In this document: positions 1 to 64,000 of the stretch, in pieces
Numbering within the stretch: position 1 is the first letter of the stretch
Layout of the letters: each line of letters opens with the position of its first letter
DNA from: Amphiscolops sp. MND2022
Taxonomy: Eukaryota
Reading direction: 5' to 3'
NCBI GenBank assembly: GCA_964187785.1
Contig: OZ076411.1
Location: 9,982,001-10,046,000, forward strand
Length of the DNA: 64,000 nucleotides
Position numbers and translations under genes: made by a program
Notes under the pieces: model-generated
What the model was told of the DNA's origin: nothing
What the model saw: the letters and a program-made list of their open reading frames with translations, nothing else
The model's database searches: none

Positions 1-151
1 GAGAGTGAAATAAAGTGAAACAAGTAAAGAAGTCCATGAATATTTCACTGGCAGATTCCATACCATGAACTGTGAATAAAGAGCATGACTAAAGGAAAGG
101 AGAAGATGGAAACATAAAAGAAAGTCTTACATGTAGCCACGACATCCAAGT

Positions 152-218
152 GATAATGATAGTAATAATAATATTAATAATAATAATAATAATATCAATA
201 ATAATAATAATAATGATA
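152..218 (+). repeat. (AAT)n microsatellite inside element 1
   Basis: Directly visible imperfect AAT run. Confidence 0.9.
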
Positions 219-997
219 AGAAGTCCGAGACTCTAAATTATTGGTAGGAGGTAGTAATTAGTCAAAAGAGTAGTTGTTGAGTAGAGGAAGTGAAATAAAG
301 TACATTTGGTAACAAGTAACGTTGTGCCGTCATGATGACTCATCGTCCAATTCGTTAGTATTGGTTGAATATTATTTGATTGTGAACTAGTAATACATTG
401 CCGTCAGGTTGACATTACGTCCACAGCTCTGTGCTTTTGCGTTAAAGACCATTGCCTTCATCAATTGTTTCCTCTTGTAGTATCACTTGAGCTAGACTGT
501 ATTACCTAGTAATCAGGATAGTCTCTCTGACCTTGAGCAACAGATTGATTCAGTCTTAATTTCACCTTTTCCTAACCTCTCACCAGCATAAATTCACAAA
601 TTTTGCTTGCGTTAATTTGAATTGATACCCTCATATTCCACTTTTCTCCATTATTCGTCATCTAGAGGATCTTACTTCACTACACGGCTCTCCAGACACA
701 AATTCCGTGTGAAAGAATTTGGCAAATTCCTATTTGTCTGCTTTACTAAAGAATATCTGGGATTACGTTGTGAAGTCAAACAAAATTCATCTTCAACAGC
801 GTACAACAATTGGTCACATCAATTCTGTTGATCGAATATGGATTCAACATCAGGTTGGTTCTTTTGAAAGTGTTAAAATTAGGCTTGATCAGGGCTCGTA
901 ATTCTAACTAAGTTACTTCCTCCATCGTGAAATGTTTGCTGTCAGCATGAACATTGTGTCAAAAGTATTTCCGGAAATATTTATTGAGCGCGGCTAG

Positions 998-3900
998 ATG
1001 GATTCATATTCAGGAAGTGAACCGCGTTTATTCATCTCATTCCGTTTAGGTGATGAATCTAATGGCCAACCTCTCCAATTGGTCGCTGAAGAAGAAAAAA
1101 TGGATACAACTGATTCCTTTGTAACTGCCTCTTCCACTGTCAATAATTTCCCCACCGTAAAGTCTATGACTCAGGGCCAGAATGATAATGACGACAAGTC
1201 AGATGATCCTGAGAGAGTAGTGGAAGACGATCCCAGTCTGGTGAGTGAGGGAGCAACTACAAGTTTGGGGAACATCACTGTGACGCCTCAAGATCCCCCC
1301 ATCACTATTTCCAACACAGAGGCCACTCCTCCTGCTATTACAGCAACTGGGAACATTGAGAGTAGTAGCACTGATGAGAGTTGTGGGGCTTACATCGCTC
1401 GAAAGTGGGAACAATTGGGCTGTTCGCAAGAAACTGGTACATCGAGTCAGAACGACTGGAGCGGCAAGAAGTTTAGCGAGAGTAGCATGATGGAGCTGAT
1501 GCCCGGTCAGTATTCCCCTACCCAAGATGAATTGGAGTTGGACGAAGCGCCAGAAGTTGCATTCCTGGACTCTCCCAAAGTACTATTGAAAAGCAGTCTC
1601 AAGTCTCGATATGGGCCTTCCGAAGCAAAAGTTCAAAGACTGAGCGTGAAGTTGAGTGCTCCAAGGACTGATTTGTCTGATGCCGCCGCCGGGACGGAAG
1701 GTCTCTCAAGTTCTGAAGCTGGATCCGAGTTCGCTGGGGAATTTGAAGCCCCCAGATTTACAGATCCAACAGCGAACATAGAATCCGATAAGGTAACCAG
1801 TGACGCCGGGTTAGAGTCTGAAGGATTAGTCGGGTCCACAGTGGCTGATGTCCTGTTTGCACCTGCCCAAGCTAACGTATTTAGAGTGAGTGATGTAGCC
1901 AGTAACACGTCAGTAGATTTCCCTGAATCAGCACCTCGAGTCCCTCAACTGTCAGCTAGTAGTCGCGCTTTGATAAAGGAGTATTTTGACGAGGCCACCC
2001 CCATCAGATTGTCTCCTGGGCATCCTACCCTTGCATTGAATGAGGGCCAAGTGAGTAGCTTGTTAAAAGTTGTAGAAGATGAAGCAGTTAAATCGTCGCT
2101 GAAAGCTATGGAAAACTTGGTACAACAAGCAAGTGGAGCCCAGCGGTCACCGACGGCCGTCATTCCGAGGTCGAAGAAAGCAATTTCTCAGACCAGTTAT
2201 GCTGGGTCACAATCTGGTTTGTCATCAGGTCATACAAGCGATACCAGTGGGGGAATCAGAAGTGACGATGATTTCGCCAGTATTGGATATGTCTACGAAC
2301 ATTCCGACCTGGAGAGTCAGCATTTTACTCCTCCCCCAACCGGACCGTCTGGAAGCCGTCAAATTGACCTTGTGTCACCTGAAGCTTCAACCCAGACTGA
2401 TAGCCCCGGAGGACAAACCTTGGCTGCGCTCAAAGCGGAGGCAGTATCGGAAAGGACTAAGTCTGGAACACGCCGAAGACAAAGCAAGAAGCCTACTCGT
2501 CCCAAAGGAGAGAGCAGACATCGGGTGCCTCGTGCCTGTAAAATCATGAAAGAGGCATATTTTAAAGGAATGGAGTGGACGAAGACGTTTGTAGGCGGAC
2601 CAGTTGATCCTCGCTGGAATCCGTACAAATTTTATTGCCAAATCTGTAAAGGCAATATATCAATTTATGGACGCGGCGCTCGAGAGATCCTTCGTCACCA
2701 CTCCACCGAACGTCATCTTCGTAAGGATCAGAGGTGGCGATACGAGCATCTTGCCATAGAAGACCCCGTGAGTGGAAGGATAAAACACCACGTCAGAGGG
2801 AAGGACGGACGACTTCTCACCCCCTACGAGCTTCAATTAGAATTACCCAAGTTCATTGGGGTGGAACTCGTGGACATTGGAGAGAAGCTTCCGTTCTACG
2901 ACGAATACGCTCAAGGAGTTGACTACATGGCTTCTTCATCCGACAACCGTGTTCGAGTCCAGATGTCAGTTCTGGGTAACTACTTGCGAAGCTACGGCGA
3001 TATCAGCACCCTGAGGAACCTCTGGCGGGATGTTGGGGTCGTTGTAAACCATCAGTCGCTCTTCACTGACTTTGACTGGAGTAAAGAACGGTTATCAGTA
3101 AGTATTTTCCTGCCGTTAAATCGACTTAAGGTCTTCCCCAGCCCAGTAATCGTTACCTTTGACCTGCGTTAAATATGATGTTTTCATTCTAGGCTCTCTT
3201 CCACCACCTGTTCCTACAAACTATACATGACATTGGAGACCATGTAGTTGCAGCGGGCGAGTATTCGCTGGAATTTATCAAGCAAGGAGTCTTCCTGTTA
3301 GTGTTCATTCGTTTCTGGAGAAAGGACGAGCTCTGCCGAGTTTTCCTGAAGCGAACCGGCCGGGTCCTGGGACAGTCGGCAGCCGAATTAAGCCTCATAA
3401 GTGACGTTTTGGCAGTTTTCTCACCCGGCCCCAACATTGTCAGTTGCTCCGGTTGCAGCCTGGAAACGATCCAGAAGGTAGATAGTTCTCCGTACAGTAA
3501 GCATGGACTCCAAAACCCTCTCAGATTTGAGGACTTTTCAATCGCGCGGCTAATGCATAAAGAAAGCTATAGCGTCTTTGGACGCATCGACTTCCACTCC
3601 GTTCTCAAGTATCTAATCATCTTCTTGGGGGGAAGCCTCGACTGCGATTGGACCTTGATGACGCCTGTGTTGGCAAAGGTTAGACTCTCTCATTTTAGGC
3701 TTGTAGTCCACGGCTCTTTCAAAGGTACTAATAAACTTGTTGTGTTCAGGCTGTTCGTACTTGCCAAATTGAACTCGCCACTCTCCCAACACTGTGTCAG
3801 GAGCTGCTTGCTAACTGGACAGATGTGACCAAATTCCTGAATGAACATGCACCTCCACATGAAATGATGGGAGTGAGAAAACAAGTAGGTCGCTGCCGTC

Positions 3901-5238
3901 CCGTTGACCTTCAGTCTAATTTCACTTGTTTCAATTTTCCTTGTGTTGTTCTAGCCTCAGAACCTAGAGCGAGCCATGATCTATGATGAGTTGTTTCTGT
4001 GCCGGCTTGAACTCTTCTATCGCTTGGTCAGGGATTGTAAGTATGGTCCACCCGTAGTACGTATCATTTCTTGAGCTTTCGACAATCATAGTGAACGCAA
4101 ATGTTTAGATACCACGAGCTTTGTGCCACATCTGACTGAACGACGGGATCATGGATTCCATATCTACAGGCAGTTATGCCAGTACCTCTTCAAGCTAGGA
4201 AGGCGGTGTATCAAGCCGAAAAGTCTGCCACAGGAAACAGATCTGTCAGGGATTTTGGGTATTGCTATGTCGGATGCCAAAGCCCTAGCCATTCCCGATT
4301 TCATCGCCCGATCGAAGCTCGACCGACGACTGAACGTGGCTTGCAAAGTCAAGGCAGAAAAGGAATTGAGCGACAAGAAGGGCAACCGGGCTAATCTTCC
4401 GAAACTCGTGAAAGAGAACAAAGAAGAGTTTGGGCGACTTGGGAGGAGCTACGTTGCCTACCTTTTCCATGCTGCCCAAAACAACTTACAACTGACCTCC
4501 ACCATTGTGAAAGGATTGGGCTCCTTTGATCTTTACATTATGTATCGTTCTCCCCTTATCCAGGCGCTGAATTGTTTCAAGCATCTTTTCCGCAGCTTTC
4601 ATCTTCGCGGTTACTTTCAAGCCGACGCGGAGTCCATCTATACAGAGGAATATTTATCATTCCTTGACGAGATCCGCAAAGAGATGCCTGATCTGGGCCA
4701 ACCAAGGGTCATAATCCAGGATGCAGTGACTCACATTTCCAATCATGTTGCCTTAGAGTCACGACCCCATCTTGCTCGGATCTTTAAGCTGAGCTGTTTA
4801 TGTTTGGATGAGAGTTATGTTAGTATGCCTACCGTGAAGTTTGGTCCAGTGCGGACAGATGACCCCAAAAGTAAACTTATTGACACCATTCTGCCCGTTC
4901 AATCCTTCTTTATTAACGTGGGGCGGAGCATAGATGCCTTCACTTCAGCTTCTTCAATAGCTAAGTTCCTTTCCTTCGAACCTACGTTCGGGAATACTGC
5001 CTTCTCTGACATGTATAGCCCCTGGGACAGCCTCAATCGCTTCGATCGCTCTGAAATTCTTGCTGCTTTACGTCCGGGCTCAATGAAGAGGAAGACTGAA
5101 AGTCGAAAACTGAGGTTTAAAGATCTGAAAAGCAACAGCAGTTCCAAGAGTCTTCCGCCAGCCAGTGCCAAAGGATCGCCTGTGAGGCGTCAATCAGACA
5201 GCGAGTTGCCCTCTAGTTCATCTATTAAAGACACTTAA
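998..5238 (+). CDS. Antisense 5-exon accessory gene of element 1: join(998..3097,3193..3678,3750..3884,3955..4036,4109..5238), 1310 aa; disordered N-terminus, BED-like zinc finger, putative inactive hAT-transposase-like domain
   Basis: GT-AG introns 3098-3192, 3679-3749, 3885-3954 and 4037-4108 join ORFs 998, 3301 and 4123 into one open frame (3933 nt). Every exon is homologous to the element 2 copy. C-x2-C-x16-HH-x4-H motif (CQIC...HHSTERH). Confidence 0.8.
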
Positions 5239-5465
5239 TTGTACTATATGTACATTTGTTTTTAGTTGTATTTATGTATCTTTCGTTTGTTGGCAGATTT
5301 GAGTTTGTTTATTTTATCGTTATTTGAAGTCTGTTTGTACCGTTGTGTCATTATGATGCCTGTGTTTGATCCATTATTGTGGACTACAAGTCAGTCGAGG
5401 CCCATAAAAAGATAATTGGAGAGTCAAAAGGTGTTGAGTCGGGCCAGTGAATTTACATGTTCTAA

Positions 5466-8400
5466 CTAGTATCTGTATTCGTCAGTAAAGTTGGGGGTAG
5501 GATTGGGACGTAGTTTATATCTCCCTCCCCTAGGACTTTCATTTTCTACAACACAATCATCAGTTTCTTCAATTAATACATCGGGCACGGTTGTATCGTT
5601 CCCCCCGGAAGTTGAAATTTCTGAATTTTCATCTCTAGGAAAGTCCTGATTGGTCAATTCATCGTTTTCAGATTCGGTACTTTGTTGCCGTCTAGCGGAC
5701 TGACGGTCCTCATTGTGTGCGTTTCTTGGGTACTGCTCCGTATTATCAGCCCCAGTATTTGTTTGCCGTCGCGCGGACCGAAGGTCCGCTTCGTTTATTT
5801 CGTTTGAGCGTGAGTCGCTATCAGTATCATCAGCGTGAGCGGCGTCAGTATTTGTTTGCCGTCGCGTGGACCGTAGGTCCAAATCTGTGATTATAGCATC
5901 TTGTTCATCGGAATTGGTAGGGAGTTCATTAGTAACAGTCCGATTTTCAGAATTAGGAGGGAAATCGTCAAAATTGGTTTCCCATGAAATGATGTACAGA
6001 TCATCTTGTGGAATAATAATTTCATCGTCTGCTTGTAAATTTCCTTCGGGACGAATGTCTTGTGGGGTAGTATTTGGAGTGTATTTTCTAAGGCGTATTC
6101 GGTGTAATATCTGCGTTTTGTTAGTACTAAGTTTGCGAACAATATAGTTGTCGTTAGGTAAAACTTTTTCAATGACGTACGGTCCGATCCAACGAAATTC
6201 ACGAAAAGGAATTTTAGAGCCTTGATGGTCAGCTAGGGGTTGTAAAATGAAGCAAAAATCTCCTTGTTGTAGCGGAGCTGCTTTAGCTTTTCGGTCATAA
6301 TATTCCTTGTACTTTAAATATGATTGCATGATGTTTTTCTTTGTTTGATCAATTAGTATTTGCGTACGTCTTTGAAATTCTTCAGCAAAATCAGTCGTTG
6401 GAGTGATCTTTGGGTTAGGGTTTAATCCTAACCGATGGTCTAAGATATTATAGGGTACTCTTCCGTGAAAAATTCGGGTGGGTTCGCATCCAAGACTTGA
6501 ATGATAGGTCGTGTTATAATTAAGGACGGCCAATGGGAGATATTTGTGCCATTGACGCCTGTATTCACCTGATGCCATTTTAAGGTTGCCCTTAAGGCTG
6601 GCATGAGTGCGTTCTAGTTTGCCTATCGTCTGAGGATGCTTTGTGGTCGCGCACCGAAGGTGAATTCCTAAAATTTTGGTAATTTCTTCTAGTAGTTTGG
6701 ACGTAACGGCAGTGCCTTTGTCGGTGATCAGCGTAGTCGGCAAGTAGGAATGTTTTGTCATGATATCAATAATGACCTTTGCCGTATTGACGGCCGAAGC
6801 GTCCGTTACTGGGTAGGCAAATAGATATCTCGAAAACACGTCCAGAGCCGTTATGACATTTTCGTAACCTCCACTTGGGGGTAAGTTGGGCAGAATGTCA
6901 ATTTGTAAGGCATCTTCTGGGCCAAGATCCCATTCAGGTAAATTGAGTAATTCAGGTGTTATGGATGCATTGTTGATTCTTTTGTCTTTTATACAAATTT
7001 CACACCCTTGGACCCACTTTTTGACAATTTTTGCAATTCCAGGAAAGTAGTATTTTCGTCGAATTTCGTGCAGCATTTTTGAGATTCCCGGGTGTTTGTT
7101 CGCGGAACCATGTAGTGATTGAAGTAATTCTGTGACTAGATGTTTCGGTAATAATGCTTGGCGGAATTGGACACTGCCTGTTTCATCGTAGTAGTCTCTG
7201 AAAATGATGTCATCATGTACGGACAGACGGTCAATTTGACGGCAGTAATGTCGGTAGCGCGAATCTTGCTGTAAGATGGTTTCAGAGTATTCGTCTTTTT
7301 GCAGTTTGAGTCGTAATTGATGCAAGATAAGGTCGTTCTGTTGTTCTATAGCCATGGTGGTTGGTTTTGCCAGCTTTTGTATATTTTGAGTTTGGAATTG
7401 TGTATTATCATGAGTGCTAAGATGATCTAACAAAATATCAGGAGGTTGATTCATTGGGTTTGACCTGGCGTCTTGTTTGCGTTTCCAGATTTGTTCTTCT
7501 GTTTCTTCATCATCGTCCGTATAGAAGATCTGTTCCTCTTCAGTAACTCCCGCTGATTGGACGTTGAGTTCAATGGGTGTGGTGGAAATATCTTCTCGTA
7601 TCCGGAGTATGAGTTTTTCTTTGGGACAGATTTCTAGACCTGACAAGTAGTCAGCGGCAGTATTGTTTTTGCCAGGTATATGGGCTATTGTGAAACTGAA
7701 TTGCATAACGTAGTCACACGCGTTCCACAATGTAGGTGGAATGATTTTTGTTTGAAAAAAGCGAGTGACTGACTTGTTGTCTGTTAGTATTATCACCGGT
7801 TTCGGGGTCCCCCAGAAGATATGGCCAAACTCTTTGAATGCAAAGAATATTGCTAGGAATTCTTTCGCATAAATGGACATCTTCAGTTGGGCAGGACTAA
7901 AGGTCTTGGATCCATATGCTACAGGTGCGAAGGCTTTTCGCGTCGAAGTATATTTTTCCATCGGATCGTCCTCGATGAGAACTGCATAACCTGCTGCCGA
8001 AAAACTAGCGTCTGTCATCAGGGCTATCTGTTTATCGGGTAGAGGTTGTTTGAGTGCCAGTTCACAACATCGGTCAAGAGCTTTGTTGATCTCGGTGAAT
8101 TTTTCTAACAGATCGGGTGTCACCATGACTTTGGCATCACTTTTCAATAACTTGAAAAACGGTGTGAGTTTTTCTGAGAGCCTTGGGATGTAGTTACGGT
8201 AGTAGTTCAAGATTCCCAAGTATCTTTGAAGTGCTTTCTTGGATTTAGGGAATTTGGTCTTTTCCAAGAAATTCTGGACCCTGGGTTGTTGTGGCCGCAC
8301 TCCTTCAGGAGTGATAGTGCGTCCCAGGAAGTCGATTTCCTTGGCTCCGAAATGGCACTTGTGCATCGTTAGTTTGAGACCAGCGGTCCTGATGCACTGG

Positions 8401-10643
8401 AACGTTGCTCGAAGGTTGTTGATGAGCTGAGTAGCGTCGTTTGCAGCTATCCCAATATCATCTACGTACTGAGCACATTGGTCAGCTTTTATCACTTTAT
8501 CCAGGTATTCGCGCATAAAGCTCGAGAATGCGGACAGCGCTCTGCTGAGACCTTGGGCAAGTCTACGATAGGCAAAGGTTCTGCTGGCAAAATTGAATGC
8601 CAGCATCTCGATTGACCTCTGGTCAGCCATCTGAAGGCAGTGGTATGCTTGAGAACAATCAAGTTTGCAAAATAATCGTTTGCCTGCCATGTGCTGCGCA
8701 GCATCCGTTAGTGTGCTGACAGGATGGTTGTTGTTGATATAATCGTCGGAAATCAGGTTGTTGATCTTTCGGAGGTCGACCAGGAGTCGAAGTTTGCCGT
8801 TAGGTTTTTTCTGGGCAAAAATGGGACTTGCATATTTGGAAAATGGGAGAGTTGTTATAATCCCATATCGATGTAATAGGGCTAGTTCTACAAGGATATC
8901 TTCTTTGAGGTTGATAGGAGTAGGTAAGCTTTGACTATAGGCAGGAGAGTCGTCTTTAGGGGTCAGAGTGACCTTGAAGTCCTCGTTCATACCTATATCA
9001 AAGCGGTGTCGTGCAAAAATATCGTGAAATTCAACAAGTAATTCTTCAATTTGGGCAATTTCGGCTGGATTTAGCGTCGAGTCTGTCCAGTCGAAGTTAG
9101 CAAGAAATTGTTTCCGCGATTCAGGGTCATCCTGAGGGTTGAGTTTCTCTAAATCTTGGAGATTTCGTAGTTCCCTAAGGATTCTTTGTTGTATTGGTGT
9201 GTGAGTTTGGGGATCTCCTGGTTCGTCTGGAGTAGGGAACCAATAGTTCTCACTATCATCGCTAGCTTTCGGAGATTTGATCAGGCTACTGGCATAATAG
9301 GCAGCATTTTCCGTGTTATCCTTCAAAAGGTGCCAAGTGGTCACAGGATCAATGGGTTTGACGTATTTCATCTGCTCTGGTGTGAGGACAGAGAAATTGG
9401 CAATGTGCGCACCTCTTTTGAGGGTGTACGGTTGGTCAGTGAAGTTGTTGACATGGATTGATACCTGACCTTGGGTCAGTGTGACTAGAGCGGCGCAGAA
9501 GGTTATATCACCATCTTCTGCAAGGTCGTTGCTCGGTTGAATAATTCCAGTGACGTTTGTGTCGTCATATAGTTGTGAGAACATGGAAACCATATGTCTG
9601 TCGTTGGGGGGAATAGTTATGTCCTCCCGTGCACAGATAGGATCCATGACGTTAGTGTACTTGTGGTCAGCTGTTTTCAATTGCATGGAGAAGAAAGGGA
9701 AGTTTAAAACTCCTTGACGCATGTCCAGTATGGTATTGTTCCGTTGCAGGAACGAGAGACCAATTAACGGACTTGTGAGTTTTTCCATAACAATGAAGAT
9801 CTCGTGGAAATCGATGTCCCCGACCTCGAATTTGAGTTCAACGGTGCTCTTTGGAGTCTCCAGCTGTCCATTGGCTACCATAATCTGGAAGTTGGGTGCC
9901 GGGCCCTCTTTAATTATTGACTGAGGGGCTAACAATCGGATTTTACGTAGATCAGCTTCTGGGATAGCGCTAGATACGGCTCCCGTGTCTACAAGGCCAT
10001 CTAATGTTAGTTCGCCAAAATCCATGGGGAAGTAGAGCATCCGTCGTTTGTATTTGAGTCCCAAATTGGTCGTCAACGGGACGTAGTCAGGTTCACCGTT
10101 TCGTGAGATCAGCGTGTTCACAAAGCGCTCTTCCACTGTTGCCGTCAATGTGACCAAAGGTCCATTGTGTGGAAGTTGTTCGGTTATTGCCTCCTGGATT
10201 GGTGAATTGGTGTTAATCCACACATTTTGCCAGGGGTCAACAGAGGCCGTGGATAGTTTTGTGTTCAGCATCCGATCAATGTGGGGTTGATCATGTTCGA
10301 TATCTGCAATGTTTTTGGTAAAGTTTTTGTAGAAGTGTAGCTGATGTTGGTTGTAGATTTGAATGTCCCAATAGGGATCGAATCCGAAGTCCGGGTCAGG
10401 ATAATATGGGTTGTAGTTATCGATTAGGGGAAGGGGGCGAATGGTCGTAGTATTAGAGTGCTGTCTGTCGGACTGAAGGTCCGGGTTGTGTAAGTGAGTA
10501 GGCGAATGCTTCACCTGCTGCTGCCAGTCAGCTGATGAATTTTCTTTAATGGAAGAGTAATATTCTGTATAATATATAGTAGGAGGATCAGATATTATAT
10601 ATTGTCTGATACGTAATTTTTCATTAATATGGAGTCGTGGCAA
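5466..10643 (-). CDS. pol: Pol polyprotein of element 1 (protease, dUTPase-like spacer, RT, RNase H, integrase), expressed by -1 frameshift
   Basis: LVDTGA protease, QYVDD RT, TDAS RNase H, H-x6-H..C-x2-C and D,D,E integrase motifs. The ORF track start is TTG, not ATG. Confidence 0.95.
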   Translation of the reverse strand: MPRLHINEKLRIRQYIISDPPTIYYTEYYSSIKENSSADWQQQVKHSPTHLHNPDLQSDRQHSNTTTIRPLPLIDNYNPYYPDPDFGFDPYWDIQIYNQHQLHFYKNFTKNIADIEHDQPHIDRMLNTKLSTASVDPWQNVWINTNSPIQEAITEQLPHNGPLVTLTATVEERFVNTLISRNGEPDYVPLTTNLGLKYKRRMLYFPMDFGELTLDGLVDTGAVSSAIPEADLRKIRLLAPQSIIKEGPAPNFQIMVANGQLETPKSTVELKFEVGDIDFHEIFIVMEKLTSPLIGLSFLQRNNTILDMRQGVLNFPFFSMQLKTADHKYTNVMDPICAREDITIPPNDRHMVSMFSQLYDDTNVTGIIQPSNDLAEDGDITFCAALVTLTQGQVSIHVNNFTDQPYTLKRGAHIANFSVLTPEQMKYVKPIDPVTTWHLLKDNTENAAYYASSLIKSPKASDDSENYWFPTPDEPGDPQTHTPIQQRILRELRNLQDLEKLNPQDDPESRKQFLANFDWTDSTLNPAEIAQIEELLVEFHDIFARHRFDIGMNEDFKVTLTPKDDSPAYSQSLPTPINLKEDILVELALLHRYGIITTLPFSKYASPIFAQKKPNGKLRLLVDLRKINNLISDDYINNNHPVSTLTDAAQHMAGKRLFCKLDCSQAYHCLQMADQRSIEMLAFNFASRTFAYRRLAQGLSRALSAFSSFMREYLDKVIKADQCAQYVDDIGIAANDATQLINNLRATFQCIRTAGLKLTMHKCHFGAKEIDFLGRTITPEGVRPQQPRVQNFLEKTKFPKSKKALQRYLGILNYYRNYIPRLSEKLTPFFKLLKSDAKVMVTPDLLEKFTEINKALDRCCELALKQPLPDKQIALMTDASFSAAGYAVLIEDDPMEKYTSTRKAFAPVAYGSKTFSPAQLKMSIYAKEFLAIFFAFKEFGHIFWGTPKPVIILTDNKSVTRFFQTKIIPPTLWNACDYVMQFSFTIAHIPGKNNTAADYLSGLEICPKEKLILRIREDISTTPIELNVQSAGVTEEEQIFYTDDDEETEEQIWKRKQDARSNPMNQPPDILLDHLSTHDNTQFQTQNIQKLAKPTTMAIEQQNDLILHQLRLKLQKDEYSETILQQDSRYRHYCRQIDRLSVHDDIIFRDYYDETGSVQFRQALLPKHLVTELLQSLHGSANKHPGISKMLHEIRRKYYFPGIAKIVKKWVQGCEICIKDKRINNASITPELLNLPEWDLGPEDALQIDILPNLPPSGGYENVITALDVFSRYLFAYPVTDASAVNTAKVIIDIMTKHSYLPTTLITDKGTAVTSKLLEEITKILGIHLRCATTKHPQTIGKLERTHASLKGNLKMASGEYRRQWHKYLPLAVLNYNTTYHSSLGCEPTRIFHGRVPYNILDHRLGLNPNPKITPTTDFAEEFQRRTQILIDQTKKNIMQSYLKYKEYYDRKAKAAPLQQGDFCFILQPLADHQGSKIPFREFRWIGPYVIEKVLPNDNYIVRKLSTNKTQILHRIRLRKYTPNTTPQDIRPEGNLQADDEIIIPQDDLYIISWETNFDDFPPNSENRTVTNELPTNSDEQDAIITDLDLRSTRRQTNTDAAHADDTDSDSRSNEINEADLRSARRQTNTGADNTEQYPRNAHNEDRQSARRQQSTESENDELTNQDFPRDENSEISTSGGNDTTVPDVLIEETDDCVVENESPRGGRYKLRPNPTPNFTDEYRY

Positions 10644-10645
10644 AT

Positions 10646-12442
10646 CTAGTTTTTTGAGTTTTTAAGGATAGAAGTGGTGGGTTTATTGGTGGGGTCATCA
10701 CGACTACTGGTCGTGTCGTCATCCTTTGGACTATCCAATTTGAGGTTTTTGGGCTTGAGGTGGGCTCCGGCGCCTTTCCAACATCTCTCCGCCGGGTGAT
10801 TGGTTTTGTCACAAGTCGGGCACTTTGGGTACTCTTTTTTGGTACTCGAGCCTTCGTTGCGTTTTTGCTCTTCCTTTCGTTTTAGTTTTCGGCAATCGTC
10901 TTTGACATGTCCAGGTTTTTTGCAGTAGTTGCAAGTTATTCCTGGGTCAATGCCTGATGAAAGGAGTCCTTGACCCGGTCGTGTGGCTGTCGGGGCTGTT
11001 GACATTGTGGGAACGGGAATGTCGTCGCCTTCCTCAAGTCCATTCAACTCCAGTTCTCGTTCGAGATGAGTGACAATTTCTTCATAGGTGGCATTCTCTA
11101 ATCGCGCCATGTTGACTGAACGTTTGAGTTTCGGTGGGAGTTTTGCGTATAGCAGACTGTCAATCATGGCTTGTGCGTGCTCGCCAAAGGCTTTTTCGGC
11201 GCCCTGATTGAGCTCCTCGAGAAAATCGGGCAATTTCATTGTGTTTGGGTCAAATACCAATTTGTGCCATTTATGTTTGGCAGTTGCCTGGGATTCAGGT
11301 TTGACATATTTCCTACGGAACACAGCTAGTACGTCTTCTAAGGTTTGTCTATTGGCCGAACTGATGTTGCGGAAGGTTTGCAGGGCATTTTTGCGTAACA
11401 GTGAATGAAAGTGATTAATTTTCATTGCTTCCGTCATCTCGGGTTGCATCTTTATCACCGTGTGAAAAAGGTCTTCAAACAGTTCGAATTTTTCAGATTT
11501 GCCGTCAAATGTAAGTGTGGCAGTATTGACTGGTCGTACCATCAGTGTTTGTGCTGATGATTTGTTGTTCATTCCCATGATGACATCGGCAAGTCTGTTT
11601 ATGGGGTCTAATGGTGTTTGGGGCTGCATTTCCCGGTCATTGATAGAGTTTGAGGGAATCTGTGCCGGGAGAGTGGTATCTAATGTGTCATCGTTGACGC
11701 ATTGTTGGTGGGGAATTTTGTTTCTGGACTGCGTGGGACGTCCGGTCAGAAATTCAGGGACTACATGTGGAGTAAGGTTGGCTCCTGTCACCATGTCATA
11801 ACCTACATCATTTTCACTTTGTTCAGAATCTTCCAAACATTCCATTTGATGATTTGAAAGGTTATTTGCTGTTGTATTTAGTCCAGGGAAATTCTCTCTT
11901 GAGTCCTGGACCTGTTGGCTGAATTTACTTTTATGCCGTCCATATGACCCAAGGTCCAAAGTTTGGTCCATAGGGACGTTTCTACTCGGATGCCGTCCAT
12001 CTGACCGAAGGTCCAATTTCGCGTTCTTAGGCTCCCTATGATTTACTATGACATTTTCGATGCTCGGTAGTATTTTTTCATCGATAGCGGAGTTTATTAC
12101 CTCCATAATATGGGAATTTAGATCAGATTTCATTTCTTCCAATTTCCTCGACATCTGTGAAGAAATTTCTGAACTAATTGCTCTACTAGTTTCTACTGTA
12201 ATTTCACTATTCTCACTCAAATTAGTATTCAAAAGAGATCTATAGTTGCTTTCTTCTTGTCTGAAACCTTGTTGCCGTCCACTTGACTCAGGGTCAATTT
12301 CTATTTGATCTACTGTGTTTTGGTCTCTAATCTCGCTGTTTGAGTAATTTCCAAGCATCACATCTAAATTTTCAATATCTGACATTACGTCAGACTGTCT
12401 AGAACGTTTCTCTCTTGCTTTCTGCTTTCTAGTTGAAGGCAT
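10646..12442 (-). CDS. gag: Gag of element 1 (ATG at 12442, inside the LTR)
   Basis: CNYCKKPGHVKDDC and CPTCDKTNHPAERC knuckles. FDGKSEKFELFEDLF capsid-like block shared with element 2. Starts MPSTRKQKA like the other copies. Confidence 0.92.
   Translation of the reverse strand: MPSTRKQKAREKRSRQSDVMSDIENLDVMLGNYSNSEIRDQNTVDQIEIDPESSGRQQGFRQEESNYRSLLNTNLSENSEITVETSRAISSEISSQMSRKLEEMKSDLNSHIMEVINSAIDEKILPSIENVIVNHREPKNAKLDLRSDGRHPSRNVPMDQTLDLGSYGRHKSKFSQQVQDSRENFPGLNTTANNLSNHQMECLEDSEQSENDVGYDMVTGANLTPHVVPEFLTGRPTQSRNKIPHQQCVNDDTLDTTLPAQIPSNSINDREMQPQTPLDPINRLADVIMGMNNKSSAQTLMVRPVNTATLTFDGKSEKFELFEDLFHTVIKMQPEMTEAMKINHFHSLLRKNALQTFRNISSANRQTLEDVLAVFRRKYVKPESQATAKHKWHKLVFDPNTMKLPDFLEELNQGAEKAFGEHAQAMIDSLLYAKLPPKLKRSVNMARLENATYEEIVTHLERELELNGLEEGDDIPVPTMSTAPTATRPGQGLLSSGIDPGITCNYCKKPGHVKDDCRKLKRKEEQKRNEGSSTKKEYPKCPTCDKTNHPAERCWKGAGAHLKPKNLKLDSPKDDDTTSSRDDPTNKPTTSILKNSKN
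10649..10655 (-). promoter_or_regulatory. -1 ribosomal frameshift heptamer A AAA AAC at the gag/pol junction, element 1
   Basis: TCA AAA AAC TAG ends gag and the -1 frame continues into pol. Same heptamer as element 2. Confidence 0.8.
11781..11793 (-). promoter_or_regulatory. Primer binding site TGGTGACAGGAGC, element 1
   Basis: TGG immediately follows the LTR-terminal CA. The 13-mer is identical in element 2. Confidence 0.8.
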
Positions 12443-13347
12443 TTTCAAGGAATGGATTTGATTCCAACAGTGAATTGATCAACAGTAACAAATCAAACAG
12501 TTTTGTATCGTAGCGTTTTCAATCAATGAATGAATGTCCCTTCTTATTACAAATTCCGCGTATATATAGTTTATACTGCATGACACGCAATATTTTGCGT
12601 GTCAGGAACTAAATTTAGGGTGATATCATTCTAAATATAGCCCCGATTTCATTATTAGGTCACTAGTCCTAAAAATAGACTGAGGGTTTTGACATTACGT
12701 CACACAAATGAATAGATATAAATAGCATCAAACAAACAGTGGGTATCTTTACATGTATTCAAATTCAGGTTAAAATCAACCTTTCATGCATTGGTAACAT
12801 CAATACTCAATGAAATTCTAAATATGACCATGCGTCAGCATGACTGCAATGATAGACTGGTACTTTACTCTGATTGGTCAACAAGTACTTGTGACCACAC
12901 GTCGGTTTGACTGCAGTAGAGTACTAGTTAATTAACTAAGAAAAGTGTCTTAAGGTACTCTTTAAACACCGTTTAACAGCACTTGAGTTACTTTGCTAAG
13001 TATTGCGTCGTTAACTAAGTGATGTACTTTAGGTCCAGATTAATTGCAAGTAATTTCATCAATGGGAAATTCTAAATAGTAACAAATCAATAATAGCAAT
13101 TGAATAAATGCACAGATTAAATGCTGTCAGTTTGACCTTTGGTCTAAATAGTAACATCGAAATTGCATGTTTAGCGTTAATAATTCGGTCATTACATGCA
13201 TGAAACAAATATTAAACTATCAAAATAAATGCTAAAGTTCGTTTCAGAATTTGTTCTAGATAGGTAGTACCCCGGGGGCTGGTGGCGTCTCATTACCTTC
13301 TGGCATCATTTGGTATAGGATGCCGTCACAAGCGGCAGCTTGCGACA
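11794..13347 (-). repeat. 5' LTR of element 1 (1,554 bp)
   Basis: Bounded by TG..CA and abuts the PBS. Its terminus TGTCGCAAGCTGCCGC matches the element 2 terminus TGTCGCAGGCTGCCGC. The partner LTR is not in the window. Confidence 0.8.
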
Positions 13348-15047
13348 GTAATTAATCATACGAATGATTTTCACCACAAAAAAAACGAGACAGTGGATTC
13401 AGACAGTCTGAATGCGTAAATCTATATACATAATCATTTTCTGTCCAAGAATTGATTTAAAAACAGCCTAAACATTGCAACTTTATTGCCTGAAGCAATT
13501 GACCTTTCCACACATGAACATTTTTACAATTTTTGTTTCTTAAAAATTAGGATTAGCCCGAGAAATTGGAGACAAAGCAATTTAGGGAACTCAAGTTGAT
13601 TATTTTTCTTCGGATTGCTACAGATTTCTTGGATTGACAACTCTCAGTAAATTGAAAAAGCGATTTAATTGACTTTTTACGGTCTGCTATTGAAATTGAT
13701 GATATGATTACCACGGAGATTCAAAACCAAATTTGTTTTTCTGATAACCTGATTTCAATGATGACGTTGCATAGACAAAGTCATGCAAAGTATATTCAGA
13801 AAAATCAGAAGTCGAAAAGAATTGCTGTCGAAAAAATTGGGCATTAGGTTTATCTAATCCAAAGGAATTCATGTTTTCAGTCGGCAAAATAATTGAACTA
13901 TGATTACTTAAGTATTGCTCTGTACTAACTTGAGTCATAAAGAATTTCTGTCAAGCTTTTTCATTTTTTGAAAATTTGCATCTTTTGGTTTCGTGAATTT
14001 TGCTTAGCGTGTTATCTAGTCGCATGTAGGCTGGCCATGGTGAAAAATGTACAGTCATTTATTCCGAGAATTCAGAAAAAAGATCCTGTTCCGAGACAAA
14101 CACGTCAAAATAGTTTTTTTTACGTTCGCTGTGACATGATGCTAAATACGTAACCGACCTAAAATGGCAATGTACCTGCCATTTATGTCAAATTCGAGTA
14201 CGGAGCTCTGTTCAAAAGCTTTGAAAATAGCGTTTCTTCTTTCAAACTGTAAATTAAAAATTTTCCAGACTGGGTAAACAATTTACTTTCTTGGAGGAAA
14301 CTTTCGTTTTTTTCTTGAAATTTATTTTTGATCTTTTTATTCAGAATTTTGTTAATTTTTAAAAACATGTTTAGAATTCATAAAATTTATAATTGAGTTT
14401 CGGTATATTGAGATGAGTGCCTTTTAAATTCCACGAGTAAAACAACTTGAATTTCAAGTTGATTTAGATTTCTCCAAGAGAAACAACGTTCGTTTTTTGT
14501 AATCATATTTGTGCATTACTTCTCTTTTTCTGTATTAAATCTCATCAATTGGTGAGACAAGAGATGGTATTTTCGACTTTGCAGTCTTAGACTTTTTTCT
14601 GTATAGGTCATCTGTCATTTTCAACTAGCAGAGTTCAACATAAATTGAAGAGAATTCATTATAACTTGTAATCTCTGGATTATTAGTAGAGCTTTGATTG
14701 AAAAACCCCTTGAGATTATCTTTATTACTTTCCTGAATTTTTGATAACGCTAGTCAGGAAATACAAGAATGATGATAGACTCTTGTTCATTAATGATTTG
14801 ATCTTAGGGATGATTTAATATTGGGAAAGCGTGATCAGATTGTTTGACAATGTCTTGTTAACAGCAAAACTTTAGCATCTCTAGAATAATTTCTCAGAGC
14901 TTGGGAAACTAATCCATCAACAAATAACGCTGGAGATAATTTGACAGTTAATAAATTAGAATGAAGACGCTTGTCCGAAAATGTTGGGCTCAGGAGTTGC
15001 TTCTATCATTCAATATTCAGTTAACAAAAGTTGTCAAAACAACCACT

Positions 15048-15530
15048 AACAAGCCGGGACCGGCCCAAGTTGGGGCCATATCTAAGGCTCAAAAATAGCA
15101 AAAGGACTTCAAAATGTCAAAGTATTGGTGAAATCGGAACCTTTTATGAAAGAAAAAAAGTTGGGAAAAAAAGTCTCACAATGCCGAAAAAAACTGAAAG
15201 AGGACTCTGGGATTTTTCAACATCCATTCTGTTGCAAAACTCCAAAAAGTTTGAAGGGGGACCCTTTGGTGGAAAAAAAATTGAAAAAAGTCACACAGTC
15301 CCGAAAAAATTTAAAGGGGGGACGCTTTGGTCTCGTCCGGTATTGTATGTTACGCGGGAAACCTTTTTGGTTCAGTTCCTTGGGCCAACAGGTACAATTT
15401 GGCGTCTTCTCAAAATTTTGTAGAACTTTTGGTACAACTATTTTGGTCACTTCAGGTGGTCTTAAAAAACACTGACGAAAAGTCATGGCTATAGTCGACT
15501 CTTTTTTTAAAAAAAGCGCCGACTAAAAAA
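15048..15530 (+). mobile_element. Short interspersed repeat, DINE-1/Helentron-HINE-like family (copy A)
   Basis: Begins AACAAG, internal AAAGGGGGACCCTTT-type subrepeats, ends CTATAGTC..AAGCGCCGACTAAAAA. At least 7 copies in the window. Confidence 0.6.
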
Positions 15531-16694
15531 TAGCCACTTGAGTTTTGCTCGAATTGCAAGCTGTTTTTTCAAAAAAGCTTCATTTGTGGCTTGTTATTTT
15601 TTGGTCTCATAATTTTTTTACTTTTTTGAAATTGATGAAATTAATGGGTTTAAATCAATAATTTTTTTGCTAAAAATTCTCTTTATTCGATCTTTACCGG
15701 CAGGAGTTGGTCGTGTTTAGATCACTTATTCTCAAAGAAGACCAATCGGACACATATTTTTGGGTACTTCATTCGTACTTTCATAGACCATCCAATAGTC
15801 TCTTTAAGTTTCGAAGACAGAGGCTGCATCAAACTTGATTCGTTCACCGAATTTCCTCCAAATGTGTTGGAAGTTTCGTATAACTTTTGAGAAACGATGA
15901 AAATTTCATTTGAATTAACTTTTTAGAAAATTTGAGTTTCCATCGTGATAGCGTCGGAGTTTTTTACATCAGATGAGGAAACGAACTTTTGGCCATACGG
16001 AGATCTTCAGCTCAAGCAACTATCGTGAGTCAGTGCCGCTTTTTGGCATTGTGAAGATGAGTTTGGCTCTGACGGGCAAAGTTTGAAGGGCCCACTTTAT
16101 TAGACGACAGTCTTCACACACTGGTACTAATGCATTTCAATCACTAGAATCACTCATCTGAGAACCATATGAGGCTTGACTTTTTTTCGAGTAACTGTTC
16201 TTGTGGGGAAAAGATTCGATTAAAATCCATTAAGGAATTTTATTTTCCTCTCAAGCAAAGTTCAAGTTTCAGCTTCCAGCGGTCGAAAAACGAGTTGACC
16301 ACTTGAGAACAAGACGCCCGTTGAGCACTGCGAAATTTCCACCCCAAACTAGTTCAGCGACATCACATTCTTCAAACTAAAAACTACGAACTGTCGAAAA
16401 ATGTCCAAAAAAACTTGAAAAGCTTCCCATCTTTTGGTTCATTTTCCCCCTTTTCATGAAAAAAATGTCTCCTTATACAAACGTATGCTAAGTAGCTAAT
16501 TGTAGACCAATTGCATGGAACAACCGAAAGTTGCCATGAAAGAACAAGTTTAAAAAATCTGATTTCCCTATTGAATAGTAGGGTTTTTGTCGCTGATAGT
16601 TTGAACTCTGTTGATACTTAAACCTACCAGAACATTCAAAAACTGTACAAACTTTGGTCGAAATTTGGGGTTTTTATAAACAATTAAAATCAAA

Positions 16695-17209
16695 TTTTTA
16701 GTCGGCGCTTTTCGTAGAAAAACGCGGACTATAGTAGTGACTTTTTTTAGGACCAACGGAGTGACAGATTTCATAAGCTTTATTAGCTGCGTCCACTATT
16801 TGCCACACTTAGCATAGAGCCACTTAGCATAGAGGTTAATTATCATAGTTTTTGATGTCTGCCAAGCAGAAGGACGTGGGTTCGAGTCTCACCCTTGACC
16901 AAGTTTTTTGTGCATGTAATTTTGGCTTTGTGAGACTTTTTTTCGCAATTTTTTAATGTCTCCAAAGGGTCCTCCCTTCAATTTTTTGCTATTTTGCAAC
17001 AGAATGGACGTTCAAAAAATCCCAAAGGGCCCCCCTTTTACAATTTTTGGCACTATGCGACTTACCGGAGACTTCAAAAAAAATTTCGAATTTTTTTCAA
17101 TTTTTATCTCCTGCGGGTGCTTTAGAAGAGAATACTTTGACACTTTGAAGTCCTTTTGCTATTTTTGAGCCTTAGATATGGAGCCGACTTGGGCCGTTCC
17201 CGGCTTGTT
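16695..17209 (-). mobile_element. Same short repeat family (copy B), with a tRNA-like A/B-box segment inside
   Basis: TTTTTAGTCGGCGCTTTT...GCCGACTTGGGCCGTTCCCGGCTTGTT termini. GGTTCGAGTC B-box near 16879. Confidence 0.6.
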
Positions 17210-17996
17210 TTAAAACACGTAGACACACGGAAACTTCCATCAGTATGCTCACCTTCTTTCTTCACTTTCTTAGCTGTCAAGTTTTTGATACCGATATCTA
17301 AATGAGTTATAAGTAGGACTCCAGAATTACGGAAATCAGGATACAAGTCTTATAAAAGTAGTTTTTATTCAGATCATTGTGTAGTTGTAAGAGCAATAGG
17401 CTGGTGTTGGACTGGAATCAATGTTCGAATCTCTCTCAAGACTCCACTGCTATGTTATGAAGTTGTTGCTACCTAGGTAATTGTGTGGTCATGAGAGATA
17501 ACGCACACAGCGGAGAAAACAAGACTGAAAAGAGCAACTGCAAGCTATCAGATCGTTGTGACCTAGAGCAAGTTACTTCGAAAGCGTAACTTCGAAGTCG
17601 ACCTTTTCTTGATTTCTTGGGTGCAAATATGGTGCCATAGCTTGTTTTGTTTAAGGATATTTCGTGGGTATGAGTTTTCACAAGGGTCAACAACAAAAGA
17701 TTTAGCAACTTAGCATACTCCTGAATAAAGAAATGTGATTTTTGATTTTTCAAAAAATTGTAAAAACGAACAGAAAAGTGCCAGTTGACACAACGTTTTT
17801 TTTAAATTTTTCATGCTAGATTCTTTTTCCCTTCGGAACAAAATTATATGGAGTTGCTAAAAGTTGCTTTAAAAGTTTTATGAAATTGATAAAAGTTTAA
17901 AAACAGTGTGCTTTGCTTATTCAAGAAACTTAGGTTTTTGAAATTTGAGCGGGCGCACAAAGGTGGTTTTTTTTCCCACAGACACGTATTGATGAT

Positions 17997-18591
17997 TTTT
18001 TTAATCGGCGCTTCATGACGTGAAACGCGACTATCATAGTGACTCGTCTTTTTTCAATTCTCACGAATTGACCAAATTAGTTCTCAAAAGTTATACAAAA
18101 TTTTATGGTCCCAAATTGGAGCATTTGGCCTCGCGAACTGAAACAAAAAGTTTTTCCTCTTCTTCGCGTATCATACTACCATAGTATCAACCCATAGTAT
18201 CATCCGGGCGAGACTAAAGGGTTTCCCTTTCAGTTTGTTTGGCATTGGGAGACTTTTTCAAAAAAATTTCCCAAAGGGTCCCCTTTTCAATTTCTTTGGA
18301 GTTTTGCGACAGAATAGATGTTGAAAAATCCCAAAGGGTCCCCCTTTCAGTTTTTTTGGCATTGTGAGCCTTTTTTGGATTTTCTTACCAAAGGGTTAGC
18401 AACAATGGATGTTAAAAAATGCAAAAGGATCTCCCTTTTAGCGCGCCAGTGGCACTCGTTTGGTTTTTTCGTGAGTTTGATACTCTTTTTGTGAGTTTGA
18501 TACTTTGAGTTTTTTGGCACTTTCATGCCCTTTTGCTGCTATTTTTGAGCCTTATATATATGGCGCCGACTTATACCGTTCCCGGCTTGTT
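17997..18591 (-). mobile_element. Same short repeat family (copy C)
   Basis: Ends GGCGCCGACTTATACCGTTCCCGGCTTGTT. AAAGGGTCCCCTTT subrepeats. Confidence 0.55.
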
Positions 18592-19374
18592 AATTTCAAC
18601 ATGTAGCATTTGCCTTTTCAAAACACGACGATCCGCTCACGATGATTTGCGAAATTTCGTTAGTTTCAACTACTCCATCCTTACTGCTGCTCGTAAAGCC
18701 AACCGAATTGTATAGACAGCATAATAGCATAATAAACACTTGAAAAATACTGCATTTCCAAAAATTTCGGCAGTTCGAAAACAATCGCCGAGAAGTTCGA
18801 AGAATCGTGAAAAAAAGTTATTGACAACATACAAGAACATGCAAAATGTATCCAACGTTAGGGCAGTAACGCAAAATGAGCAAATGTTAGGGCATAGAGA
18901 TTAACTTTGGTACAAAAAAAACATCTCTTTTGAATGTCCGAATTGAAAGTTTTTAGGTAGAATTTTTCAACAAGACGCGTTTCCATTAGAAACATGTTTT
19001 GCACACTGAGAGCTTCATTTGGGAAAAGATCCCGAAAGTGTAAAAATTAGACCACGGTGGGACTCGAACCAAGGATCTCTCGCGTAGCAAATGCATGAAA
19101 TGGGTTCAAGTTGGCCTTTTTTCATTCTTACTGGTTAAGCTTTCGGAACTCAAGAGATTGTGGGGTTCAATTTATCTATTAAACTTTACCGCCGTTAATG
19201 GAAATATAATCATTTTTAACGTCTACTTGTTTCTGAACTTTCATTTGTCAGTTTCGCAAAGAAAGTATTTCCTAAGATGAATTCAATTACAAGATGATGA
19301 GTTAATTTGTAATGTGGTACATAGTAACTCTCGGAATCAGATTCAATCAGAAATAGAGACCGACAAAACACCGC

Positions 19375-20058
19375 ACTTCCCATCGCAGCCCCATCGGTGG
19401 CTACCGCGGTGGTAATGACACATTTTGTGGTGGCCAGGGGTGGACCATCGGTGGTAGAAATATTTTCCCCACCGGTGGCCACTACAAAATGGGTTTTTTT
19501 TTCTGAAAAAACCACAGGAATAAGATCTAGAATTATCAAAAAACAACTGGAATTAGATCTAAAATTATCGAAAAACCACTGGAATAAGATGTAAAATCAC
19601 TGAAAAAACACCGGAATAAGATCTAAAATCACTGAAAAAGCACCGGAATAAGATCTAAAATCACTGAAAAAACACCGGAATAAGATCTGAAATCACTTAA
19701 ATGAAACCGGATAGAGGGGGGAATAAGATCTAAAGAAAAACTCACTGTATAACCAGTGGAAAACGTTTTTCGGACACGATCTGATTCTGCAAGCAGGGTT
19801 TACAGAAGCTTCAGAACCGTTCCTGAAAATTTTCCCATTCTGTTTGGTTTTGATGCGTCTAAATGTATTTCGTGTAGTGAATCTTCAGTTGCTAGAAATT
19901 TTGAACGAAATTTTCATTTCCGAAATTTTCGAATTTTCCACCGATGGTCCATCGGTGGACCACCGGTGGGAAAGCTTCCATGTAATCTAATTTTCCCTCA
20001 CCGGTGGCCACCGGTCGTCCACCGATGGCCAGTGGTGGGTTACCATGGGTTGTCAGTG
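19375..20058. repeat. MITE-like element with CCACCG(A/G)TGG-rich ends and an internal 32-bp tandem array (about 19505-19735)
   Basis: Palindromic CCACCGGTGG/CCATCGGTGG clusters at both ends. ACCGGAATAAGATCTAAAATCACTGAAAAAAC recurs at 19610, 19642 and 19674. Confidence 0.55.
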
Positions 20059-20295
20059 ATCGACCCTTTTTAAATTCAATTTATGAATAAGATTTATGGA
20101 GATTATTTTGGAAGAGGGAGCTTTGAGAGGATTCTTACAGGCTGTAAAGCATCATGTCAGTGAATTTCCGAGTAACAATGATTTTCCAATATAACCAATT
20201 TTTTGTTCTGAAAAGTTCCACGTTATGCAATTTAACTTGAATTTTCTTGAAGACTAAATTATGCAAGCAAGAAACGCACCAAATTTCGGTTTAGT

Positions 20296-21039
20296 ATCAT
20301 TTCACCCCACGTTCATTTCACCCCATATCATTTCACCCCATGTCATTTCACCCCACATTCATTTCACCCCAGGTTCATTTCACCCCAGGTTCATTTCACC
20401 CCAGGTTCATTTCACCCCAAATTCATTTCACCCCACGTTCATTTCACCCACATTTAAATTATCAAATGCGTCTCAGATTAATTACTAAAGCCACCCAATT
20501 TCAATCTTAGCGCTAATAGAAAAGCGTCTTGAATCTATTTACCAATTAGATAAGCAAACGATGCTTGCTATGTGAACCACAAATTCGAAACCGATTAGTT
20601 TCATTTATCGGAATTGTAATACTTCTGAAAAAGGCGCTGAAAAAAACATCCTTCTTCTGCCAATCAAAATTTACAATTATGGATGTTGCGAATCTTCAGC
20701 GAAAAATTTCTTATTCGGTTTTTCTACGGCAAAAAATCCTACAGGTCAGAAACTGACAATCAAATCAAAGCTGACTCAAAGACAGTAGGCATCAAAGTTT
20801 AATTGCTAACTGGTTAATTAAGGCGAGACGCTTTTGTATAATTACAATATGGTGTGAAGTGAAAATGAGGTGAAATGAACTTGGGGTGAAATGATTGTGG
20901 GGTGAAATGAATGTGGGGTGAAATGAATGTGGGGTGAAATGAATGTGGGGTGAAATGAATGTGGGGTGAAATGAACGTGGGGTGAAATGAATGTGGGGTG
21001 AAGTGATATGGGGTTAAATGATTTTGGGGTGAAATGAAC
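20296..21039. repeat. Foldback element whose inverted arms are 16-bp tandem arrays (ATTTCACCCCAnnTTC / GAAnnTGGGGTGAAAT)
   Basis: Array at 20296-20452 and its reverse complement at 20855-21039 around a roughly 400-bp spacer. Confidence 0.75.
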
Positions 21040-22620
21040 GCACACCCAAATTTCATTAAAAGGGTTTGCACGGCTGATCTTTAGCAAACAATGAACATGA
21101 ATTGTTTGAATTCGCTGCAACATTTTCCTTTATTGAATATTAAATGTTTTTTAAATAACGAATAATAGTATGACTGAATACTGATTACAAAATTTGCGCG
21201 GAACTTGAATTCATGACTTTTTTGTATCGGTCCTTTTTGAACCTTTGAAACTTGTAAACGTATTGTCCATGGAAAATTAAGCAAGTTTTTGTCGCAAAGG
21301 TATATTCTCTTTGAGACACAATTATGTTTTAGAGCAATGAGATTCCATTAAATGTTTTATTGAACTTCCCACTTCTGTTATCCAGACTTTTATTCGCACT
21401 TCTGTTTACCATTTTCTCAATATTTTGTCTCAATAAGTATAGTGTCCTCGATTACGATAAAAATGAAATTAGTTTCACTAAACATAAAAACAAAATTGTT
21501 TACGAGAAAGTTTTAGTGTTCAAAAGCATTCACAATTCAAAAGTTTCACTTGAACAAGTATGGAAATTGCATATGAAATTTCGTGAGTTCAATTATTTAA
21601 CCAAGTATTCGATTTTATTTTTATGTTATATGAAACTAATTTCATTTTCATGTTAAATGGGACTAATTTCGTTTTCATATTATTTGCTTTTATGTTATTT
21701 GGTACGTAATCGATAAAAACAGCGGAAAATTAAGGTGGCTCTTCAATTCATGTGATTTAGTTTGCATGGTGTTGTTAATGCACACTAAAAATAGATCAAC
21801 TATCTTCAATTTTTCCATTTTAAGCTACAGTGTCAGATATAGATTCGAAATTTGGAAACACACGTCAACTTCAATTATGCCTAAAATCATCTTAGTAAGA
21901 TGAATTATATGGATTGGCTGTGCTGTAAATATAAATCTGTAGCTATCTTTGGTTTTTACATTGGTGAGTGATTTCTCAAGCGGATAAATTATTGATATCC
22001 GGAAAATAAATATTTATATTTAGAAAACAAAATCACTTATTGCAGACAAACGTTGGAACACTTTAGATGACATTAGATAGTGATGATTTTTACTAAATGC
22101 TTTCGAGCAATTTCATTTTTTTTCGCTCCATGAAATCACAAATGATTGGAGAAGTATTGTGAAATCAAATCACTGAAAATCAAATCGGAAACGTTTTTAA
22201 AAATTTGCAAATGGGCCGATCTTTCGGTACCGTATAGCCTCGTAAAAACAGTGTGAACGAGCGTCATATGTGCATTTTAGATTCGCTCGAAGGAGAAATG
22301 ATTCTAAGCAAATGGAACAAAAAAACTGGACATTTCGGTGTAATGTTGGCGAAAAAAAAACAGTCGTTGCAGTGGTTGCGTCTGTTTTTTTTTCTTCCAA
22401 AAAACAGCTTTGGTTCGAAACTTTGGCGCAGCTATTTCAAGATACTGAAACTTCAGGATTTGAACTTTGCGCCCATGCAATCATTACCCGACAAAGCAAT
22501 GGGTTCATTGAGTGAACGCGTGACATCTTTCTATAAATCTGTCAGTTCGAGGTGTCTTGAAAAAAAATCACAACTATAGTCTGCTGTTTTGTATAAAATG
22601 GACTGAGAGATAAATGATTT

Positions 22621-23220
22621 TCAAAAAGTTTTTTTCAGGAAAAAATTAGGAGAAAACCTGTAAGGACTAACATCCGAATGTACTCTCAGGTCACAAGCGG
22701 ACCTTGAGTCCTTCTTTGTCAATCTTGTATTTGTGCTCTCCCATGCGCTTCTGACTCCATCCTCATTTAAGGACATACCCGGCTCAACACCATGTTGACC
22801 CAAAGGCAAATTTTCTACCATATTCTGTATTTCCGGAATAATTCTCTCACTTATAGCAGAACTAATGGCCCTTGTAATCTGTGTTTGCATTAAGTCCATC
22901 ATGGTCTCCATCTCGCGCGACATTCTAGCGTTTATTTCCCCAGATAGTGTATTGATAGACTCTATCAGTCTGCTTTCCCTAACTGGTTCATTTCTACTAT
23001 CGATGTCTCTAATCTCATTTTCTTGCGATGAATTTTCTCTGTTCGGAAAAGACCTATAGTCACGTCGTCCGTCTGGGACATTTATGAGAGCGTCCAAATC
23101 TCTTTCTATGGAATTTGAATTTCCATCACCTAACATTACGTCCATATTGCCGTAATCGGACAACATATCTAATTCCCTCGACTTTCTGGCCTTAGCCTTT
23201 TGTCTTCTTGTGGAAGGCAT
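22621..23220 (-). other. Gag N-terminal ORF duplicated in the 3' LTR, reading out into flanking DNA (199 aa)
   Basis: The first 187 codons are identical to gag 35754-37457. The final residues come from the host flank. Confidence 0.85.
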
Positions 23221-24380
23221 AAAATATTTCTACAGGAGGAAATATTTGAATTGTTCCTGTAATCGGGTAGAAAGAAAGCTTTACAAGGCAACTTGTATAA
23301 ATGCAAAGTTTGTGATTCAACTGTATCAAGTTTAGCAAAATTGTCCCTTGCGAAAGTTCGACCTGGGTATATATACCTAAGTGGGCATGATTCGCAATTT
23401 CATGGAGGTCATGTTACTAAAAATAACTTACAAGTTATAAATAGAACACGTCACTGCTAAAAATAGAATCATTGCGTCACTACGGACAGGTAGGGGCGGG
23501 TAGATCAAAGTGCCTTAGTAGGCCGAGTGACGCATGGAGTATAGCACTTACATGTAACGTAATATACATAAACACTTTTACATGTGAGAAGCATTCATGT
23601 AAGACACATATGGCGGGTAGCTGTAAGGGACTTATAGTTCCTTTCAAACATCGTAAAACAACATCACCTTTGGACAGGTACATGAAGGCCCGGTACGGCC
23701 AATGGCCGTCTGGATTTTCTAATTAAGTCTCATCAACATATAGGAAAGCAACACTGCATGTTAACACTACATGTGTTTGGTCATTACATGGGATGGGTTG
23801 TTCACGTCCTTCAATTGCTAATTGACTAAGACGTTAATTTCATGTGATAAGTAATACAGCACTTGAATACTCGTCGTGTCGACCGGCCGAGTTGGGCCTT
23901 CTTTATTGTACAGCACCAAGACAATTAGTACAAAAGATAGGGACGGCTATGTTGCATAGCCGCTTTCGTCCTATTTGCCATTGTTGAATACTATTCAACC
24001 ACAACATCAAAGCATAATTAGGCCGGCGAAGTCAGTTGGCCGTATTGGTCCATTCTAAATAGCTATTAGCACAGTTACATAATAAGTAAAGGAATGGTCG
24101 TTATAAACTGCGCTGTGATTGGCCAATTAGCCGTTGACGGCCTAGCTAGCCATACTGGACAGGCAAACATTTGAACACGTTTCCTCTTTGCCTGTCAGTA
24201 TAACTTGCTGTCAAATGTATTTTACATGAAGAATATTAATACAATACATCAATCAACATATTCAAAATAATACTAAATGTTTGAAAGTCTTATTTTATAA
24301 TGGGAGTGTCCCAGGCAGAGCAATTGGCCTTGTGTGGTCGATTGTATAGACGTTCCCATCGCAGGCGGCAGCCTGCGACA
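22659..24380 (-). repeat. 3' LTR of element 2
   Basis: Near-identical to 36896-38617. One substitution spotted by eye (T23711 vs C37948). Confidence 0.95.
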
Positions 24381-25131
24381 CTCCCCCTGGTATTAATAGG
24401 AACGTGCCCACCTGCATTCCCTCGATAAAAGCTCTTTTGCGCGCTTCTAGTTGATTAGCTGATTCTCCCAATGTGGCCGTCTTACGCAAATAATCCGTAA
24501 CTGCTTCGTTCTGAATTTGCACGGTAGATTTCCCGCATATCACGCAGTCCGAGTAATTCGCCATTGGATTGTGTGTTTCAATTCCCATTCCTTGAAAATG
24601 GTTTGTAACTGTGTCCAAGGATTGCTGGGTGATATCGCCTTGACGGTCCGCTGAAATGGAGTCGTAAATTGGCCCTTTCTCTTCGGGTGGGGGCGACATG
24701 GGAGTATCTGCTATTGGAATAATTTCTCTACACAGTTTGATTGGATGATTATTGCGCACTCGGTCGTCTCGCCGTATTGGGCCGTTTCCTCTTCCCAGTG
24801 AGAAGAAAGATTGGTCAAGTGTAGGTCTTATTGCGCTGCTCGTCCCAAAGGTCCCGTATCTTGGCAAGTTATACTGGGGAGCTTCATTTCTAGTTTTCAG
24901 TGTAGAGGATGGACCAGGTACTAGGATGGGTGATGACAATTCCATCTCGACGCACTGGGCCATCATCATGATCTCGTCGTCTATTTCTTCGTCTTCCGAT
25001 GACAGTTGAAGATCTAGTACTGAAGTCATACTCAGATCACATATTTCCTCCTCCTCGTCGCTGGACAGGCAAATTATATCTATGCCTTCGGGCGCCGCGC
25101 CTTGGAAGTCGTTAGGAAATCGCTGGGCCAT
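24295..25131 (-). CDS. ORF3 of element 2: 278-aa acidic sense-strand accessory protein with tandem SIM-like motifs, crossing the PPT into U3
   Basis: Open ATG-to-TAA frame. Its C-terminal peptide SQAAACDG..Y....P..PG.LP is also encoded at the LTR start of element 1 (13256-13345) and of the solo LTR near 63350-63435. Confidence 0.75.
   Translation of the reverse strand: MAQRFPNDFQGAAPEGIDIICLSSDEEEEICDLSMTSVLDLQLSSEDEEIDDEIMMMAQCVEMELSSPILVPGPSSTLKTRNEAPQYNLPRYGTFGTSSAIRPTLDQSFFSLGRGNGPIRRDDRVRNNHPIKLCREIIPIADTPMSPPPEEKGPIYDSISADRQGDITQQSLDTVTNHFQGMGIETHNPMANYSDCVICGKSTVQIQNEAVTDYLRKTATLGESANQLEARKRAFIEGMQVGTFLLIPGGVSQAAACDGNVYTIDHTRPIALPGTLPL
24381..24388 (-). promoter_or_regulatory. Polypurine tract AGGGGGAG abutting the 3' LTR
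   Basis: Purine run directly 5' of the TG of the 3' LTR on the minus strand. Confidence 0.75.
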
Positions 25132-26244
25132 GAATCTATCTTTTATTATCTTTTTTGCAATTTTGAATGCGGCAGAATGAATTTGATTTAATCAGAGTAG
25201 GGTAACTGTTCCGTTTGAAAGCTAAGAGACAAATGGCGATTTTCATATCCCAATTTCTCGATAGTTCCTGCCTCACAATTTCCCGGTCTTTCATTTCCCG
25301 CGCCATGTTTCATTGGCGAAACTTTCCAAGATGTTCTTTGATATAAACCGCCTTCCGCTTTGTTGACTGACTATCAACTTCAGCTTGCCTAAGTCGGCAA
25401 AGGACCTTCAAGGACTTCGTCTAGTGTTTATCTCCACTTGATATCCACTTGAGAATTTCAAGAGAGGTTGATGAAGTTTTAAGGCCACGCGCGGCGCATC
25501 GCCGCGACAGCCAATGGGAATTGCCCACCCAGTCCGCTTTTCAATATGGCGGAATTAGAATAATAATCCAAATAAGGAAATAATAAAATAACTAAAAATA
25601 ATGCAATAACTAAGATAATAAAATAATGAAAATGCATGTTTCGAAATATAACTAATGTGGATTTCTCTGGCAGGTTCCATCCACGAAATAATCTTCATAA
25701 TTGTGAAAACATTTGACATCAAATCCAGTTTGCCACGAACTCCAAATTCTTCACTACAATCAGTTTGTTTTCTTCTGAATTATTTATTGTTACATTTCAT
25801 ATTCGTATTTATCCTTCATCTATTTAGTATAGTTGTTAGTATTTTGTGTTTTATCCTTCCTCCATTACCCTCAGAATTTCTGTGATTCGTCGTCTTGTCT
25901 CCCCATCTTGGATTGCTGTTGCTGTCCAATCGCCGCACACGTCCAAATCTTCCTCTTTGCTATCCGGATTCACCTATTTTGGATAGTTGGATCATCAGGT
26001 TTTCTACCCTTGGTTACCACACAATTTCAACTTAACTGGAACCAACACAGCGTTCTCACCTAGTTTCCAATCAGCCAACAACTACAGGTAAGCTATCTGG
26101 TCTTTTATTTTTCTTTTTGAACGGAAATAAGCTTGATCAGGGCTTTTCCTCTCGTTCATGTACTTCCTGTCCCCTTTTCGTCAAGACGATTTTGACGTTT
26201 CATTTTATTTCTTTTCACTTCCGGAAGGTTTTACTGCGGCTCAC

Positions 26245-29200
26245 ATGGACTCATATTCAGGAAGTTGTCCGCAACAATTCATCCCTTTTCGTTTAGGTAT
26301 GACTTCAGAGAAGAGTTTGCCAGAATCCACTACCGTCCCAGTTGTTGGAAATGAAGAAACTGTTACTCCTGAGATCGCTGAGTCGCTAGTCCCAAGCAGG
26401 CCTTCTCCCCAGGTATCCGAAGAGAGTAGAACCACTGAGGAAAGCGTAACTGCGTTTATTGAAAGAACTGTTGACACTCTGTCTCAGTCTGAGTCGGACA
26501 TCATTAGCCCTTTACCGAGTCAGCAGGGCGTTACTGCCCGGATAGTTACTATCATTCCTGCCTTTTTGAAGGCTTCAGTATCTGATCCCATTGCTGTGAG
26601 AGTTGATTTGCCGAACATCGAAGCTGAGGACAGCAGTATCAAGGAGGCCGAATCCTCGGTAGAGGCGCAAGGCCTATTTGGTGACACTACGGACGCAGAA
26701 GATCTGATGGACAGCTCTGGCGTTGCTGTATACCCACCCGTGGTCCCGAGTGTCACTTTAGACCCAACTTCCTTCCCTGAACTAGAAGGAGAGTTTCACG
26801 AAGACCCAGGACATAGCGATTCTGAGCAAGAACAGTATCGCAGCAAGTTGGAAGGAACTGACAGACAGCTTTCGGCCAAGGGCAAATTGATTATAAAAAA
26901 GTACTTCAGGGAAACTCGTCCCATTGAGCTACCTAGAGACCATCCTGTTATTGCCCTCACTGCAGATGAAATGCATGCTGTTCTAAGGACTGTCTCTGAT
27001 GAATCCGTGCTTTCATCTTATCATATGATGAAGTCCTTGTTGCTCCACGCCACACGGGGCGCTCCCCAAGACAGGAAAAGGCCTATGCCCAAGCGATGTG
27101 CCACCCCTGCTCGTCCATTCACCGACAGTTCAGGGGATGAGAGTAGCTACGAGGGACATACGTCCGACGGGGACACCAGTGGAGCCTTCAATACAGACGA
27201 AGATCCATACCAGTTGGGGTCCATCTCCGGCACTGATTACTTGAGTGAGACTGATCCTTTGGCGCTCACTCCAATTGCGCGAACAACCAACGTACGGGGC
27301 GCAACCCGAGCAGAGACTGCAACTCCAACATCCGGGAGTGGGTACAGTAGTACCGATTATCAACCTCTTTCTACAATTGGCCGACTGCCTGAACAGGAGA
27401 CCCAGACCAGGAGCCCCCCCAGGAAGAGACGCAGGTTGCTTAGTAAGCCAGGAAAAGTAATGAAAGACGCCTATTTTAAAGGCATCCAGTGGACCCGTAC
27501 TTTCGTGTCTGGACCCGTCGACCCTGTCCACAACAAGTTCAAGTTTTATTGCATGTTATGCAAAACCAATGTCTCCATCTTCTCGAAAGGTGCCCGAGGG
27601 ATCCTGAGGCACCACAAGACCGAGGGACATCTCCGAAAGGACCAGAAGTGGAGATACACCCATCTCCGAGAAACCAATGAAGTCACTGGAGTCACAACAT
27701 ATCAAGTCAGAGGGAAGGACGGTTATGTCCTTACCCCGATCGAGTTGGAACGAGAGAAGCCCAAATTCATAGATGTACCTTTAGTTGAGACAGGCGATCG
27801 CTTCCCATTTTATGACGATTATATGGCTAGTATTGGGGGAATTACCAACCCTGACGATCTGCGGACCAGTACCCTCATCTCATTGATTGGGACTTTTGTA
27901 CCGAAGGATGGCAACATCTCCTTGCTACAAAGCTTGTGGACCCGAGTGGGAGTATTCACCAACCACCAGGCTTTGTTTTCTTCCTTCGATTGGGGCTCTG
28001 TTACCCTTACAGTAAGTAGGTTTTCACTCGTGGCCTTACCAGTAAGGCCTAGCAAGTTCCCTGCCCAAGGCACCCTTCGCATATTCGTATTTTGTTTTAG
28101 AATATTTTCCATCACGTTTTCATGAGAGGACTGGCTGACATCTCTACCCACATCATGGCAGCTGAGATGTACTCTATCGAGTTCACGACGGAGGGTGTTC
28201 ACCGCTACATGTCCGTCCGTTTCTGGAGGGACGACTCACTCGTCCGAATTTCACTACATCGGCACAATCAGACTGACCCTTACCCGGATTGTTATTTAGC
28301 GGCTATTTCGTCCCTGCTGTCATTTGTGTCCACAAAGCCAGATCTCGTTAGCATTTCTTGGTGTTCTTCCATGATCTTCAAAACCTTGGAAACATGCGGC
28401 CTGTTCAATCATGGGATCCAGTACCCATTCCGTTTCGAGATTTTTTCTCTTCCTGAGTTGATGCATCCCGACGCATTACAGACTAGCTACATCTTTGGCC
28501 GGATCGATATCTTCTCTCAACTGAAGTTCCTGGTTGTGTTTCTCCGAGGCGGACTCAGTCAAACCTGGGCCTTAAAGAGCCCTGAACTTTGTAAGGTAAT
28601 CTATTTCTTGAGCATACTTCTTTTCCCTGCGCATAGTTACTTTGACTTGTTGTTGACAAACCCTTCGAGCTATTTTCATAATGATGCGGAAGCCCCTTTT
28701 TATCTGATTGTTTTCATAGGCCATAGCAGCGTGTGATGTGGAGCTGAAGAAGATCCCCGCCATCTGTACTGAACTAGTCAAAAACTGGACGGCCATCAAG
28801 GACTATCTTACCAGTATAGCCCCAACCCAGAAAATGCAAGGAGTCAAGAATAAGGTATTTATTTGGCATTTTCCATAACTTGGTGTCACTTGTCCCGTCT
28901 CATTGTGTATTTGGGTGTTGTTTTCTTATGCGTAAGGTTTTCTTTTCAGCCGCAAAGTCTGGAATGGCAGATTATCTTAGACGACTTTTTCACCATCAAA
29001 CTTGAGCTTCTATCCTTGCTAGTCCGCGATTGTTAGTTGTTTTCTTTGCATCTACCTGGAGTAATAGTATAATTGACTTGTTGGCTCATATGCCGATCGC
29101 GGTCATAACCATGAGTACTTTTGTAGCAACTTGGGGTGGTTGGTAGCTCCTGGTAATTTGTGGTTGAGTCTGGGTTTGTTTAGATACCAAGAGTTTCGAG

Positions 29201-30339
29201 CGCAGTCTTTCTGGACGACGAGATGCGACCCTCTTCATCTATGGCCAGTACTGCAGGTTCATCCGCCGGTTGTGTCACCGCGCCATTCTGCCTAAATGCA
29301 TCCCAAACGATGTTGACTGGACTGGTCTACTGCAATTGTGTCCCGACGATCTGAGACAATTGTCAATTCGAGATTTCCTGAATCGCCTCAAATTAACGTG
29401 CGACCTCGATCTGGCTTGTCAGGCAAAGTTGAAGAGATCCCGGGGGAAAACCCCGTGCCTGCCAACCAAGATGAGCTGGTCACCAAAGAAAGAGAAACCT
29501 TTGGGGCGGAGGCCCGAGCCTATATAGTCACTCTGCTAGGATCCTTGCTTCAGGACATCCACTTCACTGCGAACATTGTCCACGGCATGGGTAGTTTCGA
29601 TCCTCATGTGTTGCTGACATTGCCCCTTGAGCAGGTGACATTCTGTTTCAACGCCTTGTATGACAGCTTTCGGCTTCGCGGCTGGGTGGACGAATCTTCC
29701 CGAGGTGACTGCCGGGATGAATACCTTGAGTTCGTGGATTATTTCCGCAAGGCTTATCCCTCCATTAAGTCTTCCCCCGGAACCATTGCCGACATGTTAG
29801 ATTTCCTTGTTCCGATCCCTGCATTTCGAAATCGAGCTCGGCTGTTCCATTTATTCCGTCTGTGTTGCCTTTGCATGACCGAGGAACATCAGAATCTTCC
29901 TGCTATTAAGTTCCAGGACGTCGACACTTCCAGTCCTCGTTGTCGCCTTTCTGCTGTGATATTGCCTGCTCAGTCCTATTTGGCAAATTGCCCTAGTGCT
30001 GTTTCTGTTTGCACTACTGAGTCCGCTCTAGTCCAGTACAAAGAATTGGAGGGGCAGTTTAGTTCTGGACAGCTAGCGGGAGATCCTTGGGCTCATGTTG
30101 ACGTCTTTGGGCGGACGAATTTCCAGAAGACTCTCACCACCGCCTTCAATAATTTAAAGGTGGCTCCTGTGGTTGGCGTTAGCACAGTGTCGCAGTCGTC
30201 CTCCGTCTCCACTTCTGCCGGGCGCAAGATAAATTGGGCTGCTGGGCAAGCTCACAAATTGGCTTATTTTGGAGATCTTCCGGCTAGTGAGGTTTCAAAG
30301 ACTATTCAGGAGTTACGGGAAGGAAGTTCTAAAGACTAA
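26245..30339 (+). CDS. Antisense 5-exon accessory gene of element 2: join(26245..28011,28101..28595,28720..28854,28950..29031,29184..30339), with an apparent 1-nt frameshift near 29425
   Basis: Starts MDSYSGS like the element 1 copy. GT-AG introns at homologous codons and phases (0,0,0,1). CMLC...HHKTEGH finger. Exon 5 homology switches frame at ACQAK/VEEIPG. Confidence 0.75.
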
Positions 30340-30525
30340 ATGTACATAATGTACATTTGCCATTCTTGACTTTCGTTTGTAAATTTGTTTTCTTTATTTT
30401 ACATGTCTTCTGTTTGTATAGTTATATAGTTAGTCTTGCCAGTAAAATGAAGTCAGAGTGGTCCCAGTAAAACACATGCCTTCTTGGGCAATAAAATAAG
30501 TAGGGACACAATTTAACATTTCTGA

Positions 30526-33500
30526 CTAGTATCTGTATTCATCAGTATAGTTGGGGGTGGGGTTGGGTCGAAGATTATATTTCCCTGCTCTAGGGCTAGA
30601 TACTTCATTTCCTTTTTCATTCGATATTCCGGGCACGGTAATATCATCCCCCTCGTTAGGAGAGTTTTTCTCGCCTTCTAATTCATTTGTGACGTCATTC
30701 ACGTTCTTTTCTGAACTAGGTGGTGTATTACCACCATTGTGGCTATTTCGGCTAGTGGCCGTTCTCGGCCTTTCTATTTCGCTGCTTTGTTCGTCTCGCG
30801 CAGCATTCTCGCTAACGTCATGTTCGTCATGCATTATAGGTGCGTCTCGGCTAGCAGCCGTACTCGGTCCCGCTTCGTTTTCATTCTTTTTGGTTCGTTC
30901 ATTCAGTTCGGTGACGTCATTTGCGTCTCGTGTGATTGTGCTGTCTCGGCTGGTGGCCGTCCCCGGCCTTACCGCGTTGTCATCAGCGTTGTCATAAATG
31001 ACGTAATCACTCGTCGTGACATCAGCATCGCTGTCTGGTGTTCGTAATTCTTCGTTCGTTTTGTCGTCTCGTCTCCGCTCGAAGACGTTGTAATCAAAGT
31101 CTGCTTCCCATGAGATGGTGTATAAATCGTCTTGCGGTATGATTATTTCATCATCTGGTTGCAATTTCTCTTTGGCATATTTGTCCTCTAAGGGCGTGTT
31201 TGGAACAAATTTTTTCAGGCGAATTCGGTGTAATATCTGCGTTTTATTCGTATTTAACCGGCGGACAATGTAATTGTCGTTAGGCAATACCTTTTCAATT
31301 CGATAAGGACCGATCCAGCGATATTCCCTAAAAGGAATTTTCGATCCTTGATTATCTGCTTTGGGTTGCAGAATAAAGCAAAAATCTTGTTCACTAAGGG
31401 GAGCTGCCTTGGCCTTCCGGTCATAGTATTCCTTGTATTTCAAGTATGACTGCATGATATTTTGCTTCGTTTGGTCAATGAGAATTTGTGTTCTCTGTTG
31501 TAATTCTTCCGCAAATTCCGTAGTGGGCAAGAAATCTTTATTAGGATTATTTCCAAGTTTATGATCTAGGACGTTGTAGGGAATCCGTCCGTGGAAGACC
31601 TTACTTGGCTCACAACCAATACTGGAGTGGTAGGTGGTATTGTAATTGAGTACTGCCAGTGGTAGGTATTTATGCCATTGCCGGCGGTATTCCCCTGAGG
31701 CCATCTTCAAATTAGTCTTTAAAGATGCGTGTGTCCTCTCTAGTTTGCCGATTGTTTGCGGGTGTTTAGTCGTTGCACATCTTAGTGTAATTCCGAGAAT
31801 TTCAGTTATTTCAGCGATAATTTTTGACGTGAAGGCAGTTCCTTTGTCAGTGATAATTGTTGTCGGCAGATATGTATGTTTTGTCATGATGTCAATCAAA
31901 ACTTTTGCCGTGTTTGAGGCGGTAGCTTCTACTAACGGGTAAGCGAACAGGTATCTTGAGAATACATCTATCGCGGTCATCACGGTTTGGTAGCCTCCAC
32001 TTGTTGGTAAATTTGGTAATAAATCAATTTGCATTGCATCTTCTGGTCCAAGGTCCCATTCGGGCAAGTTAAGCAATTCAGGGGTGATCGTGTTATTTGG
32101 AACACGTTTGTCCCTTGCACAAGTTTCACATCCCTCTACCCATTTTTTAACATGTTTTGCTATTCCTGGGTAGTAATATTTCTGACGAATTTCCTGTAAC
32201 ATTTTCGATATACCGGGATGCTTGTGTGCTGTGCCGTGTAAGGCTTGTAACAATTCTGTCAAGAGGTGTTTTGGTAAGAGAACTTGGTGATACTTGACTT
32301 GTCCAGTTTCATCATAGTATTGTCGTGTGACTATTTCGTCTTTAAGTACTATTCGGTCCAAGTTATTAAGGTAGTGTTTGTATCGTATATCTTGTTGGAG
32401 TAGTTCTTCAGAATAGTCTTCGTTCTGAATTTTGGCTTTGAGTTGGCGCAGTATAGGATCTTTGGATTGTTCAAGTAAAATTTGGTTCGTTCTGCGCATT
32501 TTTTGGGTGAAATTTGTAATCTCATCTACTATGTTTTCAGATATTGCGTCAATTTGAATAACGCCTTCTCGGTCGATTGGGTTGGTTAGGCTTTGTTTTT
32601 TACGCTCCCAAATTTGAGCTTCTGTCTCATCATCTTGCTCCGTGAAGAAAACCTGTTCCTCTTCAGCAACGCCTGCCGATTGGACATTGACCTCGATGGG
32701 CTTAGTCTCTATGTCTTCGCGGATTTTAAGGACTAGTTTCTCTCTGGGGTCCATTTCCATGCGAGATAAGTAGTCGGCGGCTGTGTTGTTTTTCCCTGGT
32801 ATATGTGCTATGACAAAATTGAATTGTATTACATAGTCACATGCATTCCAGAGTGTTGGAGGGATTATCTTCGTCTGAAAGAATCTCGTGACCGATTTGT
32901 TGTCCGTTAGGATAGTGATCGGTTTAGAGGCTCCCCAGAAAATATGTCCAAATTCTTTAAATGCGTAGTAAATCGCTAAGAATTCCTTGGCATATATGGA
33001 CATTTTGAGTTGCGATGGCGTAAAAGTTTTTGAACCATATGCAATTGGAGCGTACGATTTTTTGACAGATGAATATTTCTGGTTTGGGTCGTCCTCGGTA
33101 AGTATGGCGTAGCCGGCCGCTGTGAAACTAGCGTCGGTCATCAGGACCAGTTGCTTGTTTGGCAAAGGCTGCTTCAGGGCCAATTGGCTACATTTGTCGA
33201 GGTCCCGATTGATTTCGTTGAACTGTTGTATTAGTTCTGTAGTCACCAGGACCTTTTCGTCCTTTTTGAGAAGTTGGAAAAACGGGGCTAATTTTTCAGA
33301 TAATCTTGGGATGTAGTTCCTGTAATAATTGAGGAAACCAAGGTATCTTTGCAGAGCTTTTTTAGATTTGGGGAATTTGGTTTTTTCGAGGAAGTTTGTT
33401 ATTCGCTCCTTTTGTGGTTTGACACCTTCCGGAGTGATTGTTCTTCCCAAGAAATTGATTTCCGTTGCCCCGAAGTGGCATTTGTGCATTGTCAGTTTAA

Positions 33501-35751
33501 GGCCAGCATGCCTAATGCACTCAAAGGTTGCTTTCAAATTTTTTATGAGGTGATCCGCATCATTGGCGGCTATGCCAATGTCGTCGACATATTGGGCGCA
33601 TTGATCAGCTTTGATAACTTTATCGAGATATTCCCTCATGAAACTTGAAAATGCTGATAATGCCCTGCTAAGACCCTGAGCAAGTCGTCTATACGCAAAG
33701 GTGCGGCTTGCAAAGTTGAACGCAAGCATCTCAACGGACCTTTGGTCCGCCATTGGTAGGCAGTGATAAGCCTGTGAGCAATCAAGTTTACAGAATAGCT
33801 TCTTTCCTGCCATATGTTGCGCAGCGTCCGTTAGGGTACTAACCGGATGATTGTTGTTTATGTAGTCATCCGAAATGAGGTTATTAATTTTCCTCAGGTC
33901 GACTAGTAGTCTTAGCTTCCCATTCGGCTTTTTCTGTGCGAATATGGGACTGGCATATTTTGAAAATGGCAGTGTAGTTATTATGCCATATTTGTGTAGG
34001 AGGGCCAGTTCAACAAGTATGTCTTCTTTTAAAATGACTGGAGTTGGAAGACTTTGGCTGTAAGCGGGCGAATCGTCCTTAGGGGTCAATTTGACCGTGA
34101 ATTCGTCATTCATTCCGATGTCAAATCTGTGTCGTGCGAATATGTCATGGTATTCGACTAAAAGCGATTCGATCTTTTTGATTTCATGTTGTTGCAGCAT
34201 GGAGTCTTTCCAGTCGAAATTGCCAAGAAATTTGCGGCGTGACTCATCATCATTCTGTGGATTTAATTGTTCAGCTTCTTGGAGGTTTCGTAATTCTCGA
34301 AGGATTCGTCGTTGGATGGGAGTATGGGAATCTTCGTCCCCTGGGTTTTCTGGCGTAGGGAACCAGTACTGTTCATATTGGTCATTGTTCCGATTGGCCT
34401 TGAGTAGACTACTGACATAATAGATCGCATCCTCTTCGTTTTCATTGAGGAGATGCCATGTGGACACCGGATCAATTGGTTTGACGTGTTTCATCTGTTC
34501 CGGTGTTAGTACGGAAAAGTTTGCTATGTGTAGTCCCCTTTTAAGCTTGTACGGTTGGTCTGTGAAATTGTTGATATGAAGGTTGACATTTCCATTAGTC
34601 AATGTGACTATTGCGGCACAGAATGTGATGTCGCCTTCTTCATGGAGGAGATCACTGGGTTGCAACACCCCTGTGACCGTGTTTTCATTGTAGATTTGGG
34701 ATTTGATTTCTACTAAGGTACGGTCATTGGGTGGTATTGTGATATCGTCTGGATTAAGTATTGGTTCTAGTACGTTGGAGTATTTATGGTCAGCTGTTTT
34801 AAGTTGCATCGAGAAGTATGGGAAATTGAGTATGCCTTGTCGCATGTCCAGTACTGTATGATTCCTCTGGAGGAACTTTAGTCCTATGATAGGGCCAGTC
34901 AGTTTTTCCATTACTATGAATATTTCATGGAATTCAATATCTCCGACTTCGAACTTGAGTTCAACAGTGCTCTTTGGGGTTTCCAATTGTCCATTTGCGA
35001 CCATAATTTGAAATGTCGGGGCAGGTCCCTCTTTGACTATGGATTGGGGCGCCAATAGGCGTATTTTCCTGAGGTCTGCTTCCGGAATTGCGCTGGAGTG
35101 AGCTCCAGTGTCTATGAGGCCGTCTATAGTTAGTTCCCCAAAATCCATCGGGAAATATAGCATCCGTTTTTTGTATTTGAGTCCGAGGTTTGTGGATAAA
35201 GGTATGTACGCTGGTTCTCCCTCTTTAGTTACAAGGACATGTATAAAAGCTGTCTCGTCGAGGAGGCCAGGTGTGGCCTGTGTCTCTTCTGCATGTGGCT
35301 GATCTTTGATTGCATCAAAATTTGGTTGCCACGGTTCGATAAGTGCCCGGGACAGTCTGGTGTCCACAATGTCAGGGTCATCCTCATCGTCTGTTGGCGG
35401 GTAGTCATCATTCCGAAATTGTAAATTGTGTTTATCGTATAAATCATCATCCCAGTACGGGTCTTTGCCATACTCGGGGTCATAGTATTGGGGGTTGTAG
35501 TCTTCGACAGTCTGTAAGGGTCGGAATTGGGTTTCTGAGTCTTTAGTAAGGTTATTACGTCGATATAGGTATGGGTGGTCACTGTGAATAATATATTGAG
35601 TTTGAGTACAGGCTTCCACCATCTGCTGCTGCCAGACAGTCGATGGGGTCCCTGTGATGTCCTTTTGTGATTGCTTGAAGACAATATTAGCTGGGTCTGA
35701 TATGACGTATTGTCGTATCGACATTCGGTCACATATTTGGAGTCGTGGCAA
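30526..35751 (-). CDS. pol: Pol polyprotein of element 2 (PR, dUTPase-like spacer, RT, RNase H, IN)
   Basis: LIDTGA, QYVDD, TDAS, HHCC and DDE motifs in a 1741-codon open frame. Confidence 0.96.
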   Translation of the reverse strand: MPRLQICDRMSIRQYVISDPANIVFKQSQKDITGTPSTVWQQQMVEACTQTQYIIHSDHPYLYRRNNLTKDSETQFRPLQTVEDYNPQYYDPEYGKDPYWDDDLYDKHNLQFRNDDYPPTDDEDDPDIVDTRLSRALIEPWQPNFDAIKDQPHAEETQATPGLLDETAFIHVLVTKEGEPAYIPLSTNLGLKYKKRMLYFPMDFGELTIDGLIDTGAHSSAIPEADLRKIRLLAPQSIVKEGPAPTFQIMVANGQLETPKSTVELKFEVGDIEFHEIFIVMEKLTGPIIGLKFLQRNHTVLDMRQGILNFPYFSMQLKTADHKYSNVLEPILNPDDITIPPNDRTLVEIKSQIYNENTVTGVLQPSDLLHEEGDITFCAAIVTLTNGNVNLHINNFTDQPYKLKRGLHIANFSVLTPEQMKHVKPIDPVSTWHLLNENEEDAIYYVSSLLKANRNNDQYEQYWFPTPENPGDEDSHTPIQRRILRELRNLQEAEQLNPQNDDESRRKFLGNFDWKDSMLQQHEIKKIESLLVEYHDIFARHRFDIGMNDEFTVKLTPKDDSPAYSQSLPTPVILKEDILVELALLHKYGIITTLPFSKYASPIFAQKKPNGKLRLLVDLRKINNLISDDYINNNHPVSTLTDAAQHMAGKKLFCKLDCSQAYHCLPMADQRSVEMLAFNFASRTFAYRRLAQGLSRALSAFSSFMREYLDKVIKADQCAQYVDDIGIAANDADHLIKNLKATFECIRHAGLKLTMHKCHFGATEINFLGRTITPEGVKPQKERITNFLEKTKFPKSKKALQRYLGFLNYYRNYIPRLSEKLAPFFQLLKKDEKVLVTTELIQQFNEINRDLDKCSQLALKQPLPNKQLVLMTDASFTAAGYAILTEDDPNQKYSSVKKSYAPIAYGSKTFTPSQLKMSIYAKEFLAIYYAFKEFGHIFWGASKPITILTDNKSVTRFFQTKIIPPTLWNACDYVIQFNFVIAHIPGKNNTAADYLSRMEMDPREKLVLKIREDIETKPIEVNVQSAGVAEEEQVFFTEQDDETEAQIWERKKQSLTNPIDREGVIQIDAISENIVDEITNFTQKMRRTNQILLEQSKDPILRQLKAKIQNEDYSEELLQQDIRYKHYLNNLDRIVLKDEIVTRQYYDETGQVKYHQVLLPKHLLTELLQALHGTAHKHPGISKMLQEIRQKYYYPGIAKHVKKWVEGCETCARDKRVPNNTITPELLNLPEWDLGPEDAMQIDLLPNLPTSGGYQTVMTAIDVFSRYLFAYPLVEATASNTAKVLIDIMTKHTYLPTTIITDKGTAFTSKIIAEITEILGITLRCATTKHPQTIGKLERTHASLKTNLKMASGEYRRQWHKYLPLAVLNYNTTYHSSIGCEPSKVFHGRIPYNVLDHKLGNNPNKDFLPTTEFAEELQQRTQILIDQTKQNIMQSYLKYKEYYDRKAKAAPLSEQDFCFILQPKADNQGSKIPFREYRWIGPYRIEKVLPNDNYIVRRLNTNKTQILHRIRLKKFVPNTPLEDKYAKEKLQPDDEIIIPQDDLYTISWEADFDYNVFERRRDDKTNEELRTPDSDADVTTSDYVIYDNADDNAVRPGTATSRDSTITRDANDVTELNERTKKNENEAGPSTAASRDAPIMHDEHDVSENAARDEQSSEIERPRTATSRNSHNGGNTPPSSEKNVNDVTNELEGEKNSPNEGDDITVPGISNEKGNEVSSPRAGKYNLRPNPTPNYTDEYRY

Positions 35752-35753
35752 AA

Positions 35754-37457
35754 TTAGTTTTTTGAATCAGTCTTTTTCAAATTGGACTGGTTTGATGTGG
35801 ATGTGGTGGGTTTTTCGTTTTTGGTACGATTGCCTTCGTCCTCTGAGGGCTCCGTGTCTTTTGAGGAGTCCTGTCTATTTCGTTTTGGACGAAGGTGGGC
35901 CCCTGCACCGCGCCAACATTTCTCCGCTGGATGATTGGTTTTGCTGCAGGTGGGACATTCTGGGTAAGTTTGGCGTTGAGGCTTCTTGCCATTCTTGGCC
36001 TCTGATTCTTTCTTCTTTTTCAGTTTTGGGCAATTCTTCCAGAAGTGGTCTTCAGCCTTGCAGTATGAGCATTGGTTATTCTTGTTGGTGTCGATGCCAT
36101 TGGATAGTAGATTTCGTGCTTTTCCTGACGATGAAGCCATTGTAGCTATTGGCAAGTCATCAGATTCTTCTAATGCGTTTAATTCGAGTTCTCTTTCTAA
36201 ATGTGCCACAATCTCCTCGTAGGTTCCGTTTTCCAGTCGGGCCATATTCACCGATCTTTTGAGTTTTGGGGGTAATTTAGCATATAAGAGGCTATCGATC
36301 ATACTCTTGGCGTTCTCCCCGAAGGCTTTCTCAGCACCCTGATTGAGTTCTTCGAGAAAATCGGGTAGTTTCATCGTGTTGGGGTCGAAGATGAGTCTGT
36401 GCCACTTGTGCTTGGCTGTGGCTTTGGACTCTGGTTTAACGTACTTGCGGCGAAAAATGACAAGTACGTCTTCCAATGTTTGACGGTTTATAGAGTTTAT
36501 ATTTCGGAAAGTTTGCAGTGCTCCTTTTCTGAGCAGGGAATGAAAATGATTTATTTTCATTTGTTCAGTCATGGCAGGCTGCATCTTTATCATTGTATGA
36601 AATAAATCTTCAAACAATTCAAATTTCTCTGTTTTGCCGTCAAAGGTCATGGGGTTCGTCGTGACTGGTCTAATTGTCATAGAGTGTGGTTTATTTTGGA
36701 GGTTTACCAGGACATCTGCCAATCGGTTGATAGGGTCTTGTGGCTGTTCTGTCGGAGCAGGCTCTGCTATTGGCAGAGTTGTATCCAGAGTTGTATCATG
36801 AGTAGATTCTTGTCTTTGGAGGTCTGGCTGAGAGTGAATTTGTCCTGTGAGGAATTCAGGAATCGGCTGTTGGAGTTCGGTAGCTCCTGTCACCATGTAA
36901 GGACTAACATCCGAATGTACTCTCAGGTCACAAGCGGACCTTGAGTCCTTCTTTGTCAATCTTGTATTTGTGCTCTCCCATGCGCTTCTGACTCCATCCT
37001 CATTTAAGGACATACCCGGCTCAACACCATGTTGACCCAAAGGCAAATTTTCTACCATATTCTGTATTTCCGGAATAATTCTCTCACTTATAGCAGAACT
37101 AATGGCCCTTGTAATCTGTGTTTGCATTAAGTCCATCATGGTCTCCATCTCGCGCGACATTCTAGCGTTTATTTCCCCAGATAGTGTATTGATAGACTCT
37201 ATCAGTCTGCTTTCCCTAACTGGTTCATTTCTACTATCGATGTCTCTAATCTCATTTTCTTGCGATGAATTTTCTCTGTTCGGAAAAGACCTATAGTCAC
37301 GTCGTCCGTCTGGGACATTTATGAGAGCGTCCAAATCTCTTTCTATGGAATTTGAATTTCCATCACCTAACATTACGTCCATATTGCCGTAATCGGACAA
37401 CATATCTAATTCCCTCGACTTTCTGGCCTTAGCCTTTTGTCTTCTTGTGGAAGGCAT
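35754..37457 (-). CDS. gag: Gag of element 2 (ATG inside the 5' LTR)
   Basis: CSYCKAEDHFWKNC and CPTCSKTNHPAEKC knuckles. Capsid-like block homologous to element 1. Confidence 0.93.
   Translation of the reverse strand: MPSTRRQKAKARKSRELDMLSDYGNMDVMLGDGNSNSIERDLDALINVPDGRRDYRSFPNRENSSQENEIRDIDSRNEPVRESRLIESINTLSGEINARMSREMETMMDLMQTQITRAISSAISERIIPEIQNMVENLPLGQHGVEPGMSLNEDGVRSAWESTNTRLTKKDSRSACDLRVHSDVSPYMVTGATELQQPIPEFLTGQIHSQPDLQRQESTHDTTLDTTLPIAEPAPTEQPQDPINRLADVLVNLQNKPHSMTIRPVTTNPMTFDGKTEKFELFEDLFHTMIKMQPAMTEQMKINHFHSLLRKGALQTFRNINSINRQTLEDVLVIFRRKYVKPESKATAKHKWHRLIFDPNTMKLPDFLEELNQGAEKAFGENAKSMIDSLLYAKLPPKLKRSVNMARLENGTYEEIVAHLERELELNALEESDDLPIATMASSSGKARNLLSNGIDTNKNNQCSYCKAEDHFWKNCPKLKKKKESEAKNGKKPQRQTYPECPTCSKTNHPAEKCWRGAGAHLRPKRNRQDSSKDTEPSEDEGNRTKNEKPTTSTSNQSNLKKTDSKN
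35757..35763 (-). promoter_or_regulatory. -1 frameshift heptamer A AAA AAC, element 2
   Basis: TCA AAA AAC TAA ends gag and pol is in the -1 frame. Confidence 0.8.
36883..36895 (-). promoter_or_regulatory. Primer binding site TGGTGACAGGAGC, element 2
   Basis: Abuts the 5' LTR end and is identical to the element 1 PBS. Confidence 0.85.
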
Positions 37458-38617
37458 AAAATATTTCTACAGGAGGAAATATTTGAATTGTTCCTGTAAT
37501 CGGGTAGAAAGAAAGCTTTACAAGGCAACTTGTATAAATGCAAAGTTTGTGATTCAACTGTATCAAGTTTAGCAAAATTGTCCCTTGCGAAAGTTCGACC
37601 TGGGTATATATACCTAAGTGGGCATGATTCGCAATTTCATGGAGGTCATGTTACTAAAAATAACTTACAAGTTATAAATAGAACACGTCACTGCTAAAAA
37701 TAGAATCATTGCGTCACTACGGACAGGTAGGGGCGGGTAGATCAAAGTGCCTTAGTAGGCCGAGTGACGCATGGAGTATAGCACTTACATGTAACGTAAT
37801 ATACATAAACACTTTTACATGTGAGAAGCATTCATGTAAGACACATATGGCGGGTAGCTGTAAGGGACTTATAGTTCCTTTCAAACATCGTAAAACAACA
37901 TCACCTTTGGACAGGTACATGAAGGCCCGGTACGGCCAATGGCCGTCCGGATTTTCTAATTAAGTCTCATCAACATATAGGAAAGCAACACTGCATGTTA
38001 ACACTACATGTGTTTGGTCATTACATGGGATGGGTTGTTCACGTCCTTCAATTGCTAATTGACTAAGACGTTAATTTCATGTGATAAGTAATACAGCACT
38101 TGAATACTCGTCGTGTCGACCGGCCGAGTTGGGCCTTCTTTATTGTACAGCACCAAGACAATTAGTACAAAAGATAGGGACGGCTATGTTGCATAGCCGC
38201 TTTCGTCCTATTTGCCATTGTTGAATACTATTCAACCACAACATCAAAGCATAATTAGGCCGGCGAAGTCAGTTGGCCGTATTGGTCCATTCTAAATAGC
38301 TATTAGCACAGTTACATAATAAGTAAAGGAATGGTCGTTATAAACTGCGCTGTGATTGGCCAATTAGCCGTTGACGGCCTAGCTAGCCATACTGGACAGG
38401 CAAACATTTGAACACGTTTCCTCTTTGCCTGTCAGTATAACTTGCTGTCAAATGTATTTTACATGAAGAATATTAATACAATACATCAATCAACATATTC
38501 AAAATAATACTAAATGTTTGAAAGTCTTATTTTATAATGGGAGTGTCCCAGGCAGAGCAATTGGCCTTGTGTGGTCGATTGTATAGACGTTCCCATCGCA
38601 GGCGGCAGCCTGCGACA
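36896..38617 (-). repeat. 5' LTR of element 2
   Basis: Direct repeat of 22659-24380. TATATATA at 37605-37612 upstream of the gag ATG. Confidence 0.95.
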
Positions 38618-39913
38618 AAACCCTTTAGCAACATCCCAGGATTTTTCCTTCATTTCCCATTAAAGCATCATTGCTGTCGGAATTTACATCTTATGAATAC
38701 GCAGCAACTCTTAAGAAATTGCAAAGCGTACTTTGCTATTCCAAACGTCCTTTTAAAAATTGCAATTCGTTTAACAAGTCCACCTTAGCGATGATTCTGC
38801 AAAATTCAATAATTTAAAAAACTCAGTGTTATCAATTTGATATAACAGATTAATCCACAGGCTTCGTTAACACATTCGTGGCAATTTCTCGCGAATTGTT
38901 TTTCAGTTTTTTCCCGAAAAGTCAAAAACCTGCAAAAAAAGTATTCATTGAACATTCAAAAAAGTATTTTTAAGTGGAGCGTATGTGGTCAAGAAATTCT
39001 ATGTGATAACCAATCAATTCGAGCATTATTCTGCAAATAGAAACGTTCGAAAAGAATTTAACTCCATAGGTTTGAGAAAGATAGGAACGTTTTTCGAGCC
39101 ATCGATTTCCTTGACGCGTGAATGGTATGACAAAAATGCCTCATTGATTTGGAAAACGAACATCATTGTGCGTGGCAGAGAAACCTTTCAAATCCGTTCG
39201 AATCCGTTCAAGCTGACAAAGGCCAATCAATTGGTCCTAAATTTATGTTGGCATCCTTCTAACTGTTCACGCTAGTAGGTATGTACTTTAATTTTAATGA
39301 TTTTTGAGGCCACAGCTTGCAAATTTTGTAGCATTCGTGACGATTCACTGCTTTGTATTTTTAGAACTATTCAACGAATTGTCAGTTCGATTTATGAAAA
39401 TTGAATGAAAAATTAAGTTTTGAAACTCGTTTCAGTTGAAAAATCAGCTGACGTTGAACATGGCAAGATTGAATATTCTCGCTGTGAAATCAATTTTTCT
39501 TCGAAATTCCATGATAAGCAAACGATTTAGATGTCGTTATGATCAATGAAAAGGCTTCTATTTTAAGTCAGCGTTAAATGAAACATAGCTCGACAACGTA
39601 ATTAGCTTTTCTTCTGTTTTTTTTTTTTCAATTGCTCGAAGTTACAAAAATAGCTCTACTGATTTGTACTTCTCGAAAAACGCGAAAGTATAAGCAAAGT
39701 ATTCGAGTATTTAGAAAGTGCTGTTACTTGACAGAACACCTTGTTTTCGGTTGCGCACCGCTTTGTGAACCTTTTCCAAACAACGAAATTTCCAACACAA
39801 GATCTTTGGTGATATTATATTAACCATTACCTGGTTTAAATTGAGGTAAGATTGCATTTTCGAAAGCTACAAGTTCCTATATTTCAACGAAATTTCAACT
39901 CGTTCTGGACGCG

Positions 39914-41804
39914 TTTTGGTCGGCGCCTTATCCCTTAAGGAAAAAAGTCCGACCATTACATTTTAGCAAAAGTACTTAGTACCCTTGTTGAAACTTCTTG
40001 AACTTTTTGCATGTACTTTAATGTTGCCAGCAACTTTTATAATGATTTTCTAAAACTCTTACGGAAACTTTAATGAGAAAACATTTACCTGTTGTATTCG
40101 ACTTTTATCAAGCTGCTTGAAAGATTCATCAAAGTTTTGGCGGCAATTTTACGCCTTGAAGTTTTGCAGGTTTCATTAAGAAGCAGTTCTAATTTTAAAA
40201 GCAAATAAATTGCTCTCAGTTTGACAGCCATTTTAATGCAAAATTACTTCAGTCACCTAATAAACTGCAATATACCGTCATGTTTAGCGTCCTATTTGAG
40301 ACGCGGTGATCACATCAGATGAGTAGTTGAGAAAGCAAATTGTAAATACAATAAAGTCGTGTCGGTGATGATGTTATATCTATTTTCAAACTTAATTGCA
40401 GTAGTGGAAAATGCAGTGTAATTCTACAAGATTTACCACCTGAATTACCCTGAATTTTCTAGGTTTTATAAACAATTACCCTGCATGCAGGCCTGCAGCA
40501 TGTAAAAAGTTCCTGCAGTCTCAACTAGGGTACTTACTCTGAAAGCATTCAAAGCCTCTAACATTAAATACAAAACCATTCCGAAGCAAAAAGGTCCCCT
40601 TTCCAATTTTTTTTGGCGCTATGAGACTTTTCCGCCTTCTTTTTCGGCTTTGTGAGACTTTTTTTGAAAGTTTTCAATGTCTCCAAAGGACCCCCTTCAT
40701 TTTTTTGGTTTTTTGCGACAGAATGGATTTTTAAAATACCCAAAGGGTCACTCTTTTACGTTTTGCGGCACTATTAGACTGTTCAAAATTGTCGTTTTTT
40801 GTCTAATATCAAATTTCACATAATATATCCACCAGCTATTTTGACGTAATTTCTAAAGGAAGGCGCTATATCCGAAATACAATGGGTTTTACTAAGGAGG
40901 AGGCAGAGGTTCAAAAACAAGCGCTCCCATTTGCCCCTACACGCTATATTGGAAATTTTGACGTTTCATCCAAAGTAATGTGCGTTTTACGAATGTGGCA
41001 GATTTCGTCCCAGACAGATTGCGTCCCACGTCAAATTTTGACAGATTTCGTCCCAAACAGATTTCGTCCCCATTTTAAACAGATTTCGTCCCATTTTTGA
41101 CAGATTTCGTCCCACACAGACTTCGTCCTATTTTAGACAGATTTCGTCCCATTTTTGACAGATTTCGTCCCATTTTTGACAGATTTTGTCCCGGATTACT
41201 AATAGTATGGGAAATTATTCTATGCTATACACAAAATTAAGCGCGAATCGGTATAATCTATTCGGTAATTCTTCACTCGGTGCTGTTACAGCCAATATGT
41301 ATGGAACTTGATTTTTTTGAAGAGGTTAGCATATTTATTGTATGGCTCGGTCGCTTCGCTCCCTTCGCCAAGTAGCAACATTGAGGCATGGCCATATAGC
41401 ACGTCGCTTCGCTCCTGTATTTAGGGCACTAGGGGTATGTGAACATAGCTGACTACGTTATAATAATTGTTTGGGACGAAATCTGTCAAAAATGGGACGA
41501 AATCTGTTTTAATGTTAAAAAACGGGACGAAATCTGTTTGGGACGAAATCTGTTTGGAACGAAATCTGTCACTCCCGCGTTTTACTGTGGAGGAGCCGTA
41601 GGATCGAAAAAAAGTGATCGCTTTTGTCTCAGCACTCTATATTCGAACTTCTGAAGCGTTTTCCGAGCACAAAATGAAAGGCATCCTATGGGTGTTTCTA
41701 CACTTTTTTCTGACTTTTCATAAAAACGCCATGGGCATATTTTATAACCTTTGCGCTTGTTGAGTCTTAGGTATAGCGCCGACTTAAGACGTTCCCGTCT
41801 TGTT
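39914..41804 (-). mobile_element. Long or degenerate copy of the DINE/HINE-like repeat, interrupted by a foldback element
   Basis: GGTCGGCGC subterminal motif near 39918, AAAGG..CCCCTT subrepeats at 40590-40750, and terminal GCGCCGACTTAAGACGTTCCCGTCTTGTT at 41776-41804. Confidence 0.4.
40996..41572. repeat. Foldback/MITE-like element with arms of about 21-bp GACAGATTTCGTCCCA tandem units
   Basis: Array at 40996-41192 and the inverted TGGGACGAAATCTGT array at 41470-41572. Confidence 0.7.
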
Positions 41805-42705
41805 TGCCATTAAAATGAAAGAAACCTTCACTTTTCTGCTACGGTCTTTTATAGTTTGCGCCTGAAGCCAGGCACTAAACCTAAACTTTTTCCAGCTTGT
41901 CGAGTAGAAACTCAAGCTATGGAATTTAATTGATTCACGAGTGAGAAAGAAATTCTCCTTCACATAGATGAAATTTCAACGGCAAGTAATTTTTTCAAGA
42001 GATCTTGTTGACATTTTGCATCCCTCTATCCTTTATATTGTTGTGAAAGTCAAATTTAATAACGTTTCAAGAATAAACAGTTTTCATCGTGGAAGGAAAA
42101 TGAAGAAAAGTTGTGTTCGTATAATTTTTATTCCCATCTTGCCAGCTTGCCGTTGCGAACAGCGGAGAAGCCTCAACTTACAGAGATTTCTGACCCCGGA
42201 TTGAAGACACAATTTACCTATTGTCCTAATTATCCAGAAAATGTTTCGTAGGGGGACTCGATTCTCATGGTTGTCTTCCAATCGACTCTAGTCTTACTGC
42301 CGACAGTGACTCACACACTTTGCTTTCCGCAGAACCACAGTCCGGATAACCTTTAAAAACGAATAATCATTTTAGTGCGTTTGTCATGAATAAATTATGT
42401 AAACGTTGCTTAGCTCGGGAGCTACTGTTGCAGTTTACCATAACTGCTCTGGAATTTGGATATGAATTGACTCCTTTTTCTTAGAATTCCAAGAAAAAGG
42501 TGTCAATTCATACTCAAATTCCAGGGCGGTTAAGGTAAACTCCAACAGTAGCTCCCGAGCTGAGCGACTTTCACATAATTTAATCATGACAAACGCCTTG
42601 GGCGAGTGAGGTCTCAACTCGAAAGCTGGGGCTCCAATCGCCGAAAATGGCAAATGAGCAAATTGACTCAACAGCAGCTAATCACTATAGTGCAGATCAC
42701 TAATC

Positions 42706-42887
42706 ACTCATTCTAGCAGATGTAATTCATACCTAAATCTGAATAGGATTGTTTAGTACTGGATCAAAAACAAAACGCTATTTTATTTCAAGTATACTTG
42801 AAATAAATAAGCGTTTTGTTTTTCATCCAGTATTAAACAATCACATTCATATTAAGGTATGCTAGAATTACATCTGCTAGAATGAGT
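42706..42887. repeat. 182-bp imperfect palindrome (hairpin MITE)
   Basis: ACTCATTCTAGCAGATGTAATTC...GAATTACATCTGCTAGAATGAGT arms, centred on TTCAAGTATACTTGAA. Confidence 0.8.
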
Positions 42888-43023
42888 CATTTTTGTACTT
42901 TATTCACCACTTTTTCGGATGCTTGCGATTTTTGTTTCCTTTCTTCCAATCTCCGAAATGACGGGGCTGTCAAATGAGCAAACAGTCATGCTCGGTGACT
43001 ACATCAACTATCTTCTCCGAAAC

Positions 43024-43509
43024 TTTTTTAGTCGGCGCTTTTCTTGAGAAAAGAGCAGACTATAGTCATGGTTTTTCGTCAGTGTTTTTTTTGATACACC
43101 TGAAGTGACCAAAGTAGTTCTACCAAAAGTTCTACAAAATTTCAAGAAGACGCCAAATTGTACCTGTTGGCCCAAGGAACTGAGCCAAAACGGATTCGCG
43201 CGTAACAGGCAATACCGGACGAGGCCAAAGGGTCCCCCTTTTCAGTTTTTTTTCGGCATTGCGAGACTTTTTTTCGGGAATTTTTTTCTCAAAGGGTCCT
43301 CCCTTGAATTTGTTTGGAGTTTTGCGACAAAATGGATGTTGAAAAATCCCAAAGGGTCCCTCCTTTCAGTTTTTTCGGCATTGTGAGACTTTTTTCAATT
43401 TCTTTTCCATCAAAGGGTCCCCGATTCACCAATATTTTGAGATTTGGAAGTCCCTTTGCTATTTTTGAGCCTTAGATATGGCACCGACTTGGGCAGGTCC
43501 CTGCTTGTT
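43024..43509 (-). mobile_element. DINE/HINE-like short repeat (copy E)
   Basis: Closely matches the reverse complement of copy A, including both termini. Confidence 0.65.
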
Positions 43510-44859
43510 TTTTTTTGTAACGTCCGGCTAGCTGCGCACATCTAGGAAGAGGGAAAATGCCTAGGGTGCTTAAACAGGAGGCCGTTGTCTTACTGCATCC
43601 CTAAACACTAGTTTTTATTCCCAAAATAGTCTCCTAGGGGGACTTTTTTTCGTCAAAGGAGGTTCCTCTAGTTAGAGCTCCGAGGCGACGTGCCGGCACT
43701 TTCAAAGTCCGGACACGCCCCACAAGCCTGTAAAAACGAATCCTAAGGTTTCTAGCGTGTTCCCGCGACTCCTACATACTTCTGAGGTCCAAAAAGGTAT
43801 CTAACTGAATACATTGTATTTGAGGAATAAGGACTAAAATGGAGACCTAATAGGTCAAACATCATCCAAATACTCTGTAAACGGTGACAAAACACGGGGA
43901 TAAGCCCCAATAACATTACAGTTCAGGGTTGGTCATCAGTCTGGCCTCTGGCATCATTCCTCATCTTCGGGGCACAATGGTCTCATTTTTCTGCCGACAC
44001 CCTGTCTTTTTGCTGTCCGATGGCACAATTCCTGATTCTCTCGCCTTCTGGGTGATGACATCTCGAACATTCACGTTCCTGGGTGGGGTGGGGTTTTTGG
44101 CTTTATTTTGCTTCCTCTATGGTTTTCGTACCTGCCGGGTCGGCCATCGTGCTTGTGCTTGTTTGATACCGCACATTTCGAATTTTTGATCGAAATTTTC
44201 AAAAACTTCTGCAACGTCCCTTGCCTGACGTTGCATTTATTCGGCGTTTCCGAAGAAAAAGCACGACACTTATGCGTGAAAGTGTATCGTTACATTGTAT
44301 TGCGAAATCAAAGCGAAAATATCGTGCGGCTGAGACTGGATTGAAACGAATCGTAATTTGGTTTGTAAATTAGGCGTTCTTCTTAAATATGCATAGTTAT
44401 AGAGCCCTGTTTGGTTTCTCAGTCTTGTATTTAACGCAGAAGAAGCAATATTTCGCTTTTCCATTCAATTAGGGTAAATAGCGTTCTGGGAATGGTTTTC
44501 ATCCTGAAACACACTTCACTTACAGAAGCAAAACTTAAAAACTCCTTTTCTTGTTCTCTTTTTTCTTTTTTTTTTCAGACTGAATTGAAAATTACAGCAA
44601 CGTCCTTGGTTTTTGATCGAAGAAGAAGTTTTTAATTAAGGAAATGATGCGTTAAGCCGACAGGCAATTGAAGCGACAATCCATTAGGGCGACAAAAAAT
44701 TATGATTATTCCGAGCCATTGTCGATCAGTATTGAAACCAGTTGCTTTGAATGAACACTTTTCAACCAATCAGATAGTTTCTTGTCGGCTTTTCAGTTCA
44801 ATATTGGGTTGTCGGTTCAATGGTTTGTCGGCCTAAAGCGCGCGCTCCCTAACTAATTG

Positions 44860-44896
44860 CACGTCATGTTTGCTATGACGTCATCAAAGCGGAAGT
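44860..44896 (+). promoter_or_regulatory. Candidate proximal promoter of the GPCR gene (CRE palindrome plus ETS motif)
   Basis: TGACGTCA at 44876-44883, GCGGAAGT at 44889-44896 and a further ACGTCA half-site, about 680 bp upstream of the ATG. Function not shown. Confidence 0.3.
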
Positions 44897-45560
44897 CAAA
44901 TTGTTAACGTGGTTGTCTAAATTTGGAGATAGTGAAGTGCATATTCAATTAACACTCTTTTCCTATTTTTTTTTTCATTTCAGAATCAAAAGAACTTTCT
45001 CGCCCCCGCCGGAGCTGGTGTGGATTTCTCCTACAGTCGAACTTAATTTGGATTTGTGGAAACGAATTGTGCACTTTTATTGAAAGCAGAGACCATAAAC
45101 TGAAGCAGATTGATCGCATTTATTTCACTACCTTGTAAAATTGAACTTTGTTTATGCTTGCAATTGATTTCAAACAACAATCACCTTGCTCAAAACCTAG
45201 CAGACAGTCGTGTTTTCATAAGAAGTTGTCAACAATTCCTGTAACGATTCTATTTTATTCATTTTAAATTTGAGTTCCTACTCTAATTAAGTTCACTACT
45301 TGCCCGTTTGGTGTATTTCAACAGCGACCTTGAATCGACACTGGTTCCAATTTTACTTTTCGACAAGTTGTCCCCATTTTGGAGAAATGTTACCTTTGGT
45401 TCTATATTTTACATATGTTGTATTTGTAGCTGCAATTATGCTCCCACTAAAAACATATGCAGCTTAAAAAAGCTTAAAAGCTTAGCCCAGTTCTCGTACT
45501 AAATGCTTCAAAAACACCAGCCAGAGACTGTCAAAATTTAAAAAAACTACTCCTGTAAAA

Positions 45561-46775
45561 ATGACTGATCCTTTTCTGCACACGTCAGATTACCCGCAAA
45601 ATGTTACCCTCATTGATGCAGGATTAAACCACACACACATAATGGACCCGGATTTGGAACGTTTGAGCAAATTTGAGCACGTGTTTTCCACGATTTTTGG
45701 CGGGGTCGGCATTTCGGTCACATGCTTTATCCTGTATGTGTTCAAGAAACAGCGTCGAATTGCGCCCACAGAAAGACTAGTCGTGGGTTTACTAACTGCC
45801 CAGTTATTATATAACGTCTGTTACGTAGGGGTCATGACCTTTATCACTGTATCTTACGCGGCGTCTTTCCTTCCCGACAATGGTGTTTGTATCAAAATAT
45901 TCAACTCAGTGAACTACTTTCTCTTCGCATTCTGTGTTATATCTTCTTACGTTCTGCTGTTTGCCGTAACAGTATGTCGATATTACGCCGTGTGTCATTT
46001 CGAGAAGTTTCGTTACTGGTTCAGCAGAAGGCGATGCAACAGGTACATGATGATTGGATACGGGGTCGGGTTTTTCCAGGGTAGTCTAAACGCCTCCTAT
46101 GAGTGGGTGCCACGATGGGCGCAACTGACCGAAGATATAGTTTTTGCGGTAGTTTTGACCCTTTTCCTCATATTCGATTCGACTGTAATGGCAATGGCGT
46201 ATCGCAAAATCATGGACAGAATCGAATGTGTGCATCAAAAACTATCAACCACGACAACCGTCACCCAAATTTTAGACACGAGAACGCAGCAACAAACCGA
46301 GGAACCCACAATCGAACCCCCTCAAAAATCCAGAAGCAAAAGCTTGTCAGCCGCCACGGGAACAATCAAATTCAAACTCCAAGCTTCTCCCAGGGTGGAA
46401 TTTTCCGAGACCCGCAATGCTTCAATGATTGCGTCATCCTCGACAGAAGAAAACAACCAATCAAATCGTCGGACGATGTTCGCCCCTACCAACAATCACT
46501 ACTCTAAACAAGTCTCGGTTTCGCTTCTATGGATCAAAGTTCTATTCATCATTTGCGTTACCCCGTGGACACTGAATTTCATCGCGAGATTCTTTCTGGG
46601 AATCGGCAATATTTACGTGAACGTTTTCTGCAATCTACTTCTGCAACTCAACTATGTCCTGAATCCTATCGTGTATCTGTGCAGAAATGCCACCCTGAAA
46701 ACCAAGGCTGCCGTAGTGTGTGGATGGTCAGCGCCCAAACCCAAGCCAGGTCGCGGCTGCATCAGTGAGAAATGA
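45561..46775 (+). CDS. Rhodopsin-family (class A) G-protein-coupled receptor, 404 aa, intronless CDS
   Basis: Seven hydrophobic segments, Cys at the top of TM3, DRY-like VCRY, TM6 CVTPW, TM7 NPIVY and a long Ser/Thr-rich ICL3. Confidence 0.9.
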   Translation: MTDPFLHTSDYPQNVTLIDAGLNHTHIMDPDLERLSKFEHVFSTIFGGVGISVTCFILYVFKKQRRIAPTERLVVGLLTAQLLYNVCYVGVMTFITVSYAASFLPDNGVCIKIFNSVNYFLFAFCVISSYVLLFAVTVCRYYAVCHFEKFRYWFSRRRCNRYMMIGYGVGFFQGSLNASYEWVPRWAQLTEDIVFAVVLTLFLIFDSTVMAMAYRKIMDRIECVHQKLSTTTTVTQILDTRTQQQTEEPTIEPPQKSRSKSLSAATGTIKFKLQASPRVEFSETRNASMIASSSTEENNQSNRRTMFAPTNNHYSKQVSVSLLWIKVLFIICVTPWTLNFIARFFLGIGNIYVNVFCNLLLQLNYVLNPIVYLCRNATLKTKAAVVCGWSAPKPKPGRGCISEK

Positions 46776-49700
46776 TGCAACATTCTGCCAGAATCTTACA
46801 AAGTTTCTATCAACTGAAAAACACTGAAAATTTTGATGATGTTCCTTTTGAGACTTTGAACTTGATGTTTTTTCTAGAACGAGGCAGTTGGAACGGTGCT
46901 CAAAAACAAAATCATTTCTGAAGAAAAAATGAAGAATCGGTTTGATCAGAATTTTTGGTTAAAATTCCTTGCAAGAATTTTTTCGATTAGAAAATTCAAG
47001 TTTTTTGAGCTCCGGTCTTTGAATAGAGCTGTCTCGAAAAAGTTCCAATATTAGTTTTTTGCAGTTGAAGTTGCTGGTCAATTTCAAAAGCTGTATGCAA
47101 TAATTTATATTTCGTACTTTATACGCCCAATAAGTTGAAATCGATATTTTTTCATTTATAGTAGGGATGTTTTTGCACATTGTAAGCTGTTTGACGAGTC
47201 CTCAAAGAATTCGATAAGTTCTCATTAGCGGTCTAAAAATACCCACAAATAAATGTTTTTATGTTTATGTAAAGGTCGAATGAAATGGAAAAGTGATGCG
47301 CTTTAAAATGTATTGCCAAAAATAGCATTTTAGCATTTCTAAATTCCATTTGCAAAAGGTGCCAAATTGTCTAAACGGGTATGTTTCCAGAATCAAATTA
47401 CCCTCTTTGGGAAGTTTACTGTTTAATGGGATGCGAAAAGCAACCGAGGGCTCGTGTGATATTACCATGTGACCTTCACTTGATTTTAATCACTGGGGAT
47501 ATCGAATATTCGTTCTTTTTTTCTATTCAAATCCCTTGACCCTCCTACTGAATATGGTGCACATAATTTTTGTTGAATTCCTAAAAAAGTTATAAATTAG
47601 CTGCATTATGCACTGACTTTATTAGTTATTTCCCTTAGTGTCTGAAAAGTTGTAAAAGTTTATTCCGGTGACGTATTATGATTGGATGATTTGTTCACAC
47701 TTCGCAAGTTGTTGCAATGGCGGGAAATTGTTGCGAAATTGAAAAAGGCGGGGCACTCGAGCAAAAGGAGGATTAAAAGACAAGATCAGTGAATTGTGAA
47801 ATTGTTCGACTTTTCAACCCACAAAATTCCACCCCCCCCCCCTCTCTCCGGTGTTAATTTTCCCCGTTCATTTTTGCTCCAAGGAAAAAACAAATGTTAT
47901 CAGAGAGTGTTAATGAATAAATATTTCCATTTTTTGTGCCCGGTCGGAGGTTTGTGAAAAAATGATATCAATACAAAGTATTAGAATAGATGTGTAGTTT
48001 AGACCTAATTTTTTAGCTAGTCATTTTCAATGACTTGCTTTGCTTACGCCATGAAACATTGTATTATTTTATTTTCAAAATTCTCAGCCGAAGATTCTGT
48101 AGACATGGGCATTTTTATCACTGTATGCAAAATCAGTGCAATGTTGATGTTAATCACAACTTTCATCATAATTGATGTTTGCATTCAGAGGAATTTTTTG
48201 AAGCTTATTGAAGTTTAGAAGTTTCGCAAATGTTTTGAAGAAGAATTTATTTATCAGTTTTTGCCTTGACATCATTGTGTATAAGCTGTAACAAAAATAA
48301 GAAAATAAACGTATCATTCTTCAAGATTGTTGCGGAAATTTTCTAAAATTTTTCTGCAAAAGTTTACTAAATTTTGCAGTTTCTTCCTTGATTTACAGTT
48401 CATCCATCAGCTGGTCGAAATTGACAAGATTTGGTTTTATGTAGAAAAGTTGGGTCGACTAGCGCTCGATGATCAACCTTTAAGTGATTGCACACTGATA
48501 GATATGATGTTCAATCCAGAGGAATACGAATGATAAATAAGGAAGATTGTTTAAAAATAGTTAGAAGTTATGGTAGTAGAAGTGCAAAAACGAATAAGAC
48601 GCGCTCGCTGACAAGCGCTGATATTTTCCACCCAAAAAAATCTACAACGACATGACAATTGATAATGAGACTCAAAAGTAACATATGCACTAAGACAACG
48701 CATAGAAGTTCAAAGGAACAAAAATTTTGACAGTTTTGATTCATCTTATCCAATTTCTAAACGAAACACCTGATTTAAGAATACCCTAAGTACTTAATTG
48801 TTTTGTTGTTGAACTAAGTTAATACCAGTAACTAACCTACCGAATTTTATTCTTATCTAAATTTTACTTACCTAAGTTTATTGTCAGAAAAAATTACTGA
48901 AAATGGGAAATTTGATGTTTTTGACTTCTCTGAGTCATTTTGACACGTTTTTCAAACAAGACACTCCACGTCTTTTTCAAAATGCCAACCGGATACCAGA
49001 TTCAGTCGTTGTTGAACATTTATATTATTCTACCATACAAAAAAGATCAAAAAGTTTCACTCGAAAAATTGCAAGTGAACGTCAAACACTTTTGAAGTTT
49101 TAGGGGTACTTTTGCGTCTTTTTACCTGTAAAAATGCAAATTTGTCCGTTGAAAGGCGTACTGCTTAGATAGTTAGTTCATATGGAGCTGAATGAACAAT
49201 AGATATTAAACAGAAAGGTCGAAAAGAAAAAATTTTACGATTTCGAGGTAAACCTATCAAATTTTGTAATACTTTTTTAGAAGCAATTTTTTAGTGCAAT
49301 TTTTTAGAAGCCCGTATTGGTAGCTACGTGTTTCAACCCTGATTCTATGTAACTTCTAATTTTGAAAACACATTCGGAACCTGTCCAAAAATGGGAGTAT
49401 GTCGTCGATTAAAAAGAAACTTCGATGATTCTGACTACCTCACTCTCATTCTAAATTTGAATAGAAAAATCACTGCTATTATTGAAATTTGGAAAGATGA
49501 TGTTGTTTCCACGTAAGTTAGGGTCAATTTGAGGCCATTGTGGGTTTTAACAAAACCTTTTTTTGCAAAGAGCCCACTTGATATCGCGTTTGTTTGTTGC
49601 GGAATTTTTAAAAATATTTTAACACACGGAACCTCTCGACAACATCGCAAGTTTTGCAAAATGGAAACTTCAAAAATTGGCTAACTTTTTTGGTGAATCT

Positions 49701-51125
49701 GTGGTAGTTTTTCATGGAAAATGCTAAAAAACTCGTTTGAAGCCTTTGTAGCGCTTCAATTTACAGAAATACAACCAAAACTGCACTAAACCCTATGAAA
49801 GTGTCAAACCTAAAAAAACTACTTGGAAACATTTTTTTTTCAATTTTGAACGTTTCCAACATAATAACTTGAAAATATTCAAAAACGTTCAAAAACATGA
49901 CACAAAAAACAACAAAAAGAACGAAATTCATCATTTTTTTGTCTCATATGGGGTCATTGTGAAGCGTTTTCGGAGCAACACATTGCAACTTTCTTTTCAG
50001 AAAAGCGTACTGAATAGCTTTTTTGTCCTTGAACGTTTTAAATGCTCTATTCATTCAAACGTTTCAGAAATTGTACACAAATTGAGTGAAAAACAACAAA
50101 AACTGAAAACATAGCATTTATCGTTGTTTTTTTGTCTATCTGAGGCTTTTTTGGATCAAGCAAATACATTTGACTATTCAAAGAATCTTCTGGACAAGGA
50201 TTTTTTTCTTGTTGAACGCTTGCACATTTTATACCGCGAAGTCTATCAAAAGTTGGACAAAATTAGCATAAAAATTTAGAAATTCAGAAATTTTTGGTTT
50301 TTTTGTAAGTTTCAGTCTGGTTTTGCGGCTTTTTTCTATCAAACAACGGCTTCATTTCTTCGGAAATACCTCCCGGCAACAAATGGGTCCTTGTTGAACG
50401 TTTCTTTTTCTAACCCCAAGTCTACAACAATTTGACAAAAATAGCATGAAAATGTGAAATTTTCGAAAACTTTCGACATTTTGTCGAATTCAGTCTCAAA
50501 TTGAGTCACTTTGCTCTTGAAAGCTGCTTGTACTTTTCTAAATAGGCCTCCTTGATAAGACGTTTTGTTTTCTTTTCAATCGTTTTCATCAATTTAAACC
50601 CCGAAGTCATCAAAAAGTTGGCAAAAAAGTGCATAAAAACGTTAAAAAAATAGTTTTTTCTTTTTTAAGCTTATTTTGGTCACAGTTGGAAGCTTTTTCC
50701 CTTTAAAGAGTGCATTTGTTTCTTCAGAAAAGCCACTTGTGCAACATGTTGTTTCCTTTTTGAGCGAATTTAACATTCTAAACCACGAAGTCTGTCAAAA
50801 TGTTGACATGACTCGCATAAAAACTCCTAAAAGTGGAGAAGTTTACTATTTTGTCATTTTTGGGTCATTGTGGGATCTTTGGGGTCTTCAAAATAGTTTA
50901 AATATTACTACCGTTACATATCGCATGAAACTAAATTTACATCAATTGAATTCTATGGATGAAACCCCTCAACTTGGATATTAATAAAAAGAGAGAAGGA
51001 ACGACATAGAGAAAGAGAAAGAGAGAGAGAAAAAACGAGAGAACGAGAGAACAATTAAGATCTGATTGATCTTTATATTGGCTCGTAAAATTGTCCGCAA
51101 GTTCGTGATCGTCCTTGCAACATAC

Positions 51126-51590
51126 AACAAGACGGCAACAAGATAACATACGTCTTGGGAACGTCTAAAGTCGGCGCTATATCTGAGGCTCAAAAAACTC
51201 CTGTTTTCGAAACCTCATCCTCCTCCTTGCAAAAACGCAATATACTTCGCAAATAACCTCAAAAGTTCGGATATAGCGCTTAACTCCGAATATTACGAGG
51301 GGAAACTTCAAAAAAATTGAAGGGAGGAACCTTTGACGACAAAAACAATTTCGTAAAAAAGCCTCACAGCGCCAAAACAAATTGAAAGAAGGGAACCCTT
51401 TAGTCCGATCCGGTTTTGTATGTTACGTTTAAAAAATAAAAATTGAAAGGGGGGGCCCTTTGCGATAGCTTGGATGCGTTTCCCAGGTATTCGTTTAATT
51501 GAAGAAACTGAACAAAAATTTCGTCGCTTCGAGTCTGTCTTGAAGAAAAAAACGAAAATAATGAAGAGAAAAAAAAGCGGCGACTAAAAA
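51126..51590 (+). mobile_element. DINE/HINE-like short repeat (copy F, diverged)
   Basis: AACAAG..GGGAACGTCTAAAGTCGGCGCTATATCTGAGGCTCAAAA start and AAGCGGCGACTAAAAA end. Confidence 0.55.
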
Positions 51591-51824
51591 CAGTAACAAA
51601 TTGTATGTTAGAGTTCAAACTCAGCTCTGCAGAAATTGTGAGCAAAATGACTCTTTATATAAGTTTATCTCTCTTGGACTCTAGTATCATTTTTTCAGAC
51701 ATTCGTGGCTTCTAAACTATTAGTAAGGTCTAGGATGCACTCAGTAGTTCTAAATAAAGGCAAAAATTTGCGTGTACAGACAAAAGCGCCCCAGTGAAAA
51801 GCGCCCATTTCACACTTTCATAAG

Positions 51825-54800
51825 TGTTATACGGTGTCAAATACCGAACCGGAATATTCGGACAACGTGCCCATCAAAACTCAAATAGTTCTAGACTAGC
51901 TGTAATCAAATGAGATTAACTGGCCATACACCTGTAGAAAAAAAATAATTCTTATCAAACAATTGTTCTATCCGATATCATTCAGAAGTATTGTGTTACA
52001 TGTCGCAGTCAGCAATCTTAGAAACCCATTGATCTTATCGAAACAAAGAAAATGACAAGAAACAAATCAAGTCAAAGTACCCAACCTCAAGGCCACATCT
52101 GGCGGGAAGAGAATATTCACACCGAAACAGTGGCTCGAGATATTTAGACAATACACAAAAAGAAAGTACAAAATAGATATTGCCGAACTAATGAGGGGAA
52201 TAAAAGTTGAAATGACACAAAACTGTTGGACCGACAAAGAAACTGAAATACAAAACGATTTCATTCGGGGCATCGGACCCGAGGCGTTGTACCAAACGAC
52301 CCGGCAGAGAATAAAAAGAGAACCGCAACAAATAGCAATAAAAGATTTGATCAGATGACTCAACGAATATTTCCTACCAAAAAGAAACACCAAGCACAAT
52401 GGTGGATAATTCTTCTGGAAAAAACAAATGAAACCGAGACACGAGAAGATTTCTGGCAGAGACTGATAGAAATAGAAAAAGAATGCGCGTTTGAAGGAAA
52501 AACAGCCGATACTTAATTGTCTCAAAGTTCATGACCGTAATTACGGACACGGTAATCCGAGACAAATGAATGAATAAAGAACGAAAGCAAGCTAGAACGA
52601 AAGGAAGCAAGAAAACAATTGAAAACAATCACAAATAAAAAAAAGAAGTCGAAGAAGAACCAATGCAAAAGATGGAAAGATACGGTACAAGGCCGACAAA
52701 CAAAACAACAAGTGACAAACTGTGCAAATAATGCCTTGCACCAAATCCATCACACAAATCGCCAGCTTTAAATAAACTATGCAATCATTGAGAGAAAAAG
52801 GGACACTTTGAGACAACATGCAGACAAAAACATATTTACAAACGGAAAATACGAAAAGTAACCGAAGAAGAGACAACAGCAATTGGAGAAGAATCTGACC
52901 AATCCGAATCAGGCATATACCGAATTGAGACTGTGAACAGAATTAACGACAAAAACAGATACTTGACGACAATAGTGGAAATTATTTTCACCAAAAAGGA
53001 ATTCATATTAGATACCGGATACCCGATATAGATAATTCCGGCAGACCACAACATCTTGAAAAAAACAGAAGGAAAAAACACCGATATCAAGACGTCAACA
53101 GAAACGAAGTATAATTTCGTGGACAAATAACGACAGACATTGAATACGAAAACTAATAATAGAAGATCCAAAAAAATTGATCACCAAAAGAGATGGTAAA
53201 ACACCGCTTCTCGGAATGGACTGCATGGAGAAATTCAATTTGTCAAAAGTTCACGTATCTGTTTAAGAATAAAATCACAAAAAATCGAAATAAACATACA
53301 ACTTGAACTGGGACATTATCTTGTAATACAAAAAACGATACCAATACCATTACGTCTCGGTAAAAAATTACACCTCCAACTCGGAAAAACTAATGAAAAT
53401 AAGACACCTGGAGAAAGTGGAACACATAGACAAAGACTGTTTTGTATCTCCCGTGGTAATTATGGTTGAGAACGACAAGTCAGTACAAGATCACATTAGG
53501 TTCAAGAAAGTTAAACGACAGTTGCTCAAAAATCAGACAAAATTTCGGTACCAAATACCAGAGACCGAACAAAGAAATTGATGATATCGAAAATCGGCTT
53601 GGACTACGCCTATGGTCAAATGAAACTATCAACAGAAACAAGACGACAATGTGTATTTGCAATAACCGGGGGAAAGTTTAGCGGATATTACAGATTCAAG
53701 AAAGGCTTTTACTGATTAGCCGATATCCCGACAACTTTTCGAGAAAAATTAGACGGAACATTGGAAAAGTCAATACCAGTCTCACTAGACGATGTAATTG
53801 TGGTAACCCGAGGAGACCGGGAAGAATACGATTGATTGATGTGCAAGAAATTGTTTGATGTGTTGTAGAAAAAAGACGATGCGGGATACCGGGCAAGCTA
53901 AAAAACCAGAGTTCTTTCTGAATAAAGCAAAAAGGCTTCGAGACGAAATTGATGAAAACGGTATCAAACCGAGTACAGAAAAAGTGACAGCAATTATAAA
54001 CTTGAAACACCGGGAGAACCAAAAACAACTAAAATCATTTCCTGGAGCAAATGAAAAAACTCTGTGCAATTTTTATGGAGAACCGAAAGATTGCAATCAC
54101 TACCAAAGCAATGTTCTAAATGGATTTGGGGAACACAACAAGACGAATTTTTTAATATCATAGGAAAACTACTGACCGAAGAACCCTGCTAGGCTGATGA
54201 TGCGAATAACTGAGAAAGCTTCGTGACAACCGACGCAAGTAAAACCGGTCTCGGAATAACACTATGGCAAAACCAATCGGATGGAGAAACTGAACCGACA
54301 GCATACGGTAGCAGATATTTGAATGAAAGTGAAAAGAACTATTCGATCGGGGAATTGGACTTTTTATTGTGAGGCTTAGAAAATTTCCGAGGTTTTTCTT
54401 CACACAGACCACCAAGCACTTGAACCGTTGATCAAAAAATATCGGTGCAATAGACAATACAGCCCAAGACTGACGAGATGGATGGATCGTATAGCGCACT
54501 TTGATATTGCCATTCAACACATCGCAGGAAGTAATCTAAATTTTACCAACTTTCTAGGTCGAAATCCGGTACAGGAAACAGCGGTCGAACTCGTACCCGA
54601 TGAACAATCCGTAATTAATGTACCCTCCGAATAAGTGGAATTAAACATCAAACACAGTTCAATATTTGTTAGGCAATCACTCAAGGCGACCCAAACAAAC
54701 GAAACAACCAAAATAAATTTTAGTAACCAAATAAATCGCAGTAGAACATTCGAGAACAATCGAGACGTGAACAAAAAGTGCGAACCAGCAAAATGCACAC

Positions 54801-57000
54801 CGAACACAAGACGGGAAAAGTTTAAAACGGAAAGCCTAAAGTGAAAAGTAGAACAAGCTTAGAAAAACTCATCAAACTTACCGCCTTTAAGGAAAGACAT
54901 GGATCGTGATTACTTCCAATGGGGGGCATGGGCGAGGATATGGAAAAAATACGAATAAGAACCAGGCGAGAACGTCTAAAGTCGGCGCCATATCTAAGGC
55001 TCAAAAGCTCAAAGAGGGACCCTTTGGGATTGATTACCATACATTCAGTTGCAAAATATGAGAAAACTCGAAGGGGGACCTTTTTGAGACATTAAAAATT
55101 TTTCGAAAAAAGTCTCACAGAGCAGAAATACTCTAAGGAGGGCGTACCCTTTGGTCCCTTTGAGTTTCTTCGATGATGTAAAAAAATTACTTCGCAAGCT
55201 TTTGCGCCAGTATTTTAAAATTGCTAAGTAAGAATTGTAAGATTTTAAGATTGTAAGAATTGTAAGAAAAGTGGACCGATCAGTGTGATTGTTGTAGTCT
55301 GAAGAAAAAAACAGTCACTGCTATAGTCGGGCATTTTTCCCTTAATGGAAAAGCGCCGACTAAAAAGACCGAAGACTTTAAGACTAAAGGAACGAAGACT
55401 AGAAATATCGCGGCCCAGTACAATGAGGCGAATGTTCGACCTGAATGCTCAACGGCAGATCTGGGATCCTGTCAAGGCCCAACAAGAGAAGAGAAGCCGC
55501 GAAGAAATAGCAGAGATAGGCTGCGAGCTGCTAAACCGTGCCAATAGAATAGGCAAGAGATATCACAGCTCGAAGAAAAGATAAAGGACAACGAAAAAAC
55601 AACAAGAAAAGATACGAGCCCGAAAGTGAAAGGGAAAGCCAATATTCAGAGGGGAAAGAGGCACAGTTCATATATGTTGATCAAATCATCAACAGGTTGA
55701 CCGGAGGTAAAAAGGCCACCGAAGAGACAATAAAGAAAGTGGAATTCAACTTCAAGCTGGATTTAAAAACGCTAATTGCAAAGTCCGCCACTGATGCCGA
55801 ACCTAATCGGGTCAAAGATGCGAAGAGGAGAAAAAACAAGGCACAAGAACAATATCGACAGATATTTGAAAAAGTATCCAACAATCTAACATTCAACGAT
55901 CAGAAAATTTGTGTCTCAATAGAGCCGAGAAAGAAACTCATGGTACATTGCATTTCGGTCACGACGGAACGACAAAATTGTTAGCGGAAGTAAAAATATT
56001 CTGGGAGAAGCCACAGAAGCAATGACCGAATATCTCAAAAAAAATAGAAGACCGAACGAAAAACGACTTGAATGTGTAAATAGATCAGTAAACGAAAAGC
56101 GATTTACAACACACAGGGCCTGAAAACAACGCCATTCAAATTACATCGCGGTCGTAATCAGAGGACCGAACTAACAACTTTAAATAAAGACGGTAAATCT
56201 TTCCAATCTAATTGGTCGGATTCAACCGTTTCAGCTGAAAGTAAACCTTTGATACCAATCTAGGTGTCCAGAAACAGCGAATGTGAGCTAGCAAACCACA
56301 TTGCCATGGTCCGGACACAAACGGAAGAAACCAAAATGGCAGAACAATCACTGAAAAAGAAAAGTTCGCTAAGTGAGTATCCTTTTAATTTTTTGAAATA
56401 AACGGGTACTATCAAAGTATGCCAGAGGACGAATTAAATCTGTACACAGTTGGTGAATTATGTACCGGTGAGAACAAAGAAAATAATATAATTACCGAAA
56501 ACCAAAGTACTAGACTATCAAACCGTGGAAGCAAACAACTGAAGATACGGAGTGGGTGGGGTAACATAAACATTAAATTGTTGGCTTTGAATTATCAAAT
56601 GTAAATGTTACAGGAGACAAGTGGAGCAGCAGAATAGGGACACCAATGCCCTTACAGAAGCCGACGGACTTCACACGGGAGAAAACACGCACACCGGGAA
56701 GTTCCAAGATGTGAACGGGAGAAAATCCAGAAAGAGGGAAAGGAATACGGTGTCAAATACCAAACCGTATCATTCAGAAAATGTGCCAACCAAAACTCCG
56801 ATAGTTCTAGACTAGCAGTAATCAAATTACATTTATCAGAACTATATTTGTAAACAATCTTTTGTTTTTCATATTATCGTGTCATCATTTGAAAGTACGC
56901 TTAGCTAGAGTTGAGATTAACTGGCCATACACACTTTTAGAAAAAAAAGATTTTTCTTATCAAACAATTGTTTTATCCGATACTATCTAGAAATATTACA
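51825..57000 (+). mobile_element. Decayed Ty3/gypsy element of a different family (LTRs about 51825-52000 and 56743-57000)
   Basis: Diverged direct repeats and TSD ATAAG (51820-51824 and 57001-57005). PBS-like TGTCGCAGTCAGC and a purine tract before the 3' LTR. Broken remnants resembling protease (LDTG), RT (LDDV) and RNase H (TDAS). Confidence 0.75.
54961..55366 (+). mobile_element. DINE/HINE-like short repeat (copy G) nested in the decayed gypsy
   Basis: AAAGTCGGCGCCATATCTAAGGCTCAAAA start and CTATAGTC..GAAAAGCGCCGACTAAAAA end. Confidence 0.6.
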
Positions 57001-58797
57001 ATAAGAGCCCCAGTCAAAACCGCCCCAATGCAAAACGCACTAATTGATTGTTTACCCATGATCTTGAAAATGAATCTAATCTATAAAGCAATCATGATTT
57101 TTTTCTTGAATTCTTTTTCCAAAGCAAGACGCCGCTTCTCGAGAGACGCTTCACATCCAAAGGTAATTTTGAAATAAGTTTGGTGACGCAATGTGCTAAT
57201 GATCATATCATAGTAAATTTCAATGAACAATTTTAGCATAAAATCTTATTTTTCTACAGACGGTTTATAAAAATATACAATATCAAATTCACGTTTTTGT
57301 GACAAATAATTCATATTGGATTGATAGTGCCTTCGATGATTTTCAATACTTTCTCAATCCTCATCTTCATTTCGAATTTCAGGATATTTAGCGTCTCATA
57401 CCTTCACATGAATACGTTCAATCTGAATAAATAATCTATTCGGCTCCATTATTTCGGCGATAGACAGTAGCATTTTTAAAGCGAGAATGCAGAGAATTCA
57501 CACTTAATTTCAATATTGTCTGAAATACTAAATTGCCTCTAAATGGAGTCACTTCTCAACAATTGAAGGCCTAGAAAATTTACATTGATTCGAACTATTA
57601 CAAGTAACATTCAATAAAGCTCCATTTAGGTCGAAAAATGCCGTAACATTCTGTAATATTTGCCTAAAAATTGATTTTGTTTTACATGAAAGTTCCATAA
57701 ACATCAAAGCGTTTTGAATCCTTTCATCTCCTGTTTTTTTGCTATCCCGAACTTACATGTGATAACTCTTTACATTCGATCAATTCAAACAACACCGTTC
57801 AATGAAATCGAATTTTAAAACAATTCCCAAAACAAATCAACATTCTGTTACTATAAATCTCTAGGGTACAAATTCAAAGGTTTTTTCTGCTTTCCCCCGC
57901 CATTAAACTTTTTAAAATGAACTTTCAAAAGTGTTCGAAACTGGCTGGAATAACAGTGAAATCATTTTCAGAATGAGTTAACTTCTATTGAAATAGTTTT
58001 TCGTTTGAATAAATAAATGTCTCACACATTTTGACTGTGATTGTGTTCGAATTAATGTTTTTTGGGAATCAAAAAAGGAAGCTGGTACTTTTCCCACTCT
58101 TCATAGGGAAAAATAATGTGAACAAAATTCATATCAGGATCCTAAGTTGTCACCATGAGAGAAAATTTAAAATTGAGGGTTTTTGGTTGTTTTTTTTGTC
58201 CTAATACTTTTTTTTACAAAATTTCCAAAAAAATTCTGAAACTGGCGACGGGGGAAACAGAGAATAACCAGTTAAAGTATGTTTTTTCTGTCTTTTTTTC
58301 CATCCCAAATCATAGTTCATCGTGGTGGAAATATTCAATAAGCGGAACTGTTTCAACCATAGCCAGACATCGTCGTTTCTCATCGTCACACAAATCGCAA
58401 TGCCAGTGCTCGCTTTCCTCTCCACAGTGCACTTTTTTGGGCACGGGGATCTAGATTTTCCAAGTTTTCCTTTTCCCGAATTTGAAATTCAATTTTTTTC
58501 CTATTTTTTACTTCAACCCAGATCAGATTTATTTCGAGGATAAATCGAAGATGTGAAACAGCGAAAATGTGAAAGCAAAGATCTTATTGTAAAATTTTGT
58601 TGACAGTTGAGAGAATAGCTATTTATCTTCTTAATTAAGAAGATGAATCGCTGTTAACCCTTCTTCTAAAGAATTGAAGGAAGATGTGAAAGGCTTGATT
58701 GTAATCTACAGTAACAATATAGTCGTCAAAAGTATATGTATGTTTCTTCATCCAACGTAACGGCAAGCAGTTATCGGTCGCTTAAGACAATACAAAC

Positions 58798-59395
58798 ATA
58801 ATCGGGTCAGAGATGCGAAGAGGAAAAAATCAAGGCTCAAGAACAATATCGACAGATATTTGAAAAAGTATCCAACAATCTAACATTCAACGATGAGAAA
58901 ATTATTGTCTCAATACAGCCGAGAACGAAACTCATGGAGACATTGCATTTCCGTCACGACGGAACGACAAAAATGTCAGCGGGAGCCAGAATAGTCTGGC
59001 AGAAGCCCCAGAAGCAATGGCCGAACATCTCAAAAGAAACAGAAGATAGAACGAAAACGAGTTGAATATGTAAAAAGAGCAGTAATTGAAAAGCGATTTA
59101 CAACACACAGGGGACTGAAAATAACGCCATTCGAATTACATCGCAGTCGTAATCAGAGGAACGAACTAACAACTTTAAATAAAGACGGTAAATCATTCCT
59201 ATCTAATTGGTCGGAATTGACCGTTTCAGCTGAAAGTAGACCGTTGATACCATTCTACGTGTCCAGAAACAGCGAATGTGAGCAATCAAACCACATTGCC
59301 TTGGTCCTGACACAAACGGAAGAAAACAAAATGGCAAAACAATCACTGAAAACGAAAAGTTCGATTAGTGAGTCCCCTTTTAAATTTTTGAAACA
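58798..59395 (+). pseudogene. Second diverged fragment of the decayed gypsy integrase-side region
   Basis: Colinear similarity to about 55805-56400 (AATCGGGTCA.AGATGCGAAGAGG ... CCTTTTAAATTTTTGAAA). Confidence 0.7.
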
Positions 59396-60019
59396 TTCAC
59401 TGTAAAAAATCATTAGGAGGGAGATTTCAGAAAAGTTACTAACCGCAGTAATGGTAACTGAACACACTGTAACCACCGAAACCAGAAAAATAATACATCA
59501 AAAATTAATTCGGACTCAACTACATTTCAGGAAGAAAAGAAAACAGAGAGAGCACCGAAGATTGGCTTGAGAGGGGTCGATGGCAAATACATCCAATGGA
59601 AGGAGATCTTGAGGGATGTACTAAACGGAGTATTTAACAACCGGTCCTGGTCTTTCAATACTAATGGTAAAGGGCATCTTCCTGGCACTCCAAAGACCGT
59701 AAAACCAGCACATAAAAATTCCAAGAATATAATAAATTTTCATTTCCAGAGTGACAAGTAGCCCAGGATCTGACAAAAGCAAAAGTAGCACCAGAGCGCA
59801 AAACTACAGCTACAAACCGTTATACTCATACATTGAAACAGCAGACCACACAGCTACAAGCTTGGGCTCCATTCACCAAATACCAAAGAAAGATCTTTCA
59901 GCAAAAAGACTCATTTTGCGGTTTTTCGCAACTTAAAGTAACACAATGCTGCAATCAATTAAAAGTGGGTGTTAGCACTTGTGAAAGAGTCCTTCATTAC
60001 AGTGCACAGGCAAGCTATT

Positions 60020-60385
60020 TTGCTGTTTTCGTGGAATCCGGGACACGAAAATTGAGAAAAGTCGTGGAATCCAGGACAAAATTTCTCTTTGATGTTTAGC
60101 GTGTCTTGGATTCCACGACACTTGAATTTAATCAAAGAAGAGATGCCGCGTATCGCGTCAAGCATAAAGTCGTGGAATCCAGGAATTTTATGATTTCTGC
60201 AATCTGATCGGTTCATTTTGCAAAACTTACGTTTTTGTGGAATACGGGACACCGCTGCATGCCGACAGTGCGTACAGCTAAGCTTTTGTTACCATAATCC
60301 ACGACGAAATCCGTGGAATTCGGGACAAATGACGTAATTTGCCAATTTTGCACGGTTAAAGGTATGGTCGTGGAATCCGAGAAAT
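60020..60385. repeat. Cluster of TCGTGGAATCC(A/G)GGAC motifs in both orientations
   Basis: About 7 dispersed copies, one inverted at about 60105-60120. Confidence 0.5.
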
Positions 60386-60582
60386 TGAAAGCACAATGTT
60401 GCGCTTTGAGCAAATAAGGCTTGCCTGTGCACTCTAATGTTGGACTCTCTTGTTTTCAGTCGCTTCTCTTGTTTTTTTTTGTCTTGCGGAAAGGGCGGAA
60501 ACAGCGAAAAGAGCAAGCACATGCTCAATGTCACGTCACAGAGCGGATTACAGTTTTTGAAAAACTTCTTCAACATGTTCCT

Positions 60583-62702
60583 ATCGCATCGACTGTATAT
60601 TATAGGGAGACTTTACAAAACAAGCCAATTTCAATTTGCTGCAAAAGAACTAGTTTAACTTTCGTTTTTAAACACTTTTGGTCCGAAAGTTTTTTTCAAT
60701 CCAAAAAGGTAATTTTGGTTTGATGACTCTCAGATATTTATCGATATATATTTCAAGATTTTCCAATTGTAAAAAAGAAATCAAAAAGCCAAATTTTCAG
60801 AAAAACTCGGTTTCTTTAAAAACACTAGGATTCTCACCCTCCCTCCGCCATCAATTCTCATGAAAAAATTCCAAATCAAATGTGAAATTTTTTTTTCATA
60901 ACAGAAAGTTACATTCTACTCGTTGTTACTTGTTGAATCAAACAAACAACAAATTCACATACTTTGACTGTGAATATGCGAAAATTTTGTGGCTCAAATT
61001 TCGAAGCTGTTAATATCATAATCAAGCGCGCGCAACTTCAAAAGGATGAATAGCGTGAACGAATATAACACCTGGATCCTAAACTGTCAACTTGAAACTA
61101 ATTCAATCATGGTTGGTTTCTGATTTGTTTTTTTTTTCAATTATATTCACTAAATTTCATTAGAGACTTTGGCGATGGAGGTATGGTGTAACGGAACAGA
61201 ACCCAAATTACCAATAGTTTTTTTGAAACCACTTAGACATTGAAAACATGTAAACCTATTCTTAGGAATAAAGTCCATATTTTCTCTTAGATCACATGCG
61301 GAATGTATGCCGTTCTTTGTTATTTTAACATTTGATTTCTTCCACGCATTACCAAAACCAAACCCGCTCGAAGACGCATCCGTTCCAGTGCCATTTCGGT
61401 TCAAAGACAAACCGCCTATTATGTTCAATAATTCAAGCAAAGCCCTATCGTTTATTGCTGAATTTATTGCCCTAATGATCTGCGTTTGCATTGTGCCCAT
61501 CAATGAGTCTATTTCTTGAGACAATCAAGCATTCATTTCACCTGATGAAATCTCGAAAGTCTCTGTTAGTCAATCACAATCTGCTAAGTTTCTTCCGGCC
61601 AGCGTAAATAATCCTGATTTCGTTCTCTTCGGAAGAACATTTTCCAATCGCATCGACTGTATACTAGAGGGTGACTTTACATAACAAGCCAATTTCAATT
61701 TGCTGAAAAATAACTAATTTAACTTTCGTGTTTAAACAATTTTGGTCCGAACAATCTTTTCAGTCCAAAAATGTAGTTTTGGTTTGATGACTCTCAGCTA
61801 TTTACAAAAAGCCTAGTTTTTGCATCAAATTTTCAGAAAAACTCGGGTTCTCTAAAACACTAGGATTCTCACCATCCCTCCGCCATCAATTTTAATGAAA
61901 AATTTCCGAATTTTTTTGTAACTGGTTTAATCAAAAGTTAAATCTTACTCCATAACAGAATGTTACCTTCTACTCGTTGTTTCTTCTTGAATAAAACAAA
62001 CGAAAAATTCACACACTTGGACTGTGATTATGCGAAAATTGACCATTTTTTGTTGTTCAAATTTTGAAGCCGTTGATATCATAATCAAGCATGCGCAACT
62101 TCAAAAGGATGAATAGCGTGAACGAATATAACACCTGGATCATAAAATGTCACCTTGAAATTTAGTTTATCATTGTTGGTTTCTGATTTGTTTTTTTTTT
62201 CAATTGTGTTCACTAATTTTCTTTAAGGACTTTGGTGATGGAGGTATGGTGTAACTGAACAGAACCCAAATTACCAATAGTTTTTTTGAAACCACTTAGA
62301 CATTGAAAACATGTAAACCTATTCTTAGGAACAAAGTCAATGTTTTCTTTTAGATCACATGCGGATTGTGTGTCGTTCTTTGTTATTTTAGCCTTTGGTT
62401 TCTTCCACGCATTACCAAAACGAAATCCGCTTGAAGACGCATCCGTTCCAGTGCCATTTCGTTTCAAAGACAAACCGCCCAATATGTTCAATATTTCAGG
62501 CAAAGTCCTATCGTTTATTGCTGAACTTTTTGCCCTAACGATCTGCTTTGCATTGTGCCCATCAATGAGTCTATTTCTTGAGACAATCGAGCATTCATTT
62601 CATCTGATGAAATCTCAATAGACTCTGTTAGTCTATCACAACCTGCTAAGTCTCTTCCTGCTAGTATTCTTGATTTCGTTCTCTTGGGAAGAACACTTTC
62701 TA
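60583..62702. repeat. About 1.06-kb tandem duplication (60583-61646 and 61647-62702) covering flank plus the U5 part of the solo LTR
   Basis: Colinear diverged units, both starting ATCGCATCGACTGTATA. Confidence 0.8.
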
Positions 62703-63443
62703 TTTGGTACGGACTCAGAGTTTTGGAACATTTTTCAACATTTTCTGATGTGTTTGAATTTCCTTCTCCTAATCTGACATCCTTGTTACTGTAATCAGAT
62801 AATATTTCCATTTCTCTAGATTTTCTTGCTTTCACCTTTTGTTTTCTTGTTGAAGGCATGAATGTTTGTACAGGAGGAAATATTTAAATCGTTCCTGTTA
62901 TGTAGTTTTTTAACTCGGATTTTACAGCGAAACGTTATGAAAGTAACTTGTATTATCGTAGAACAAAATGATGATTGTGTCTGGATGTCCCGACCTGGGT
63001 ATATATTCCCAAGTGGGAATGACACTGAGGATTATTATGGTCATGTTACTAAAAATAGAATAAATCTAAAGAAAGCTACATTTCTTAGGTAAATTATACA
63101 ACATAACGTCACTTTTGTTTTTTGGGGCGCCACGATCAAAGCTTGTTGTGATTAGCTCAAAGGAGGCGGCTCTGTTAGCTATACTGAGCAGGCACACTTT
63201 CTGAACTCGTTTCCTTTCTGCCTGTCAGTATAGCGTGCTGTCAAATTTTACTACACAAAATTACATCAACTGCATTTACTTGTATTGAAGGTGATATATT
63301 TTATTGAAAATACATATAAAGTTCCAAGAATATTTTCAGACGTTCGATAGTTTTCATTGTAATGGCAACATTCCTACTAAGGCGATCAATCGGTTCGGGT
63401 TGATGGTATTCAAACTACCATCACAGGCGGCAGTATGGGGACA
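62323..63443 (-). mobile_element. Old solo LTR of the same gypsy clade, with degenerate gag N-terminus and ORF3 C-terminus
   Basis: MPSTRKQKVKARKSRE gag start at 62859 and AACDG..LPL ORF3 remnant near 63350-63435. TATA plus CTAAAAATAG. Near-TSD CCTAT/CCTAC. Confidence 0.7.
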
Positions 63444-64000
63444 CCTACGTATAAGTGGCGTCTCAAAAAGTACTTTTTTGTTGAAAATTCTTCGACGATT
63501 TCTCCAATGAATCGTTACCGAAACAAACTGAGACCAAACTGACCTCCTTTTTTTCAGAAGCAGAACTCATCATCATTAAACGCAAGAATCCTCACTATAC
63601 TTCTGAAAGTTCGATAAATTTGAAATTAGCAAAAAAAGAAAAAAAATCTAATAAAAAAAACACTGTATTTCCTACTTAAAATAGTATAAAAAAATGCATA
63701 GGGCAGTGTATGTAATTAAAATAGGGCAGTGTATACAACATCATTGATAAAAAAATACTAATTGAAGAGTAAAAAGGGGTGATAATGGGGTGATTATGGG
63801 GACGAATTATGTAAAACGGTAAACTCTCCAACATTTTATTCCATATTGTGGTCGGTCTATTTCATTTTCGTATCCTTGAGAAAGAAAAGATTTGATTCTT
63901 TTTTCACTGTTGCGTATGAAATTTTCTCTATCATTTTTCTCGGTAGAGTGTTCCACAAGGGTAATGTTCTTTTAAAGAAACAATTGCGCAGAAAATTAGA

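Follow-up and report, generated by a model that had tools for sequence, protein, structure and literature searches.

A probable four-intron antisense accessory gene in Ty3/gypsy-type LTR retrotransposons

Antisense genes and introns in known elements

Retrotransposition removes sense-strand introns, so LTR retrotransposons are usually treated as intron-free units of two genes. Antisense ORFs have nevertheless been described in plant Ty3/gypsy elements (Tat/Retand, maize Grande with its gene23, rice RIRE2) where, as in the locus analysed here, they lie between pol and the 3′ LTR, in the same orientation, and are conserved within families. They are suspected of acting as regulators that bind DNA in the nucleus, and the Grande gene has its own promoter (PMC7264820; PMC11963269; PMC4408406). 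However, the plant ORFs are uninterrupted, without mention of introns in PMC7264820 or PMC11963269, whereas the gene described here has four predicted introns. The domains of the plant ORFs (TRP28, PMD, or SMC-like) were not found here, TRP28 and PMD being absent from the Pfam matches of 57 family members at E values up to 5. Unlike the plant elements, those studied here encode a predicted product of 1310 aa, contain a further sense-strand ORF (ORF3) beyond the gene and, as far as can be judged, have a host other than a plant. Deltaretroviral antisense genes, invoked in PMC11963269 as an analogy for the plant ORFs, offer a second parallel, since those of the HBZ type are likewise protein-coding and opposite the gag-pol-env genes of a reverse-transcribing element. 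The HBZ-type genes, which start in the 3′ LTR, contain only one intron; their mRNA is spliced, and their products are small nuclear bZIP proteins. The start of the gene presented here, by contrast, is separated from the LTR by ORF3 and lies ~1.8 kb into the element; the gene has four introns and a product of ~1300 aa, for which Pfam searches with the gene ORFs and the family members detected no bZIP.

Other systems share single aspects of this organization. The telomeric element TART of Drosophila has antisense transcripts with multiple spliced introns (PMC1636488), but it is a non-LTR element for which transcripts, and no conserved long coding gene, have been described (PMC1636488). LTR retrotransposons of bdelloid rotifers (Juno, Vesta, and others) retain a captured third gene (PMC5408684); their env, DEDDy, and GDSL domains are absent here, and that paper uses the word ‘antisense’ just once, for small RNAs, and ‘intron’ not at all. 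The plant element Ogre is an LTR retrotransposon that retains a spliceosomal intron (cited in PMC4408406), which separates gag-protease from pol in sense orientation and is only partly spliced, whereas the introns proposed here are antisense and invisible to the genomic RNA. A first-pass annotation of this locus, made without database searches, had stated that it knew of no multi-intron precedent in an animal gypsy clade. Indeed, this architecture was not described in the open-access literature searched (Repbase, Dfam, and GyDB were outside the search) and, to our knowledge, no multi-intron coding antisense gene is known in an LTR retrotransposon. The Ty3-like character of pol held, but the placement in an animal clade has no reverse transcriptase phylogeny behind it.

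Layout of the elements and of the antisense gene

The window, that is, the whole stretch of 64,000 nucleotides analysed, includes two elements (E1 and E2) with the order LTR, gag, pol, antisense gene (opposite strand), small sense-strand ORF3, and LTR, over ~16 kb. The same layout was found in the copies L001-L004, L007, L008, L010, and L011, every full copy examined shares it, and no copy of the antisense gene was seen outside an element context. In the pol of both E1 and E2, Pfam recognized, in this order, gag-asp_proteas, dUTPase, RVT_1, RT_RNaseH, RT_RNaseH_2, Integrase_H2C2, and rve domains; the closest solved structure is the Ty3 Gag-Pol polyprotein (7q5b, E = 1.5e-45), and the best 120 pol relatives are all ENA ORFs. 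The pol domain order, LTRs, target-site duplication, primer-binding site, and polypurine tract identify these elements as Ty3/gypsy (Metaviridae) LTR retrotransposons.

The antisense gene of E1 consists of five predicted plus-strand exons within positions 998-5238. Exon 1 (998..3097, 700 codons) encodes a conserved N-terminus of 17 residues, an acidic Ser-rich disordered region, a basic patch, and a CCHH finger, and is followed by intron 1 (3098..3192, 95 nt, GTAAGT..TAG, phase 0), exon 2 (3193..3678, 486 nt), intron 2 (3679..3749, 71 nt, phase 0), exon 3 (3750..3884, 135 nt), intron 3 (3885..3954, 70 nt, phase 0), exon 4 (3955..4036, 82 nt), intron 4 (4037..4108, 72 nt, GTAAGT..TAG, phase 1), and exon 5, which includes the stop codon (4109..5238) and encodes a helical C-terminal domain and a Ser-rich tail. 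All four introns have GT..AG ends, with GTAAGT, GTTAGA, GTAGGT, and GTAAGT as successive donor sites and a pyrimidine-rich tract ahead of every acceptor. The joined exons (3933 nt) code for 1310 aa plus the stop codon, without any internal stop. A probable 3′ untranslated region, inferred without RNA evidence, occupies positions 5239..5465 of the plus strand and converges with the end of pol, the stop codons of the two genes being only 227 nt apart.

Upstream of the gene, an AT-rich plus-strand spacer (1..884) extends from ORF3, located to the left of the window. It contains an (ATA)n run (153-219) and, between E1 and L007, has accumulated 0.11 substitutions per site, faster than the genes. 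It is followed on the plus strand by a promoter-like block (885..1002; TTGATCAGG ... CTTCC ... TTCCGGAA ... ATGGA) ending at the start codon. On the minus strand, E1 possesses a pol gene (5466..10643, 1725 aa) for protease, dUTPase, reverse transcriptase, RNase H, and integrase, a gag ORF (10646..12448, 600 aa) with DUF1759 and a zinc knuckle, whose upstream extension into the LTR is still open, and a 5′ LTR of 1554 bp (11794..13347, TG..CA), with the primer-binding site TGGTGACAGGAGC adjoining its inner side. The 3′ LTR of E1 falls outside the window because the left edge of the latter truncates the element; L007, 96% identical to E1, has it in place.

E2 is flanked by a 5 bp target-site duplication (AAACC, 22654..22658 on the left and 38618..38622 on the right) and, on the minus strand, by 3′ and 5′ LTRs of 1722 bp (22659..24380 and 36896..38617, respectively) with TG..CA ends and a single mismatch between them. 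The primer-binding site TGGTGACAGG, the same as in E1, adjoins the 5′ LTR, and the polypurine tract AGGGGGAG adjoins the 3′ LTR. Its minus-strand genes are pol (30526..35751, 1741 aa), gag (35754..37457, 567 aa), and the sense-strand ORF3 (24295..25131, 278 aa), which ends within the 3′ LTR, is divergent in orientation from the antisense gene, and is found conserved in all lineages. The antisense gene (26245..30339, plus strand) is preceded by the conserved promoter-like block (26133..26249, plus strand), and its conserved start codon is at position 26245. Its five exons are separated by plus-strand introns (28012-28100, 28596-28719, 28855-28949, and 29032-29183) located at codons homologous to those of E1 and with equal phases; exons 3 and 4 again measure 135 and 82 nt, and the exon 3 peptides of E1 and E2 are 37.8% identical (17/45 residues). 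Nevertheless, the length of the joined exons is not a multiple of three owing to a single frame change in the last exon, so that the antisense gene of E2 is not intact, whereas its gag and pol are. E2 is the youngest copy in the window according to its one LTR mismatch, yet it was inserted with a broken antisense gene, which is therefore not required in cis for insertion.

These results bear out most of the structure reported in the first-pass annotation. The joining of the E1 ORFs into one stop-free frame of 1310 aa through four GT-AG introns, the four introns of E2 at the same codons and phases (0, 0, 0, 1), the shared lengths of exons 3 and 4 with 17 common residues in exon 3, and the location of the E2 gene between matched LTRs with a target-site duplication, so that it travels with the element, all held, the last point in agreement with all the full copies examined. 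What needed correction was the E2 gene, since this copy is broken once in its last exon.

Intron conservation, selection, and exchange among copies

A HMMER scan of 1.84 billion proteins retrieved 1012 representatives, and exon-5 ORFs fell into 140 clusters, 120 of which contain 880 member sequences. These database relatives were all called as ORFs on genomic DNA of two ENA assemblies, and none constitutes transcript or protein evidence; beyond those assemblies, two scans of JGI metagenome contigs and a search of IMG/VR detected no relatives. We compared introns in 13 copies from at least eight deeply diverged lineages, some copies in the collection being degenerate (L003, L004, L005a, L008, and L010). 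Similarity was too weak to place introns in L012, the lineage most remote from the others (pol 60% identical). Among the 13 copies, 46 of the 47 intron ends inspected were GT..AG at homologous codons, exons 3 and 4 kept their 135 and 82 nt throughout, and introns ranged from 64 to 161 nt. Between lineages, intron identity equalled the shuffled baseline while exons were conserved.

Three copies lacked precisely one intron, always in frame and with the remaining introns still in place: intron 3 is missing in L011 and L013, where exons 3 and 4 are fused (217 nt), and intron 1 in L009, where exons 1 and 2 are fused. Such single, precise, in-frame absences fit the expectation for spliceosomal introns. 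We describe them without polarity, as they might represent either losses or gains. Ten database proteins cross junction 1, and two of them were traced to DNA. We rejected all ten as cDNA evidence; in one of the traced pair, from the degenerate copy L010, intron 1 is stop-free and in frame, so the ORF caller ran through it, and the other, L009, genuinely lacks this intron.

The antisense gene is under purifying selection of a strength comparable to that acting on gag and pol. The comparison of E1 with L007, which differ in the gene by 61.5 synonymous and 35.5 nonsynonymous changes, puts its dN/dS at 0.164; the values for gag and pol are 0.112 and 0.088, respectively. Of the other five frames, four yield a dN/dS of about 1-2; the remaining one, on the minus strand, yields 0.245, and its third codon positions probably fall on those of the frame proposed. 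Between lineages, synonymous changes are saturated (pS 0.72-0.88) while pN remains at 0.10-0.35. The promoter-like block just upstream of the ATG is also conserved, with invariant motifs in 9/9 aligned lineages whose coding sequences are only 35-50% identical. The composite pattern of these motifs has two matches in the window, both at gene starts, against zero expected from shuffles, and occurs at the same place in six further loci. Chance can thus be excluded, because within the window the composite motif is found only at the two gene starts and the proposed frame has a low dN/dS. The block includes motifs with a GGAA core; together with a receptor-like ORF elsewhere in the window, described in the last section, they provide the sole indications that the host is an animal.

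E1 and L001 are 94-100% identical in gag-pol and only 59-77% identical between about positions 1060 and 5450, with sharp boundaries; two elements with near-identical gag-pol thus carry versions of the gene that have diverged to synonymous saturation, and the gene therefore recombines as a cassette. A second apparent mosaic, L002 vs L008, was rejected because the difference is merely graded (antisense gene 64-78%; pol mostly 81-87%, with windows at 77-96%).

Several further claims of the first-pass annotation can now be assessed. Instead of two divergent families, there are at least eight deep lineages in one genome; the claim of selection held, with a dN/dS of 0.16 that is not near 1; and the multi-intron structure was strengthened by positions conserved in 13 copies and by the three precise single-intron absences. 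Separate transcription was only partly upheld, as the conserved promoter-like block supports it indirectly, by inference from sequence alone and without RNA data.

Interpretation, rival explanations, and the protein product

We consider it likely (probability ~0.8, in the absence of RNA data) that the plus-strand ORFs represent the exons of a genuine accessory gene that codes for protein and belongs to these Ty3/gypsy-type elements. In this scenario, an internal promoter of its own, in the spacer shared with ORF3, would drive the gene opposite the strand of the genomic RNA, the host spliceosome would excise the four short introns, and the transcript would terminate near the pol stop codon. The introns would be inherited by every new copy because reverse transcription acts on the complementary RNA, in which they are not recognized. 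The copies that miss exactly one intron may arise when spliced antisense mRNA is occasionally reverse-transcribed and the product then recombines, and template switching among co-expressed lineages may account for the exchange of whole-gene cassettes. A bolder, joint reading, which in its entirety we hold as likely to be wrong as right, is that a four-gene genome resembling that of complex retroviruses has evolved in a Ty3/gypsy lineage outside plants, probably in animals, one of the four being an orphan, separately promoted antisense gene with four introns, whose spliced mRNA is occasionally copied back to produce precise intron losses and whose cassettes are shuffled between element lineages, as expected of an accessory factor engaged in host conflict.

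If the accessory-gene interpretation is correct, the gene set of these elements is more complex and retrovirus-like than usual, and a selected four-intron gene with a promoter-like block implies that the antisense strand is usable as a protected site for spliced genes, a natural counterpart of the intron-in-antisense design of retrotransposition reporters. It also carries the idea of antisense accessory genes, known from plants and deltaretroviruses, into a different part of the tree. Two processes that are hard to observe, antisense-mRNA reverse transcription and inter-lineage recombination, would have left a sequence record in the intron-free variants and in the cassette mosaic, respectively. 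In annotation, ORF-based pipelines can be expected to break up such genes into pieces that seem unrelated, which is what happened in the ENA ORF calls.

Two rivals are unlikely without being excluded. According to the first, the antisense unit acts mainly as RNA, by regulating the sense transcript or by silencing it through small RNAs, coding being secondary. The gene is convergent with pol, with the 227 nt between stops in E1 leaving room for the transcripts to overlap, and antisense transcription with an RNA-level role has been discussed for plant elements (PMC7264820). However, this leaves unexplained the frame-specific purifying selection (dN/dS 0.16) and the conservation of intron phases, exon lengths, and invariant Cys and His residues. 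The second concerns origin rather than present function and holds that the gene is a foreign insertion, from a mobile element (for instance, a zinc-finger transposase gene) or a host gene captured together with its introns, now co-opted as a module. In its favour are the succession of a zinc finger and a large domain, the introns, the opposite orientation, and the discrete cassette behaviour with sharp boundaries; against it, no transposase, BED, or hAT family was found by Pfam (E up to 5; 25 + 32 members), no PDB sequence matched, the C-terminal domain has no fold match, and no copy was seen outside an element context, even the pol-less copies L005/L006 retaining ORF3.

The remaining alternatives fare worse. 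A captured fragment hitch-hiking passively, without any role for the element, could be invoked from the recent insertion of E2 despite its broken gene, but broken young copies are expected for any trans-acting element gene, and low pN with saturated pS in at least eight deep lineages, a dN/dS similar to that of gag, and the conserved exon structure and upstream block make it very improbable. That the gaps are not introns, the ORFs being translated separately or being decayed pieces of one old ORF, can draw on the lack of RNA evidence and the in-frame, stop-free intron 1 of L010, but is practically ruled out by the GT..AG in 46/47 ends, the conserved phase-1 split codon, exons 3 and 4 (135 and 82 nt) that are too short alone yet conserved as peptides, and the precise removal of single gaps with the frame kept.

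For the accessory gene that we favour, the protein offers few clues. It combines the acidic disordered N-terminus, the basic patch, which resembles a nuclear-localization signal, an invariant CCHH finger, the conserved exon 3 and exon 4 peptides, and the helical C-terminal domain. As the best candidate function, the protein would bind nucleic acids in the nucleus and influence, in trans, the expression of the element or its control by the host, although, resting on sequence features alone, this falls short of an even bet. Our Pfam, PDB, and Foldseek searches detected no homologue of the protein beyond these elements. Pfam searches with the gene ORFs and 57 family members (25 and 32), at E values up to 5, gave no family above threshold; the sole match, zf-C2H2_ZN292, covered 13 residues in 24/25 members (best E 2.4e-4) and remained sub-threshold (19 bits vs a cut-off of 27). 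PDB sequence profiles matched neither exon 1 nor exon 5. AlphaFold modelled exon 5 with a pLDDT of 60, rising to ~80 in a helical core (residues 14-227), and residues 500-700 of the E1 protein with low confidence (47.6); a Foldseek search of the exon 5 model against PDB and BFVD returned nothing below E = 1. As a lead only, we take the finger region to be reminiscent of the BED-type fingers of hAT transposases. An identity as BED finger plus hAT transposase is unsupported, as Pfam, PDB profiles, and Foldseek were negative, with exons 2-4 lying outside the fold comparison. Searches of the window for rRNA, tRNA, and Rfam families gave no match. The window also has, without a PDB relative, an ORF with sub-threshold likeness to a rhodopsin-type receptor.

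Two Ty3/gypsy-type elements and their antisense gene

The window, which has an N count of 0, contains two LTR retrotransposons of the Ty3/gypsy type, members of a family of about 16-kb elements and both on the minus strand. Protease, dUTPase, reverse transcriptase, RNase H and integrase with an H2C2 finger are all encoded by the pol genes of element 1 (E1; 5466-10643, minus strand) and element 2 (E2; 30526-35751, minus strand), and the nearest solved structure to pol is the Ty3 Gag-Pol polyprotein. The gag genes occupy 10646-12448 in E1 and 35754-37457 in E2 (both minus strand). E2 is complete (15,959 bp), with intact gag and pol, LTRs of 1722 bp each (22659-24380 and 36896-38617) that differ by 1 base and end in TG..CA, a 5-bp target-site duplication (AAACC), a primer-binding site (TGGTGACAGG) and a polypurine run. 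The 5' LTR of E1 lies at 11794-13347 and its 3' LTR beyond the window's left edge. Both gag ORFs remain open upstream, past the primer-binding site and into the 5' LTR, for 218 codons in E1 (11794-12448) and 187 in E2 (36896-37457); in both elements, the first ATG past the LTR arises exactly where the terminal CA of the LTR joins the TGG of the primer-binding site.

Opposite gag and pol lies a five-exon gene (998-5238 in E1, 26245-30339 in E2, both plus strand), which a first-pass annotation had proposed to be a selected, intron-bearing accessory gene. We consider it likely (about 0.8), without any RNA data, that this antisense gene is real, spliced, selected and borne by the element. In E1, the exons (998-3097, 3193-3678, 3750-3884, 3955-4036 and 4109-5238) join into 3933 nt that encode a 1310-aa frame with 0 stops, and the introns (95, 71, 70 and 72 nt) are all GT..AG with a pyrimidine-rich tract before the AG. 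The E2 introns (89, 124, 95 and 152 nt) interrupt the same codons in the same phases (0, 0, 0, 1), and exons 3 and 4 measure 135 and 82 nt. The exon-3 likeness claimed in the first-pass annotation held (17 of 45 residues identical); that annotation had missed, on the other hand, that the length of the joined E2 exons is not divisible by three and that they contain one frame change, in the last exon. The antisense gene is therefore broken in a very young copy whose gag and pol are intact.

Motifs containing TGTACA are repeated straight after the stop codon of the antisense gene in both elements, with ATGTACATTTG present in each (5235-5288 and 30340-30360), and E1 carries a 27-nt unit twice repeated just past this stop. 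In E2, an AATAAA occurs at 30490-30495, close before the pol stop. These repeats and the E2 AATAAA could possibly be 3' UTR signals.

Relatives, selection and precise intron absence

Protein searches retrieved 36 clusters with exon 1 and 140 with exon 5, at identities from 99% to about 30%; all of these matches were ORF calls from ENA assemblies, a collection that also includes the window's own pol, on a contig of 170,898 nt. When 1.84 billion representatives were scanned in full with HMMER, 1012 matched. Relatives are known from two ENA assemblies only (ERZ25074608 and ERZ1742291), and none was found in JGI metagenomes or IMG/VR. We fetched 13 loci with related copies (L001-L013) for comparison. 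Every full copy has the identical layout, with the five-exon gene on one strand followed by pol and gag on the opposite one. Among the intron ends inspected in E1, E2, L001-L004, L005a (a second five-exon copy in L005), L007-L011 and L013, 46 of 47 had GT..AG at homologous positions. Exons 3 and 4 are 135 and 82 nt long in all copies and exon 2 is 481-495 nt (mostly 486), with introns of 64-161 nt; between lineages, intron identity falls to the level of shuffled sequences and exons are conserved. With exons joined unaltered, and solely across introns that relatives share, the frame is intact in E1, L002 and L007 and has one frame change each in E2 and L001, and the copies in L003, L004, L005a (1319-5413, complete), L008 and L010 are degenerate.

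Several loci show further peculiarities. In L012 (640 cluster members), pol (10001-14890) is 60% identical and the antisense gene (ORFs at 14887-17877, minus strand) is far more diverged, at 22-24% identity, a similarity that left its intron positions unplaced. An identical exon-1 protein (P0031) is encoded on two contigs (L005, 10019-11851; L006, 3244-5076), preceded by the small sense-strand ORF described below and followed by neither exons 2-5 nor pol; this pair might reflect either a segmental duplication or the spread of a deleted derivative. In L003 (14538-21512), pol-like ORFs occur twice downstream of the antisense gene, with two integrase and two reverse transcriptase/RNase H sets, a sign that elements are arranged in tandem or nested there.

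Evidence for selection comes from E1 and L007, which are about 4% diverged. Over the joined frame they differ by 61.5 synonymous and 35.5 nonsynonymous changes, a dN/dS of 0.164 that compares with 0.088 for pol and 0.112 for gag. Of the other five frames of exon 1, four gave values of about 1-2; the remaining one, on the minus strand, gave 0.245, probably as a result of third codon positions shared with the proposed frame. Comparisons between lineages show saturation at synonymous sites (pS 0.72-0.88) and a pN of 0.10-0.35. Across seven copies, identity to E1 ranges from 0.76 to 0.99 for pol and, more widely, from 0.41 to 0.99 for the antisense protein, so that the antisense gene evolves faster than pol.

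In the absence of RNA data, the strongest indirect evidence for splicing is the precise absence of individual introns. L011, whose pol is 79% identical to that of E1 and whose cluster has 1547 members, keeps introns 1, 2 and 4 and has exons 3 and 4 fused in frame (217 nt). The same fusion is found in L013, which comes from the second assembly (ERZ1742291) and matches no other locus at the nucleotide level, and in L009, also from ERZ1742291, exons 1 and 2 are fused and intron 2 is kept. Exact in-frame intron removal results from recombination with reverse-transcribed spliced mRNA in an established model of intron loss. Intron gain at the fused positions would mark splice sites just as well, and the polarity remains unresolved because the lineages are star-like, exon 2 being 35-50% identical among them.

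In the plant Tat/Retand, Grande and RIRE2 elements, antisense ORFs of unknown function located between pol and the 3' LTR are a well-known feature; deltaretroviruses have spliced antisense genes, and TART produces antisense transcripts with multiple introns. The full-text literature searched (Repbase, Dfam and GyDB were not covered) described no LTR retrotransposon with a coding antisense gene that has multiple introns.

Upstream block, cassette exchange and encoded proteins

An alignment of the 150 nt before the ATG in nine lineages revealed a promoter-like block with the invariant motifs GGTTGG, TTGATCAGG and CTTCC and, about 25 nt upstream of the start codon, the palindrome TTCCGGAA. Codons 1-17 are conserved too, and part of their variation is at third positions. 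The composite motif pattern occurs twice in the window (885-1002 and 26133-26249), with 0 occurrences expected by chance, and at the equivalent place in six further loci. Palindromes with a GGAA core are characteristic of animal promoters as ETS-type motifs, which is no more than a lead here.

The gene body appears to have been exchanged as a cassette. E1 and L001 are 94-100% identical in gag and pol and 89-100% in the spacer, and only 59-77% identical over about 1060-5450, which comprises the antisense-gene body and the region downstream. The boundaries of this stretch lie just past the conserved first codons and at a conserved block at the pol end. Since synonymous sites within it are saturated, recombination is the sole explanation of this pattern. 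Upstream of the antisense gene, the spacer of E1 matches that of L001 at 98-100% identity over 401-1050 and is about 11% diverged from that of L007; in the gene body the relationship is reversed, E1 being nearer to L007 than to L001. E1 therefore appears to be a recombinant of the L001 and L007 types.

The antisense protein starts with a conserved 17-residue N-terminus, followed by about 480 acidic, Ser-rich and poorly conserved residues, a basic patch, a finger with invariant C547, C550, H567/H568 and H573, and a mostly helical region up to about residue 1250. A low-confidence model predicts a beta-beta-alpha shape for the finger. In L012, which lacks some 500 residues of disordered N-terminal sequence, and in many database representatives the protein starts at a methionine just before the finger, which implies that the disordered N-terminal half is lineage-specific. 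We detected no family, solved-structure or fold match for this protein (exons 2-4 were not folded jointly with the rest). That it may act as a nuclear regulator is a tentative inference from sequence features, which we consider less likely than not. A further lead, likeness to BED/hAT proteins, was unsupported by the family, structure and fold comparisons.

A fourth gene, ORF3, encodes about 270 aa on the sense strand of all lineages (30-40% identity). Situated between the 3' LTR and the beginning of the antisense gene, it terminates within the LTR. It lies on the minus strand in E2 (24295-25131), L001 (7685-8485), L002 (7997-8815), L003 (7962-8786), L005 (7461-8453) and L008 (7831-8631), and on the plus strand in L011 (20598-21383). 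The N-terminus of its product, which has no Pfam match, is acidic (SSDEE-type), and the sequence includes an SPxSPP motif, an invariant CxxCG and, near the C-terminus, an invariant GVSQAAACDG. ORF3 might be expressed through a subgenomic splice or a shared bidirectional promoter.

Remainder of the window

A short interspersed repeat family (about 150-480 bp) occurs at least six times in the host DNA that separates and follows the elements, including an inverted pair at 84% identity (15048-15530 and 43024-43509) and related pieces at 16920-17211, 18204-18396, 40627-40783 and 55003-55156. A 16-nt tandem repeat forms two inverted arrays about 350 nt apart (20281-20484, about 10 copies; 20815-21053, about 12), and a separate 32-nt array lies at 19503-19701. 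The sole host-gene candidate is an intronless 404-aa ORF (45561-46775, plus strand). It matches rhodopsin-family 7TM receptors below threshold (29.1 bits; cut-off 30.5), lacks a relative in PDB and points weakly to an animal host. From 52000 to 56000 the plus strand is strongly A-rich (AT skew 0.30-0.38), and ten ORFs of the A-rich and repeat stretch from 52000 onward had no Pfam match. This stretch also contains a direct repeat with 3-kb spacing and 90% identity (55800-56398 and 58795-59393), a 1.06-kb tandem duplication at 84% (60572-61644 and 61636-62700), and a 150-nt piece (62753-62901) that is 79% identical to part of the E2 LTR (23114-23263).

Follow-up and report, generated by a model that had tools for sequence, protein, structure and literature searches.

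A retrotransposon accessory gene family with one conserved SUMO-interaction-like motif, paired with a spliced antisense gene in a Ty3/Gypsy element of Amphiscolops

We analysed a window of 64,000 nt (contig OZ076411.1 of Amphiscolops sp. MND2022; all positions are those of the window), whose minus strand harbours between 22659 and 38617 the LTR retrotransposon that is home to ORF3, the accessory gene studied here. By its sequence organisation, this element is a Ty3/Gypsy LTR retrotransposon, i.e., we find LTRs with TG...CA ends, a target duplication, a primer-binding site (PBS, TGGTGACAGGAGC), a polypurine tract (PPT), a pol gene with the domain order PR-RT-RH-IN and a Ty3-like RT. Its parts are as follows.

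22659-24380, minus strand: 3' LTR of 1722 bp with TG...CA ends; the target duplication GGTTT lies outside, at 22654-22658
24295-25131, minus strand: ORF3, accessory gene of 278 aa; the last 28 codons and the stop are inside the 3' LTR
24381-24390, minus strand: polypurine tract CCAGGGGGAG, read as ORF3 codons
25132-26244, no strand assigned: spacer between the divergent accessory genes, with a small GC/CpG peak and a CCAAT box near 25430-25550
26245-30339, plus strand: antisense five-exon gene with a BED-like zinc finger; this copy shifts frame in the last exon
26245-28011, 28101-28595, 28720-28854, 28950-29031 and 29184-30339, plus strand: exons of the antisense gene
30526-35766, minus strand: pol, with protease, dUTPase-like, RT, RNase H and integrase domains (Pfam)
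35754-37457, minus strand: gag, starting 562 nt inside the 5' LTR and reading through the primer-binding site
36896-38617, minus strand: 5' LTR of 1722 bp, with the target duplication at 38618-38622

The two 1722-bp LTRs show a single mismatch between them and have 5-bp GGTTT flanks; given this one-base difference and the flanking duplication, the insertion is very recent. For pol, the best PDB match is Ty3 Gag-Pol (E 1e-47). A dUTPase-like domain (pol residues 339-419) is located between protease and RT in both Gypsy elements of the window, with Pfam E-values of 0.003 in the ORF3 element and 5e-6 in the second one (described below). In both elements, gag starts inside the LTR (36896-37457 and 11794-12442) and the PBS is translated as MVTGA; an orphan copy of the gag start is found in the 3' LTR (ORF 22621-23220). 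Since gag reads through the PBS and ORF3 through the PPT, both priming signals are protein-coding.

The first-pass annotation had assigned ORF3 a nef-like position, in place of env. ORF3 is indeed not env-like, i.e., it shows neither the signal peptide nor the transmembrane segment of such a protein, as had been described: its N-terminus is not hydrophobic and its highest Kyte-Doolittle mean over 19 residues is 1.19. What lies in the env slot between pol and ORF3, however, is a spliced antisense gene, which occupies on the plus strand 4.1 kb of the 5.4-kb gap. Its four GT-AG introns are found at the same sites in both elements and measure 89, 124, 95 and 152 nt in the ORF3 element and 95, 71, 70 and 72 nt in the second one (splice junctions were placed by eye, automatic exon chaining having given nothing). 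The antisense gene is open for 1310 aa in the second element; in the ORF3 element a stop follows after 940 aa and the remaining last-exon frame is still 30% identical to the second element's copy. We obtained 92 homologues of this gene. For its zinc finger, Atlas provides the lead BED/zf-C2H2_12 (score 0.89, all ten of the ten best family matches from one clan) while Pfam is silent, i.e., applied to exons 1-3 and 5 it reports neither TRP28/Transposase_28 nor BED/zf-C2H2_12. The profile of the antisense gene gave 0 matches against PDB. Directly before the zinc finger, the antisense protein carries a conserved SPPRKRRR (encoded within 26245-28011), which is likely a nuclear localisation signal.

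ORF3 and the antisense gene are arranged head to head with their starts 1.1 kb apart, and the GC/CpG peak together with the CCAAT box of the spacer is a candidate internal promoter. Upstream of ORF3, three lineages have in common an ATTGGCT and, 69-91 nt further on, a GGATAT[CT]; in 182 of 1000 shuffles, a common 7-mer with the GC content of ATTGGCT arises as well, such that this observation is not significant and serves as a hint only. Between the contigs listed for ORF3 relatives (139) and for the antisense gene (90), 7 could be matched by length, one of them as short as 12 kb, which is a rough sign that both genes travel together.

The second Gypsy element (998-13347) is of the same build, its pol and gag DNA being 72-74% identical to that of the ORF3 element. 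It comprises a 5' LTR of 1554 bp (11794-13347), gag, pol and an intact five-exon antisense gene, and its 3' end lies beyond the left edge of the window. Since its 5' LTR opens with a related 30-codon ORF3 tail, the second element likely has its own ORF3 beyond that edge. At about 61200-63480 we observe a decayed LTR relative, likely an old solo LTR, in three pieces of 79-85% identity with traces of the ORF3 tail and the gag start. The window also contains a single-frame ORF for a rhodopsin-family 7TM receptor (45486-46775, plus strand; Pfam, E 1e-6), probably a host gene, as well as a 16-bp tandem array in two inverted blocks plus a 32-bp tandem array (20280-21050 and 19506-19711). Dispersed repeats built of GGGTCCCC/GGGGGACCC-type units, which occur in either orientation (15039-18400, 40627-43518, 55003-55129) form a family resembling a non-autonomous DNA element and include two perfect-spaced hairpins (42377-42596, 42728-42861). 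Finally, local duplications at 55800-59393 and 60572-62700 show a spacing of about 3.0 kb and 1.06 kb and 86-94% identity.

ORF3 itself had been described as a 278-aa frame that crosses the PPT, ends 86 nt inside the LTR and contains the motifs IDIICLSSDEEEE, ICDLS, VLDLQLSSEDEE and CVIC. We can confirm this for both the frame (24295-25131, LTR edge at 24380) and the motifs, all of which are present in the translation. No plus-strand ATG ORF of at least 80 aa overlaps the gene. One search returned 86 ORF3 homologues of 30-95% identity, all of them unnamed, and no name was found among the family members examined in 7 clusters either. The family counts 305 representatives at E<=0.001 (150 among the matches listed), and two metagenome loci (L001, L002) provide relatives together with their DNA at 38% and 34% identity. 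In three comparisons, identity at the first/second/third codon positions of residues 1-247 amounts to 0.50/0.56/0.32, 0.47/0.50/0.30 and 0.43/0.53/0.27. That is, third positions are the least conserved, which indicates coding selection. On this codon and family evidence, ORF3 is a real gene from a large unnamed family under coding selection.

The trivial explanation, to which we assign hardly any probability, would be a frame that is open by chance across PPT and LTR end. It finds some support in the best-conserved block of the protein, residues 248-259, which is encoded by the PPT and the first LTR bases and keeps its third positions at 0.67-0.83 compared to about 0.3 elsewhere. But copies of 25-40% identity still agree in reading frame, in the region of the start, in the position of the stop and in the motifs, and third codon positions are near saturation outside the block, such that this reading is already largely refuted. 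The C-terminal peptide that had been noted as conserved is thus conserved, but partly because PPT and LTR end fix the DNA. Changes within the block in the LTR of the second element are synonymous, and DNA and protein constraints may both act on these residues.

Database comparisons leave the family unnamed. Pfam finds no family in ORF3 and, among 102 family members, only a stray DUF6094 in two of them. The ORF3 profile has one match among PDB sequences (E 0.96), Atlas yields no usable match (recognition 1259, where known families usually reach 2300) and no ORF3 relative was found among viral contigs. One contig of the viral collection (L003, 212-538, minus strand) carries an intron-containing SUMO gene; it is probably fungal rather than viral DNA, since that gene is fungal and has an intron. 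The literature, covered by titles and abstract starts (with Repbase/Dfam and most subscription papers outside this scope), gave no account of the element or of a SIM-bearing retrotransposon accessory protein; the element could be named already in supplementary repeat libraries or Repbase.

The sequence features of the ORF3 protein are listed from the N-terminus onwards, where SIM denotes a SUMO-interacting motif.

25054-25077, minus strand: SIM1, IICLSSDE, residues 19-26; hydrophobic core, two Ser and acidic run, predicted phospho-SIM
25030-25044, minus strand: ICDLS, residues 30-34; not conserved as SIM
24985-25020, minus strand: VLDLQLSSEDEE, residues 38-49; possible second SIM, in close relatives only
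24937-24978, minus strand: conserved predicted amphipathic helix, residues 52-65 (AlphaFold2, block pLDDT 82 and 74)
24691-24747, minus strand: HPIxxC...[ST]PxSP block, residues 129-147; proline-directed phospho-site pair
24406-24600, minus strand: H178, CxxCG[KR] (residues 196-201) and helical hairpin (residues 203-242); folded core, predicted to bind metal

According to PMC12751080, a phospho-SIM has a core of four V/I/L residues with Ser and acidic residues behind it and is a target of CK2, and SIM1 (IICL-SSDEEEE) agrees with this definition. This also holds for the disorder of such motifs: residues 1-50 show a block pLDDT of 48-52 and no secondary structure, where low pLDDT is a proxy only, such that the N-terminus around SIM1 is likely disordered according to the model.

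To quantify conservation, 298 retrieved proteins were reduced to 125 of near full length and finally to 33 (including the ORF3 query) under 70% identity, with fragments and near copies left out. We searched their first 80 residues (residues 49-130 for the long row P0281) for a hydrophobic core followed by three S/T/D/E. SIM1 is found by this pattern in 24 of the 33 relatives, down to 25% identity, compared to 1.6 expected from composition shuffles, a contrast that is optimistic given that the pattern was devised after viewing the alignment. The nine rows without SIM1 comprise three that begin downstream of the motif, two decayed single rows and four members of one clade (support 99/98 in a tree based on residues 100-278 only), which kept the Ser-acidic run and lost the hydrophobic core. 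SIM1 is retained in all deep lineages except one. A reverse SIM as replacement in the core-less clade was discarded; it matched 2/4 members and falls on helix 52-65, i.e., it is a hint only. Beyond ORF3, neither element has a match to the pattern in gag or pol (0 matches), and 14 matches were counted in the 51,296 residues of the 92 antisense-gene homologues (0.022 per 80 residues). In three copies at 34-38% identity, the SIM1 serines are encoded by TCC AGC, TCA TCG and TCA AGC, and both Ser codon families are in use across distant copies. Since the codons differ between distant copies, the constraint acts on the protein. We thus see, as far as alignment and codon usage can tell, one SIM-like motif that is under protein-level selection.

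The other candidates differ in this respect. Position I30 of ICDLS is I/V/L in 7/33 relatives and Met in 16/33. The column block of VLDL, from the third motif, is filled in 15/33 rows (D40 in 13, L39 in 3) and forms a clean core only in relatives above about 55% identity. Two pattern matches within the first 80 residues occur in 1/33 relatives, although here one has to consider that the pattern excludes VLDLQL by design, which a looser one would accept. The conservation to be expected in other copies is thus found for SIM1 and missing for ICDLS and VLDL, and the 'tandem' character that had been proposed for the motifs does not hold. While ORF3 of this copy may carry two SIMs, the family trait, judged from the alignment, is one.

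Further conservation is observed downstream. [ST]PxSP is present in 33/33 relatives and is preceded by HPIxxC (H129 in 24/33, C134 in 30/33). Within the set of Cys/His residues, H178 is kept in 30/33, C196 in 33/33, C199 in 32/33 and C257 in 33/33 relatives; some of them likely bind metal. The AlphaFold2 model of full-length ORF3 (mean pLDDT 62.5, pTM 0.33) is confident only for helix 52-65 and hairpin 203-242, with a pLDDT of 89-97 across residues 201-240; the C-terminal part alone reaches a mean pLDDT of 66.8 and a pTM of 0.38. In fold searches with these models, all matches fall on the helical hairpin of ORF3, both for the full model with its pTM of 0.33 (best Z 5.7, rmsd 3.1, 48 aligned) and for residues 112-278 with 0.38 (best Z 4.4, rmsd 3.0, 46 aligned), and Foldseek reports nothing at E<=0.001. 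A likeness to RNA polymerase subunit N/RPB10 was seen in weak rows (E 1.6 and 5.0) and is not taken as real. Reading SPPPE as an Fbw7-type degron was dropped as well, the +4 residue being E in only 9/33 relatives. The net charge is -18 for residues 1-65 and -3 for residues 110-278. ORF3 has no [VILMF]KxE/D SUMO acceptor site, which 6/33 relatives do have, and we saw no clear nuclear localisation signal in it.

Our preferred reading, which we hold tentatively, is that ORF3 is an adaptor that uses its one predicted phospho-SIM to promote transcription of its own element or to lift local silencing. Expression of ORF3 would start at an internal promoter that also serves the divergently oriented antisense gene, and the protein would act in the nucleus. 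There, CK2 is predicted to phosphorylate its single SIM, which might then dock on SUMO-tagged chromatin proteins. Element specificity could be supplied either by the Cys/His core of ORF3 or by the antisense BED-like protein. The presumed outcome is a promoted transcription of the own element or a lifted local silencing, where analogy to known systems suggests activation rather than targeting or export. The single conserved phospho-SIM-like motif supports a contact to SUMO, and an anti-silencing role is plausible. SUMO is required for piRNA-guided silencing in flies, as summarised in 10.1101/533091, and known transposon anti-silencers are described to act narrowly (PMC6719617). On the other hand, a SIM is a loosely defined motif, and of the three predicted in HCMV IE2 one is reported not to bind SUMO. 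The adaptor also has against it the missing SUMO acceptor consensus, the lack of a basic surface and of a clear nuclear signal as well as the core-less clade of four. Since the C-terminal part is not basic, direct DNA binding by ORF3 is unsupported. A rather unlikely extension is a counter-silencing cassette of two genes, in which the antisense BED finger would recognise element DNA while the phospho-SIM of ORF3 displaces or rewires SUMO-dependent repressors.

The original suggestion of a SUMO-pathway decoy or antagonist survives in so far as one conserved SIM supports SUMO contact, while its RNF4-like binding of poly-SUMO by tandem motifs finds no support. We consider it improbable that ORF3 acts as a decoy with several SIMs, sequestering poly-SUMO and relaxing host silencing in general. 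The VLDL-type second candidate with its acidic run, found in this copy and in relatives above about 55% identity, would suit such a decoy, as would the need for SUMO in fly silencing (10.1101/533091). Two N-terminal matches are nevertheless restricted to 1/33 relatives, ICDLS is unconserved, neither RING nor any other Pfam family accompanies the motifs (the 102 members included, apart from the stray DUF6094) and transposons are argued to harm themselves by broad anti-silencing (PMC6719617). A lone SIM is described to bind weakly, a property better suited to an adaptor than to a sponge; together with the invariant proline-directed phospho-site and the Cys/His domain, the lone motif makes the adaptor fit better than a bulk decoy.

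The acidic N-terminus might also be of an ordinary kind that serves activation or docking and includes a CK2 site, with its conserved motif binding a partner other than SUMO. The charge of residues 1-65, the conserved amphipathic helix that follows SIM1 and the survival of the Ser-acidic run in the clade without core are in line with this idea; we still regard it as unlikely, given that the fixed order core-Ser-Ser-Asp-Glu persists down to 25% identity and is close to the SIM definition. Somewhat less probable to us is a cofactor of integration or trafficking, i.e., ORF3 would link the pre-integration complex to chromatin rich in SUMO or, like CERV in the case of Cer1, assist in exporting unspliced RNA. 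According to PMC10309623, CERV is a nuclear protein that an invertebrate LTR element encodes as an accessory and that depends on the phosphorylation of one serine, and ORF3 has an invariant Ser-Pro site. However, no sequence likeness to CERV emerged from the database searches, a basic RNA-binding stretch does not stand out in ORF3, and the introns are on the antisense strand, such that they need not be present as introns in the genomic RNA.

In sum, accessory proteins of the ORF3 type form a new and well-conserved family whose one SIM is credible, and they are encoded within an unusual two-gene cassette. A recently active family of animal retrotransposons has retained, at identities of 25-95%, a gene whose phospho-SIM is of textbook shape, and one may ask whether retrotransposons turn the SUMO step of silencing to their own use or act against it. 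Function aside, the layout is undescribed and resembles that of complex retroviruses in an env-less Gypsy element, with two accessory genes of which one is spliced and antisense. If the cassette reading were true, an animal retrotransposon would encode a protein anti-silencer whose target is the SUMO step in the silencing of transposons.

An RNF4-type reader combines several conserved tandem SIMs with a RING, whereas ORF3 has no conserved tandem SIMs, no RING according to Pfam and only one CxxC pair. IE2 of HCMV uses a CK2 phospho-SIM for transactivation (as outlined in 10.1101/655282) and shares with ORF3 an N-terminal SIM with two adjacent CK2-type serines. The sequences of both are unrelated, however, and an IE2-like role as cis-E3 is unsupported for ORF3, since it lacks a consensus SUMO acceptor site. 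VANC of VANDAL transposons is an accessory factor encoded by the transposon, for which a role against the silencing of its own family has been proposed (PMC6719617), but it belongs to plant DNA transposons and acts on DNA methylation via a DNA motif, with no SUMO link in that account. CERV from Cer1 of C. elegans and ORF3 are both novel accessory proteins of invertebrate LTR elements; phosphoserine dependence is described for CERV, which differs in being translated from spliced mRNA and in exporting the genomic RNA, and a SIM is absent from its abstract (PMC10309623). The plant elements Retand, Grande and RIRE2 share with the ORF3 element a long region between pol and LTR with an antisense gene, which is described there as probably encoding a DNA-binding nuclear protein under its own promoter. 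The antisense gene described here, by contrast, is interrupted by four conserved introns, encodes a BED-like finger, shows no TRP28/Transposase_28 match in exons 1-3 and 5 and has as its partner a sense gene that crosses the PPT.

The genes nef and bet extend into U3. Like ORF3, Tas/Bet of foamy viruses and Nef of HIV are small non-env genes at the 3' end; ORF3 differs by its place in a Gypsy retrotransposon without env, and neither Pfam nor PDB-chain sequences reveal homology to Nef or Tas. Foamy virus Tas is expressed from an internal promoter and activates the LTR, i.e., a regulatory gene at the 3' end starts the cycle (as summarised in PMC7390438), and an internal promoter is likely for ORF3, too. 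By this analogy, ORF3 may work like the regulatory gene of a complex retrovirus.
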